Under the pieces are notes generated by a model, which was not told the DNA's origin, ran no database searches, and saw only the letters and a list, made by a program, of their open reading frames with translations. A stretch of DNA of 64,000 bases. Source: Nemertoderma westbladi. Lineage: Eukaryota; Animalia; Xenacoelomorpha. The stretch's first letter is position 1; each line of letters starts with the position of its first letter. The translations under genes and the position numbers were made by a program. The DNA is taken from contig JAUCBJ010007860.1 of assembly GCA_032718475.1 (NCBI GenBank), positions 62,001 through 126,000 of the forward strand, written 5' to 3'. This document shows, piece after piece, positions 1 to 64,000 of this stretch.

Positions 1-3000
1 GTAGACACGGATGGAACTATAAGAACAAAATGTAGACACGGGTGGAACTATAGGAACAAAATGTAGATACGGGCGGAACTATAATAACAGAATGTAGACA
101 CGGATGGAACTATAAGAACAAAATGTAGACACGGGTGGAACTATAGGAACAAAATGTAGATACGGGCGGAACTATAATAACAGAATGTAGACACGGGCGG
201 AACTATAGGAACAAAATGTAGACACGGGTGGAACTATAAGAACAAAATGTAGCCACGGGTGGAACTATAGGAACAAAATGTAGACACGGGTGGAACTATA
301 GGAACAAAATGTAGATACGGGCGGAACTATAATAACAGAATGTAGCCACGGCTGGAACTATAAGAACAAAATGTAGACACGGATGGAACTATAAGAACAA
401 AATGTAGACACGGGTGGAACTATAGGAACAAAATGTAGATACGGGCGGAACTATAATAACAGAATGTAGCCACGGATGGAACTATAAGAACAAAATGTAG
501 ACACGGGTGGAACTATAAAAACAAAATGTAGACACGGGTAGAACTATAAGAACAAAATGTAGACACGGGTGGAACTATAAGAACAAAATGTAGACACGGG
601 TGGAACTATAAGAACAAAATGTAGCCACGGGTGGAACTATAGGAACAAAATGTAGACACGGGTGGAACTATAGGAACAAAATGTAGATACGGGTGGAACT
701 ATAGGAACAAAATGTAGACACGGGTGGAACTATAGGAACAAAATGTAGATACGGGCGGAACTATAATAACAGAATGTAGACACGGATGAAACTATAAGAA
801 CAAAATGTAGCCACGGGTGGAACTATAGGAACAAAATGTAGACACGGGTGGAACTATAGGAACAAAATGTAGATACGGGCGGAACTATAATAACAGAATG
901 TAGACACGGGTGGAACTATAAGAACAAAATGTAGACACGGATGGAACTATAAGAACAAAATGTAGACACGGGTGGAACTAGAAAACCAACATGTAGATAC
1001 GGGTGGAACTATAGGAACAAAATGTAGACACGGGTGGAACTATAAGAACAAAATGTAGACACGGGTGGAACTATAGGAACAAAATATAGACACGGGTGGA
1101 ACTATAAGAACAAAATGTAGACACGGGTGGAACTATAGGAACAAAATTTAGACACGGGTGGAACTATAAGAACAAAATGTAGACACGGGTGGAACTATAG
1201 GAACAAAATGTAGACACGGGTGGAACTATAGGAACAAAATGTAGACACGGGTGGAACTATAGGAACAAAATGTAGACACGGGTGGAACTATAGGAACAAA
1301 ATGTAGATACGGGCGGAACTATAAGAACAAAATGTAGCCACGGATGGAACTATAGGAACAAAATGTAGACACGGGTGGAACTATAGGAACAAAATGTAGA
1401 CACGGGCGGAACTATAAGAACAAAATGTAGACACGGGTGGAACTATAAGAACAAAATGTAGCCACGGATGGAACTATAAGAACAAAATGTAGACACGGGT
1501 GGAACTATAGGAACAAAATGTAGATACGGGCGGAACTATAAGAACAAAATGTTGACACGGGTGGAACTATAGGAACAAAATGTAGACACGGGTGGAACTA
1601 TAGGAACAAAATGTAGATACGGGCGGAACTATAATAACAGAATGTAGACACGGATGGAACTATAGGAACAAAATGTAGACACGGGTGGAACTATAGGAAC
1701 AAAATGTAGATACGGGCGGAACTATAAGAACAAAATGTAGCCACGGATGGAACTATAGGAACAAAATGTAGATACGGGCGGAACTATAATAACAGAATGT
1801 AGACACGCATGGAACTATAAGAACAAAATGTAAACACGGATGGAACTATAAGAACAAAATGTAGAGACGGGCGGAACTATAATAACAGAATGTAGACACG
1901 GATGGAACTATAAGAACAAAATGTAAACACGGATGGAACTATAAGAACAAAATGTAGATACGGGCGGAACTATAATAACAAAATGTAGACACGGGTGGAA
2001 CTATAGGAACAAAATGTAGACACGGGTGGAACTATAGGAACAAAATGTAGATACGGGCGGAACTATAATAACAGAATGTAGACACGGGTGGAACTATAGG
2101 AACAAAATGTAGACACGGGTGGAACTATAGGAACAAAATGTAGATACGGCCGGAACTATAATAACAGAATGTAGACACGGATGGAACTATAAGAACAAAA
2201 TGTAGACACGGGTGGAACTATAGGAACAAAATGTAGATACGGGCGGAACTATAATAACAGTATGTAGACACGGATGGAACTATAAGAACAAAATGTAGAC
2301 ACGGGTGGAACTATAGGAACAAAATGTAGATACGGGCGGAACTATAATAACAGAATGTAGACACGGGCGGAACTATAGGAACAAAATGTAGACACGGGTG
2401 GAACTATAAGAACAAAATGTAGCCACGGGTGGAACTATAGGAACAAAATGTAGACACGGGTGGAACTATAGGAACAAAATGTAGATACGGGCGGAACTAT
2501 AATAACAGAATGTAGCCACGGATGGAACTATAAGAACAAAATGTAGACACGGATGGAACTATAAGAACAAAATGTAGACACGGGTGGAACTATAGGAACA
2601 AAATGTAGATACGGGCGGAACTATAATAACAGAATGTAGACACGGATGGAACTATAAGAACAAAATGTAGCCACGGGTGGAACTATAGGAACAAAATGTA
2701 GACACGGGTGGAACTATAAGAACAAAATGTAGACACGGATGGAACTATAAGAACAAAATGTAGATACGGGCGGAACTATAATAACAGAATGTAGACACGG
2801 ATGGAACTATAAGAACAAAATGTAGACACGGGTGGAACTATAAGAACAAAATGTAGCCACGGGTGGAACTATAGGAACAAAATGTAGACACGGGTGGAAC
2901 TATAGGAACAAAATGTAGATACGGGCGGAACTATAATAACAGAATGTAGCCACGGATGGAACTATAAGAACAAAATGTAGACACGGGTAGAACTATAGGA

Positions 3001-6000
3001 ACAAAATGTAGACACGGGTAGAACTATAGGAACAAAATGTAGACACGGGTGGAACGATAGGAACAAAATGTAGATACGGGCGGAACTATAATAACAGAAT
3101 GTAGACACGGATGGAACTATAAGAACAAAATGTAGCCACGGGTGGAACTATAGGAACAAAATGTAGACACGGGTGGAACTATAAGAACAAAATGTAGACA
3201 CGGATGGAACTATAAGAACAAAATGTAGCCACGGGTGGAACTATAAAAACAAAATGTAGACACGGGTAGAACTATAGGAAAAAAATGTAGATACGGGTGG
3301 AACTATAAGAACAAAATGTAGACACGGTTGGAACTATAAGAACAAAATGTAGATACGGGCGGAACTATAGGAACAAAATGTAAACACGGATGGAACTATA
3401 AGAACAAAATGTAGACACGGATGGAACTATAAGAACAAAATGTAGACACGGGTGGAACTATAGGAACAAAATGTAGATACGGGCGGAACTATAATAACAG
3501 AATGTAGCCACGGATGGAACTATAAGAACAAAATGTAGACACGGATGGAACTATAAGAACAAAATGTAGACACGGTTGGAACTATAAGAACAAAATGTAG
3601 ATACGGGCGGAACTATAATAACAGAATGTAGACACGGATGGAACTATAAGAACAAAATGTAGACACGGGTGGAACTATAGGAACAAAATGTAGATACGGG
3701 CGGAACTATAATAACAGAATGTAGACACGGATGGAACTATAAGAACAAAATGTAAACACGGATGGAACTATAAGAACAAAATGTAGACACGGATGGAACT
3801 ATAAGAACAAAATGTAGACACGGGTGGAACTAGAAGACCAACATGTAGATACGGGTGGAACTATAGGAACAAAATGTAGACACGGGTGGAACTATAAGAA
3901 CAAAATGTAGACACGGGTGGAACTATAGGAACAAAATTTAGACACGGGTGGAACTATAAGAACAAAATGTAGACACGGGTGGAACTATAGGAACAAAATG
4001 TAGACACGGGTGGAACTATAGGAACAAAATGTAGACACGGGTGGAACTATAGGAACAAAATGTAGACACGGGTGGAACTATAGGAACAAAATGTAGATAC
4101 GGGCGGAACTATAAGAACAAAATGTAGCCACGGATGGAACTATAGGAACAAAATGTAGACACGGGTGGAACTATAGGAACAAAATGTAGACACGGGCGGA
4201 ACTATAAGAACAAAATGTAGACACGGGTGGAACTATAAGAACAAAATGTAGCCACGGATGGAACTATAAGAACAAAATGTAGACACGGGTGGAACTATAG
4301 GAACAAAATGTAGATACGGGCGGAACTATAAGAACAAAATGTTGACACGGGTGGAACTATAGGAACAAAATGTAGACACGGGTGGAACTATAGGAACAAA
4401 ATGTAGATACGGGCGGAACTATAATAACAGAATGTAGACACGGATGGAACTATAGGAACAAAATGTAGACACGGGTGGAACTATAGGAACAAAATGTAGA
4501 TACGGGCGGAACTATAAGAACAAAATGTAGCCACGGATGGAACTATAGGAACAAAATGTAGATACGGGCGGAACTATAATAACAGAATGTAGACACGGAT
4601 GGAACTATAAGAACAAAATGTAAACACGGATGGAACTATAAGAACAAAATGTAGATACGGGCGGAACTATAATAACAGAATGTAGACACGGATGGAACTA
4701 TAAGAACAAAATGTAAACACGGATGGAACTATAAGAACAAAATGTAGATACGGGCGGAACTATAATAACAAAATGTAGACACGGGTGGAACTATAGGAAC
4801 AAAATGTAGACACGGGTGGAACTATAGGAACAAAATGTAGATACGGGCGGAACTATAAGAACAAAATGTAGCCACGGATGGAACTATAGGAACAAAATGT
4901 AGATACGGGCGGAACTATAAGAACAAAATGTAGCCACGGATGGAACTATAGGAACAAAATGTAAACACGGATGGAACTATAAGAACAAAATGTAGATACG
5001 GGCGGAACTATAATAACAGAATGTAGACACGGATGGAACTATAAGAACAAAATGTAAACACGGATGGAACTATAAGAACAAAATGTAGATACGGGCGGAA
5101 CTATAATAACAGAATGTAGACACGGATGGAACTATAAGAACAAAATGTAAACACGGATGGAACTATAAGAACAAAATGTAGCCACGGATGGAACTATAGG
5201 AACAAAATGTAAACACGGATGGAACTATAAGAACAAAATGTAGATACGGGCGGAACTATAATAACAGAATGTAGACACGGATGGAACTATAAGAACAAAA
5301 TGTAAACACGGATGGAACTATAAGAACAAAATGTAGCCACGGATGGAACTATAAGAACAAAATGTAGCCACGGATGGAACTATAGGAACAAAATGTAGAT
5401 ACGGGCGGAACTATAATAACAGAATGTAGACACGGATGGAACTATAAGAACAAAATGTAGATACGGGTGGAACTATAGGAACAAAATGTAGATACAGGCG
5501 GAACTATAAGAAAAAAATGTAGATACGGGTGGAACTATAAGAACAAAATGTAGATACGGGCGGAACTATAATAACAGAATGTAGACACGGATGGAACTAT
5601 AAGAACAAAATGTAGCCACGGATGGAACTATAAGAACAAAATGTAGCCACGGATGGAACTATAGGAACAAAATGTAGATACGGGCGGAACTATAATAACA
5701 GAATGTAGACACGGATGGAACTATAAGAACAAAATGTAGACACGGATGGAACTATAGGAACAAAATGTAGCCACGGGTGGAACTATAAGAACAAAATGTA
5801 GATACGGGCGGAACTATAATAACAGAATGTAGACACGGATGGAACTATAAGAACAAAATGTAAACACGGATGGAACTATAAGAACAAAATGTAGATACGG
5901 GTGGAACTATAAGAACAAAATGTAGCCACGGATGGAACTATAAGAACAAAATGTAGCCACGGATGGAACTATAGGAACAAAATGTAGATACGGGCGGAAC

Positions 6001-9000
6001 TATAATAACAGAATGTAGACACGGATGGAACTATAAGAACAAAATGTAAACACGGATGGAACTATAAGAACAAAATGTAGATACGGGCGGAACTATAATA
6101 ACATAATGTAGACACGGATGGAACTATAAGAACAAAATGTAAACACAGATGGAACTATAAGAACAAAATGTAGCCACGGATGGAACTATAAGAACAAAAT
6201 GTAGCCACGGATGGAACTATAGGAACAAAATGTAGATACGGGCGGAACTATAATAACAGAATGTAGACACGGATGGAACTATAAGAACAAAATGTAAACA
6301 CGGATGGAACTATAAGAACAAAATGTAGACACAGGTGGAACTATAAGAACAAAATGTAGCCACGGATGGAACTATAAGAACAAAATGTAGCCACGGGTGG
6401 AACTATAGGAACAAAATGTAGCCACGGATGGAACTATAAGAACAAAATGTAGCCACGGATGGAACTATAGGAACAAAATGTAGATACGGGCGGAACTATA
6501 AGGACAAAATGTAGACACGGGTGGAACTATAGGAACAAAATGTAGATACGGGCGGAACTATAATAACAGAATGTAGACACGGGTGGAACTATAAGAACAA
6601 AATGTAGCCACGGATGGAACTATAAGAACAAAATGTAGCAACGGATGGAACTATAGGAACAAAATGTAGATACGGGCGGAACTATAATAACAGAATGTAG
6701 ATACGGATGGAACTATAAGAACAAAATGTAGACACGGGTGGAACTATAAGAACAAAATGTAGCCACGGATGGAACTATAAGAACAAAATGTAGACACGGG
6801 TGGAACTATAAGAACAAAATGTAGCCACGGGTGGAACTATAGGAACAAAATGTAGACACGGGTGGAACTATAAGAACAAAATGTAGACACGGGTGGAACT
6901 ATAAGAACAAAATGTAGACACGGGTGGAACTATAAGAACAAAATGTAGACACGGTTGGAACTATAAGAACAAAATGTAGCCACGGATGGAACTATAAGAA
7001 CAAAATGCAGCCACGGGTGGAACTATAGGAACAAAATGTAGACACGGGTGGAACTATAAGAACAAAATGTAGATACGGGCGGAACTATAAGAACAAAATG
7101 TAGCCACGGGTGGAACTATAGGAACAAAATGTAGAGACAGGTGGAACTATAAGAACAAAATGTAGCCACGGGTGGAACTATAGGAACAAAATGTAGAGAC
7201 AGGTGGAACTATAAGAACAAAATGTAGCCACGGGTGGAACTATAGGAACAAAATGTAGCCACGGATGGAACTATAAGAACAAAATGTAGACACGGGTGGA
7301 ACTATAAGAACAAAATGTAGCCACGGGTGGAACTATAGGAACAAAATGTAGAGACAGGTGGAACTATAAGAACAAAATGTAGCCACGGATGGAACTATAA
7401 GAATAAAATGTAGCCACGGATGGAACTATAAGAACAAAATGTAGACACGGGTGGAACTATAAGAACAAAATGTAGACACGGGTGGAACTATAGGAACAAA
7501 ATGTAGACACGGGTGGAACTATAAGAACAAAATGTAGCCACGGATGGAACTATAAGAACAAAATGTAGACACGGGTGGAACTATAAGAACAAAATGTAGC
7601 CATGGGTGGAACTATAGGAACAAAATGTAGAGACAGGTGGAACTATAAGAACAAAATGTAGCCACGTATGGAACTATAAGAACAAAATGTAGCCACGGAT
7701 GGAACTATAAGAACAAAATGTAGACACGGGTGGAACTATAAGAACAAAATGTAGCCACGGATGGAACTATAAGAACAAAATGTAGACACGGTTGGAACTA
7801 TAAGAACAAAATGTAGACACGGGTGGAACTATAGGAACAAAATGTAGACACGGGTGGAACTATAAGAACAAAATGTAGCCACGGATGGAACTATAAGAAC
7901 AAAATGTAGACACGGGTGGAACTATAAGAACAAAATGTAGACACGGGTGGAACTATAGGAACAAAATGTAGACACGGGTGGAACTATAAGAACAAAATGT
8001 AGCCACGGATGGAACTATAAGAACAAAATGTAGACACGGGTGGAACTATAAGAACAAAATGTAGCCACGGGTGGAACTATAGGAACAAAATGTAGAGACA
8101 GGTGGAACTATAAGAACAAAATGTAGCCACGTATGGAACTATAAGAACAAAATGTAGCCACGGATGGAACTATAAGAACAAAATGTAGACACGGGTGGAA
8201 CTATAAGAACAAAATGTAGCCACGGGTGGAACTATAGGAACAAAATGTAGATACAGGCGGAACTATAAGAAAAAAATGTAGATACGGGTGGAACTATAAG
8301 AACAAAATGTAGATACGGGCGGAACTATAATAACAGAATGTAGACACGGATGGAACTATAAGAACAAAATGTAGCCACGGATGGAACTATAAGAACAAAA
8401 TGTAGCCACGGATGGAACTATAGGAACAAAATGTAGATACGGGCGGAACTATAATAACAGAATGTAGACACGGATGGAACTATAAGAACAAAATGTAGAC
8501 ACGGATGGAACTATAGGAACAAAATGTAGCCACGGGTGGAACTATAAGAACAAAATGTAGATACGGGCGGAACTATAATAACAGAATGTAGACACGGATG
8601 GAACTATAAGAACAAAATGTAAACACGGATGGAACTATAAGAACAAAATGTAGATACGGGTGGAACTATAAGAACAAAATGTAGCCACGGATGGAACTAT
8701 AAGAACAAAATGTAGCCACGGATGGAACTATAGGAACAAAATGTAGATACGGGCGGAACTATAATAACAGAATGTAGACACGGATGGAACTATAAGAACA
8801 AAATGTAAACACGGATGGAACTATAAGAACAAAATGTAGATACGGGCGGAACTATAATAACATAATGTAGACACGGATGGAACTATAAGAACAAAATGTA
8901 AACACAGATGGAACTATAAGAACAAAATGTAGCCACGGATGGAACTATAAGAACAAAATGTAGCCACGGATGGAACTATAGGAACAAAATGTAGATACGG

Positions 9001-11209
9001 GCGGAACTATAATAACAGAATGTAGACACGGATGGAACTATAAGAACAAAATGTAAACACGGATGGAACTATAAGAACAAAATGTAGACACAGGTGGAAC
9101 TATAAGAACAAAATGTAGCCACGGATGGAACTATAAGAACAAAATGTAGCCACGGGTGGAACTATAGGAACAAAATGTAGCCACGGATGGAACTATAAGA
9201 ACAAAATGTAGCCACGGATGGAACTATAGGAACAAAATGTAGATACGGGCGGAACTATAAGGACAAAATGTAGACACGGGTGGAACTATAGGAACAAAAT
9301 GTAGATACGGGCGGAACTATAATAACAGAATGTAGACACGGGTGGAACTATAAGAACAAAATGTAGCCACGGATGGAACTATAAGAACAAAATGTAGCAA
9401 CGGATGGAACTATAGGAACAAAATGTAGATACGGGCGGAACTATAATAACAGAATGTAGATACGGATGGAACTATAAGAACAAAATGTAGACACGGGTGG
9501 AACTATAAGAACAAAATGTAGCCACGGATGGAACTATAAGAACAAAATGTAGACACGGGTGGAACTATAAGAACAAAATGTAGCCACGGGTGGAACTATA
9601 GGAACAAAATGTAGACACGGGTGGAACTATAAGAACAAAATGTAGACACGGGTGGAACTATAAGAACAAAATGTAGACACGGGTGGAACTATAAGAACAA
9701 AATGTAGACACGGTTGGAACTATAAGAACAAAATGTAGCCACGGATGGAACTATAAGAACAAAATGCAGCCACGGGTGGAACTATAGGAACAAAATGTAG
9801 ACACGGGTGGAACTATAAGAACAAAATGTAGATACGGGCGGAACTATAAGAACAAAATGTAGCCACGGGTGGAACTATAGGAACAAAATGTAGAGACAGG
9901 TGGAACTATAAGAACAAAATGTAGCCACGGGTGGAACTATAGGAACAAAATGTAGAGACAGGTGGAACTATAAGAACAAAATGTAGCCACGGGTGGAACT
10001 ATAGGAACAAAATGTAGCCACGGATGGAACTATAAGAACAAAATGTAGACACGGGTGGAACTATAAGAACAAAATGTAGCCACGGGTGGAACTATAGGAA
10101 CAAAATGTAGAGACAGGTGGAACTATAAGAACAAAATGTAGCCACGGATGGAACTATAAGAATAAAATGTAGCCACGGATGGAACTATAAGAACAAAATG
10201 TAGACACGGGTGGAACTATAAGAACAAAATGTAGACACGGGTGGAACTATAGGAACAAAATGTAGACACGGGTGGAACTATAAGAACAAAATGTAGCCAC
10301 GGATGGAACTATAAGAACAAAATGTAGACACGGGTGGAACTATAAGAACAAAATGTAGCCATGGGTGGAACTATAGGAACAAAATGTAGAGACAGGTGGA
10401 ACTATAAGAACAAAATGTAGCCACGTATGGAACTATAAGAACAAAATGTAGCCACGGATGGAACTATAAGAACAAAATGTAGACACGGGTGGAACTATAA
10501 GAACAAAATGTAGCCACGGATGGAACTATAAGAACAAAATGTAGACACGGTTGGAACTATAAGAACAAAATGTAGACACGGGTGGAACTATAGGAACAAA
10601 ATGTAGACACGGGTGGAACTATAAGAACAAAATGTAGCCACGGATGGAACTATAAGAACAAAATGTAGACACGGGTGGAACTATAAGAACAAAATGTAGA
10701 CACGGGTGGAACTATAGGAACAAAATGTAGACACGGGTGGAACTATAAGAACAAAATGTAGCCACGGATGGAACTATAAGAACAAAATGTAGACACGGGT
10801 GGAACTATAAGAACAAAATGTAGCCACGGGTGGAACTATAGGAACAAAATGTAGAGACAGGTGGAACTATAAGAACAAAATGTAGCCACGTATGGAACTA
10901 TAAGAACAAAATGTAGCCACGGATGGAACTATAAGAACAAAATGTAGACACGGGTGGAACTATAAGAACAAAATGTAGCCACGGGTGGAACTATAGGAAC
11001 AAAATGTAGACACGGGTGGAACTATAAGAACAAAATGTAGCCACGGATGGAACTATAAGAACAAAATGTAGACACGGTTGGAACTATAAGAACAAAATGT
11101 AGCCACGGATGGAACTATAAGAACAAAATGTAGACACGGGTGGAAATATAGGAACAAAATGTAGACACGGGTGGAACTATAGGAACAAAATGTAGATACG
11201 GGCGGAACT
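1..11209. repeat. 31-bp tandem satellite array (~360 units in window; open at the left edge)
   Basis: Consensus GTAGACACGGRTGGAACTATARGAACAAAAT repeats without interruption, with a few recurrent variants. The array ends abruptly at ...GGCGGAACT (11209). Confidence 0.98.
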
Positions 11210-11354
11210 CCAACCTTAAATGTATCCCTAATCTCCCACTTAGCTTCCCCAACGCACATTTGTAATAAAACTGAGTAATTCTGAAACAATTTGCTCCAAA
11301 TTATTGATTAATTTTATTCAAAATATAAAATAATATATTAATTTCAAAGAAAAT

Positions 11355-12773
11355 ATGGAATCTCAAGGAGATATTAACCTTTCTCCCGAAGTCTTTCAGG
11401 ACAACGTACACGGACTCATCGAGCTCCATCCACTCCTGATCCGCTTCATCGACACGCCACAGTTCCAACGACTTCGGGACATCAAGCAGCTCGGTGCTAG
11501 CTACTATGTCTTCCCAACAGCCTCACACAACCGATTCGAACATTCTCTCGGAGTCGCGCATCTCGCTAATATCGCACTCCTACAGTTACGTCAGGCACAG
11601 CCTGGACTTTCCATCTCCGACACTGACATACTCTGCGTCCAATTAGCCGGCCTCTGTCACGACCTAGGTCACGGCCCCTTCAGTCACACCTTCGAGGTGG
11701 TCGTATCAAAACTTGCCAAAGCGAACTTTCTACCGAAAGAGTTTGCAACATGGAGACACGAAGACTTCTCTTTGCTAATGTTCGACCATCTCATAGAATC
11801 CAATAACTTATCCACTGAATTAGTAAAGTATGGGATAGGAGAAAAGGATCTAATCTTTGTTAAAGACTGTATTCTGGGTGTCCCCAGTCCTGGTTCAGAC
11901 CGAATGAATGAAAAGTACTTCCTGTACCAGATAATCTCCAATAAAGCCACTGGAATAGATATGGATCGTTGCGATTACTTAGCTCGCAACTGCTTTCATT
12001 TAGGGATACAGAACAGTTTCGAGCATAATCGTTTGATAAAGTTTACTCTAGTAATAAGAAACAGCGCAAAACAGCAGGTCTTAGCTTATCGTGATAAAGA
12101 ATGGGACAACGTGAATGAGTTCTACAAAATGATTGTTAGGCTGCATCGACGATGCTGTCCCTGTCAACATCCTGTTATAAAGAGCATTGAGTATATGATC
12201 GCCGATATATTAATGTCCGCTAATCCGTATATAAAGTTACCCTCAGAAGGAGGTCAACCAATGATGACTATTGCACAGACTATGGCCAATAAAAATATGA
12301 CCATCTTTACTCATATAACAGATTCGATTTTGCGGCAAATTGAACTAAGTCAGGATTCTCTTTTGGTAAATTCAAAAAATCTAATAAAAGACATTCGAAG
12401 TAGAAAATTATATTATTTCGTCGGAAAACATCTGCTAAACCTCGAAGATGTCAAAAAAATATCGGATACAAAGAATAATGTTAAGCAATATTTGTGTGAC
12501 GTCACAGGAGTAGACGAAAGTTTCTTCCTCGTTGATATGTACAAAGTGGACTACGGCATAGATTCACCCTTAGAAAGACTGCTTATGTACAACAAGACAA
12601 ATGCAAACCTACTACAACCAATGAAATTTCTCAATTTCCTTGAAAAATCGTGGTCTAACATGTTTCCTACTAAAGATCTTGACACTTATATGAGAGTGTA
12701 TTTGGTTAAAGACTATAACAAAGGCTATGATGCCAAAAAGGCTTTTGATAATTGGAGTCAACAGCACTCGTAA
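11355..12773 (+). CDS. SAMHD1: SAMHD1-like HD-domain dNTP triphosphohydrolase, intronless, no SAM domain
   Basis: 472-aa ORF with IELHPLL..IDTPQFQRLRDIKQLG, HNRFEHSLGV, LCHDLGHGPFSH, WRHE and GIDMDRCDYLAR. These match the SAMHD1 HD core, and the metal ligands H/HD/D are present. Confidence 0.92.
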   Translation: MESQGDINLSPEVFQDNVHGLIELHPLLIRFIDTPQFQRLRDIKQLGASYYVFPTASHNRFEHSLGVAHLANIALLQLRQAQPGLSISDTDILCVQLAGLCHDLGHGPFSHTFEVVVSKLAKANFLPKEFATWRHEDFSLLMFDHLIESNNLSTELVKYGIGEKDLIFVKDCILGVPSPGSDRMNEKYFLYQIISNKATGIDMDRCDYLARNCFHLGIQNSFEHNRLIKFTLVIRNSAKQQVLAYRDKEWDNVNEFYKMIVRLHRRCCPCQHPVIKSIEYMIADILMSANPYIKLPSEGGQPMMTIAQTMANKNMTIFTHITDSILRQIELSQDSLLVNSKNLIKDIRSRKLYYFVGKHLLNLEDVKKISDTKNNVKQYLCDVTGVDESFFLVDMYKVDYGIDSPLERLLMYNKTNANLLQPMKFLNFLEKSWSNMFPTKDLDTYMRVYLVKDYNKGYDAKKAFDNWSQQHS

Positions 12774-15248
12774 GACTTGTAAATTTTTTGGTATAATTGT
12801 TACATAATTATTTAATAATATTTGATTATTTTATAATAATAATTTTAATTGCAACATTATATATACTTAGTGCCGTTTCTATGCGGCGAGTTGTTATATA
12901 TCACAGTATATCTCTAGCAAGATATCAAACATTACGGATGATGTAGTTAGCCAAGTAATTTAGACTTTACATCCCCAGACGAGTTACTTTGAAACATGAC
13001 CTACTATAGTAGGTCATGACTAAAACATTAAATTATTTACAGTTGTCATAGCAACCTAATCAAACAAATAAAATATTAGCCAACACCATCACTAACTAAT
13101 TTGAGAGATTCCATCAACAGTTTACACATAATTTTTAATTACACAAATTTTTCGTGCGGTTTGTTTACGCTAAGTATTTTAGAGTGTTATGACCCTCGTA
13201 TCTTCACTCACTACGTCCGTTCGTGTAACAAACCATTCGAATCAGCGCACAGTAGATTTACGCTTTATACCTAACAATTATTATATTTAATTTAATTTAA
13301 TATTTAATTTAATTATTATATATTAACAATTATTATATTTTTCACTGTATAAGTGTTCATGACAACTTTTAAGATAGTAATAATTATACATATCTACAGT
13401 AGCACAATATCTTTAAATTGTACCCAATCGCGTTGTGTGTAACCGTCTCATTAATTGATATATTATTTTTATTCGAAATGTAAATATTATGTAACTACGA
13501 AGGTAGACGTAGAAAAGGATGTACAAAATGTAATTACCATAGTAAAACGGCGGGCGGGTGGGATACCAAAATAGTAGTAGCGTCCACAGGACCCAACATG
13601 TAGGCAGGGTCCGTTGCCGATACTTCCGCTACAGGCCAACCACTAATTACTTTCATTTTACTGATTATCTGCATACTGTACCGGTTACCGGTCCGATACA
13701 ACAGTTGACCTACCTCACATGTCGTAGCTAAAATAATAAGCGTCAGACGTCAGTACCGGTATGTCAAAACAGCATTTTAACGTTATATATAATTTGTACC
13801 GGTACGAGTACTGTAGCTGTAGGCACAAGCGACGCTATCTGTTTCTGTATACTGTCGCTAGAATTAACACGCAACACGTACAGTAGGACCTAATTCAATT
13901 TAATGTTAAATTTAACATTAGCGGCGTTTGTTTGATAAAATAAATATTAAAATTTTTCAATAAAATTAGTCTCCAAGTCTAATCTGGCACCCAGTTCTCG
14001 ACTCTATCACAAGCCTTGAAGAAATAAAATAGTTAAATTATTGATGATCAACTTCTGGCAACCCTAAAGTAATAATGCTTCCAATTACCTCACGAAGTCA
14101 AGAATAGTCGCATTCGTACCCAAGTTATTAAGTGGGAGTTACTTCATCAAAACAACATTTGTATGTATAGTTTTATATTTTTTGCAAAAATATAATAAAT
14201 AGGCCTACTGTAGGATAGATAGCCTGCCAATTCAACATTGGCAGTAGTGATGAGTGCGACGAGGTTTGGCAGGTAATGGGATTTGGACTTGCGGGCACTT
14301 CATGAATTTGGACAATTTTTTTTCTACAACTTATAGTAGTATAACTAAAATTGGTTTACTTCCGCGCGATTGAAAGATATGAGAGTGAGAACCTCTAGCA
14401 GTTATGTAAGTTTTGTAAGTTTGTATCCACTTAAAAACCAAAGTAAAAAAGGTAAGATTTTATGATGTTAGAATTACAATTTTGGAATAATAATGAATTA
14501 TAATTAATGTATTTGTTTATGGATAGTCTAGGCAACTCACACTATGGTAACTAAATCAGCAAGCGCTATACAGTATAGTAGTAGCAATATAGTTAAGCAG
14601 ACTGCTAGCTATCATTATAATTAAGATTAGGGTTCAATGTTAGTGAACCAAACATCATTCGCAGATAATTTTATTGTTACAAAATTTTTGTATGTGTAAT
14701 TTATAAAAAAAATTGTTGGGCTAGAAACAATGAATTAGGGTTAACAAGGTGTCCTGAATCGAGTTGCGGTGTGTGTTGTTGTAAAAAAGTTGTTGGAACT
14801 GGTTGAAATTGCGGGATTGTAAGCGCAGGAAGCAAATTTTGAAAATCGACTGTGATTGGATGCTACATATTTGACATCAGTACAAAATGCTCTGATCTTT
14901 CTGATATTTTTCATCGTGGTTTCTATGGAGGGTGATTTTGGATCCATTCAATTACACATTAAATCTCAATCATTTCACACATAGCTAATATCAATTGAAA
15001 GTGGAGAGTCTTGCGCGTCTTTTGACACTACAATTAATTAAATTCATGATGGGGAATATTGATTCGAGAATCAGCAACCCAGAATACCTAAAAAGGTGAA
15101 AATTTTCTAGTATGGTATAAGTACAATAAATTAAATAGTTAATAATATGTTAAATAAATGAGGATGGCTGCAGGCCAAGTAGCAAGTAAATACAACTCTA
15201 TAATAATACCGTAATTAATTTGCTAAACATACAGTAGATGTACATAAA

Positions 15249-15673
15249 ATGAAACATATTATTATTGTGACATTTTTAATCAGAAACTACTTAGAGATTT
15301 CAGGATTAGATATAGCGATAGAAACCCATGGAGGGGATAGAGCAGCTAGAATGATAGCACAAAGCCATGGCTTGCAGTATGTTCGAAAGATTGGTACACT
15401 GCCGCACAAGTACTTGTTACGGACTAATAGTCAGGGCAGGAATATGTTTAAAAAAGAAGTTGATTATAAGGATTTGGGGGAAGACGACAGGGTCGTTTGG
15501 CATGAAGAACAAACTCATCATCAACGAATTAAACGAGGTTCATTGAAAGACATAAAGAGAGAATCTTTAGTAAATGTTAAAAATTATATTCAGGGTCATA
15601 TCAATGATGAGCCAGAAGGATCTCGAGACCATCCCTTAATTGAATTTAATGACCCATTCTACCCTTTGCAGTG
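15249..15673 (+). CDS. Convertase exon 1: signal/prodomain with RIKR cleavage site and FNDP..W
   Basis: Prodomain-like sequence (VVWHEEQ..QRIKR) and [10 protein letters not shown]; donor TG|GTGAGT at 15674. The exact start codon is less certain. Confidence 0.85.
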
Positions 15674-18600
15674 GTGAGTCAGGATTTTTTCTACCCTTTG
15701 CAATGGTGAGTAATGAATCTTTTTTACGTTTTGCAGTGATGAGTCATGACCGTGGATTTGTAACTGTATGTGTAGATTACTTTATTGTGTCCATTTATTC
15801 CATTTCAGTTACCGGTGGTTTTCGTACATCGTCTTCACTGTAGATGAGGTCTGTTTATTGGTTATACATTATCCTCAATGTAGTTGAGATGATATGTCCA
15901 TTAGATTAAACAATATACGAATCTGAACCATCAATCTTTATTTCTCACCGTGTCCACCCCTGACACAGGACTGGTGGATCGACAGACACCACGGTGATGC
16001 ATCACACTTTAATTGGACTGAGATGCGTTCCAACATCGGTGACGTCGGTACTTAAATATATGTTTGGGGGGGGGGGGGGGGGCTCCAGTTTTCACAACGA
16101 ATTCTGCGGGGGGTTGTCATGATTGGTAACATAACAACAAAAATCCGTCCGTTAAAAGACCACAATGATTGCACACCACCAAAGGGAGCCAATACACGTC
16201 CCATTAGGCTCTCCAGTATGGATATCCCTCTTTTTTTTAAGGACCCAGCGATGAAGTAACTGGAATTGACATAAATGTTGGGATTGATTGTTGAAGTTAG
16301 CAGCTACTGTATCTCTTTAAAGGGTAGAACATGCATACATAGTCAACCGCGTATGAAGTATATTATTCGGGCACATTATTTTGACAGAAAGAATCGTTAT
16401 ATTATTATGATGTTACAATAGAAAAAATTATAACATACCTTCTGAAAATTTATTTACAGTGTACTCACAATCGCGACTTTTCTTGCTCCAACTCACTAGT
16501 GTCACTATGTCCGCCTAGAAAAACAAAGCTCTGATCATTACAATGTAAATAGTTACTTTAAAACAACTGTAAGCTTACATACAAAATATAATCCACCATT
16601 ATTTAATTAAAGGTACTTAGATAACTACGGGCAAGACCCACTAATACCTCGTGGAATCGATATGAATGTTGGTGAGGCTTGGAAAGCCGGAGTGTCTGGC
16701 CAAAATATTGTAGTTACGATAGTTGATGATGGCATAGATTATACCCACCCCGATCTCAAAGCAAATTATGACCAATATGCTTCCACTGATCTTAACACTG
16801 AGAAAGATGAGTCCAGAGATCCTCGGCCACGTGTAAATTCAGGTTGGTGTTTGAATGTTGTAAAACAACCACAATGTGGGGGGGGGGGGGGGGGGGTTTG
16901 CCACTGAATATGATTATATAGGAAGGAGCCTTGGTCGTATGGGGGCTACAGTAGGTTGGGGGCGGAGCCATTTATGCAGTAATGGAGACAATGTGTGTTC
17001 AATTAAGGTTAAAATTATAATTTTTGTTAGTGTAATCTGAGAAATAAATTCTCAGGGAGTATAAACTATTATCATTGTGTGAAAAGTAGCACTTTTTTCG
17101 CGTCATGATCGCAGTGTACTATGTACCGAGCTAAAGCAACGATCGATGTTTACATAAGTAACTAAAACTACTACTACCACTACTAGGTCGAGCGAACTCG
17201 GACTGTGGAAATGAGTTCCATGGCTGTCGTAACTTAGTTTCTGTCAAATCCAGCAGTATCCCTTTCAAGTTGGTCTCTATGTATGTCATAGCCGGTGGTT
17301 CACGGGAACGCCTACTTGTGCTGGCGGCCAGAAAAGTAGATCAGGTATGACTTCGTCTGAATGAATAATAGTCTGCGTTGACGTAAAGTAGTTGATTCGG
17401 GTGATATTGAACCATAAAGCTCGGGGTTTCTCTTGTTTTGTCTCCGGATAATGTTTAGTGCTGCCTTTAGTACTCTTGTGTAGCGGAGTACAAACAGCTA
17501 GAATTGAGAAGAAATCTGTTTCACCCTCTGGGAGTACCTGAGCCTCTGTGTCAAAATATAACAATCCAATACCAGCGACAATTACTTCTGGTATTCCATA
17601 AGCTCTTAGGATTTCCAGTATTTTACCTCTACGGATGGAGTCAAAGGCTTTCTTGAAGTCGCAAGAAGATCAGAACTGCAGGAAGGTTTTTGACTTAATA
17701 TATTCAACCAGCCTCCGTAGCGCTAGTATCTGAGCTATTATTGATCTATTTGGTTGAAATCTATTTTGGCTTTTAAGCAAGAGTTTCTCTATTTGAGGTC
17801 GAATTCTGTGACCGTAGCCCAGCCATCCCGGCCATAAGAACCATTATATGGGTAGGGGCTTCAATTTCCAATATTCCCTCATCTCTCTTTCCCCATTTAA
17901 CTACCCACAATACCAATAGTTCTACCATTTCGGCCGCTTCACATATTACAGCATTGCCACCGGCCCTTACAGTAGGTGTAGCGTAGCCATGGTATTACTG
18001 TGTCATGATTGGGTGCTATTTATAGGTGTATATCATACCGCGCTCTGTGAGTGGCTGTTGTCTCCCATTCGCTAACGGTTCTACCGCCAAAACCTATAAG
18101 GCAGGGCGTTTCTCAACCTCTGCATTATTCCTTCTGCAGTGTACCTGACAGCGTGCCATTGCTTCTACCGGAGTTTCTGCCTTTTCAGACATTCAACATC
18201 AGTCACTCACAGACCGGCCCATAAAACTCACTTATGCATAACAACATCATTCTAAGATCTATTCAACTTTATTATCATGGGTTCGGGAAGGGCGGGAGCT
18301 ATGCGTTATTAGCGGCTCACAGGTTCATCAGCCAGCAGTGGGGAATAAAAGTAGAAGCATTGTCCGGATAGGGCTGCTAAAAACTGCTTCTTCAACATCT
18401 CTAGGCACCCAGCTAGGTAAAAGTAAAAGGAGCAATCAACGACAGAACTATAAGTGCGTACCGGTCCGGTCACCGGTACTTACGGTAAAAAAAACGTTGT
18501 CGTTGTAGTAGGGTAGGCCTACAAACTGTTGCCTAGCCCTACGGCAGTACGCGGTCAGCAATTACAACAGCTTACAGCCAGCATGCCGGTCACCGGTGCG

Positions 18601-21600
18601 GTACCCTGCCCAACGCCTCCGCGCTAAGTACCTACGCTAGCTACGCTGTCCCGCAGCGATAATGAGTACCGGTATCCCAGGAGAAACCCGGCGGGGCACA
18701 GCCAGTACGGTAGGCCCCGAACATTCATCCCACTTAGACGGGACTCCAACCGGCTCAGCAGACAGCCAGTTCGAGGGATGGTCAGACTCATCCCACGCGG
18801 ATCAACCCGGCTCCCAGGGGGCCATTGGAGGAGACCCGCAACCCGAGGTATGTTCTGACTCGGCGGTTTTACCGGAGTCAGTCAATGTACCTGATACCAA
18901 CCAAACATCCACGGTTCCAGGGCGCGTCGGTTCAGCGGTGAACTCGCGCACTGGACCGGTACTGCCAACTACAACAGGGCAACACCCAGTTCGGCCGAGG
19001 ACACCGAGCCCTGATGGGGGGAGCCCGCAGCATTCCGATTCAGACGACAGACGTGCTCCTGCGGGTGCCACCGCGGGGGCAGCGACGGTCGAGGACGCGG
19101 TCGTTCGATTGCAGCCGCGGGGAGCACGGAGCGATACACGAACTGGATCACCCGTTAAACCCGCCCGCGCCCGACGCCTAACGCGATCTACTATCGAGAA
19201 GGGGACCCTTCCTTCTAGGGATACAGGTGAGGTCGAGAAACTGGCGCAGAAATACAGACGCGCTAGGGACCGTATGGAGGATGGGGTCAAGACGGGTACG
19301 TTAAACTTCAACATTGACGAGGCCGTCGAGCAGGTAAACTTGTACATAGAGCACCTCAATAAATATCAGCAGGAGGTGGCAAGTGACCAAATAACGGACC
19401 ATATAACCAACTTTCTTACTGTACTGTATATTACGCATAAACTGGTAGGTATATACAGGGTTGGTAAGGTTGTAGTAGGTGAAGCCGCGACAGCTGTCGC
19501 CAAAAATTGGGATAGTGTACCACTGGGGGGAGAGATGAGGGAGGCGGAAGCAGAGCTCCTACCCAGTGATTCAGTTTCCCAGGTTGAGTCCAATCGGGGG
19601 ACTTTTATTTCGAGCCAAGTTCGCTCAAACTACATGTCGGTAGCTTCATCTAGGGGGGTAAGGGAGGAAGAACTACATGCCCAGTTCCTTATAGAACAAC
19701 GGGAACTGGAGGGTGAACTCCTAGAACAGGAGTTAGAGAAGGCTAGAAGGGTTAGGGCCCACAGGTTAGCGAAAAATAGGAAACAACAATTAGAGGCCCG
19801 ACAGCAAAAACGGTTAGTTAGTCTACGAGCAGCCTCTGAGAATGGTAGTTCAGTGTCCCGCCCTACCCAGGTTAGTCAAAGTGTCTCAGTGCCGTGCGGT
19901 CTGGCGCAGGTTGCCACAGCCCGCAAGCAAACAAATAATCGGGTTGAATTAAATAAACCCATAGAATTTAATAATTTAAATCTATTAAATAAACAAACCC
20001 AACTGGTTGACATAGACCAGACAGCAGGCCGTCGGCCGACATACCTTGTACAGCAGCAAGCCGTTCAGACATCGGCCAGGTTACCCGCAACACAGGGGTT
20101 AGTACAGGGAGTCTCTGAAGGAGACAGTATAAGGCTGATGAGCCGAGATACTGATAATTGTATTAATTTAAATGGAAATTTAAATAACAATTTAACACCA
20201 AATATTGATTTATTGCAATATAATGCAAATTCTAATAAAAACGCAAATATAATTGCACCAATAATAATACAAAGTAATGTGGAGGCACCAGTCCTGTCTA
20301 ATAACATAGACAGTGACTCACACCAACCCACACATAACACAGACGACATTGCAGTGCCGCCAAGCGGCAGTAGGTTGTACTGTGGTAATCAAATCGCTTC
20401 ACGCGAAGAGTCGGATCGGGAGGAGCGATTGCGAGACTCGGGAGATCGCACGTCGGTTCGAGTCAGTAGCAAAGTGGAGGAAGTCTACTACGAAGGATGT
20501 CCGGGGGCAAGAACTGGCCAACTTACGCAATCTGGCGAGTCTGAGCGGGCGACGAGGGCTCAGGAGGATCGATCTTCGGATGAACTCGTCGATCCGTTAT
20601 GTAGGCTAGGCCAGCCAGCTACTGTAGGCTATCAGTCAGTAGACCAGCAAGAACAAGCTACAGTAGTGCCGGACATAGATAAACAAACAACCCTAAACCC
20701 CAATGCGAGTGATTATAGACCGCCGAGAGTTCCAGAAGGGGGTCGACTTAATTTATCGGACGTTCGACATGCAGACTCCACTGCGAATGTACCGGTACCG
20801 CGAGTACCCCTATGGAGGCCTAGGGATGATAATGTGTATTACAATAGTAATATAAGAGAATATTTACCAGTAACAGCAAGCCCTTCATACAACCCAACTT
20901 CATCAGGGACATACACCCAAAGGGGGTCTAATGAAACTATTCATAGCCCCGTAGGTCTACATTATGATACTTTACCTAGGCTATCTTACCCCAGTAGGGA
21001 AACTGATAAACCTGCATATAATAATGTTGGGGGGGGGGGGGGGTAAGGACATGGCAAGGGGCCCAGGGGGCCTAGGAATGTATAGACCAAATATTGGTGA
21101 AGGGTCTTCCCATAGGGATGGTGTCACATCAGGACCTGCCAGTGGCTCTATTGGACAGACTACTTCACCACCAACAATACCAGAACATGTCAGCAGCACA
21201 GACCCTACAGGGGGAATGAGTGCAGTGGTGGATGCACTCAGGGTGCGTTTAGAATTGCCTCCCATCAAACCCTTTACATTTGATGGGACAAAGCCTGAAG
21301 AGTATGTACAATTCAGGAGCATGTTCAACGAGGAAGTCATGTCTAGGGGTCTAACTACAACTCGATGTCTAACTCATCTTCAGTCCTATGTAGAGGGAGA
21401 AGCTAGCGACATTGTTAGGCCATTTCTGGGCATGGAAGGAGGCTTCGCAGAGGCGTGGGCAGCCCTAGATAGTGAATATGGGCATCCTGCACGTATTATT
21501 CGAAACACCATACGTACCTTAACTGCAAATACATCCTTGCAAAAGCCTAAAGAATTAAAGGCCTTTGCTGCAAAGGTCAAAAAGGCTCTTATTGTGCTGC

Positions 21601-24600
21601 GCACATTGGGGCGACCAGCCGAGCTTAGCTCCACATCCAATATGACATCCATAGTGGAAACCTTACCAGTATGGATGCGCAGCCTATGGCGCAAGAAGGC
21701 ATATGTCCTACGCGAGGAAAAGGACAGGGAACCAGATTTTGCAGACCTGTCCACCTTCCTTACCTTCCAGGCAGAGATTATGATAGACCCCATATATGGG
21801 GAAGATAACTTCAACATTCCTAAAACTGGAGGAAAATCTAAAGAACTTCCCGCAACCACAAATAGAGACAAAATGAATAGCCCTGCTTATCCGCTGCCAC
21901 GCAAAAATGCCACAGGTGTTTTTCATCTGGCAGAAAATGAAAGGTCCAGTAGGGATCCCGTGTCAAGATCGAAGTCACCCTCGGTGCCAGCAAAAAGGCA
22001 CCAACCACCAGTGGCACCTCCGGAGGGCACTTCTCGAAATTCGACATATAAACAATCGGAGCGGTTTACTCCATTTACACCTTACTGGGACATAGGAACC
22101 TTAGGTTACAGCGACGAGGTGGACTGCCAGATCCATTTCAGAAACAAAGGTCACCCTACTAGAACTTGCAGGGTGTGGCAAGCACAAAGCCAACAGGACA
22201 AGTGGAATTACCACAAGCATCATGGTACATGCAAGCATTGTGTGACCACAGGCCACTTTTCAACGAACTGTCCCTATGCGCCTGCAAAGTCTGGGAAATC
22301 TGCTGAATCCGGGGCTACAGGCGTGATAAACACTTTATCTCTCCAGGATCGATATTATGGAGAGACAACGTATCTTAAGATACTTCCTGTTAGAGTGACA
22401 GGATCGAGGAAACGGTCACTGACAACCCTAGCACTAGTCGATAACAGTGCTGGAATCGACATCCAAGGTGAAGTCGTTCGGAAACAGTTGCATATTGCAA
22501 CACAGCCAGAGACCATGCATATAAGCACTATTGCATTAAAGAACCAGGAGATAAACATGCCGGTTGGGGAATGTACAGTTAGTTCTATTATGCCAGGGCC
22601 TGAGTTCTCAATTAAGTGCCCAGCAGTACGTGTGATAGACGAGGTAAACGTTCCCGCCGAAAGAGCAACAACGGAGGAGATAGCCCAGTACTCATACCTG
22701 GACGGCATCGACTTCTCTCTTCCGCCATTGGATCTTCCATATGTCACCATGGCGCTGGGGATGTGCTGTCTCCCGGTACATGCAGAGCTGGAGATAGTTC
22801 AGGGTCCGGGTAGAAATCAGCCCCAGGCTGTACGAACACCCCTGGGTTGGGTATTACTTGGCAAGGTGGCTAAGGTACCGTCTATATCAAACCCGACACG
22901 GGCTGTTACTGCTAACCACATCATTAAATCAGTAAAACCGGGCCCAGCTAGACCAATCACATCCCATGAACTCACTTATACCCCAACTGACACAGCTGGG
23001 ATCTCAAGTGGCACTACGGTGGCACAAGACCTAGCAACCCTCTTCAACCTGGATAGCGAAGGGTTGTATGAACCGACGCTTGGCCAATCCCAGGAGGACG
23101 TTAGAGCAACCAAGGCACTAACAAATTCAACCATCTTTCGAGATGGCCACTACACAGCAAGAATGCTGTGGAAAGACCCGAATGGGCAGTTACCTAACAA
23201 TGAATCCATGGCAGTAGAGCGCCTACGCAAATTCAAGGTAACGCTCAACCGAGATGAGCGAAAGAAACAGTTTGTTCATCGAACCATTCAGAAGTATCTA
23301 GATCGAGGGTGGGCAGTCCAGCTAGCGAACCAGGAACCCAATACCACTCGAACCTATTACTTACCCCTTCATGTCGCCGTAGATGTGAAGAAGAACAATA
23401 AACTCCGGTTGGTTAACGACGCTGCAGCCAAATACCATGGGAAGTCGCTGAACGACTATCTCCATGAGGGGCCCAACATTTATAATACAGGAGCAGATGT
23501 GCTCATGAGGTTCAGAGAGGGAACCAAGGCCTTCACATGCGATGTGGAGGCCATGTTCCACCAAGTTCGGGTCTATCAGGAGGACAGCGATAGCCTCCGA
23601 TTCCTCTGGCACGACAGCGATAACCCGAACGAGGTGCCAAAGAAATTCAAGATGTTGGTCCACATCTTTGGCGCCAAGTGTTCGCCGTTCATCGCCACCG
23701 ATAAACTACGGCAAACCACCTTTGACAAGAATGTTCTCATCGAATTCTCACAAGAGGTAATCCGCATGATTAGGGAGAACTTCTATGTAGACGATGGTCT
23801 GCAATCAGCCAACTCGACTGAACAAATCCTCAGCCTAGCGAAGGAAGCGGTAGAGATTCTACGGCGGGGAGGATTCTGGCTGAGGCAGTTCAAGTCGAAT
23901 TGTCACGAATTTGACGCCGAGATGGCCCCAGAGGATAAATCCACAGGCCTTCTCAAACAAAGTGAGAACATGGCTCCTATAAGCCTACAACCTCTAGCGG
24001 AGGGTAGGAGCCAGCCAGACGCAGCCTCAGGGGAAGTCAACCGGATATTGACCGAGGCTTCGGCAGAGCCTGAGGCCAGAGTGCTTGGGATTTCATGGGA
24101 TAGGATCAACGATAATCTCGTGTATATCTTCAACGAGACAGCTATGACAAAGCATACATTACGGAATTACCTATCATACATCGCGAGGATGTATGACCCC
24201 ATAGGGTTAGCATCACCTAACCTGGTGGTGGGAAGGCATATCCTTCGCGAAGCATATCTGGGGAAGTTCAGATGGGATGAGGAACTCCCAGAACAGCTCA
24301 AAATCAAGTGGATAGCTTGGCTCGAAGTTCTCAAGGACACTAGAAGGATAAGTATACCGCGACCGTACTTCTCGGATGGGAATATGTCCGAAGTGGTCCT
24401 GCATGCCTTCTCAGACGCATCGACTAAGGGATATGGGGCCGTGATATACGTGGTTCAAGGAGGAGAGAACAACCTGCAACCACGTCTGATCTTCAGTAAG
24501 GCCAGAACTGCTCCACTAAAACTAGTGACAATCCCGCGATTAGAGCTGATGGCTGCACTTCTGGCCACACGCGCAGCTCAACAAGTACGAAAAGCTCTTA

Positions 24601-27600
24601 AGAATGAGCGAGAAGTAGAGTATTGGACGGATTCCACTGTTGTGCTTCGCTACATTCAAAATGAATCACGAAGATTCAAAGTTTTCGTTGCTCATAGAGT
24701 GGACGAGATACGTGCCACGACCAACCTTAATAAGTGGCACTTCTGCCCGACAGACCAGAACCCAGCCGACCTAGTGTCCCGGGGAACCCTCAAAGTCCCA
24801 TCTAAGGAGTTGGAGACGCTCTGGCAGCATGGACCCTCTTTTCTCCGTGATGAGGGGAAGTGGCCAGAATTCCCGGACAAAGGTCAATCTCCCAAGTTAG
24901 ACCCAGAAGATCCAGAGGTCAAGATGGAGACCGTGTGCTTCGCTACTACTAGTACACTGATGACACCAACAGATAAACTCTTGAGTCATAGCTCTTCATG
25001 GTATAAGACTGTGAAGCTGGCAGCCTACTTCAGGGCCTGGTTCGTCTATATCAGACAAGGGCGTACTGGAGACAAGCCCATTATAGACTGGAAGGGAGCC
25101 AAGGTGGCTGTCATTAAGTATGTCCAGCGACTGGCATACACACAGGAGATAGGACGGTTAGCATCTGGGAAACCCATTCCGATGGATAGCCTAATCAAAT
25201 CGTTGTCACCAACACTAAACCAGGAAGGAGTCCTGGTCATGGACTCACGAGTACGACGGGCAGGATGTCAGATAATTCCAAGCAAGCCCGTAATACTACC
25301 GCGGCAGAGCCCAGTGACGCAGCAGATCATCAACGATAGTCACCAGCGGGTGATGCATGGGGGTACGGACGCAACTCTCGCTTACGTGAGACGCACGTAC
25401 TGGATTCCAGCGGTGCGCCGATCAATCAAACAGACTATAAACTCTTGTTCTACCTGCCGTTTAGTGCGGAAAGAACGAGTAACCCAAGTGATGGCGCCGC
25501 TTCCACCCGAACGAACAATAGAGTATGAACCACCAGTTGCCTATACAGGAACTGATATGTTCGGGCCGATAGTGGTAAAGGTTTATCGACAGCAGCGGAA
25601 ATCGTACGGCATCATTTTCGTTTGCTACAAAACCCGAGCCATCGCCTTGGAACTTGCAGTCGACGCCTTGGCCAGCGCTTTCATCAACGCCCTTCGACGC
25701 TTCATCAATCGATGTGGAAAGATCAAGCGCATGGCTTCCGATAATGGGGGAAATTTCATTGGTGCAGAGGCGGAGCTCAAAGAAGCCAGGTGTACCTTCA
25801 ATGCCAAGGAAGTGGCTCTCGCAATGCGCCGCGAAGGTGTGGACTGGGTACACACTACGCCCTATGCACCACACACCGCCGGAGTTTGGGAACGTCTCAT
25901 TGGAAGTTTCAAACGCCTGATGCTGGCACTACTCAGAGGGCACATCGTCACGGAGGACGTGCTCCGCACTGTCTTTGCAGAGGGCGAACAAATTATGAAC
26001 AGTAGACCACTCTGCGCGCTCAATGACGATCCAATGTCACTCGAGGTTCTCACTCCCAACCATCTACTGTTGCGACGACCAGCTCAGATGATGCGACGGG
26101 GGGAGTGGGACCCTAATGAACTCTATTCACGCAAGTCCTGGCGGGTGGTACAAGCGCTCGCGGACGAGTATCAACGTCGGTGGGTACAAGAATACATACC
26201 CACTCTCCACAAGCGACGAAAGTGGAGGACGGAGCAGAGGGACCTCAAACCGGGCGACCTCATACTGGTTACCGATGATACCCTACTCAAGAAAGACTGG
26301 TGCATGGCCAGGATCGTGCGCTGCTACCCAGGCGCAGACGGCTGAGTGCGTTCCGTCGAGGTCAGCCTAGGCAGCGGAGCTAAGCGCACCTACAAGCGAC
26401 CAATAGGCAACTGCTGCCTATTGGAATGCGCGCCCTAATTAAAGACGGGGCAAGCCGTCTGGGGGGAGGATGGGTGGCAAAAACCAAAATCCTCTCAACT
26501 TCGCATCGACAGCAGATATCGACAACTGGTGCGAAGGATGATATCCACCAGTGGATTATCATAAACTCAATGTCTACTCCGTAGACTTTAACAAACTCTC
26601 CTTTATGTCTATTCAATAGACTTAATAAACTCAACTTTATGTCCTCTCTATGGACAGCTTAATGTGCCTATTTAAAGGACAACATAGGTCTACTCCGTAG
26701 ATTGTGTACTTAGGTCCACTCCATGGACAGCTTTAGCTTTAGATCTATTCCATAGATCGCTTACTTACATCCACTCCGTGGATAGCTTTAGGTCTATTCT
26801 GTAGACCACTTACTTATGTCCACTTAATGGACAACCTTATGTCTACTCCGTAGACGATGTAGCTAGGTCTGCTTTATAGGCTGCTAGTACTATAATGTCC
26901 ACTCCGGGACAGCTCAACTATGTCTATTCCATAGACAGCTAATGTTACTAGGATTACTCCGTAGTCTTCAGTAACTAAAAACTGACTGGGTCTCTAGGAC
27001 GCGTGGTAAACCCTGTAAAGGGCAAACCCACCACTGGAGGCACGGCTGTCAGTGTGCACTTGAATATTCCACCGCAGGGATATGCCTATCCGATTGTGCC
27101 GCAATCGGTGAGCGAGGCTACCCCTAAAAGCTATGTTTGTAGAGGGCTCCGCGCTCTACGGCATAGCGCCACCCTAATTAACAATGTCAGTTGTTAATTA
27201 GCCCTAACTCTTCTATTTCTAATTAATTATGTACCTAGCACTATGTATAATTATAGCAAACTACTATAGTGTAATATAGGTCTGTGCCTCTTACTTATAG
27301 GCACATTACGCGCAACGTATGTAGGCTATTACTAGGATAGCATTCTTCTTAGGCTAAGTGAAACCTATATTAGCACCACCAACCACCATTATTATTCATT
27401 GTGACAAGGAATTGGATTAATATTGCGCCACGCTATTTAGCATCTGAGTCTCATCAAGACACTGCCTTGTCACATACAAACCATAGCTAGCACAATCTGA
27501 GTTATCGCGAGTTAAGCCTTGTTGGCTTAGATTATAGCTATGGTTCCCAATGCCAATCAACTAAAGGATATGACACGCGGGTTCTACTTTCTACGCGTAT

Positions 27601-30600
27601 CTGGTTGAAGATTATCCCACCGCAATGTCCAAAATGTATGTTATAAAGTGTGAAACCGTGTTTACGTGACAACTTATGTAATTACCGTTCTAGAACGTGA
27701 AGGGTCGGCTATCAGTGTTATATAGCTTAGAGCGCTCGACCTAAAGAGAAAGATATGCCCTATTAAATTCAAAATTGGTGCATAGTTAAATTTAGTCATA
27801 CCATCCACCAATAGTTTATTGTAAATTAATAAAGTGCTCCATGTTCTTAAAATTTTCTTACTTTATTAAACCTAATACGGTAGGGGCGAATTTGATGGAC
27901 ATGAGACCACTGACAACCCATTTTAACAACGGGATCATTCTAAGGCGGCAAACCACCATGTTGGCTCCGTCAACATGGGTCATAGTTAGCGACTTAGCAG
28001 TTCCGCTGCTTGGCGCTAATACTGGGGATGTACATACAGTGAAGTATGTACATTTCTCTGTGTGGGCTAAAAAGCGCATTTAGTTCTCACAGGCAGTCTG
28101 GGGTACATGAATTCACGCCTGTTCATGTACCAAGGAGCGACGATCCGTCGTTTAGCTCTCAGACACGCTAGTGCTTGCCAAAGAGCGGTAAGTTGCTTGA
28201 TGTGTCTCCTCTGGCGAAGATCAAGAGACACTGACTCAGCAAGGTAAGGTCATAGGTATCGGCTCCGTCGTAGTACCTGTTCTTGCCTGCTCCACAGCTG
28301 GCAAAAATGGTTAGTGTAACCTAGGGTGTACTGCTCCGCAGTTACACCCGCGCGCCCAGCTGCAGTTTCGTTACCTGGCAATCGAGGTAAAGTTAGCGCC
28401 TCTAGCACCACAGGTAAGGAAACAAGAATGTAATCGCCTAGTCCCCGACGAAGCGAGAACATGTACCCATCTGCCCCTTGGGACTACAGTAGGGATTCTC
28501 CCAAAGTCTAGTCAGTGTTAACCAAGGGTAAGTACTATCAGCAGTATGTCCAAGGGAGGGAATAGTCCATTCAACTGCAAATGTCAACCAGCAGGCTAAG
28601 TCTTTTGGGTATAAGGAAATTTGCGAGGTTGTTCCGCAACCTCTCAAATTCCTTAGGGGGGAGTGTGACCGTAGCCCAGCCATCCCGGCCATAAGAACCA
28701 TTATATGGGTAGGGGCTTCAATTTCCAATATTCCCTCATCTCTCTTTCCCCATTTAACTACCCACAATACCAATAGTTCTACCATTTCGGCCGCTTCACC
28801 TATTACAGCATTGCCACCGGCCCTTACAGTAGGTGTAGCGTAGCCATGGTATTACTGTGTCATGATTGGGTGCTATTTATAGGTGTATATCATACCGCGC
28901 TCTGTGAGTGGCTGTTGTCTCCCATTCGCTAACGGTTCTACCGCCAAAACCTATAAGGCAGGGCGTTTCTCAACCTCTGCATTATTCCTTCTGCAGTGTA
29001 CCTGACAGCGTGCCATTGCTTCTACCGGAGTTTCTGCCTTTTCAGACATTCAACATCAGTCATTCACAGACCGGCCCATAAAACTCACTTATGCATAACA
29101 ACATCATTCTAAGATCTATTCAACTTTATTATCATGGGTTCGGGAAGGGCGGGAGCTACGCGTTATTAGCGGCTCACAGGTTCATCAGCCAGCAGTGGGG
29201 AATAAATTCTATATAGAATCATTTTGTTGCATTTTATTGCAGCTACCACAAGCAGACTGATCCCCACGCTAGTTTGTTGGTTCAACGAGGTCTCTCTTCT
29301 TGTGGAGAGGTTTTAGTTAACTATAACTTTTCCCTTTCTGCAAAAAAGCACTCCCAACCCCCACTATGGATTACAATTGTAATGCGGAGGTCCGGCCACT
29401 ACAGGCCAGTGGAATTACTGGACACAAATCGGCCTCACAGGCGTCAGTTATTTCCTGACCGTCTCACCCCCGGCTGGTGGAGAGGGATTCTGGAGTTGGA
29501 GGCTACTCTCATGTTCCACCCCGACCAACCAAACCTTTATTGAAACTGTGGCAAGTTACTAGAATAGCCACAGTTAATACTCTAACACTCGGGTCCCTAA
29601 TGCGACAAGGCGAGCTGACTGCCCTGGCAGATAAGGTGTCCCTTAGCGCAGTGTGTATTCAATAGCACCGAAAACGGTCTGGACCGACTGATTAGATTCT
29701 GATTAAGGACATGAGGGGCGGTTGGCGACTCGCCCTCGCATCAGAAGATGAAAGTGAAAATGGTGGAATTGGTCTATTGATGAATCCAACTGCACATGCA
29801 GCATTGGACAAAGTAGACAAAATTTCCAACCGCACCATCCGCCGCCATTTCTTATGTTCTGGAAAACTTGTTAAGAAGTTTCCTAAGGTGGTTCTGATCG
29901 TGTGCTACTCTGCAACTAGTGTTGCCCCTGTAGAGGAGGTGGAAAATTTCTACCAGAATCTACAAGCAGCTACTGATGGAATGGATCAGCATTCATTCTT
30001 AACTTTCCTGGGCGACTTTAATGCAAGTCTACATCAATCATCCACATCGCCCTGGGTCTATACCGATAGTGAAAACCGAAATTCCGTCCATAGTCAGGAT
30101 TTCATCTCTGGAAATGGACTGCTTTCTGCTGGAACTCAGTTCAAGAAGCCTACTGGAAAGCTTTGGACTCACACTGGACCCAGTGTCCACAAGTCCCAGA
30201 TAGACCACATTCTGTTTCGTAGGAAATACAGGAGCTCTGTACAAGACTGTAGTGCATTTACACTTCGACCCTACTCCAGTGATCACCGCCTTATTGTGAT
30301 CAAGGAAAGATGTGGTCTCCGCGCTAGCATAATTACGAAATCTGACATCCCACGGCATGACTGGTCCTCTCTGTTCCAACAGCCCAGAATGAGATCCAGC
30401 TTCACACTAACGCTGAGCAACAGCTACGAGGTTCTCACCTCTGAGGCAACAGATCACTGCGAGTGCTATACTGCCTTCACAGAAGCAGTTAAGTTAGCAG
30501 TTGCAGAAACAGTTTCTGTATACCCTCGAAACAGGAAAAAAGGCCTCCTGGACTGACCACAGAATTCGAAAGTGCCGAAATGACCTCTCTAAGGCGCAGA

Positions 30601-33600
30601 ATGTCTCCCGCTAGCTCCGGCACACGAGGACAGACAAGGATGCAGTTAAGATTGCATGTAGGACCCTTAATAGACACAGACAGTACTCTGATAATCTGAA
30701 AGAGCTTATTACAAAGTAGGTTGATGCCATTAACAATACTCATAATAACAGGCAATCAGCCCAGGCATGGCAATCAATAAACCTGCTCACTGGGAGGAAA
30801 ATTCAACCAACCACCAAGGTTAACTGCTGAATCTCCAGCTGAAAGCCTCAAACAACCTAACAACTCATGGATTTTTTCCTGGAATCTCGTTAATCTCGAT
30901 TGCTGCAACGCTATACAACATAATTCTATAATCATATTCCATAATTATTCATTAATTCCATAATTAAATCGCATCAGGGATCCTGTTGAGAGACTGCTAC
31001 GTGGAAATCAGAATGGGTTCCGATAAGGTCGTGGGACCATGGAGCCCATTTTGGCACTTAGAATGATAATTGAAGAGTTATCAATAAAGAAGGACAGACA
31101 ACGGGCTATTATCTTTGTTGACTTCTTTAAAGCCTTCGACTCTGTCTCCTGACCACGGATGTTGAGCATACTGGCAGCATATGGGTTCCTGAGGAAATTA
31201 TTGTAGCTATCCGATCACTGTATGATGGATCCACCACGTTTGTATCTACTCCTGATGGTGATACAGATCCATTCTAATGGGGAGTCCTTCAGAGTGACAC
31301 ACTTGCATCATTCTCATTCGTAATTGTGGTTGATTATGTTAGTACGCATGTCCTTAGACCATGTTAATAATGATGGGGTGATTGTAACATCCCCTACTGG
31401 TACAAAAAGTAGAGGAAATCCAGCAAAGTACCTTACTGATCTAGACTTTGCTGATGACTTAGGGGTACAGTCAGAATCACTAGCGGGAGCCCAAAGGCTT
31501 ATCTGCTCATTGGAGCAGGATGCTTCTAGTGTTGCTCTTTTTGTAAACTCCAAGAAGACCAAACTCATGACAGTGAACATAGACAGCCCTCAAGAAATGT
31601 CTTCACCTTGCTTGAGCACGTGGACAACTACTGCTACTTGGGATCATGGATCCGAATGTCAGGTGAAGACCTTCGGATAAGCAAGGGGAAGGCATGGGCA
31701 GGGTTAAATAATCTGTCCAGGATTTGGAAGTCCAATCGAATAATACGGAACCTTAACCCTATTAGTACCGGGCTATAAAATGTTGTACAAATACCGGGGG
31801 AAGGTCATATTGACCCCCCCCCCCCCCCCGAACAGGTCCGAACAGATCCGACCGAACAAAAATAACTTCGAAAAAATGTACTGGGGTGGTTATATTGCAG
31901 CACCAAAATTACAAGTAGTGCACAATTTTCACAAAATTTGAAAGTTACATTTTTCGGCTAATTGTTTTTCAATATAGGTTTTCTGGGGCGCAAAATACAT
32001 TGGATAATATTTAAAAATGATATGATTACTATAAATGGCTGTCCAGTCCTCTCTGCGTAGGAAAAAAATGAAAAAAACATGTAACCAGCACTTTTCAGTT
32101 AGAACACGAAATTTTTAATTCACTTATGCGATGCTATAAATTCCCATTTTCAGGTTTTCTAGCGCGCTGATTCTAATGGAATACATTTCTAATATGCCAG
32201 ATCATTGCTACTTGTATTTTTCGGCATAATTTGGCAAATATTTTGTGCTAGCACCAAATTTCGTACCCATCAACAAAAAGTACAAGTTTGCGATGTCCAC
32301 TGCTGTTTTTATTGATTCCATCGGATTCAGGACCCTCATAAACCCGTATAACGCAAGAAACAAGATAATACTATCTACTGATCAATTTGCTTATCTGACA
32401 AACCCGTATAACGCAAGAAACAAGGTGACACAATCAATTGATATATTTGATGATTTTCAAAAGTTGGTGCTAGCACCACATTTTGCACCCACTTCCGAAA
32501 AATACAAGTTTGAGATGTCTAGTTCGATAATTATATATTCCATTGAATTCAGAACAGCCATAAACCTCTAAAACGCAAGAAATAAATTGTCACAAGCAAT
32601 TTTATCTATTGAATGGATTTTCAAAATTTCGTGCTAGCACCAAAATTTGCACACAGCACCGAAAAATACAAGTTTTATACGCTTGGTGCAACTCGTATAT
32701 ATTTCATCGAAACCAGAACCCCAAAATACCCCAATTGCGTAAAAAACAAGTTTGTAACAATCAATTTACAAAATTGACATATTTCAAAATTTGGTGCTGG
32801 CACCAAAATTTGGCACCCGCCGAAAAAAAACAAGTTTGAAATTTCTAAATCAATTTAAATGAATTCCATCCAATTGCTATCACCAAAAAACCGGTGTAAA
32901 TCAAAAATAGAGATGTTACAATTCATATTTATTTAATGAAATGTAATTTTCAAAAAACGTCTAAAAAAAGTGCCAAAAGTAGGGTTAAAAAATGTAGCTA
33001 TAACTCGAAAACTATCCAATATTTTTGAAAACGGTTTTCACTACTAGGAAGACAATAGATTTTAAGGAAAAGTCATAAATTTTCATATTCCCAACTGCGT
33101 TTGTTTCAGAATTATAATAAAAAAACCACGGGGGGGGGCGTCATATTGACCCCCCCCCCCCCCCCCCGGATTTAATAGGGTTAAGGTTCGATTATTTATT
33201 AAATAAATGAATTGTAGTTGAGCTGTTAATGCAACTTTAATGAATGATATTGTAATAAGTTGTTCAGAAATTGAAAAAAATGAGAGAGTCAGCGGGGGTT
33301 GAACCAGCGCTATACGTACGTTTCGGCCTATAAGGCCTCTTCAGTAGTGCTAATAGTTTCAGCCACTCTCCCCTGACATTCACCTTTCTATTTATTCCAC
33401 TTATACTGAACAGGCAATCTTTAGTTGCATATCCTATCTCTAACAGCCCCCAGTTACTCGCTTTCTCATTTTTTCCATTTCTGAACAACTTATTACAATA
33501 TCGATTAATTATGGCAGTAGTATTACCGGTACACTTATATATGGGAGTCCCTGTTGGGTTCTAATTGCAGAGGATACCAAATCTCTGGATGGCACTTTCA

Positions 33601-36600
33601 TAAGAATGCTGCGCCGGGTTTATTGTGTCAACTACAATGAACACATCTCCATTGACATTGAAGGTGTTCAATTAGTCTTCTCCCCTAGCTTGACACTTGA
33701 ATGGAACCGCCTCCGTTTGCAGGACATTGCTTTCGCCGTGAGGACCAGCCAGTGCATAATCTTGTACTTTGGCAGCCTCATGGAGTGAATAAGCATGGTG
33801 GACAGCCCATGACTTTCTTGAGACGCATCTTAAAGGACACTGGCCTTGAAGATGCGGATGATCTAGCAAATGTCATGGGTGATCGGGAGTTGTGGCGGCG
33901 CAATTTTGTCGACAAGCCGGCACAGCATTCTTATATATGTAATACATACATAATGCAGCTGCAATGCAGCATGCCGATCGTAGTAGTAGTAGTCATCTAA
34001 CCCACTCGAATTTTTATTGGACACGTTTTTAATGCTTCTCTGGAGTTCGGGAGGTGTAAGTAAATGACAAGTGGTCTTGGCATATATATTTTTCTTGTAG
34101 GACTGGGCTCAATGTTTGGTGGTTGCCCATGCCATGCACAATGCACATGTCCATGCAAGAAGTGATGTTTTAATTTCAGGTATGCAGGGATTAACATACC
34201 TTTTATTCAGCAGGGATTATTCAGGTCTATCAGCTTGTTTGCGCCCTTTCGCATAACTTTTTAATCCAAATATCTCATTTACTGTTTGCCATGTAAGTCT
34301 TGACTGTTGATTTGTTTGAGCAGTTGCAATTGATTCAATTTTGTCGTGTATGTTCTTCGTCCGGCTGCTTTTGAAAACGACTTTGACATTTTTTTTAGCT
34401 TTCCTAACCATGTTTAAGTTTTCGGTGTACAAAGGGTCATAATTGTCACATATTTGTGATTGGCTGATTACAAGTAGTCTTTTTCAATATTCCGGAAGAA
34501 AGTATAGATGGATTGGTCTTTATTCATTGACTGGAGTACGTTAAAGAGGTTTTTAACTTCTTCTGTATTTGCATTATAAAATATCAGCTTCATATGCCGC
34601 GAATTATCAGAACTAAGTTTTTCCCAGTCATAGTTGATTCGCTTGCTTGTCCTGGGTTTGCTGGCTCTCAAACCTCATTAGGCCTCTGCACTCATGATTC
34701 TGTGGTCTGAACTGAACCAATTAGGTTTAACGGCCTGTATGCCTCACATTTTTTGTTCATAAGGATGTAATCCAGCTGTGCTTTGATTCCATTAGGGTAT
34801 TCATTATGGTTCCATTTAGGTCCACATGTGGTGTTTGTTGGTATCCATACACACACATCCTTCCGTTAAGTCTAAGAGTAAGCGTCCATTTCTGTTCACA
34901 TTTTGAGATTCGTTGTTGAACTGCCGGAACCATGTTATTATTAATATGAAACAAGCATATGTAAAAGCAATGGGCTTCCGATACAGTAGCAGAAGAGGGA
35001 GAAAAATCGAAAAGTTGCTATAAGTGACGAATAAGTTGCTATAAGTGTACACCTGTAAGTATCCAGACAATGTGGAATTCGGATTGGAACGTCTAGTTGC
35101 TGATTGATCGATCACAGCTCGCCTCGCCAGTAGTGATTGGTCGGAGTTAATGGTTGGCCAACCAGATACGTTTTCATCATACAGGCCCGTAGCCAGTGGT
35201 GTTCGTTGGTTCGAACGATCCGCCCGGACCCGGAGCTGACTAATCATAAATAAGCAAGGTTCTATATCACTAATAGATACCCCTTTCTTACAATAATGAT
35301 GTACATCGCTGTGTTACAATATGTAAAATTATCGGCGTTCTGAAGTTTTAATTATTCACTTTATACTACTACTACTACTACTAGATCGAGCGAGCCCGGA
35401 CAATAAATCCTCTTTAATCGTTTATATAATCTTAATCAAATTCATAATCGGTGTTATTCTTCACCATGTCTAAATCTCATCTCCTTTTTATCAAAATGTT
35501 TGGCTCAGGTGACAACAGCCATGGAACAAAATGCGCAGGTGAGATCGCCATGGTAGCGAACAATGGAATGTGTGGGGTCGGCGTCGCCTATAATTGTAAA
35601 GTCGGTGGAATCCGAATGTTAGATGGACCGGTAACAGATGAGATAGAGGCTACCGCTCTCCACTTCAACTACTCACATATTGACATATATTCGGCTTGTT
35701 GGGGTCCAAGTGATGATGGAAAGACGATGGCGAAACCAAAGTTATTGGCAGCTCAAGCCCTGGAATATGGCACTAAAAATGGAAGAAACGTTAGTGATAA
35801 ATGATAAACATCGTATTGATTGATACAATGCAAAAGTGATGTATGTTTGTAAAAGGGAACTATTCGGCGGTTATGATCCAACTTGTATATTTTTGTAAAC
35901 CTACCTCGCTGCGCTCGCTCTGTACATAAATACACTCAGGTCATAACGCTGAAAAGTGAAGTAAATAGTTATTGTTTGTACAGTGATTTTTAATTCAGGA
36001 AATGAATTGAAAATTAAATTAAATTAAATTATTAAATATCAATAACTTTTTGAACAATGTTGTGATTTTGCACATTTAAATAGCCACTTTTAAGCAATAT
36101 AATACTTTGATAAAATGCATTACCAGAATTAATACAAAACTAATGATTTTACATTACATGTATAACAGTGGCAACCCCTCTGGAATATATGTATACAGTA
36201 GGAAACGCGTTAAATACTCAAAACATCGCCCCTCTTTATGCCTCTCATTAGTCTCATTTCACCCCCTAGAATCTTGCCGGGTGGGTGGGGACAATTTTCC
36301 CCTGCCCACCGCTCTGCTTCTCATCCGCCTATGCATATTCTATAACATATTGATAATGTAAGAATAGCTAGGTACTAGTAGCTATCCTTGTAGATTTCTA
36401 GTATACAGTTCAGGTGGTCCAGGTGGTTAGAGCGTCAGTCAAGTCGTGATTTCGAATCCAAAACAGCCCAGTTTTCCTTAACTTGAATCTAAGGAACTAC
36501 AGTCGCTTTAGCCCAACCAGATGTAATGTATTTTCTGATGACACGGACCCCCCCCCCCCCCCCCCAAATTTTTCTACAAATCTTTATAATATTGCTTGAA

Positions 36601-39600
36601 ATTTGAAACACAACTAGTTCCACCCACCGTGGTTGACCCCATGAAGCTGTAATTTTCGATTTTGCCTTTAAATTCTTTTTATAAGCGTTTTAAAATAAGT
36701 GTCTTTTGCGAAATCGCAATACCGTATCGTGGGCATTCTTCACATTAGTCGTAATTGTTTTATATCATTAAAAAGCTTGTGTTGCAAGGATTCCAAATAT
36801 GTAACAATACCTGAATTTCGTTGAGAAACAGCTGAGATATAGGCGTTCAAAGATTGTAAGAAGTATTGTTCGCTGAAAGCCATTTACTCTATTTAATAAA
36901 TACACGATGTTCTGGAACATTTTGTTTAAGTATGAATAGCTACGCAATAGATATATTGAATAGGAATTGCGCGGTTGCCAACCAACTCATAAAATAAATA
37001 AGACATTCTAGAATTTCGTGTATTTATCAAATAGAATGAATAGCCTACCCCGAATGATTGTTCTTGCAATCTTTAAACGCCTATTATTCAGCTGTTTCTC
37101 AATGAAATTCAGATATTTTTACATATTTCGAATCCTTGCAACGCAAGCTTTCCAATATTATGAAAAATTACGACTAATGTGAAGAATGGCCACGATGCGC
37201 AGTGTGGGCGCTTATAAAAAAAATTTTAAAGTAAAAATCGAAAAAATTCCGACTTCATGGGGTCATCGATGGTGAGTGGAACTAGTTGTGTTTCAAATTT
37301 CAAGCAATATGATAATGATTTGTAGAAAAATCTGGACTCATGAACATCGTGAACATGTACATACAAGCAAGTTTCGAGCGCCCGTATCTCAAAATTTAAC
37401 TTTTCCTCAACGAAATCCAGATATTGTTACAGATTAGGAATCCTTGCAGCGTTACTTATTCAAATATACCAATAAACCACTACAAGGTTGAAAAATAATC
37501 GACTGGAGACACCTTGATAGTTGAGACCATTGCTCTTACGCAACGAGGACCATCCAATCATGATATTGTGCTTTGGCTGCCGCGTGGTGAGAGTAAGCAT
37601 GGAGGGCAGAGAAACCATGACATGCTTGTTTAGTTACGAATATTAAAGTACACTGACCTTGATAATCTCGCGACATAGGGAATCCTTAGCATATCAGCAT
37701 CTAACTTGATGCCATCAATGATGCTGATGACAGCAGCAATCATCCCAGGCATGGAAATCGATCAACTTGCTTACTGGGCGGAAAAGCCAACCAACCACCA
37801 AGTTTAAGGCTGAATCACCAGCCGCTCGCCTCAATGGTTGGAAGGCCCACTTTGAAAAGCTCCTCAATAATGACAGGGTATTGCCTGATAACATTATAGA
37901 AGTAAAAGTCCCAGATATTCCCATTGTTGATATCTTCTTTGCAGAAGTGAAGGCTGCTTCAAAGAGCATTAAGAGCAATCGTGCCAGTGGAGTAGATGGT
38001 GTTCCCCCTGAGGTCTTTAAAATACCTGAGTGTTTAAAGCTCATCTATCCCATCATAGTAGACATGTACCGAACAACAAGAGTCCCACAAGAAATGAAAA
38101 CAAATAAGTTGGTGCCAGTTCCCAAGAAGGGCAACCTAACACTCTATGGTTCTTTCCGGGGAATCTCATTGATCTCGATTGCTGCAAAGCTATACAATAG
38201 AATTATATTAAATCGCATCAGGGATCCCATTGAGAGACTGCTCCGTGGAAATCAGAATGGGTTCCGTAAAGGTCGTGGGACCATGGAGCCCATTTTGGCA
38301 CTTAGAAGGATAATTGAAGAGTTATCAAAAAAGAAAGACAGGCATCTGGCTGTTATCTTTGTTGACTTCTTCAAGGTCTTTGATTCAGTCTCTCGCTCAC
38401 GTATGTTCAGCATACTTTCATTATATGGGATTCCTGATGAAATTATTGCAGCAATCAGATCAGTATACGATGGTTCAACAACATTTGTGTCTACTGTTGA
38501 CGGTGACACAGAACCATTTGAAGTGTTATGGGGCGTCCTCCAGGGAGACATATTTGCGCCATTCTTGTTCATAATTGTGGTTGACTATGTTCTACGCATG
38601 TCCTTAGATCATCATAATGATGATGGGGTGATCATATCTCCACCTACTGGCTCCAGAAGTCGAGGAAATCCTGCCAAATACCTATCTGATCTAGACTTTG
38701 CTGATGACTTAGGAGTACTCTCTAAATCACTAGAGGGAGCCCAACGGCTCCTCAGCTCATTAGAACATGCTTCTTCTAGTGTTGGTCTTTTTATTAACTC
38801 CAGAAAGACCAAAATTTTGACAGTTAACTTTGAAAGTCCTCAGCAAGTCTCTGATCGGATGAGCATAAGCTCAAAGATGGTATGCTTGAGCATGTGGACG
38901 ACTTCTGTTACCTGGGATGATGGCTCCGGAAGTTAGGTGAGGACCTTCGAATGCGTAAGGGAAAGGCATGGGCAGCCTTGAATAGGCTTTCCAGGATTTG
39001 GAAGTCACCGATAATTAATCGGAAACTTAAGGTCCGATTATTTAGGGCAGCAGTAGTTCCAGTACTCCTCTAGGGGAGTCCATGCTGGGCTCTAACTGCT
39101 GAGGACACCAAATCTCTGGATGGCACATTCACAAGAATGCTACACCGGGTTCATTGTGTCAAGTACAATGCACACATCTCCAACCAGACACTATATAACA
39201 TTGGAGGTGTCTCATTGGTTCCCCCAAGCTTGACACTAGAACAAAATCGCCTCATTGCAGTACATTGCTTTCGCCGTGAGGACCAGCCAGTGCATAATCT
39301 GGTACTTTGGCAGCCTCATGGAGTGAATAGAATAAGCATGGTGGACAGACCATGACTTTCTTGAGACGCATCTTAAAGGACACTTGCCTTGAAGATGCGG
39401 ATGATCTAGCAAATGTCATGGGTGATAGGGAGTTGTGGCGGCGCAATTTTGTCGACAAGCCGGAACAGCATTCTTAAAAATGCAGCTGCAATGCAGCATG
39501 CCGATCCTAATAGTAGTATCTAACTTGAACATTTAAAAATGATGAGAAAATTTAATTTGATAATTGTAGATAATTTCGGCCAGATAGGGCTTCCAAAAGT

Positions 39601-42088
39601 ATAATCAAAGTTTTTAAACTTTAACTCACAATGTCCATCCAATTAACCGGTATTAAAATTGCATGGTAAGGTTTAATGACTGTAAAAAACCTTACCGGTA
39701 GGTGTGTTAGTACCAAAGTATGTATAAAACTAAAAATCAACAAAACCTAGACGTTGCATACAATCTGTGATCAGCTGACGGCAGCCAGCTGATCGGCAGG
39801 TTTCGCCCCGCAGTTGAAGGCATTCTCAGGAGGCCAAGTCAGGAAACGTAGAGAGAAATTCACAAAGTGATACGGATACCACATTTTTTGAAACCAGCAT
39901 GTTCATTTTCATAATATTTTTCGACCACTTTTTGTATTTTCATTTTCTATTTCTGATAATTGGAAAATATATAAAAAATATTAAAAAAGTGGGGAAATAT
40001 ATAAAAAATAATAAAAAAGTGGGGAAATATTATGAAATCATAAAACTGGTCGAAATTTATGAAGCTTATGAAATTACCTTTCATATAAATCAAAAATTGC
40101 AAAAAACGGTTGAGAAATGGCGGAGGAGTAGTATTTTTCGATGAAGTTAAAATGAAGAGAATAAGTTGAAATGAAGAGAGAAGTCTGTAACCACTGCCAC
40201 TGCCACTGCCACTGGTAAGCAGCACCAATCACGTTTTTGGTTGCTGATAACGGGCTTGCATGTTTGAATGTAATACATTTCCAGCTATTACAAGTTATTC
40301 CAGCTTATCTGGATTGTGCAATTGCTTTGAAATGTTTAAACAATTCACGCCAGTCAGTCAGCCAACGTGTATTGGGCACGCCGCGGTGCGTCATGATGTG
40401 GTTGTGCACAGTCTTACCCTGTTAGCTCCAATTTTTTTCATTGGTCTGAAACATAATATCTGTGAATACATTTTTCTGCTGTAGGGTAAGGGATCCATTT
40501 ACGTTTGGGCCAGCGGTAATGGCGGTATCTCTGATGACGACTGCAACGCAGACGGTTACGTATCCAGCCCATACACGGTTTCTGTTGGGTCAGTGACATG
40601 GACTGGTGAAGCTGCCTACTACGATGAACGGTGTGCCTCCACCATGGCTGTCGCTTATACTGGTTGGTAGTATTTTACGGTCGATAATTGATTGTTTTAA
40701 TGTCTTAATTCTTGCACTTAGAAATTAGAAATTAGAAATAGACAGGCCTTATAAATTTGAATTTAAAATTATGTTCTAAAATTTTAAAATTTTTAATTAT
40801 TTTTTAAATTTTTAAAATTATTATCCCGTTAGGCAGTGAACACGAAAAGGAAGATTTTGAAGGTAAACTGACGCCAGATCATAAACTAGTTACCACTGAT
40901 CTCAACCATAGATGTGTGAAACATTTCCGAGGAACGAGTTCTGCGGCCCCATTGGCCGCCGGAATATTCGCCTTGGTTTTGGAGGCCAATCCCGAACTGA
41001 CATGGCGCGACCTTCAGCATATAATTGCCAGGGGCAGCCACATCCCCAACCCGCAGGAGGACGGCTGGTATGTAAATGGCGGTGGGCGCCATCTTAACCG
41101 CGGATTTGGATTTGGGGTACTCAATGCCGGGAAGATGGTTGAACTGGCCTTGTCATGGAAACCAGTAGGCCGTCGACATGTCTGTAAGATAAGGTACAGC
41201 GGAGGTGCGATTAAGTTTGGTCCGGGTTCACAATCGATCAACCTCATTACGACCGGATGTCGGAAGCTACCCAGTCGGATCTCCAACCTGGAGCACGTGC
41301 AGACTGTAGTCTCGTTCCAACACCAGCGCAGAGGTTCTGTATCCATCACACTCACCTCCCCCCAAGGAACCACATCCCAGATGTTATCGAGGCGGAGGCT
41401 GGATGACTCTGCCGAACGAGTCGATAGTTTCCCCTTCATGACGATCCATCACTGGGACGAGAATCCCGTGGGTGTGTGGAAGTTGTTGCTCTCAGGCGGG
41501 AAGGGGGGCGGAACCCTGTACAACTACACCCTAGTGCTATCCGGAACATCGTCGGATCCGGAGAGCGAATCCCGGGACACTCCCGAATCGATTTACCAGA
41601 TGTACGAGGACGAGATTGGCGAACCGAAGAACGTCGAGTTCAAGGGGGTCGTGGTCGATCCCGGCACTTTGGCTGACCCCGTTGAGATGCAGAGTAAGGC
41701 TGTCAACAGAAAGGTTGAAGGTTCGTTTAAATCTCAGAAAGAGTCAGAGTTAAAGTCTCGGAAAGAGAAGGAATCTCGTAAAGACGCTGAGTTGAAATCT
41801 TTGGGTAATCTGGATTATCAGAAACAGAGAGAGGCGGAGTTGGATTCTAGTAAAGTGGTTGTAGAATTGGAATCTAAAAAAGAGGCAGAGATGAAATCTC
41901 GGATAGCGTTGGAATCCAAAAAGGAGACGGATTTGGAATCCCAGGAAAAGGGCAAAGGATATCGGCAACGACGATTATTTCGAGATACAAATAAATTATC
42001 GAATGTTAAATTGCGTCATTTAAAAGCCAATAGGTGGGCATTAACTCCACGACAAGTGATGGATATACAAAGATTATTGAATAAATAA
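15249..42088 (+). CDS. Subtilisin/kexin-type proprotein convertase (S8B; furin/PC1-like), 5 coding exons, ~789 aa
   Basis: Exons 15249-15673, 16613-16842, 35509-35789, 40485-40662 and 40833-42088 join with GT-AG boundaries in phases 2,1,0,1, giving 2370 nt. Catalytic Asp (VDDG), His (HGTKCAG), oxyanion Asn (SGNGG) and Ser (GTSSAAP) are present, followed by a P domain. Confidence 0.92.
16613..16842 (+). CDS. Convertase exon 2 (catalytic Asp)
   Basis: aag|G TAC TTA..., encoding [40 protein letters not shown]; donor G|GTTGGT. Confidence 0.9.
17165..17806 (-). mobile_element. Degenerate RTE-like LINE RT fragment, split by the BEL element (continues at 29205-~29255)
   Basis: The minus strand reads ..[43 protein letters not shown] across the BEL insertion site; (TAG)n-type tail near 17165-17185. 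Confidence 0.75.
17807..18347 (+). repeat. 5' LTR of element 1
   Basis: TGTGACC...GGGGAATA, direct repeat of 28664-29204; TATA-like TATAAG at 18095. Confidence 0.93.
18662..21046 (+). CDS. N-terminal gag region of element 1 (low complexity/coiled coil), separated from the rest by a G15 run
   Basis: Contains the BEL-like LPSDSVSQV motif and a coiled-coil stretch. Removing one G from the run at 21029-21043 fuses it in frame to the next ORF. Confidence 0.8.
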   Translation: MSTGIPGETRRGTASTVGPEHSSHLDGTPTGSADSQFEGWSDSSHADQPGSQGAIGGDPQPEVCSDSAVLPESVNVPDTNQTSTVPGRVGSAVNSRTGPVLPTTTGQHPVRPRTPSPDGGSPQHSDSDDRRAPAGATAGAATVEDAVVRLQPRGARSDTRTGSPVKPARARRLTRSTIEKGTLPSRDTGEVEKLAQKYRRARDRMEDGVKTGTLNFNIDEAVEQVNLYIEHLNKYQQEVASDQITDHITNFLTVLYITHKLVGIYRVGKVVVGEAATAVAKNWDSVPLGGEMREAEAELLPSDSVSQVESNRGTFISSQVRSNYMSVASSRGVREEELHAQFLIEQRELEGELLEQELEKARRVRAHRLAKNRKQQLEARQQKRLVSLRAASENGSSVSRPTQVSQSVSVPCGLAQVATARKQTNNRVELNKPIEFNNLNLLNKQTQLVDIDQTAGRRPTYLVQQQAVQTSARLPATQGLVQGVSEGDSIRLMSRDTDNCINLNGNLNNNLTPNIDLLQYNANSNKNANIIAPIIIQSNVEAPVLSNNIDSDSHQPTHNTDDIAVPPSGSRLYCGNQIASREESDREERLRDSGDRTSVRVSSKVEEVYYEGCPGARTGQLTQSGESERATRAQEDRSSDELVDPLCRLGQPATVGYQSVDQQEQATVVPDIDKQTTLNPNASDYRPPRVPEGGRLNLSDVRHADSTANVPVPRVPLWRPRDDNVYYNSNIREYLPVTASPSYNPTSSGTYTQRGSNETIHSPVGLHYDTLPRLSYPSRETDKPAYNNVGGGGG
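20964..26438 (+). CDS. BEL/Pao gag-pol (capsid-like region, Zn knuckles, protease, RT, RNase H, integrase), with a premature TGA at 26343-26345
   Basis: [61 protein letters not shown]. The frame continues past the TGA ([18 protein letters not shown]) to TAA at 26438. Confidence 0.93.
26572..26967 (+). other. Array of ~15 short stem-loops (consensus RTCYAY-TCC-RTRGAY) in the 3' non-coding region of element 1
   Basis: Examples: gtctac-tcc-gtagac, gtctat-tca-atagac, gatctat-tcc-atagatc, atccac-tcc-gtggat, ggattac-tcc-gtagtct; spacing about 22-35 nt. Confidence 0.8.
28655..28663 (+). other. Polypurine tract of element 1
   Basis: AGGGGGGAG immediately before the TG of the 3' LTR. Confidence 0.85.
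28664..29204 (+). repeat. 3' LTR of element 1
   Basis: Direct repeat of 17807-18347, followed by TSD AATTC. Confidence 0.93.
31757..33180. mobile_element. Non-autonomous piggyBac-like DNA transposon (1.4 kb)
   Basis: TTAA at 31753-31756 and 33181-33184; imperfect TIRs CCCTATTA...TAATAGGG; internal subrepeats (GTGCTAGCACCA). Removing it restores the LINE sequence seen at 39021-39040. Confidence 0.85.
33199..33500 (-). mobile_element. Penelope-like element terminal (pLTR) fragment or retrozyme-like insert with inverted arms
   Basis: Flanked by a near-duplicated target (TCGATTATTTAT / TCGATTAATTAT); ~45-bp inverted arms at 33247-33290 and 33457-33501; contains a minimal hammerhead. Confidence 0.6.
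33306..33351 (-). ncRNA. Minimal type I hammerhead ribozyme
   Basis: Minus strand: AGCACUA-CUGAAGA-GGCCU UAU AGGCC-GAAAC-GUAC-GUA^UAGCGCU. Full CUGANGA/GAAA/GUH core, perfect stem II, stem I 6/7 paired, palindromic stem III (ACGUACGU). Confidence 0.85.
34190..34935 (-). mobile_element. Degenerate RTE-like LINE fragment (APE C-terminus/linker)
   Basis: The minus strand reads [38 protein letters not shown] with stops and frameshifts. Confidence 0.7.
35509..35789 (+). CDS. Convertase exon 3 (catalytic His)
   Basis: cag|GT GAC AAC AGC CAT GGA, encoding [38 protein letters not shown]; donor GTTAGT. Confidence 0.92.
36410..36462 (+). other. Possible degenerate tRNA-derived SINE head
   Basis: A-box-like TGGTCCAGGTGG and B-box-like TTCGAATCC, with no complete cloverleaf. 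Confidence 0.3.
36568..37331. mobile_element. ~760-bp foldback/MITE (long imperfect palindrome)
   Basis: The left arm TTTCTACAAATC..GCTTGAAATTTGAAACACAACTAGTTCC..CCCCATGAAG is mirrored by the reverse complement at 37253-37331; symmetry continues toward a centre near 36950. Confidence 0.8.
37710..39520 (+). mobile_element. 5'-truncated RTE-like LINE (RT ORF 37767-38936, then a frameshifted C-terminus)
   Basis: [46 protein letters not shown]; same family and 3' end as 29261-33996. Confidence 0.9.
39875..40142 (+). repeat. ~270-bp dispersed AT-rich repeat, copy A
   Basis: Near-identical inverted copy at 42620-42637 plus 61464-61715; internal ~33-bp tandem units. Confidence 0.85.
40485..40662 (+). 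CDS. Convertase exon 4 (oxyanion Asn); absent from the ORF track
   Basis: tag|GGT AAG GGA TCC, encoding [46 protein letters not shown]; donor GTTGGT. Confidence 0.92.
40833..42088 (+). CDS. Convertase exon 5 (catalytic Ser, P domain, charged tail)
   Basis: [31 protein letters not shown] domain [26 protein letters not shown]; stop at 42086-42088. Confidence 0.93.
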
Positions 42089-42637
42089 TATTAAAAATTT
42101 TAATTATTGTATTCTTCCTGATTCAACAACTTTCTCGATATTGGTTCAGTTTGGCCGTAATCACAGGAAATACAAACCAACTGAACCATACATGTACGTT
42201 TCCGGACCGTATGAAAACAGAATAAATCTGAACTTTCTGAACAATTAAGGAAAAAAGAAATTAAATTCCCCTCCCTCGGAAGAAATTTCATATAAACTAT
42301 TAAATGTCAAAATTTCAAATCTGAAAACCGCTTAGAGAGATCTCTTTTAGTTCTCTAGTTATCGTGGAATATGTCTGTCAAAATGTAAGACAGACAAACA
42401 ACCGACCGACGTAGGCCTACAGACTAGATTCCACTAAATGTTAAAACTGACATCGGAAAAGAAATCAGCGACCCCGAAAACCCATTAAATATAATTTTAG
42501 CTCGGTGGTGTGCTTTCTTCCTGTCAGACAAATTAACCAACCAGACCCCATGCGTTAGTTTTGACTTTGAGCGAGCAGGATTGAACATTTAAGGCAATTA
42601 TCTCTGTATGACATTCTTTCAATCGAAAAATACTACT

Positions 42638-43895
42638 TGTTCGCGCTTTTGAAGACCTTTAGCAGTTTAACCTGCCAAAATTTATATGTCTTTTAGTTAA
42701 TTAAAACCACTTTAGCATATGACAATATTTTATGCTAATACGCAAAACATTAGCCGAAGGCAGCCCATGCGCGATCATTCACCCGATGGATCTACACCCG
42801 GGAGGCTGAATTCGGATGCTTAAATTGTATTATTGCAGTGTAAGGTTGCAGTGTATACCTACTGTATTATTCGATAGATCGTTAATAATTAATCTCTGAC
42901 ATATATTATTGGCTTTCGGGAAATATTAACAGTTCCTTTAGGACGTGGCGCTTTATCTATTTAAACAGAACTAAGACTTATACTAAAACGCAACGATACT
43001 GCTTATGATTAAAGTATAAAGCGTATTCTTTAGGAAATACTTTGTTACCAATCACAATCATACACACTATTCTGCCGACCGTCAGTATATTTGATCATAC
43101 ATAAAGAGAGCAGCAATTGACTCACGTAGGGTCTGCTAAATAACATTGGATTCAATACACACCACATTAATATAAATCGCAATTGTTATGTATAGCCGGT
43201 CTCTCTAACCTGTAGTGTTATCAAGAAAATTGGGAATTTGGGTGATTTATCCGTATTATCCAAAGAGCAATATTTCCATCAACAAATAGGTACAATTAAT
43301 AACTGACAGTAAATAACAGTACAAACAATATGATTAATGCAGTTAAATTAAGTAAGTATGTTAAGATGCGTTAAAATTCGATTGATTAATTAGATTCGAT
43401 TCGGTAACAGTTTATACTTTCGATAATTTAAGCAGTTTTACTAGAGTTCTTCCCAAAAGGCCGGTGTTTCTGGCTTAGACAGCAATAACAACAAAGTATC
43501 AAGTAAAAACAGTAAGACTGAACACTCTCCTTATGATCGGCTGAAAAGCTACACGTCGACAGGAAAAATCGCTCTGATTGGCTCAAGCCAAACAAAGAAC
43601 CATGCGTCCAATGGCTGTTTCCATGTCAGCAACCAGCTGTTAGATGTCGTAATATGAATCATCACGGCTAAGCTGTGAAAGGTAGTTGGTGCATTACAGG
43701 TTTTTTGCCTTACCATGTCCGCCAAAACACGTATATAGCAGAATGATTTTTATGTCCGTTAAAACACCTGTAAAGGTACCTTGCGGGCGAGGGGAATATA
43801 TATACAGTTAGAGAACCCTTTTAGAGTATTCCAGCGCCTGGGGGGAACTGGCCAGCAAAGGCAAACGTATCAGTTATCCCACAAAAGCTTTTACA
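42638..43895 (-). repeat. 3' LTR of element 2
   Basis: Direct repeat of 60201-61458. Confidence 0.95.
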
Positions 43896-43973
43896 CCGCT
43901 CCCAGAAAATGGGATTTAAGTCTATAAAATATACAAAATCACAGTTTCTAAAATATAAAAATACTCTAAACAG

Positions 43974-46900
43974 TTAGTCTTTCTTGCGCGGACGGCGTTT
44001 ACGCAGTTTTTTAAAGCTAGCAAGAGTCCTTTTCTCTTTGGGGCGAGCCACTTTACGAGGAGGGCTATAACTCCTGGGTGAAGGGTGCAATATGATTGCA
44101 TCAGAAGGTATGGGATTGCGATCGGTATATCCGCCGGTCGAAGTACCGGGTTGATTGACCTCAACGTCCGGGGAGAGGGGTCTAACGGCTTTGAGAGCTC
44201 GTTTCAAGACAGCCGCTCTTACGGGTCCTGTACGAGTGGTCTGCACGAGGGCCGTGGGTGGACCATAGGTAGTTAGAAACTTCCTTGGTTTAATGGTTCT
44301 TTCCAACTCGCGTTCGCGGGCTCGGTACTCGTAAGGCCGTCGATATACTTCTTGTAACTCAGGGTGTGAGTTGACGAATAAGTCTCCATAGGCAGGGTCT
44401 TGACGGATAAAGTTTATTAAGTTGTAAGAATGGATGTCACTCGGATTAATGCTCCTGAGGAATTTGCGTACATATTTGGTTGAAATACATTCTCCAACGC
44501 GCTTCAATAGTTCATAACTTGATAGGCGCGATTTTTGCTCGACGGAGGCAAACAAATATGGATGGAACGCATAAACTCCTTCGTAGGCGCGTCCAGGATA
44601 ATAGCGATGGCGTGAATCACAATGTAAATCAGCGTTCGCTTCCCAAGCTCTGATATAACGTAGTACAATCATCTCATCTACGCTCTCTAAATCATGGTTG
44701 AAGGGACAATCAAAGCTGGCGTGTCCTTTTAATTGACAATGATGGCATTGAGTCATAAATTTGGGGCAGACCCCAAAAATGTGCAAATTATTAAGCCGAC
44801 AATATGCACAATAGATTTCCATCGACGGTTGCTTGTGGAAATAGGAACAAAGATCGTTGGTGTCCATAGACGTAATATGGTCTCTCGATGCGCACAGCCG
44901 ACAACGTTGTCTAGAAACATAATTGGCATGGCGATAATCATACGCAGTAAGACACTGGGGACCTTGATACCATTCCAATATGTAGTCGCTATCGCTACTC
45001 CGAGACGTGGGGGGTTGAATCTCTTCAGATTCTAAACATATGGGTTCGTCTTCCCCTTGTATAGTTGAGGTAGGCATGGCCGTCTCCTCAAGTGGACCTA
45101 CCGTCTGAATTTCCACGACAGAATAACCGGTGGGGATCCGAGGTCTTTGAATAACCGAGGAGTGCAGGTTTATTATACAAATGTCTCTGAAAATAGCGAA
45201 TCCAGCGCTATCTAACTTCTCCGCAGCCGAGTCTCTTAAGCTGAGCTTGGTCAAAGCGCGGTCTTTGAATTGGCTATCCACGTTGCGAAACGGGGTTAAA
45301 AACCGTCGGAAACATTCAAAGCGGATGAATTTATTATGTTCATCTAGCTTAGCGAGTTTGGTCCCAAGGATTAATGGATGGGCGCGTATAGTACGACTGC
45401 ACACATCGGCTAGCCAACCGGAAAGTGCGGTGTTTTCGAAGATCGTGTAGATAGCTAAGGAGGGACGGAGTGGAACACTCATGAAGCTATACACGGCGCC
45501 AGGTGCGGTCAACGGTCCGTCAAAGTATAATCGAGAATAATGGTCTCCATATACTTGTTGATAATTGATGGGATTTCCGACCTTGAAATTCCACCCGTAT
45601 TCCTGAAAGGCGAGATGTCCGATGGAAGTTCGTTGCACCTTTGTAATGTTGCTAGACACATTAGCATACATGGTGCGAAAGACCTCGGCCTTCGGCCCAA
45701 GGAGCTATCAGCTGAGTATCCACGAAAGGATAGGGGATATTCTCCATATTCCGAAAGTCGTTTTGGAGATCTCCGTAAACAGCTGAGCCGATTTTAACGA
45801 TTCTTTCGTTGAATAACATCTCGAGAACGGGCTGGGGTAACATCGATCCATCGATACCCATGGCCGGTTTGCGTTCGGTGTCAATGACGTAACGCTGCGC
45901 GAGTTCGAATTGTCTATGTCGGAGATTCTTTTGCGTTTCGGTGAGAGTTTCGAAGGAATAATCGATCACGTCGGAACACGCTCGCGTAAACACGTGAGTG
46001 GAGCCAGCTAATCCGCGTATGTGTATCATGCGCGTAGTTCCTAATTCTCCGATTGGAACGCTACCTTCGTTATCATAAGTAACAACGCCATACATCTCAA
46101 TGATATTAAGAGTTTCATTCCACTCTTTGGTGGCGTTCTCGAGGGTCATCCCTACTGGATGCCACAAGGTGGCGCATTGATTAGCGTCAGGGAGATCACT
46201 ATACTTCATATATCGAGTGGTATACGTCTCCACATTTCCATATCTTTGGATTTTCTCCTCCTCGAATAATACGTCTAGATTTCAATGGACTAATCGAGTT
46301 TTAATAAATCCATCGAGGTTATAAGGAGGTTCTGTATCCTTCTCTATTCGAGAAACGTTGTATGGTTTTCGAAATGAGTTTGCCTTTACTAATTGATCCA
46401 GATGTTTTTGCAATTGTTCGAGTTCGACAATGTCTAGAGGATTTATTAGTGGTAGAAACTTTAAATCATGCGTCGGATCTTCTGGTTTTACCATATAATA
46501 TTGAGTCAGATTAACGTAATAAGGGTGATCTTTAATTCCATAAAAAGAGTTCTGTAAAGGTCTAGCGCGTATGTTGACATCGTGTACCATACGACGGACA
46601 AGATCCGCTCGATTGTCCGGAGGTTCAACGAGTATACCGTCAACTCGAGCGGCCTCGATTGGCGGACGCTGTAACATAGGAGCGTCAGCGATAAGATTTT
46701 GCGATCTTATGCTGATATCAACCGGTTGGGGTTGTATCTTTGCGAAAAGTTTGTCTCCGAAATGCGGAACCATCGAGGGATGACGGACGGTTTTAGAGTA
46801 GAGATCGGTTATGAGTATCTGAGTTTCGGGTTGGGCTAAAGCGGCTTCTTCTCTCTCATCCATTTCCGTATGTCTCTCCTCCATTTGATTCTCCTCCGCC

Positions 46901-48225
46901 TGTTTCTGTAAGCGTTCTTCCAGAAACTCCTGTAGAGAATACGTACGTCCAAGCTCGATGTCCTCTTCGAGGTTTTGGATTTCTCTATCAAACTGCGGCA
47001 AGGCTAGCTCTTTCACCGATTGGACCTGCTGCTGTAATTTACGTTTCTCTAGAAAATCCTGGGTTCCCTTTCCGATTTTCTGTCGGATGGCGTCAAGAGC
47101 GTTTCTGATGACACTCTCCTCGACTTCCGTGGCAGGTTGTATCGGAGTTAATCCTGGCCGGTTGTAAGGATTAAATGGCGATGTTAGATGTCCGCGTCCC
47201 AATCCGGTCAAATAGGATGGTCGAATATCCAACGAACCTACCTCAGGAACACCACCGATTAACTGCTCGGGCAACACCAAATCCTTGAACAGTGAGTATA
47301 ACTCGGGAGGATCAGTGAGACTGTTAGGATCAAGAGTTTGAGGTCTCACGGGGAAATGGGGAGGTCTGACCGAGTATTCCGGAACTCTGATCATGGGTTT
47401 ATTTAGCGATCGTTTTAGACGGGCGATCGTAGGTGATACATCGAACAGGTTTCGCTCGAAACTCCCGTAAGTATAACGCGTGAAACTGTGTTTAGCACAA
47501 CGTCTCCGCGGATGTTTATGTCTTTCCGTTTGCTGGTTAGGTCTAGGACATGAGTCACAATAATACCAAAGACGTACGTCCTGCAGAGGAAACGCGGGTG
47601 ATCGTTCACCAGTTTTGCAATACTCTTCCATTTGTTCAAAACTGTCCGGGACAACAGGCAGTGGACGATCTGCGGTAAGATACATCATGGTGAAATAGAG
47701 TCGTTTGAGTTCTACCATGGGATCGTGATGTATACCTTGAGGATATCGAGTCTCTAGGTTCTGTTGACTGGCAATATTGAGATAGGTTTCCCGCAAAAAT
47801 TCCACGTAGTCGTTGAAGTTGATACGCTTATCGGGTTCTTCAACGTTTTCTCTGTCGAGTAGGTGGCGAATAGAGTTCTCGTGTTCTATTCTCGGTTTAT
47901 CATTACGATTCCGCTGAGAATGATATTTAAATAAAACCATTTCCCTTTCAGTGTCTACATCATCGGTATCATGTAAATCGGTGGGATGGCCGGTAGTTAA
48001 GAAGTCCATATACGTACCATTGCGATTCGTATAGCGAGCGGTGAATTTTCTATAGTCCGCTTCACGCGTAAGTTGTTCCTGGGACATCGGCGGTTTGATG
48101 TAACGACCGTCGTCCTCCGTAATAGTCGGATCGGCTTCACCGCGTATCAAGCTATCCACAAACGCTTGTAAAGGTAGAGTATATCGCTCTCTAATACCAA
48201 GGTCATCTTCTATCAATTCCGTCAT
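43974..48225 (-). pseudogene. Cargo gene of element 2 (~1,400 codons): CxxC region, coiled coil, DEDD-like 3'-5' exonuclease and CCHC-like knuckles; one in-frame TGA and one frameshift
   Basis: The 647-aa and 190-aa ORFs share a frame, separated only by TGA at 46284-46282. The 190-aa and 565-aa ORFs overlap by a 1-nt shift near 45680. Exonuclease-like motifs: VVTYDNEG, LPQPVLEMLFNERIVKIGSAVYGD, FVDTQ, SIGHLAFQEYG, PLRPSLAIYTIFE. Confidence 0.7.
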
Positions 48226-49844
48226 ATCTGCTATCTGAGTTTGTTAATATCAATATAAATTAGTATTTTAGGCAAGCGGGCGTCGCTGCCTATTAGGCTT
48301 TTTGCCCCCGGACAGTGGGTTTCTCAGCGCCGATGTACCGTTGTCGCAGTGTTTACGCCAACATGTAGCAACAGCACGACAACGATAACCGGCACAAGTC
48401 CCACCACTGTCCGTCCCAAAGGCTTGAATCCACTTGAGGTTATCTCGGTAGAGTTAGGGCTATTTTACAATTGCGATTAGCTACTGTAAACACACTTTAG
48501 TAGTAACATTCACCTATAAACGCACAAGTTCCATACAATCATTACTTACTGCACACATGCATGCCATTTGTCCGTTAGTCAGTGTCTTCCAGAATGTCAC
48601 GTTATTACTATGTATCCTTGGATACTAATAGTGCGCTATGTATACTCTTATGCTACGCAATGGGACAAGCTTTTATTGTTCCTTTAACTTGCTTCTAATT
48701 CTAGCGTGGGTGTTGCCATGGTGACATTATGGAAAACTAGCGGTAGAATTAGGGCAATTCTCATGTATACAGATCTGGGATGTTATTTAATAGTAATTCT
48801 TTAATTGTCAATATCCTCTTTATGCATGATTTTATAAATTTTATCGGCTATTGACTATATGTTGGAGATTCTCGCACTCTAATACACTCAATTTGAATCT
48901 CCGCTCCCATGATCTATTAATTACTGGAATTTTGGGAATGTTATAAATTGTACAAAATGACAATTTATGAAATTCATTTGAATATGAATTTAAATTTATT
49001 CCCGTGAATTTTATTATTTGATATTAAATTGACATAAATTTTATTCCAGAGCATATCTGGGGACTCAGGATCCTTAATTCTGTAAAATAGTCCTTCTAAG
49101 AATATCGGTAAATACTGCGATATCTTAATTGACTAGAAATTTTAAAGGATCGGGATTTTACAGATTTTAACAAATATTAAATTAATATTTAGGATGGGCA
49201 CCAATTTATTCCAGAACTTGTCTGGGGACGTTAACCACTGATTCTAGAATTTGTCTTTCAAGTATATCGGTGGGTGCCACGATATCTTAATCGACTAGAA
49301 TTACAGATGGTCAAAAGTTTAACAGATTTATTTGCGATTGACGCTACTGTTAGAGGGACATCACGCTACTATATGTATTATTTGTTATAAGGTAGAAGAG
49401 CAATATCGCACGAAGCAATGTCAGTGTGAAGAGGCAAGTCGTTTCCAAGGTCTACCCAGAGCCTGGTTTAGCCGAGACACGAGGATCTGAACTTTGCATT
49501 CCTAATACTCTGCCTACCAATAATACTTAAATATAGTAGTGGCTTTATTGTACTTTAAGAAGTACGGACATGTCATCTTACTATAGTCTCGTATTTATAA
49601 TATAATACGGACAGTAAGGAAAGAGAAAATAATTACTTCTTGCCGTCGCACTAAATATATATTATAAGTAATTATGTACGTAATAAACACTAATATATTG
49701 CACTAATCTACTAAACATTCTAAAATAACATTTTACTAAATAAAATCAAATAAAAACGATTATAATAAAGTACATAATAGAGTTCGCATATAAAATGTAA
49801 TAAAATCGATAAATTAATATAGTCATACACCCACTCCAGACGTA

Positions 49845-52800
49845 TCACGTTTGGGAGTCCCTAGATGTTTGAGGTATTAGGGAGGTGGTCGTGGGAAGAG
49901 TGTCTTGTCTTCCATAGTTTCCGGAGAGTTCTCTGTCTCTTTCCAGCAAACATAAACGACCAACTGGGCGATTGAGTTGTTGCGTCTCAAAGATTATTCC
50001 GGGTTTCTTGAAGTTACGCCTCATTACGACGAGTTCTACTGAGCGCACTAGACCATCCTCCGAGATGTGCGTCTCGATGATACGACCGATCTGCCACCGT
50101 CTACGTGGGAGGTCCGGATCTACAATAAGGACCATGTCTCCGGCGCTGACATTTTCCTGCTGCGCAAACCACTTAGTTCGAAGTTGTAGCGTGGGCAGAT
50201 AATGTTTCTCAAAATGGTCAGCGAAACGACGGGATAGCAACTGCATAAGCTGCCAAGTTCGACGACAGTATTCATCTCCATCGGCAATCTCGGATTGTGG
50301 GAGCATGGCTACAGGTTTCTTAAGTAGGAAATGCGCGGGTGTTAGCGCTTCCAGGGAGTCGACACTCGATGAGACTGGCATAAGCGGTCTCTCGTTAAGA
50401 TAGGCAGCGATTTCTTCCATTAACGTCCGTAGAAGTTCGTCGGTGAGATATGCGCGGCACGGCACTATAAAGTGAAATGCGGTCTTGACACTTCGAATTA
50501 ATCTCTCCCAACTTCCTCCCCACCAAGGGGCGTCGGCGGCGTTAAAGGTCCAGCTAGACGCCGTTATCCGTAGCTGGTCATCCACCTGTCTTTGATTCCA
50601 GTCCTTTACGTAAGCCTGGATTTCGTTGTTGGCACCAATGAAGTTCGTTCCCTTGTCGGATCTCATCGTATTGCTAGTGCCGAAACGAGCGATCTGTCGT
50701 CGTAGACATAAGACGAAGCTGTTAGTAGATAGATCGTTCACCATATCGAGATGGATAGCTCTACAAGTCATGCAGACAAAGATTACACACCATCTCTTGA
50801 TTATAGTTCTAGCACGATATACTTCAATAGGGCCAAATAAATCCACACCAGTATTAGTAAAGGGTGGTTCATAAAAGCTTACTCGTTCCCTAGGTAATTC
50901 TGCCTCTCGCTGTGTTAAAGGCCTACTGAATACTTTCCTACAAGGTATGCAGTTCCTAAGAACTTGATTCAGAGCTCTACGTGGTTTATGAAAATAATAG
51001 CGGGTTCGAATCTCGCTAAGAACTCGTTCTCTACCAGCATGATACAGTTTACTGTGAACATCTACAATCATCTTGATTTGTACTTCAAGATTACTAATGA
51101 GTATAGGGAATTTAGTATCAAAAGATAATGGAGCGTTGGTAAGTCTTCCTCCAACGCGTATTAACCCATCTATCATTGTGCTAGAGAAGCGATCCCTTAA
51201 GCGCATCTGCGGATTTCTTAATAGCAGAAAATACCTATCGGAATCTTCATAGCATTGCAATAGTCTCAGTAGCTGCTTATTAGTTTCTTCATGCTCCTGG
51301 TAGCTGATCTTCTCCTTTAGAAACCGGTCTGATATCTTGTACTTAGGTAGATCTTTAATAACATGAACTTGCGCAGATGTTACCGGAGCAGGATCACTAG
51401 TGGTCTTCTTCCTGGAGTAATGATGGTGAAAACATCTCTTTAAGTATGTGACAGCTTTACAGAGACGATTCCAGGAACTGTAATGATGCAGTGCTCTCTG
51501 CAGCAGGGGTGAGATTCCTTGCGAGACGTCTGGTATCTCAGATTTCCAATTTCTATCTCTAATTTCCACAACAGATTTGTTTGTGGCGAGGGATTGTGGA
51601 TCCGAAGTATCGTTCTTGGCAGTATGTAATACAGATAGATCGATTGTCGGTTTAAATAACTTCGATTTACTTGTCCGAATTTTGGGTTTGACTTTCTCCG
51701 CTCCCTTGGCTTGTCTAATCTCAGCCGTAGTAAGGTGAGGAGGCCATTCATCCTCTTCCTTGCTTAAGAAGTCGGGTCCACCCAACCAGTCAGGGGTATC
51801 TATCAGTTCCTGTGGAGTTGCTCCTCTGGAGGCGATGTCAGCTGGGTTAATCGTACCAGGGCAATGTCTCCATTGATCTATCGTTGTGCGACTAAGAATA
51901 ATGGCCACTCTGTTAGTAACAAAGACGCTGAACTGACAGACTTCATTCGTTATATATTCCAATACAAGTAAAGCGTCGGTCCAATAAACGGTTTTCTCCA
52001 GTGGATAATCGATCTGTTCTGTTACATTCCGTCCGATAGCGGTAGCGTATAATGCTGCCTTTAACTCCGCTCGAGGAACCTTAAGCTTGTTGTTAATCAA
52101 TGCCTTAGAGGTAACCAAGGTAACTTTGATTCCATCCGGAGTTTCGACTCGCAGATATGCTATGATACCGATCCCCATATCGCTGGCATCTCCAAATACA
52201 TGGAGTTGATAGGAATACGTAGGGAGAACATGACCAAAATATGAACGGGAAATTATAAAGTTCTCGATGGCAGGTAGCGAATCCTCCCATTTCATCCATT
52301 TCTTTAATAGTTCTCCCTTGAGTGGATCGTCCCACGAGTGGTTTTCTAGCCACATTTGTTGTACTAAACTCCGAGCAATCAATATAACTGGGCTAATAAA
52401 TCCCAAGGGATCGAAATAAGTGCTCAGAATACTTAAACAAATCCGTTTGGTCCGAACTGGATTATCTCGCTGTTTTAACTGAAAAAACAGGATGTCCCGT
52501 TCTGTGTCCCATTTCAAGCCAAGCGTCTTGGTTTCCGGAAGATCATCATGTATTAAGTCGAGATCTTTTGATCCCCGGTCTTCTACAGATATTGCTTCCA
52601 GAAACTCACGGGAGTTGCTGGTGAACTTCGTCAACCGAAATCCACCTCTTTTCAAACACTCAACCGTTCCTTTCGCGACATCAATGGCTTCCTTTACTGA
52701 TGGAAGGGACTTTAAATTGTCGTCCATGTATATGTCTCGTTTGATGTTATCTATCACCTCTTTGGAGAAGGCATCCCGGTTGTCATCCGCAGTGGTACGG

Positions 52801-55800
52801 ACCACTGAACAGGCGTTTGAAGGGCTTGATATAATCCCAAAAGCCTGGATGGTCATCCAGTACTCTACCGGTGTCTGGTTGAGATCTCCTTCAGGCCACC
52901 ACAGGAATCTTAGGCTGTCTCTATCACGATCCAACGCCTTGACTTGTAGGAACATTCCTTCTATATCGGAGGCGAACGCGATGGAATATTGTCTTAATCT
53001 CAACAGTATCCCCAACAAAGATTGGAGCAAGTTGGGTCCTGGTAACAACTCGGAATTAAGGGATTGGCCCATATATAGAGCGGAGCCATCAAATACAACC
53101 CGTACTTCATGGGGTTTACCGGGTTTGGGAACATAATGATGTGTTAGATAATAAGTCCTTTCAGTTATTGGAGTTCCTTCCGGTACTCGCTCCGCATATC
53201 CCTTTGTGATAAATTTCTTCAACTGAGTCTGGTACATTTCCTTAGCTGAAGCGTTCGCCGTCAGACGTCGATGTAATTGATTGATTCTTTTCTCAGCCAA
53301 GGGTCTGTTATTTATAAATCTGGGTTCACGTTTTCGGAAGGGTAGTCCGATTTCATATCTACCTTGATCTTTTAAAAAACGTGTGGTTGTTTCCTGGATT
53401 TGCTTGGCTCTTTCTTCTTCTATCGACAGGGCTTTGTCGTATGAATTGGGTTCTACCAATTCTTGGGTAAAGAATCGTACGGCGAGTTCGTCCCGAGTTC
53501 TAGCGTTGTAGCGCTCTACCTCGTCATTAAGTTCGTCATTATAAATAGTGGATTCCGTTGGGCGAATCAATTGACATAGGTTCGTTTGGTTTTTCCAAGT
53601 TTGGTTTTCAGTAAGTAGGTCAATTGTGTTCTCTTCTTCGAAGAGTTGGTAGATGTCGTCATTATCTGAGGAGTATGGGGTTCCCTCAGTTGGTTCGTCC
53701 ACTTCGCTGTTTTCCTCTTCCCAATCACTTACCTGATCTATTTGTTCGTGTGGCATTCTCTCTTCTAAAGTTCTACGGGAAGGGCCAGTAAAGTACCAAC
53801 CTACTCTAGTTCTTACCGCATAAGTTTGCAGTGGCTGTGGTTGAGCAGGCCGTTTCTCTAATGTTTCTAGCGCCTCGTGCGCGTTTTGGCCGATAAGTAT
53901 TTGCACTCCAGGATAATCTGTCTGGAATCGAGGTATCTTAAGGTGTTGGACGCTCTCATCTTCGTCCCAATCATAAAGGTCTGCTTGAGTAGTAGCAAAG
54001 TTCTTTATAGCCACCATTTTTACTGACCTTACACCTTGTGTTCCTAACTTATCCTGGGGGGTGGACAACACACCTACATAGTAATCTGCCGTCAGGGTAG
54101 ATTTCCAAACCTGCATAATTCCTGACATATTCAATTTAGTCCGGAACTTGGGTTGTCCAGCAAAGATATCTTCGGCTAGCTCTTGATCGATGAATGTTCC
54201 TGTGCTGCCTGAGTCAAGTAGGGCGTTCACTATGTAGCTTTTGTTAATACCATGAACTCTTACCTGAACTACAGGAAATTCTCTGATTCCTACATTGGAA
54301 GTTGGAGCTTTCCAAGATGATTGTTTGGTAAAAGTAGTAGGGGGAAACTCCTCGTTGATGTCCTTTTCGTAAGTAAGTGCTCGATACACTGTGGTGTTTA
54401 TTAAATAACAGGATTCGTTGACGTCGGAGAATTCGTCAGTATAAAATCCTTCCATCTCAGACTCCTGATCAGTGTCGTTTACATCACTGAATTGGACATG
54501 TAGTTCGGACTCACTTACCTGACTCGGCTTGTCTCGTTCGAACTCACTATGTAACAAGATGTGATGTTTCGCACCACACTTTTCACACTTTATGTCGGAG
54601 TAACAGGTTCGCCGTTGGTGTCCTGGTCTGAGGCAATTATAGCATAACCGCTTGTCCCACACAACTGTACGTCTGTCTACAAGGGATTTCTTTAGAAATT
54701 CCGCACACGCACTCAAACGGTGGGTCCCGTCGCACAGCGCACAGTTAGGTTTTATGTTACTTACTTTACCTTGGGTAGTCTGATGCACTCTCGTTCTTTC
54801 TTCGGGCTTTCTTCCGCGCATTCTGCTAGGAGACTGAGGAGGGGTCTTAGTAACCTGTTCTCTCCTATTGTTGGTTCGAGCTTTGTATTTACTTACGTCC
54901 TTAGAGGTCTTGTCAATATAATAAGATCGTTCGGTGTCTTTCCCGCTGTCTTCGTCTTGGGAAGCTTGGCTTTCGCCGTCGTCAGTGTAACACACCGGTG
55001 TTACTCTCCTCCTAGAAGTAGGTTTCTCACTTACCTTATTTTCCGATGTTTTCTCTCTGGACTGCTTGATGAGTTGTAATTTGACTTCACCATCTAAGAA
55101 AGACATGAGATCAGCCATGGTAGGACTTCGTCGTTGTTGTTCATTCATGTACAACACTTTCTTGTCCCAGCGTGTACATACTCCACCCTTTGGTAAAGTA
55201 GAGACTACGGCTCCAATAACCATGGAACTCTGGTATTCGTGCGACTTACCTAACCAGTCCAGTTGTCTACAGATCTCTTGAATTTCATCGGAAAACTCTA
55301 TAATCCCACTGCTAAGGAAGTGTCGGGGGGCTACTAATTTTGCATACAAATACTTAGCTATGTTATCCTTGTTACCATACCTGATGTTTAATGTATCCCA
55401 AACTTGTCTTAATCCATCTGGATGTCCAATAAACTTTAACGCCATTAACTTGGGAGGTCCTTCCAAACACTTGATGAGGAATCTAAGTTTCTCTCCGTTA
55501 GATAGTACAGAGTTCTGTATACTATCTTTGTAATATTCGTTGAAAGGTAACCATTTCATCTCATCTCCATTGAATTTGACGATCTCTCCCACTTTGACCG
55601 CTTGGCGGGCTTCTGTTCTAGCCATCTGACGCGTAAAGCTTTCTTGGGCCATCGCGTTATTTAATATCGAATTATCGGTATACAAATTTCTCGGATCATT
55701 ATCAGGTCTATAGGGAATATCATTAATAACAGGTCTATAATCACCCTTAATAGGGTTTGCTATAGGAGTTTCAACTTCACTAGCAGTATAGATGCGTGTA

Positions 55801-58022
55801 GGCTCCACACCTTGCGCATGTAATACTTCAGACCTAACGGGTTGACACAGTGTTACAGGGGGCATTGGTATGCCTTTTTGTATATTGACTAATTTGTCGC
55901 GTTCTAGCGCGATGCTTTGCTGCACTTCTTGCAACTCTGCTCTACCTTCCCTCACTGTTCCCTTAAGTTGGTGGACAGTCTCCTGCATCTGTCCCAGCAG
56001 GAGATTCATCCCCCGCCGTCCCTCTTCCACCCACTCAACCGCCGAAGCGGGAGTCGCCAACATAGTAGCGGGCTGACGCGGGACGACGGGAGACAAATTA
56101 TTGATTTCTCTCTCCGCTATCTGGACAGGGGTATTTGCAGGGACTGTTCCACCGGGTACAGGCAGTGTAGTGCTATGTAAAGGGAATTTAGAGTTAAGCT
56201 CTGGAAGTGTAGGGGTCTCTAGCACAGAAGTGACTTTGGGAACTACAGGCCTAATTATTTCAGGTTCATCGACTATAGTAGGGAGTCTTTTGACCTGGAT
56301 AAATTGTTCCATGGGTTCTGCACTACCTAAATCTGTGCTAGTTAGCTGTCTTTTAACAGCTGGGGGCAAATCAGGCAATTTGCGACGGTAATATGTTTTT
56401 CTTCGTCTACTTAGATGGGATCTATTTCCTCCGCCTTCAGGGTCGGTAGTATCGCCTTCCTCCGAGGATGTGTACCCCTGGCGCTTGGGAGTAGATTTTC
56501 TCATCATCTGCATTTGATTAGCAGTAAACTGTTTATTTATACTGTCTTGTGTCTCTTGCAGATTCTCCAACTCCAGTTGAGCAGTCTGCTCAAATGCTCT
56601 CCTTTCTGCTTCTGCGACTGCCTTTGCCACCGCCTTTGCTGCTTTTCTTTCTGCTTCTGCATCTGCCTTTGCCACCGCCTTTGCTGCTTTTCTTTCTGCT
56701 TCTGCATCTGCAGCCGCTGCCTTTCTTTCTGCTTCTGCATCTGCCTTTGCCACCGCCTTTGCTGCTTTACTTTCTGCTTCTGCATCTGCTATAGCCGCCG
56801 CCATAGCCGCCGTTTTTTGTTCATCTATCCTTCTTTTCTTTATTTGTTCTTCTCGGACTCTAGTGAGGCGGAGTTTTTCATCACATTCAGCTTGGTTTGC
56901 AGCTAACATTTCGGCATCGATTGAGTCCAACACAAGCTTGGTTCCTTCACTATTAGGGGAAAGTCCAGACAGCCGTCTCCTCAACTCTTCGTCTCCTAGG
57001 AATCGCTGATAGTCGGACAAATAAATGTCGATAGCGTCTCTAGTTCGCGGTTTCTCGGCGGCCTCTTCGCTTTCCGCTTGAGCAAGGGTGACATCAGTTG
57101 GTTCGGTGACATCAGTTGGTTCGGTGACATCAGTTGGTTCTTCATAGGTTGATCTCTCAGCCAGCTGGGATTTCCACTGGGCTGTTTCCTGTACTTTGAG
57201 ATCTACCCGATGTAGCCAAGTTTTGACAGCAACCTGCAGCGACGTGTCCTGTCTTCTTTTGGAAGTTTCCTCAAAGGCTGAGAGGATTAGTCGAATGCGT
57301 AGGGTTCTTTCGCGTACTTGGTATAGCAGCTCTTCCTACTCTTGAGGTCCGTGAGGTTGTCGAAACAGTTGTTCTTCCAATCGCTCCAAGGATCCGAAGA
57401 ATCCCTGCACATATCCTGCTGCCGACCTCTTCCAAACAGCTGGATCCATTGTATCTTTAGCCACTCCCATCCTGTGTATATCTTCCCAAGTAGCCTCGGA
57501 CATATCCAACGGAAGTCCGAGTCCGGGAATGTTCCATTGTGATTCAACAATAGATATCAATTCTTCCCTGGCGTATCCCGCGTAATTATCTTGGGTCGCT
57601 CACTTATTCTTCGCCCAGTCGGCTTGATGTTCCTCCACCGCAATGAATATAGTAGTTAGCACTGCAGCAGGAAGAGTAAGAAGGGGGTCCGAGTAGACTG
57701 TATCAGACATCTGCACTCCATGTTCGGGAGTCAGCTCTACAGTATCCGAACTGCTGGAGCTATCGGGTCGCTGTGAAGTAGGTTCTTGACCAAGATGTTG
57801 CTGCGATAGGACAACTGCCTCCTGGTCCCGTTTTACCTGTGCCCGAGTGCCTATGATGGACCTATGGTGGACTAGCCTAGGGTCTGATACTACTGGAGGG
57901 ATGACCTTTTTTACAGTAGGAGGTGAGCCGAACTCCTTTCTTATTCGCTCCACACTCCTATCTGAATCACAAATAGTTGTATCGATCAGACTGTCTGACA
58001 GGTTTTGCTGAGTGTCAGACAT
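49845..58022 (-). CDS. BEL/Pao gag-pol of element 2 (~2,725 codons; two in-frame stops in the N-terminal part)
   Basis: Single frame from ATG 58022, with TGA at 57602-57600 and TAG at 57338-57336. Three BEL Zn knuckles (CALC.., CYNC.., CEKC..HH), LLDSGS, YMDD, FGDAS, HHCC, GVDLFGP, SDKGTNF, WERLI. Confidence 0.93.
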
Positions 58023-59379
58023 GTTTAGTTATACAGTTGAATGTCTACTACTATAGTTTCAGTTAAAGCAAGTCTGGTAATTCAGTATGACCGCAAGCCT
58101 AGCGATTTATTACCGGTACCGTTACTCGGTGTAACGTGATATATACACAATATATTAGAATACCGGTATGCTTATAATATATAAGTATTATTACAGACTA
58201 GATTTGTCACAGAGTACCGGTATATAATTTTAGCACAAATATATATATATATAGTAGGCCTATAATGAATACCGGTATACAGCTTACACTTACAGCATGT
58301 AAGTATAATTATGAACTAGAATTAATTACAGAGTACCGGTATGATTTCAGCTCAAATTTATAGAGATAAATATAATAAGCCTATAGTGAGTACCGGTATG
58401 TCAATTATTTTAGAATAATTGAATCTCTGAATATTTTAGGGCTACTTGGTTACTTTAACTTACTTTGTTACCGTTATTTAAGCAGTAGTCCAACTGATAG
58501 TGAGACCTAGTTGTTGTATGGCAGGCCTACTATTTATAAATCGTTTGAGTTGATTTATAATATTTATATACCCGTTATATGGGTTTTTGTCAATATTTGA
58601 AATAAATGTTATTATTTCTGGGGGAGTCACTACACAGAAGCTGAACGCCTCTCAGTGAAGTACTATTTATTTGACACTAAAACTGATAATTCTAATTTAC
58701 CTAAGTTACTTAATACTACAAATTACTTACGATACGGGTGAGATCAATTCTCTAATTAAACACAACAAAATATTACGTACGAAATTTTTAGGGTAATTTT
58801 ACAGGAAGTCTACAAACCAGTCCAACAAAGGGTTAGATTTCTGGTTATTACAAAGGACAGGGTACTACGGTATTTAAATAATAAGTAGTAGTAAATATAT
58901 TGTACTGTCCAGATAGGAAAATACCACCGCCTGACGACCTATAACCGTATCGCTATAGGTACTACGTTATGTATCCCGGATTGTTCCTACCCAGAAGCTA
59001 ATAGAGCTAACGAATGTGCCTATCAACCACTTTACAACACAAATATACTGCCTACACTAATTACTTCGGAAAGCACTGTACACTAAACCCTAAATTAGGT
59101 ACAAGTACCGGTATAACAAATAATCAGTAGTTAAATATACTTGAACAGTTAAAAGAACCACGGCATCTGCTGGAGTGACCGAAGCACAAAGTCGTCAGTC
59201 TTTACCTACGCCAAGCAGCCCTGATGTAGTACCGGGGTTAGTTTAACTATAACGGTATGTGTAACAAACACAATTACTGTAGGAATAAACTTGGGGACAT
59301 GAATGTTGCGAATAATCGCATAAACTCTGAATAATAAATATTACGCTACCCGTACAGAATACTCAAACAAATACAAACC

Positions 59380-59900
59380 AAAACGCTGGCAGACTACTAT
59401 CAAGCCTAAACAAACTACAGTATGTGCAGATTCTGAAACTGTTAGTTAGTATGCGTTCTAACACGGTAGTACGACTTACTCTTTAAGAGGGGATTGACCT
59501 TACCGCTTATGGCTGCCCCAACTTACTAACGGCACTTTATCAGACCAACTCTACACACGCAGCAATCCCTTCAGGCCTAAGAATAGCTAGACAACAATCC
59601 AGCCTACCAATATTTGAGTAATAACTATTACGGTACCTGAACAGACCACACAAACAAGCACAGGCTAAAACACTGGCAGACTACGATCAAGCCTAGATAA
59701 ACTACAGTATATGCAGACTCTGAAACTGTTAGTTAGTATGCGTTCTAACACGGTAGTACGACTTATTCTTTAAGAGGGGATTGACCTTACCGCATATGGC
59801 TGCCCCAACTTACTAACGGCACTTTATCAGACAAACTCTACACACGCCGTAATCTCTCCAAACTCAACAACAGTCAGACAGCAGCTCAGCCTACAATTAT
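59380..59900. repeat. ~287-bp tandem duplication in the 5' leader of element 2
   Basis: Two copies starting near 59380 and 59667, with a well-conserved ~190-bp core. Confidence 0.85.
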
Positions 59901-60200
59901 CTGAACAATCTGAGCAGGGTCACACGCCTTCTGCTCAATATTAGCCTACTAGTAAATAAAACCGACAGAAATAAGTAGGATCTCAAATAAAAATCAGGGC
60001 GGCCGTTCCCCGATTAAGTACCAAGACCTACCGGTATACAACAATCAAAATCGAATAATACTAATGTACTTGTACAGCAGTACCGGTACCGGTGATGACA
60101 GTTAGGCCTACTGACCTACAGAAGCACCGGTTCAGTTTTACCAGTCACTACGGTATTTTGCAACCTTATTGCTTACTGCAATAAGATTATAAACTGTTAC

Positions 60201-61458
60201 TGTTCGCGCTTTTGAAGACCTTTAGCAGTTTAACCTGCCAAAATTTATATGTCTTTTAGTTAATTAAAACCACTTTAGCATATGACAATATTTTATGCTA
60301 ATACGCAAAACATTAGCCGAAGGCAGCCCATGCGCGATCATTCACCCGATGGATCTACACCCGGGAGGCTGAATTCGGATGCTTAAATTGTATTATTGCA
60401 GTGTAAGGTTGCAGTGTATACCTACTGTATTATTCGATAGATCGTTAATAATTAATCTCTGACAGATATTATTGGCTTTCGGGAAATATTAACAGTTCCT
60501 TTAGGACGTGGCGCTTTATCTATTTAAACAGAACTAAGACTTATACTAAAACGCAACGATACTGCTTATGATTAAAGTATAAAGCATATTCTTTAGGAAA
60601 TACTTTGTTACCAATCACAATCATACACACTATTCTGCCGACCGTCAGTATATTTGATCATACATAAAGAGAGCAGCAATTGACTCACGTAGGGTCTGCT
60701 AAATAACATTGGATTCAATACACACCACATTAATATAAATCGCAATTGTTATGTATAGCCGGTCTCTCTAACCTGTAGTGTTATCAAGAAAATTGGGAAT
60801 TTGGGTGATTTATCCGTATTATCCAAAGAGCAATATTTCCATCAACAAATAGGTACAATTAATAACTGACAGTAAATAACAGTACAAACAATATGATTAA
60901 TGCAGTTAAATTAAGTAAGTATGTTAAGATGCGTTAAAATTCGATTGATTAATTAGATTCGATTCGGTAACAGTTTATACTTTCGATAATTTAAGCAGTT
61001 TTACTAGAGTTCTTCCCAAAAGGCCGGTGTTTCTGGCTTAGACAGCAATAACAACAAAGTATCAAGTAAAAACAGTAAGACTGAACACTCTCCTTATGAT
61101 CGGCTGAAAAGCTACACGTCGACAGGAAAAATCGCTCTGATTGGCTCAAGCCAAACAAAGAACCATGCGTCCAATGGCTGTTTCCATGTCAGCAACCAGC
61201 TGTTAGATGTCGTAATATGAATCATCACGGCTAAGCTGTGAAAGGTAGTTGGTGCATTACAGGTTTTTTGCCTTACCATGTCCGCCAAAACACGTATATA
61301 GCAGAATGATTTTTATGTCCGTTAAAACACCTGTAAAGGTACCTTGCGGGCGAGGGGAATATATATACAGTTAGAGAACCCTTTTAGAGTATTCCAGCGC
61401 CTGGGGGGAACTGGCCAGCAAAGGCAAACGTATCAGTTATCCCACAAAAGCTTTTACA
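60201..61458 (-). repeat. 5' LTR of element 2
   Basis: Direct repeat of 42638-43895; sense-strand CCAAT-like (near 61140) and TCAGT Inr-like (near 61083) motifs. Confidence 0.95.
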
Positions 61459-61463
61459 CTACT

Positions 61464-61715
61464 CCTCCGCCATTTCTCAACCGTTTTTTGCAATTTTTGA
61501 TTTATATGAAAGGTAATTTCATAAGCTTCATAAATTTCGACCAGTTTTATGATTTCATAATATTTCCCCACTTTTTTATTATTTTTTATATATTTCCCCA
61601 CTTTTTTAATATTTTTTATATATTTTCCAATTATCAGAAATAGAAAATGAAAATACAAAAAGTGGTCGAAAAATATTATGAAAATGAACATGCTGGTTTC
61701 AAAAAATGTGGTATC
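61464..61715 (-). repeat. Dispersed repeat copy B (the target of element 2)
   Basis: Reverse complement of 39875-40126. Confidence 0.85.
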
Positions 61716-63159
61716 AAAAAGAAAATAACGGAGGAGTAGGGTCTAGTCTTTTAAGCGAAATTTTTCAAATCTCAAGCCAGCCGCTAGGTGGCGTCAAAAA
61801 TGTTTTTTCACACTTTTATTTACTTTTTAGTTCATTATCTTTTCGATGGTATATCGTTTTGTGCGCATTTTTCAACCACATTGGAGATATAAGAAGGGGG
61901 GGGGGGGGGGTACCTGATGACGAATAAAGTTCCTGACGTATGATAGCGGATTGTAGTTCCCCTGTACTACAGTACAATGATGGACCTTATGCTTATATGA
62001 TCCCCGATTGTACAGAATGTTCCCGGTCCGTATAATAACAGATTGTATGTCCCCCTATTCCTATTGTATAAGGGGTTACATTATTTTTTAGTTTTTTATT
62101 ATATTTCTATTATTTTAGTTCCAATTAGGTCTAGAGTTCAAGGTCTCGTCGGTTGCAGAACATGTTTCGTAATGGTGGACTGCCGGTAATTTTGAAATAA
62201 GGGGCTTACTGTGGCTTTGGATTGTGAGCTTGTATTTCATTCACACAGTATAGTTCAAAATGGAGACTTAAATTACCTTCAGATATTTCGACATCTAGTG
62301 TGAAATGGATAGAATGGCAAACTCAGATGGATCAGTGTCAACATAGATACGCAGCTTTTGGTCTAGTAAATATCTGCCCAAGTTTCAGCATAAACGAATT
62401 TAAACCAATGAAATAGGAGACGGTTTTCTCTTTTAAACATTTCACGTCTAGCGCTAGACTGGAGAATTGCAGAAAGTTCAGTGTCTTCGCGAAGAAGCAG
62501 TCTGTGGCGATCTGCAAATTTTAAAATGTTTTCACTTTAACACGTTGCTCCATCTAGCGGTAGAAATAAAAACTGCACATAGATAATATAAGCTTACAGT
62601 ACACAGAAAGACCAAAAACTGGTTTGCAAATTTTTCTCGAAACTTTTAACATAATACAGATCACGTGTTCCACGTTGGTTACATTTAATCGAGGATTGAA
62701 GTTGAAAAGGACTATTATTTGATTAAAAAAAAAAGTACGCAGAAAACACCGTTTTGTTCACTAATTGTCAATTTATCGAAATTCACTTGCCGAGTGTTGA
62801 GTTTTACACAAGTTTTTAGAATGTCAACGAGTAGAAAACTCAACGCACGTACAGTTAATAAGGTATTATTGAACTGTTTTGTGGTATTTTGGTGTATTCT
62901 GTGTGATATTTTGGGTAATTCGAAGGACCCGAAGATTCGAATAAATGTAGCATCATCATTCTCATTAAATTTTGCAGATCGTCAAGAATGATGATACTAC
63001 TGTATTAGGCCTATGGTTTACCAAGTCCGGTACTTCTCGTTTTCATTCTGCTCGATGGGCCGGGTGGGGCTATACATGTACCGTTATTATAATTCAGTGA
63101 TTGTACAGTACTATTTGGGGCGAGCCACGCAGTCAGGGCGAGCCTTAGCGCACAATTAT

Positions 63160-63430
63160 AATAAGTAAACAGGGCAACTTTCATGTCCGTCTGTCTGTTT
63201 GTCTGTCCGTCTGTAATGAAAAATTCATTCGTAAATAACTTTTGAAGAATTTAACCATTTTCAACCATATTCTGTATGGGAATACTAGAGAAAAATTTCC
63301 AATATTTTTGAAAGTTACGGGAAAATACCTCTCGAACTTTTGACTCCAGATCAAAAGGAACTTGTTCAAGTTCGCGTGCCGCGTACTTTTTACAAACGGA
63401 GTACAAAGCAGGCGGGTTATTGACATACAG
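63160..63430. repeat. Possible Helentron/DINE-like non-autonomous repeat with a GTCY microsatellite
   Basis: TGTCCGTCTGTCTGTTTGTCTGTCCGTCTGT; a similar (GACA/GACC)n tract lies at 42389-42411. Confidence 0.3.
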
Positions 63431-64000
63431 TATATCTAACTACTGCTAACTCAACCCATCAATGTGTGAGAGGTATGCTGAATAATTACAGTAGTTTTAA
63501 AAAAAGTAAAAAATTAGCAAATAATTGAAATTTCCATAGATTAGTATTTATTTATAATTAATTAGTCCACTTTAGATTTGTCATGGTACCGGTCGGTAGC
63601 CTACAGTAGACAGCTGCGCGTAGCGTATGCATTACCTTTCGACGCTTATTCACTCCCAATTATCTGCCGCTACTTCGTTAGTGACTGCCTCAATCCGATA
63701 ATTATAATTACTTGCGTAATTTTATTGTGAATAAAAGAGAATTCAATCAAATGTTAAATTGAAAAGTGAAGAAAAGTCTTTATTCTTAAATTGTAACTTT
63801 TTCGCTCGAATATACTCCAAAATCGGGAGAAAAATGAGTACTTTTTCCCTAGGGAAAAAAGTAACCCATAGGATTGCATGGATTTTATTTTTTATCCCTG
63901 TGAAAAAAGTAAAATAAAACATTTTTCGTGGAATTTCTTAAATTATAATGAATGGGAGATTCTTTTAGGCTCATTATTAGTCATTAAGCCAAGGGAGTGC

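Follow-up and report, generated by a model that had tools for sequence, protein, structure and literature searches.

An 18.8-kb BEL/Pao retrotransposon with likely self-priming and a third gene remotely similar to DEDDy exonucleases

Introduction

Does the large retrotransposon at this locus join a nuclease gene and tRNA-independent priming into one new system, as an earlier note on this DNA had proposed, or does it carry two separate traits? The ICTV describes Belpaoviridae as elements of 4.2-10 kb whose 18-nt PBS matches a tRNA and whose third gene is env, and regards BEL/Pao replication as poorly understood and tRNA-primed (PMC8742986). The function of DEDDy third genes in retrotransposons was a question left open in 2017 (PMC5408684, excerpt). 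In our evenly balanced judgement, the element belongs to a multi-copy BEL/Pao family that likely primes with its own RNA, and the copy studied here is broken; the product of its third gene is likely an accessory protein that binds RNA and has little nuclease activity or none.

Results

The element and its family

The window, a 64,000-nt stretch of a Nemertoderma westbladi contig, holds an LTR retrotransposon of the BEL/Pao group on its minus strand (Table 1). The length, LTR size and gag-pol size given in the earlier note were all confirmed. The two LTRs differ at 2 mismatches, and the element is a recent insertion. A paralogous site near 40132 is empty and confirms the CTACT target duplication. 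A 258-nt inverted repeat was considered as the ends of an enclosing DNA transposon and rejected, as it consists of the MITE-like repeat and the empty-site copy. AATAAA was absent from the 1,258-nt LTR. Rfam returned no match within the element, and ARAGORN none in the whole window.

The family is multi-copy, with all 30 bins covered in 4/4 runs. The window copy carries four breaks, namely three stops and one frame break, a point not made in the earlier note. Three of the four were checked in other copies, and none was common to them.

Table 1. Positions of the element, its parts and its flanking duplications in the window.
Feature	Position	Strand	Remark
Left target-site duplication CTACT	42633..42637	.	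5 bp
Whole element	42638..61458	-	18,821 nt
3' LTR	42638..43895	-	1,258 nt
Short polypurine tract	43896..43903	-	precedes 3' LTR
Cargo ORF3	43974..48225	-	4,252 nt, about 1,417 codons; transmembrane segment absent
Three Cys/His zinc-knuckle-like motifs	44706..44903	-	last is canonical CX2CX4HX4C
DEDDy 3'-5' exonuclease-like domain	45477..46086	-	
Motif III	45491-45477	-	Y present, final acid appears missing
Frame break, window copy	near 45681	-	in cargo
Motif II, D	45771-45769	-	
Motif I, D-x-E	46074-46066	-	
In-frame stop, window copy	46282-46284	-	in cargo
AT-rich spacer	48226..49844	-	1,619 nt, gag-pol to cargo
Candidate branch point and acceptor	48457 and 48444	-	in spacer; about 220 nt before cargo ATG
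gag-pol	49845..58022	-	2,725 codons (2,726 with stop); Gag-PR-RT-RH-IN
In-frame stops, window copy	57336-57338, 57600-57602	-	in gag
Leader	58023..60200	-	2,178 nt; donor-like sites and 11 ACCGGT palindromes
287-nt tandem duplication	59328..59909	-	units 85% alike; each with two donor-like sites and one TACTAAC
Predicted 10-bp hairpin	60163..60187	-	stacked beside PBS duplex; from fold
PBS	60188..60200	-	13 nt directly after CA of LTR; start is not TGG
5' LTR	60201..61458	-	1,258 nt, TG...CA
Candidate splice donor, LTR nt 687	60764..60775	-	for cargo mRNA; one contig joint in run X5, weak
Predicted self-primer site, LTR nt 480-492	60967..60979	-	13 nt complementary to PBS
Right target-site duplication CTACT	61459..61463	.	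terminates 280-nt MITE-like repeat

BEL/Pao membership

Pfam matches (Peptidase_A17, DUF1759 and DUF5641) assigned the element to BEL/Pao, in agreement with the earlier note. The Pol features of the group were present (Pao-type RT-RH, a DUF1759 Gag with a triple Cys-His box and the order PR-RT-RH-IN), as were its end features (TG...CA LTRs, a short target duplication and a polypurine tract). The genome length and the third gene depart from the ICTV range and from an env-like product, but membership holds despite both because it rests on Pol, which fits. The best marine BEL proteins among the matches listed were about 40-44% identical to the element in RT-RH, and RT searches of viral contigs gave no matches. 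The RT tree, drawn with a midpoint root and from sequences other than the named BEL/Pao clades (Suzu, Sinbad, Tas, Pao, Dan and Flow), placed the window element on its own long branch, apart from the self-priming relatives described below (weak support, 0.72). The behaviour of these relatives is therefore only an analogy for the window element.

Primer-binding site and LTR pairing

The first 8 nt of the PBS contain no TGG, and a PBS of the ICTV type, complementary to 18 nt of a tRNA 3' end, was not found. The 13 nt directly after the LTR instead match the reverse complement of LTR nt 480-492 at every base, as the earlier note had observed. None of 5,000 dinucleotide shuffles reached this match, and of about 16,300 internal positions the PBS alone gave a match of 13 nt. 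Under looser rules, 3/500 shuffles reached 13 nt with offsets of 0-5, and 1/200 did so with G-U pairs allowed. In an 839-nt fold starting at LTR nt 480 the predicted pair probability of PBS and LTR was about 0.89, and it fell to 0.46 with the RNA starting two bases earlier. Since these 13 nt pair with the element's own LTR and a tRNA-type site is absent, the window element likely copies itself with its own RNA as primer, which agrees with the tRNA-independent priming proposed before.

We compared 13 related BEL/Pao families of 6-8 kb, all without cargo. TGG was missing at the PBS in 10 of the 13, so a tRNA-type PBS is not universal in BEL/Pao. In 7/13 the PBS pairs over 10-15 nt across a GT[AG]AG...AG junction in the family's own LTR, which shuffled PBSs did in 1/2,800 cases, and the relatives show changed letters that preserve the pairing. 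A T-rich tract with AG before the relatives' sites was considered as a transcription start and rejected, as the splice-junction test fits better. A splice-junction primer was in turn rejected for the window element, where the match is contiguous and no junction has a canonical donor. Together these pairings indicate, at the level of sequence, that BEL/Pao also has self-priming, known in print from gypsy and copia groups, in both a contiguous and a splice-junction form.

We consider it very unlikely that the host supplies the primer, be it half a tRNA, a fragment or some other small RNA, and that the LTR match is a by-product. The ICTV describes Belpaoviridae as tRNA-primed (PMC8742986), copia elements with half-tRNA primers exist (PMC6317226, excerpt), and the first six bases of the matching site resemble a TATA box or a variant poly(A) signal. 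However, the match is perfect over 13 nt from the very first base after the LTR, and letters have changed in the relatives with the pairing preserved.

Leader and splice signals

Of the 2.2-kb leader with duplicated splice modules that the earlier note had described, the leader itself and its 287-nt duplication stood, while the splice signals were only modestly above chance. The leader holds ten donor-like sites where 4.9 would be expected (P about 0.02). The two TACTAAC motifs lie inside the duplication and so count as one event, and contigs with a single 287-nt unit were found in 3/4 runs. No strong splice acceptor was found in the 2,178-nt leader.

The third gene and its nuclease-like domain

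An env identity was rejected because the cargo lacks a hydrophobic segment (19-residue KD at most 1.3). The non-env cargo of the earlier note was thus upheld, and the nuclease assignment was one of remote similarity. An Atlas search with the nuclease region gave PF01612 as best hits (score 0.92), with a top cluster that was mostly Rotifera. The top hit shared 156 features, fewer than the 170 usual for true members of a family, and PF01612 was present in only 17% of the cluster. NCBIfam returned an RNase D match (E 0.006), and the pairwise score against RNase D was 117 versus 47 ± 8 for shuffled sequences, with 117 reached by 0/1,000 shuffles. The pairwise alignment itself left motifs I and III unaligned, and both were placed by pattern; a second D-x-E was found 64 residues after the assigned motif I. 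Motif III keeps the PLT-5-Y spacing of RNase D, but its final residue is Ser. By this assignment the DEDDy set is incomplete, with D, E, D and Y present, and the fourth catalytic acid, that of motif III, appears to be missing.

Further searches were mostly blank. Pfam and PDB gave no match with the nuclease region, and a full HMMER search with a 206-aa cargo piece gave 0 matches among 1.84 billion proteins. Word-based searches gave nothing with the 206-aa piece among longer proteins, nor with 430 residues of the last piece among proteins of 311-993 aa. No cargo homologs were found in viral contigs and phages, and a plasmid search returned one weak RNase D match (E 2) among 4. Atlas scores for the last piece were all under 0.8, for the 653-aa first piece only Pfam, NCBIfam and tblastn were used, and a single-sequence fold model of the domain had a pLDDT of 30.

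Conservation and candidate mRNA of the third gene

The cargo is not unique to the window copy, as it was found across the family in 4/4 runs, and both its stop and its frame break are private to the window copy. In the nuclease region 32/39 listed variable sites fall at codon position 3 (P 5e-10), and by this pattern the region is under purifying selection. No variants fell on the motif I and II acids or the motif-III end among the 40 of 123 cargo variable sites that were listed, at high depth. A passive host-gene capture or one-off insertion without a role for the element might explain that homologs in other elements were not found and that the cargo is broken here. This reading is already largely refuted by the family-wide presence, the private breaks and the variation mostly at third positions, and we regard it as extremely unlikely.

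Two-metal catalysis is usually crippled once the motif-III acid is lost, which counts against a nuclease that is active though non-canonical and acts, apart from priming, by degrading or shortening small or other host RNAs. Selection on the domain, the Tyr and three of four acids, and zinc knuckles available for RNA binding are consistent with such a nuclease, as are the rotifer elements that already depart to DEED (PMC5408684, excerpt). The same excerpt states that activity of such ORFs was not demonstrated, and we find this nuclease doubtful.

A candidate cargo mRNA would join the LTR donor to the acceptor in the spacer. The joint is GT..AG, with CTAAC 13 nt upstream, and was seen in one contig of one run with 21 letters on its short side (1 of 15 joints shown of 120).

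Is the third gene coupled to priming or to length?

No cargo match was present at 80/80 loci of the relatives (best E 0.2), and nine extra ORFs scanned there were gag of the next copy, flanking genes or unassigned. A self-complementary PBS in relatives without cargo argues that self-priming does not require the nuclease.

The earlier note had suggested, as one of three roles, that the nuclease makes the primer. In this reading the cargo protein would have 3'-5' exonuclease activity and would use it to shorten an LTR-derived RNA as far as the PBS duplex, or to remove the plus-strand overhang that a long primer leaves. Self-pairing PBS and cargo do co-occur in one family, and the motif I and II acids are present, free of variants at the listed sites. 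CCAAT-like boxes at LTR nt 284 and 315 and an Inr-like TCAGT at nt 375 would fit an RNA start near nt 377, which would leave the primer site internal, so that processing would be needed. However, self-complementary relatives, including those with internal splice-junction sites, carry no cargo, RNase H alone suffices in Tf1 (PMC7175516, excerpt), and the motif-III acid appears to be missing. Trimming by the cargo is therefore quite improbable in our view, and the cargo is probably not the maker of the self-primer. A BEL/Pao lineage that lost tRNA priming and expresses, from an env-style spliced mRNA, its own non-canonical 3'-5' nuclease to mature the self-primer or strand-transfer ends is likewise a long shot; if true, it would be the first retroelement having a dedicated primer-processing enzyme.

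Proofreading of reverse transcription, which would permit a large genome as nidovirus ExoN does, had also been suggested. The element is 2.5x the BEL/Pao median of 7.4 kb (PMC3118150 file S9, excerpt) and is the sole cargo carrier here. However, about 5.9 kb of the excess length is the cargo and spacer themselves, the descriptions of LTR elements of >25 kb include no such domain (PMC6431247, excerpt), and the protein appears to lack the motif-III acid and is not fused to RT. Proofreading has next to no probability in our assessment.

Discussion

The favoured reading, self-priming with a mainly RNA-binding third protein, can be set out in steps. Folding of the genomic RNA would bring LTR nt 480-492 onto the PBS as a duplex, and the element's RNase H would likely cut 3' of this duplex to give a free primer end, as in Tf1. 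The 1,417-residue protein would come from a second RNA, in which LTR nt 686 is likely joined by splicing to the acceptor ahead of the cargo, much as an env mRNA is made. RNA is the likely ligand of the protein's DEDDy-like fold and three zinc knuckles, and the protein would most plausibly shield the long element RNA from small-RNA silencing components, or sequester them; interference with silencing was the third role raised in the earlier note. We predict that priming mode and cargo do not depend on each other. With its many copies, its conservation and a candidate cargo mRNA, the family is a practical place to study ORF3 function.

The nematode BEL element Cer7 reportedly has a self-encoded primer RNA, which our literature search did not turn up. 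That search (titles, abstract starts and passages, with most subscription papers and Repbase reports outside it) found no self-priming or DEDDy gene in BEL/Pao.

Egalitarian has an RNA-binding role, and it appeared as an RNase D relative. Maelstrom and EXD1 are inactive DEDD derivatives in piRNA biogenesis (PMC5408684, excerpt). The cargo would resemble all three in a DEDD fold, an incomplete catalytic set and the RNA binding proposed here; they are host proteins, likened to the cargo by description and not by sequence similarity.

Juno and Vesta are gypsy-like and lie outside BEL/Pao, while the window element is a BEL/Pao carrier with an ORF of about 1,417 codons. These LTR retrotransposons of bdelloid rotifers have an ORF3 with a DEDDy domain, for which 3'-end processing and silencing roles were proposed (PMC5408684, excerpt). 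The window element shares with them a non-env third ORF with Cys/His motifs and without a transmembrane segment and, by remote similarity, an RNase D-like DEDDy domain. Their LTRs are 159-551 bp and their DEED acids intact, whereas the window element has 1,258-nt LTRs and appears to lack the motif-III acid. DEDDy-like third genes would thus reach beyond rotifers with the window family.

Self-priming is described for Tf1/Tf2/Tj1, the Tf1/sushi group and the plant Tcn1 and TAR lineages (PMC7175516, PMC4600332 and PMC6317226, excerpts). As in Tf1/sushi, Tcn1 and TAR, the PBS here is complementary to a segment of the element's own LTR and stands directly after the LTR, with no tRNA. Those elements are gypsy or copia and the Pol of the window element is BEL/Pao, so it is Tf1-like and not a Tf1/sushi member. 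The Tf1 primer is 11 nt, lies at the mapped 5' end of the RNA and is cut by RNase H, while the match of the window element is 13 nt long.

With Belpaoviridae the element shares Gag-PR-RT-RH-IN, A17/DUF1759/DUF5641, TG...CA LTRs and a 5-bp target duplication; it differs from the ICTV description in its 18.8 kb, its PBS of non-tRNA type and its nuclease-like third gene. A genome survey gave BEL/Pao maxima of 21-22.8 kb, longer than the window element, in six of seven superfamilies, with nested inserts possibly counted (PMC3118150 file S9, excerpt). The coupled new system of the earlier note was not borne out, given these maxima, the self-complementary relatives without cargo, the apparent loss of the motif-III acid and the DEDDy ORF3s already published in LTR elements. 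DEDDy third genes in rotifer elements (PMC5408684, excerpt) and self-priming in Tf1 (PMC7175516, excerpt) are already known, and the window element adds a likely self-primer and a DEDDy-like third gene in BEL/Pao.

Structure and affiliation of the element

The window element matched Pfam A17, DUF1759 and DUF5641 and kept intact PR, RT, RH and IN motifs, and on this sequence basis the element is BEL/Pao. An earlier note had read it as an 18.8-kb BEL/Pao element with 1.26-kb LTRs, a 2.2-kb leader, a large gag-pol and a 4.25-kb cargo gene, and the measured dimensions agree. The LTRs have TG...CA termini and 2 mismatches between copies. The element inserted at the terminus of a MITE-like repeat of 280 nt, and the 5-bp target duplication on both sides was confirmed by a paralogous empty site near 40132. 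The gag-pol was ~600 residues longer than in typical relatives, partly because its long gag N-terminus contains tandem repeats.

Among the matches listed, the closest RT-RH relatives showed 40-44% identity and were mainly from marine invertebrates or unnamed sources. In a tree of 103 sequences with at least 350 aligned residues (FastTree, midpoint root, no named BEL/Pao clade references) the element formed a long branch with weak support. ACCGGT palindromes were enriched in its leader (11 vs 0.3 expected) and in that of a second BEL/Pao element (4 vs 0.14 expected; 0/300 shuffles for each), and are possibly a candidate host factor site.

Positions of features in the window
Feature	Position	Strand	Length	Remarks
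31-nt satellite	1-11200			~357 copies; ends right before the HD-domain ORF
HD-domain ORF	11334-12773		479 codons	uninterrupted; SAMHD1-like by eye
Furin-like proprotein convertase gene	15219-42088			Pfam S8 and P domains at 40808-42088; exons appear dispersed around nested repeats
Exon-end + donor unit, furin-like gene region	15657-15753		32 nt	three repeats
Second BEL/Pao element	17807-29266	+	~11.5 kb	LTRs 99.4% alike; 3' LTR cut short after AATAAA
ACCGGT region, leader of second element	18398-18700
MITE-like repeat, inverted copy	39875-40131		257 nt	identical; 2.5 kb left of element; left flank common with insertion site
Window element	42638-61458	-	18,821 nt	LTR pair + target duplication
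LTRs of window element			1,258 nt each
3' end of cargo to 3' LTR			78 nt
Cargo (ORF3)	43974-48225	-	4,252 nt
Cargo skip	45055-47867		2.8 kb
Cargo frame break	~45681
Cargo stop	46282-46284
Spacer			1,619 nt
Omitted integrase part	49980-51691		~1.7 kb
Omitted RT-RH part	51880-53656		~1.7 kb
Gag-pol			8,178 nt
Gag tandem repeats	56595-56789; 57087-57140
Downstream gag stop	57336-57338
Upstream gag stop	57600-57602
Leader	58023-60200		2,178 nt
PBS	60188-60200	-	13 nt
MITE-like repeat at insertion site	61459-61738		280 nt	11-bp inverted ends

Primer site

The PBS has no initial TGG and is complementary to LTR nt 480-492 at every position, in line with the self-complementarity noticed earlier. This match was reached in 0/5,000 shuffles and was the sole one among ~16,300 internal positions; under looser rules it was reached in 3/500 and 1/200 shuffles. 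The predicted duplex had a probability of 0.89 when the fold began at nt 480 and of 0.46 when it began at nt 478, and adjoined a U5 stem and a leader hairpin. Element RNA may start at LTR nt 480 or near nt 377, upstream of which lie CCAAT boxes at nt 284 and 315 and TCAGT at 375; alternatively, the PBS-complementary site may be used from the RNA 3' end. AATAAA was absent from the LTR, and no splice-junction pairing of the PBS with its own LTR was found. In the reading that we prefer, LTR nt 480-492 of the element RNA would anneal to the PBS and RNase H would release the primer, in the manner of Tf1 as described in the available part of PMC7175516. Priming by a host RNA is very unlikely.

Priming in relatives

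We took the best 80 of at least 554 related loci from metagenome contigs. Terminal direct repeats were present in 35, of which we kept the 15 whose two LTR copies both ended clearly (15 others were truncated by the contig end, 4 lacked a clean LTR end and 1 was a duplicate). Merging L034 with L028, and L061 (without junction) with L066, gave 13 families, all of 6-8 kb and without cargo. The PBS started with TGG in three. In seven (L012, L020, L022, L028/L034, L039, L040 and L066) 10-15 nt of PBS paired across a GT[AG]AG...AG junction within the family's own LTR, with letters differing family by family, against 1/2,800 shuffled PBSs and 4/182 cross pairs, all in one clade with a common PBS core. 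Two of the 13 showed contiguous 10-nt LTR matches of weak significance (10/200 and 8/200 shuffles). L025 had the PBS of its clade but lacked a canonical donor; L005, L025 and L040 were scored with the 5' LTR copy, a better match than the 3' copy.

The cargo had no match among the 80 loci (best E 0.2), and of nine extra ORFs scanned three were gag of a following copy, three belonged to flanking genes and three were unassigned. Since self-complementary primer sites occur in such cargo-less relatives, self-priming in BEL/Pao is, as judged from sequence, independent of the nuclease, and the earlier proposal of one system coupling the two is not supported. Primer trimming by the cargo is unlikely. 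At 9 candidate LTR ends, the second BEL/Pao element showed neither a tRNA-type PBS nor a self-match, the longest pairing being 8 nt.

The cargo gene

The cargo carries three zinc-knuckle-like motifs, no transmembrane segment and a DEDDy exonuclease-like middle part, which upholds its reading as a non-env gene. In Atlas, a protein cluster search, the best matches of this part carried PF01612 (score 0.92) and the top cluster was mostly from Rotifera. NCBIfam RNase D matched with E 0.006 across 42 residues, and the pairwise score with RNase D was 117 vs 47 ± 8. The resemblance to DEDDy 3'-5' exonucleases is remote, because the nuclease-like region had no match in Pfam, PDB or an HMMER search of 1.84 billion proteins. 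By pattern, motifs I (D-x-E) and II (D) were found, and motif III was placed with the PLT-5-Y spacing of RNase D, its last residue being Ser in place of the Asp of RNase D. This Ser is probably a family trait, since no variant was seen there at high depth among the 40 of 123 variable rows listed. With spacing as in WRN-type enzymes, the domain presumably holds a ~40-residue insertion. An active nuclease acting on host or small RNAs is a doubtful reading, and a proofreading one is highly improbable.

Codon position 3 held 32 of 39 listed variable sites in the nuclease region (P 5e-10; 40 of 123 variable rows, stop site excluded), and just 5/11 in the cargo rows of the general variant listing, which are mainly private differences. 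That the cargo is a passenger is scarcely credible.

In sequencing run X5, one contig had a joint between LTR nt 686 and 48443 that falls precisely at GT..AG; CTAAC lies 13 nt upstream of the acceptor, itself ~220 nt ahead of the cargo ATG. This env-type spliced mRNA layout is a lead, because it comes from a single contig (one of 15 joints listed of 120) with 21 letters on its short side and the X5 run type is presumed. One deep X5 contig skipped part of the cargo, nuclease domain included; the skip ends with AG, but a GT donor was not seen in the window copy. In the preferred reading of a self-primed element, the cargo would likely be translated from spliced RNA as an RNA-binding accessory factor, most plausibly shielding the element from small-RNA silencing; we give this account an even chance.

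State of the window copy and its family

The window copy is broken by two gag stops and by one stop and one frame break in the cargo. These four breaks exceed the number predicted from LTR divergence (Poisson P 0.0007-0.009); therefore the copy probably derives, by movement in trans, from a template that was itself already defective, or contains assembly errors. Contigs were taken from 4 of 11 runs listed. All 30 bins of the element, cargo included, were covered in 4/4 runs, so the refuting case named in the earlier note, a cargo unique to this copy, does not hold. Run X1 alone placed 123,711 contig pieces at 85-100% likeness, depth not being copy number. Three breaks lay within the rows listed, the downstream gag stop falling outside them: in the three runs covering the upstream gag stop, at least ~99% of depth carried another reading; at the cargo stop this held for all depth of four runs, and at the frame break for 42-100%. 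Contig joints in 4/4 runs omitted parts of integrase and of RT-RH, which suggests an internally deleted, non-autonomous subfamily.

Comparison with known systems

Self-priming or DEDDy cargo was not found reported for BEL/Pao in the literature searched, which lay outside Repbase, Dfam and most subscription papers; the available part of PMC554778 makes no statement on priming. ICTV describes Belpaoviridae as 4.2-10 kb and tRNA-primed (PMC8742986), whereas the window element has 18,821 nt and a PBS without initial TGG. In the accessible portion of a 62-genome survey (PMC3118150), the BEL/Pao median length is 7.4 kb and the maxima reach 22.8 kb, and similar layouts could be among its element sequences; larger gypsy elements exist, according to the part seen of PMC6431247. 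In the sections available, a DEDDy ORF3 is known in the rotifer elements Juno and Vesta, with 3'-end processing and silencing roles already proposed as hypotheses (PMC5408684), and the DEDDy exonuclease is termed a well-known accessory domain (PMC6338049). Self-priming is known, from similarly partial sources, for Tf1/sushi, Tj1, Tcn1 and copia TAR (PMC4600332, PMC6317226, PMC7175516, PMC3601003, PMC5443660), and the proposed RNase H primer release would liken the window element to Tf1. The evidence says that self-priming and nuclease cargo are independent traits and not one new system; the window element is real and well-defined, and combines two traits already described in other groups of retrotransposons.

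Follow-up and report, generated by a model that had tools for sequence, protein, structure and literature searches.

What is encoded by the gene that lies between pol and the 3' LTR of a retrotransposon of Nemertoderma westbladi, at the position where retroviruses have env, and what could its product do for the element? An initial annotation, made from the letters of the DNA, had joined three open reading frames at this position into one gene of about 1,400 codons and had read the product as a DEDD/DnaQ-like 3'-5' exonuclease with zinc knuckles. This cargo gene was analysed in a window of 64,000 nucleotides (positions 62,001 to 126,000 of contig JAUCBJ010007860.1, assembly GCA_032718475.1), and the coordinates of its features are collected in Table 1.

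Table 1. Features of the element and its cargo gene (window positions)
Feature	Position	Strand	Remarks
Full-length BEL/Pao LTR retrotransposon, 18.8 kb	42638-61458	minus	TG...CA termini, 5-bp TSD CTACT
TSD copies (CTACT)	42633-42637; 61459-61463		both flanks of the element
5' LTR, 1,258 bp	60201-61458	minus	2 mismatches to 3' LTR
3' LTR, 1,258 bp	42638-43895	minus	preceded by a short purine-rich tract
PBS position	60188-60200	minus	no TGG start of tRNA type; exact 13-nt complement of LTR positions 480-492
LTR segment complementary to PBS (candidate self-primer)	60967-60979	minus	also 43404-43416 in 3' LTR
gag-pol, single frame	49845-58022	minus	Pfam PF05380, PF18701, PF03564, PF17921 on pol
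Two in-frame stops, 5' part of gag	57600-57602; 57336-57338	minus	
Cargo gene (ORF3, env slot), about 1,416 codons	43974-48225	minus	window copy: single stop at 46282-46284, single frameshift inside 45661-45704
Cargo frame 1, 653 aa	46282-48243	minus	
Cargo frame 2, 206 aa	45661-46281	minus	
Cargo frame 3, 576 aa	43974-45704	minus	
N-terminal 647 residues, no known family	46285-48225	minus	by composition: acidic start, Pro-rich middle, charged stretch rich in helix formers (residues ~350-470)
Predicted DEDDy 3'-5' exonuclease domain, WRN/EXD type	45381-46182	minus	insertion of ~40 residues after strand 3
ExoI VVTYDNEG (Asp, Glu)	46063-46086	minus	strand in guided model
ExoII helix-strand (LP..VLEML..KIG....D) and FVD strand	45712-45840	minus	best-ranked blocks, 25.3 and 13.6 bits
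KIGSAVYGD	45795-45769	minus	
FVDTQ	45726-45712	minus	
SIGHLA	45626-45609	minus	
ExoIII region, two PL-x6-Y registers	45435-45515	minus	upstream Y-x3-Ser 45515-45477; downstream Y-x3-Glu 45473-45435
PL..AIYTIFE	45473-45435	minus	
Three Cys/His clusters	44706-44903	minus	C-x2-C-x4-H-x9-C; C-x2-C-x5-H-x4-C; canonical C-x2-C-x4-H-x4-C knuckle
Basic C-terminal tail	43977-44036	minus	11 K/R among last 20 residues

The element and the integrity of its cargo gene

The LTR ends, the target site duplication and the gag-pol domain order were all those of a BEL/Pao element, with the Pfam domains DUF1759, a weak Asp protease, Peptidase_A17, Integrase_H2C2 and DUF5641 following the Pao-type order PR-RT-RH-IN. 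The LTR pair is 99.8% identical, and the element belongs to a young family of many copies; scans with its integrase and reverse transcriptase pieces yielded no usable related locus. At the first gag stop the other copies, represented by contigs of the sequencing runs, differ from the window, and the second was absent among the 40 copy differences listed. The internal stops are of differing kinds, which ruled out an alternative genetic code.

Cargo frames 1 and 2 are in frame with each other across a single TGA, whereas frame 3 overlaps frame 2 in a different frame; about 1,416 codons separate the first ATG (48225) from the final stop. At the stop codon the whole contig depth disagreed with the window in each of the four sequencing runs (45, 25, 5, and 4 contigs), and in the overlap a small indel was present in 6, 1, 1, and 2 contigs of the four runs (59%, 42%, 100%, and 100% of local depth). 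Since other copies differ at both sites, the stop and the frameshift appear to be peculiar to the window copy, or else the indel is an assembly error; for the same reason programmed read-through, programmed frameshifting and short introns were ruled out. The reading of the three frames as one gene was thus upheld.

Comparison of copies, which the initial annotation had proposed as a check, showed that, of the 39 listed differences in the nuclease region, 28 are silent where 10.9 would be expected (omega about 0.15), with 24 silent among the 27 listed at 45706-46180. The cargo gene is under purifying selection among copies, as is visible in this region. If it were a captured host or foreign gene, a decaying passenger without benefit, the two breaks of the window copy would be in keeping with this, as would single contigs in two runs from which the greater part of the nuclease region is missing (joints at 45055-47867 and 44132-46484). 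However, the strong excess of silent changes, the restriction of the breaks to one copy, and the fact that gag is also broken in the window copy make such a passenger highly improbable.

Apart from its position in the env slot, nothing favors an unrecognised envelope or fusion protein in which nuclease motifs had arisen by chance. No transmembrane helix was found in the cargo pieces (maximum 19-residue hydropathy, KD19, of 0.93, 0.73, and 1.34), the N-terminus is acidic without any signal-like stretch, and the order of the motifs lies far above that of shuffled sequences. An envelope, already denied in the initial annotation, seems barely credible and on these predictions close to refuted.

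The N-terminal part gave no match in Pfam, NCBIfam, PDB sequences, or Atlas. The C-terminal zinc knuckles claimed earlier were recovered as three Cys/His clusters, the third of them canonical, with a Pfam zf-CCHC_3 match of E=0.0075 and 16.6 bits that lies under the cut-off of 27. The basic tail quoted earlier is also present, at 44012-43977, and is a possible nuclear-localisation or RNA-binding segment.

A predicted DEDDy exonuclease domain

All motifs quoted in the initial annotation were found in the translation. Their ordered chain scored 55.4 bits, compared with maxima of 34.4 in 300 shuffles, none of which reached it, and 23.5 in 17 windows of real proteins. The ExoI D-x-E closes the first core strand (the block alone gave only 1.6 bits; its position is in order), and the ExoII Asp follows the K-x-G/H strand in a column that is invariant in all alignments, its block ranking first of 419. 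The K-(V/I)-G strand expected before this Asp in the WRN/EXD/mut-7 group is K-I-G in the cargo. Among bacterial rows (31 WRN-like and 11 RNase D, eukaryotic members being included only as PDB alignments), the G was present in 31 of 31 WRN-like rows and did not belong to the residues common in the RNase D rows. The WRN-like HMM gave 10.7 bits and the RNase D-group HMM -0.7, the best shuffle at 9.8 leaving a thin margin for the WRN-like HMM alone. The K-I-G strand and the top-ranked ExoII block agree with the WRN/EXD type assigned to this stretch at the outset.

The Pfam profile PF01612, proposed at that time as the test of the fold, gave no match to the cargo at E<=10, and so the Pfam cut-off was not reached. 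Four weaker tests, in contrast, agreed on a DEDD/DnaQ-like fold, namely the ordered motifs, language-model features, NCBIfam and a family HMM. In the Atlas of language-model features, the best three matches (0.91-0.92) and all four rows listed were PF01612 clusters, 10 of the 10 best family-bearing matches agreed on PF01612, and the top cluster was mostly rotifer (0.92, with 156 of 256 features in common). Only two of the 18,950 NCBIfam models matched, both for RNase D, with E-values of 0.0038 and 0.011. The cargo scored 14.1 bits with an HMM built from 38 bacterial DEDDy domains, whereas the best of 1,000 shuffles reached 9.8, and by this HMM its ORF ranked first of the 523 ORFs in the window. 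Homologs were not recovered at E<=0.001 with the 206-aa cargo piece among 1.84 billion representatives; two word-based sequence searches found no relative of the cargo, PDB sequences gave nothing beyond chance-level rows, and there was no match in metagenome contigs, viral contigs, or phage records.

Single-sequence AlphaFold gave no usable fold (pLDDT 30). Folding was then guided by the only one of six alignments with both ExoI acids in register, trials with subsets or partial rows being no better. The guided model had a strand/helix core with pLDDT 70-93 over residues 11-40 and 111-160, a core that was supplied by the input alignment, while the ExoIII part stayed below 50 and unplaced. Nearly all of its top structural matches were DEDD nucleases, a result that is partly circular given that the alignment was chosen for the ExoI register, and the best neighbor was EXD2 (6k17; Z 9.4, rmsd 3.5, 116 aligned residues). 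As a prediction, the assignment of the cargo domain to a DEDDy (PF01612) fold of WRN/EXD type is very likely correct.

The initial annotation had also read an ExoIII Y-x3-[D>E], and this was borne out in part. The downstream register with Glu is present, but a second PL-x6-Y register lies 14 codons upstream with Ser in place of Asp, so that the Tyr occurs in two registers whose +4 residue is Glu or Ser and never Asp. This lowers the predicted domain's standing as a canonical DEDDy member, not that of a DEDDy-derived fold. The downstream register is favored by helix geometry, having no Pro over 22 residues and ending in an acid. The upstream register is preferred by automated alignment, and its IY helix pattern matches after a 2-residue gap; yet it places two prolines inside the expected single long helix, at a place where Pro occurs in just 3 of 42 family members. 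Catalysis by the Asp and Glu of ExoI, the Asp of ExoII and the Glu of the downstream ExoIII register is modestly favored as a prediction.

The upstream register would suit a nuclease fold that is catalytically dead or crippled and serves as an adaptor for RNA binding, in the manner of EXD1 or Egalitarian. Aided by the knuckles, the helical stretch and the tail, such an adaptor would bind the RNA of the element and either protect it or direct it to a destination such as germ cells or particles. EXD1 (5fiq, Z 7.0) and Egalitarian (9rvy, Z 6.4) are among the neighbors of the guided model, tied with many active enzymes, and inactive DEDD derivatives in piRNA biology are treated in the Discussion of PMC5408684. 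Against these points, three canonical acids are retained, and the Pro-free helix with an acid at its end lies in the downstream register. An adaptor is possible, if rather unlikely.

Primer-binding site and putative self-priming

The 13-nt complementarity between PBS and LTR was reached by 0 of 3,000 Markov LTRs, and among 16,265 internal anchors only one, the PBS itself, had a 13-nt complement in the LTR. In the folded leader the candidate self-primer and the PBS pair with probabilities of 0.85-1.0; the LTR complement begins with a TATA-like hexamer. The element thus has a PBS complementary to its own LTR, as in Tf1, and no tRNA PBS as judged by the TGG start. A second BEL element in the window showed only a 9-nt complement, at chance level, and gave no tblastn or HMM match; the idea that it is related and carries the same cargo was rejected.

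In Tf1-type self-priming, a cut by the RNase H of the element suffices. This speaks against an exonuclease serving the element's own replication, which would trim the 3' ends of RNA or cDNA and possibly expose the 3'-OH of the 13-nt self-primer. The absence of a tRNA-type PBS and a complement far above chance are consistent with such a role, and 3'-end processing has been proposed for ORFs of this kind (PMC5408684, PMC6431247) and for Dada DNA transposons (PMC3706591); the cleavage site of Tf1-type self-priming has been described (PMC4600332). On balance we regard this role as quite unlikely. A further reading, in which this family is tRNA-free and self-contained and makes the primer of reverse transcription by trimming the RNA of the element to the 13-nt LTR segment with its own 3'-5' exonuclease, is very doubtful; if true, it would for the first time give a nuclease in the env slot a defined job.

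Proposed role of the cargo protein

Silencing suppressors encoded by animal retrotransposons are poorly known. Our best explanation is that a third gene, located between pol and the 3' LTR in this BEL/Pao family, encodes a protein with a predicted WRN/EXD-type DEDDy domain, knuckles and a basic tail, and that this protein likely acts on RNA and helps the element to escape the small-RNA silencing of the host. The protein would be translated from a separate transcript, probably spliced or internally started, and the knuckles and tail would bind RNA. The least certain step is the target, which may be the 3' ends of silencing RNAs or of their single-stranded precursors, ends that would be shortened or removed. 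This anti-host role is preferred because cargo of a similar kind is found repeatedly in retroelements whose replication steps are unrelated, a pattern that suggests an advantage against the host and not in any single step of copying. A link to the small-RNA biology of Nibbler, mut-7, and EXD1, raised in the initial annotation, is plausible, and Nibbler is a DEDDy enzyme described as trimming piRNA 3' ends (10.1101/2020.07.08.193029). The rotifer DEDDy ORF3s, however, show no clear tracking of copy number according to section 3.5 of PMC5408684. The explanation as a whole, combining purifying selection, a predicted exonuclease and anti-silencing, is held tentatively. With a young family of many copies and a separable domain, the role of the cargo can be tested.

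Comparison with known systems

DEDDy exonuclease ORF3s in the env slot of LTR retrotransposons of bdelloid rotifers were described in 2017 (PMC5408684), and sections 3.3-3.4 of that paper present this cargo type as common to rotifer LTR elements and Penelope-like Terminons. The ORF3 of Juno and Vesta, also found in Athena/Terminon, is likewise a DEDDy ORF downstream of pol that replaces env and has no transmembrane segment, and its tetrad is altered too, reading DEED compared with D-E-D-(E or S) in the Nemertoderma cargo. The one comparison that touches on a possible kinship of the two is the Atlas match to a mostly rotifer cluster. In contrast to the rotifer ORF3, the Nemertoderma protein is about 1,416 residues long and includes three knuckles and an N-terminus of 650 residues that belongs to no known family. 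Its host is a BEL/Pao element, and neither BEL nor Pao appears as a whole word in the main text of PMC5408684. That purifying selection among copies is visible in the nuclease region goes beyond the rotifer study, in which the env and GDSL ORF3s examined looked neutral and the DEDDy ORFs were outside that test (PMC5408684).

WRN, EXD2, EXD1, Nibbler (mut-7), and Egalitarian (PF01612) share with the cargo the ExoI D-x-E strand, the LP..l.elL....i.KiG....D stretch, the FvD strand, the S-x-x-x-L helix and PL-x6-Y. The cargo differs from them in its identity of only about 10-20%, the 40 or so extra residues inserted behind strand 3, the lack of a canonical YAAxD and its location inside a retrotransposon. 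Dada transposases also carry a transposon-encoded DEDDy domain, but within the DDE transposase of a DNA transposon and with all four acids kept (PMC3706591). For the PBS, the Ty3/gypsy elements Tf1, Tj1, and sushi are likewise complementary to their own LTR and not to a tRNA (PMC4600332, PMC6317226), whereas the Nemertoderma element is BEL/Pao and its 13-nt pairing is predicted from sequence.

DEDDy ORF3s of LTR retrotransposons have been known since 2017 (PMC5408684); no report of a DEDD cargo or of self-priming in BEL/Pao was found in the literature covered, subscription journals and Repbase reports lying outside it. That folds of the RNA-trimming type have been captured repeatedly suggests that retrotransposons follow a general strategy, directed against small-RNA defence or at the handling of their own RNA. 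The Nemertoderma element adds BEL/Pao as a third retroelement lineage with nuclease cargo in the env slot, next to Ty3/gypsy-like and Penelope-like elements.

Host element and its priming site

The cargo, the third gene of an 18.8-kb BEL/Pao element, occupied the env slot, starting 1.6 kb past pol and ending 79 bp short of the 3' LTR. The element was flanked by a 5-bp duplication (CTACT), and its long frame, which contained the Pfam domains DUF1759, Peptidase_A17, Integrase_H2C2, and DUF5641, carried two in-frame stops in the 5' gag part. No TGG-type PBS was found after the 5' LTR. The first 13 bases at this place were the exact complement of LTR positions 480-492, a segment that also looks like a TATA box; beyond these, the U5 end added 3 more pairs. 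A 13-nt complement was reached by none of 3,000 Markov LTRs, and among 16,265 internal anchors the only one to do so was the element's own PBS. In the folded leader, the PBS-LTR pairs had predicted probabilities of 0.85-1.0. At the sequence level, such a complement without a TGG-type PBS is the signature of Tf1-type self-priming, as described in PMC4600332 and PMC6317226.

Coordinates of the element and of its surroundings
Feature	Position	Strand	Description
First BEL/Pao LTR retrotransposon	42638-61458	-	LTRs of 1,258 bp, 2 mismatches, TG...CA ends
PBS and LTR complement	60188-60200; 60967-60979	-	13 nt exact, from the first base past the LTR
Leader	58028-60187		Non-coding, unusually long (2.2 kb), with a 287-bp tandem duplication
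Between pol and cargo	48244-49844		Non-coding, unusually long (1.6 kb), closed by splice-acceptor-like CTAAT...CAG just ahead of the cargo ATG
Cargo gene	43974..48225	-	~1,416 codons
Insertion target of first element	42622-42637 / 61459-61715		One copy of a short repeat
Other repeat copy	39875-40142		2.5 kb off, inverted, 258/258 bases complementary
Second BEL/Pao element	17807-29206	+	Young; LTRs of ~540 bp with 3 mismatches between them; separate but overlapping frames for gag and pol; 30% pol identity with the first element
Furin/PCSK-type proprotein convertase exons	15219-42088	+	Pro-domain, S8, P-domain; interleaved with the second element and LINE fragments
HD-domain ORF	11334-12773		PF01966, intron-free, 479 aa
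Satellite	1-11300		~357 copies of a 31-bp unit

The first element began 550 bp beyond the last convertase exon seen. In the second element, the 2.3-kb 3' region lacked a long ORF and gave no match to DEDDy domains, and the PBS was neither TGG-type nor clearly self-complementary. The HD-domain ORF may resemble SAMHD1-type dNTPases, a family that restricts retroelements.

One gene, with purifying selection in its nuclease region

A single TGA and a frameshift split the cargo into three frames (653, 206, and 576 aa). Contigs from four public sequencing runs were compared with the element sequence. At the stop codon, 100% of the covering depth differed from the window in all four runs (45, 25, 5, and 4 contigs), and in the frame overlap a small indel was carried by 6, 1, 1, and 2 contigs (59%, 42%, 100%, and 100% of local depth). 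Because other copies differ at both places, the stop and the frameshift are not features of the element family, which supports the initial annotation of a single gene of about 1,400 codons and leaves programmed recoding or short introns unneeded; the indel in the window copy could instead be an assembly error. The LTRs of the window copy differed at just 2 sites, yet three stops and one frameshift interrupted it internally, and several of its substitutions were near-private. The template from which it was made may have been broken already, other copies having provided the proteins. Single contigs of two runs skipped 2,351 and 2,811 bases over most of the nuclease region (44132-47867), hinting at deletion derivatives of the cargo.

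Purifying selection was visible among copies in the nuclease region. Among the best-supported 40 of 128 differences over 45560-46400, with the stop-codon row omitted, 28/39 were synonymous against 10.9 expected under the same transition/transversion mix (omega ~0.15; binomial P 1.5e-8, an optimistic value as the rows were haplotype-linked and picked by support). Within 45706-46180, 24 of the 27 differences from this best-supported set were synonymous, and the 11 cargo rows of a separate listing, mostly private to the window copy, comprised 5 silent and 6 non-silent changes. The excess of silent changes indicated constraint on this region, and a neutral cargo is very unlikely.

Predicted identity and fold of the exonuclease domain

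The proposed check against PF01612 failed in its direct form: no relative of the domain was found in Pfam, PDB sequences, or 1.84 billion representatives, or by word-based searches. Four weaker tests agree on the DEDDy identity and on the WRN/EXD-style stretch noted initially. For the unbroken 206-aa piece, the four clusters listed by the Atlas feature search were all PF01612 (0.90-0.92); the first was mostly rotifer (97% eukaryotic) and shared 156/256 features, fewer than the 170 typical of close family members. The NCBIfam matches were RNase D models only (E=0.0038 and 0.011). A DEDDy HMM built from 38 non-redundant bacterial domains (114 collected) gave the cargo 14.1 bits versus at most 9.8 in 1,000 shuffles and ranked its ORF first among 523 window ORFs. 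The ordered chain of eight motif blocks, derived from 63 domains, scored 55.4 bits, compared with 12.9 +/- 6.2 for 300 shuffles, the highest of which reached 34.4, and no more than 23.5 for 17 windows from the element's other proteins. Its signal came mostly from ExoII and the FVD strand, with 1.6 bits from ExoI by itself, and the K-I-G strand was of the WRN/EXD kind, resembling that in WRN and EXD2 alignments.

Unguided AlphaFold gave no usable model of the domain. The guided prediction used an alignment of 44 bacterial domains, ending before ExoIII and picked for both ExoI acids in register, and had strands at 33-43, 49-57, 63-70, 129-132, and 153-155 and a helical insertion at 82-96 (domain numbering), with a mean pLDDT of 58.8 and values below 50 at residues 198-267. 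Its best structural matches were RNase D, EXD2, WRN, Nibbler, EXD1, RRP6, and Egalitarian, the top one reaching Z 9.4 (rmsd 3.5, 116 aligned), with viral 3'-5' exonucleases likewise among the matches. The model is compatible with a DEDD fold and is no independent proof, because the alignment itself supplied the fold.

The ExoIII pattern aromatic-x3-PL-x6-Y was present twice, spaced 14 codons. The automated alignment chose the upstream register, with Ser at the catalytic Asp position, against the Glu reading of the initial annotation; this register places two prolines within the helix, where Pro occurs in just 3/42 family members. The downstream register is Pro-free and carries Glu, and is modestly favoured. 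The canonical Asp was absent from both. The domain is somewhat more probably catalytic than inactive; a dead enzyme acting as a putative RNA adaptor is a close rival to the role proposed below, possible but not the favoured reading.

Proposed role

The cargo contained three Cys/His clusters, of which the last is a CCHC knuckle of canonical form (Pfam zf-CCHC_3, E=0.0075, under the cut-off), and the C-terminus was a basic tail, both as first described. The 647-residue N-terminus had no match in Pfam, NCBIfam, Atlas, or PDB sequences. As initially proposed, the cargo is not an envelope, because none of its segments reaches the hydrophobicity expected of a membrane helix; a cryptic envelope is most improbable.

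The element resides in an animal whose genes contain introns. The cargo would be expressed separately from gag-pol: an acceptor-like signal lies upstream of its ATG, and ORF3s typically arise from spliced messages, according to PMC5408684. RNA binding would fall to the knuckles and tail, and the shortening of 3' ends to the DEDDy domain. A host-directed role counteracting small-RNA silencing is tentatively the likeliest, being preferred because similar cargo recurs in elements with different replication, namely LTR elements of rotifers and Terminons (PMC5408684; PMC6431247). A putative part in processing the RNA or primer of the element itself is also a close rival, rather unlikely and ranked below the RNA adaptor.

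Env-slot cargo of the DEDDy type is already known (PMC5408684). No BEL/Pao element with such a cargo was found in the literature covered, which lay outside subscription journals and Repbase. The present case is set apart as a variant by its combination of a BEL/Pao host, a very large protein with several domains, the WRN/EXD type, purifying selection visible among copies, and a candidate self-primer in the same element.
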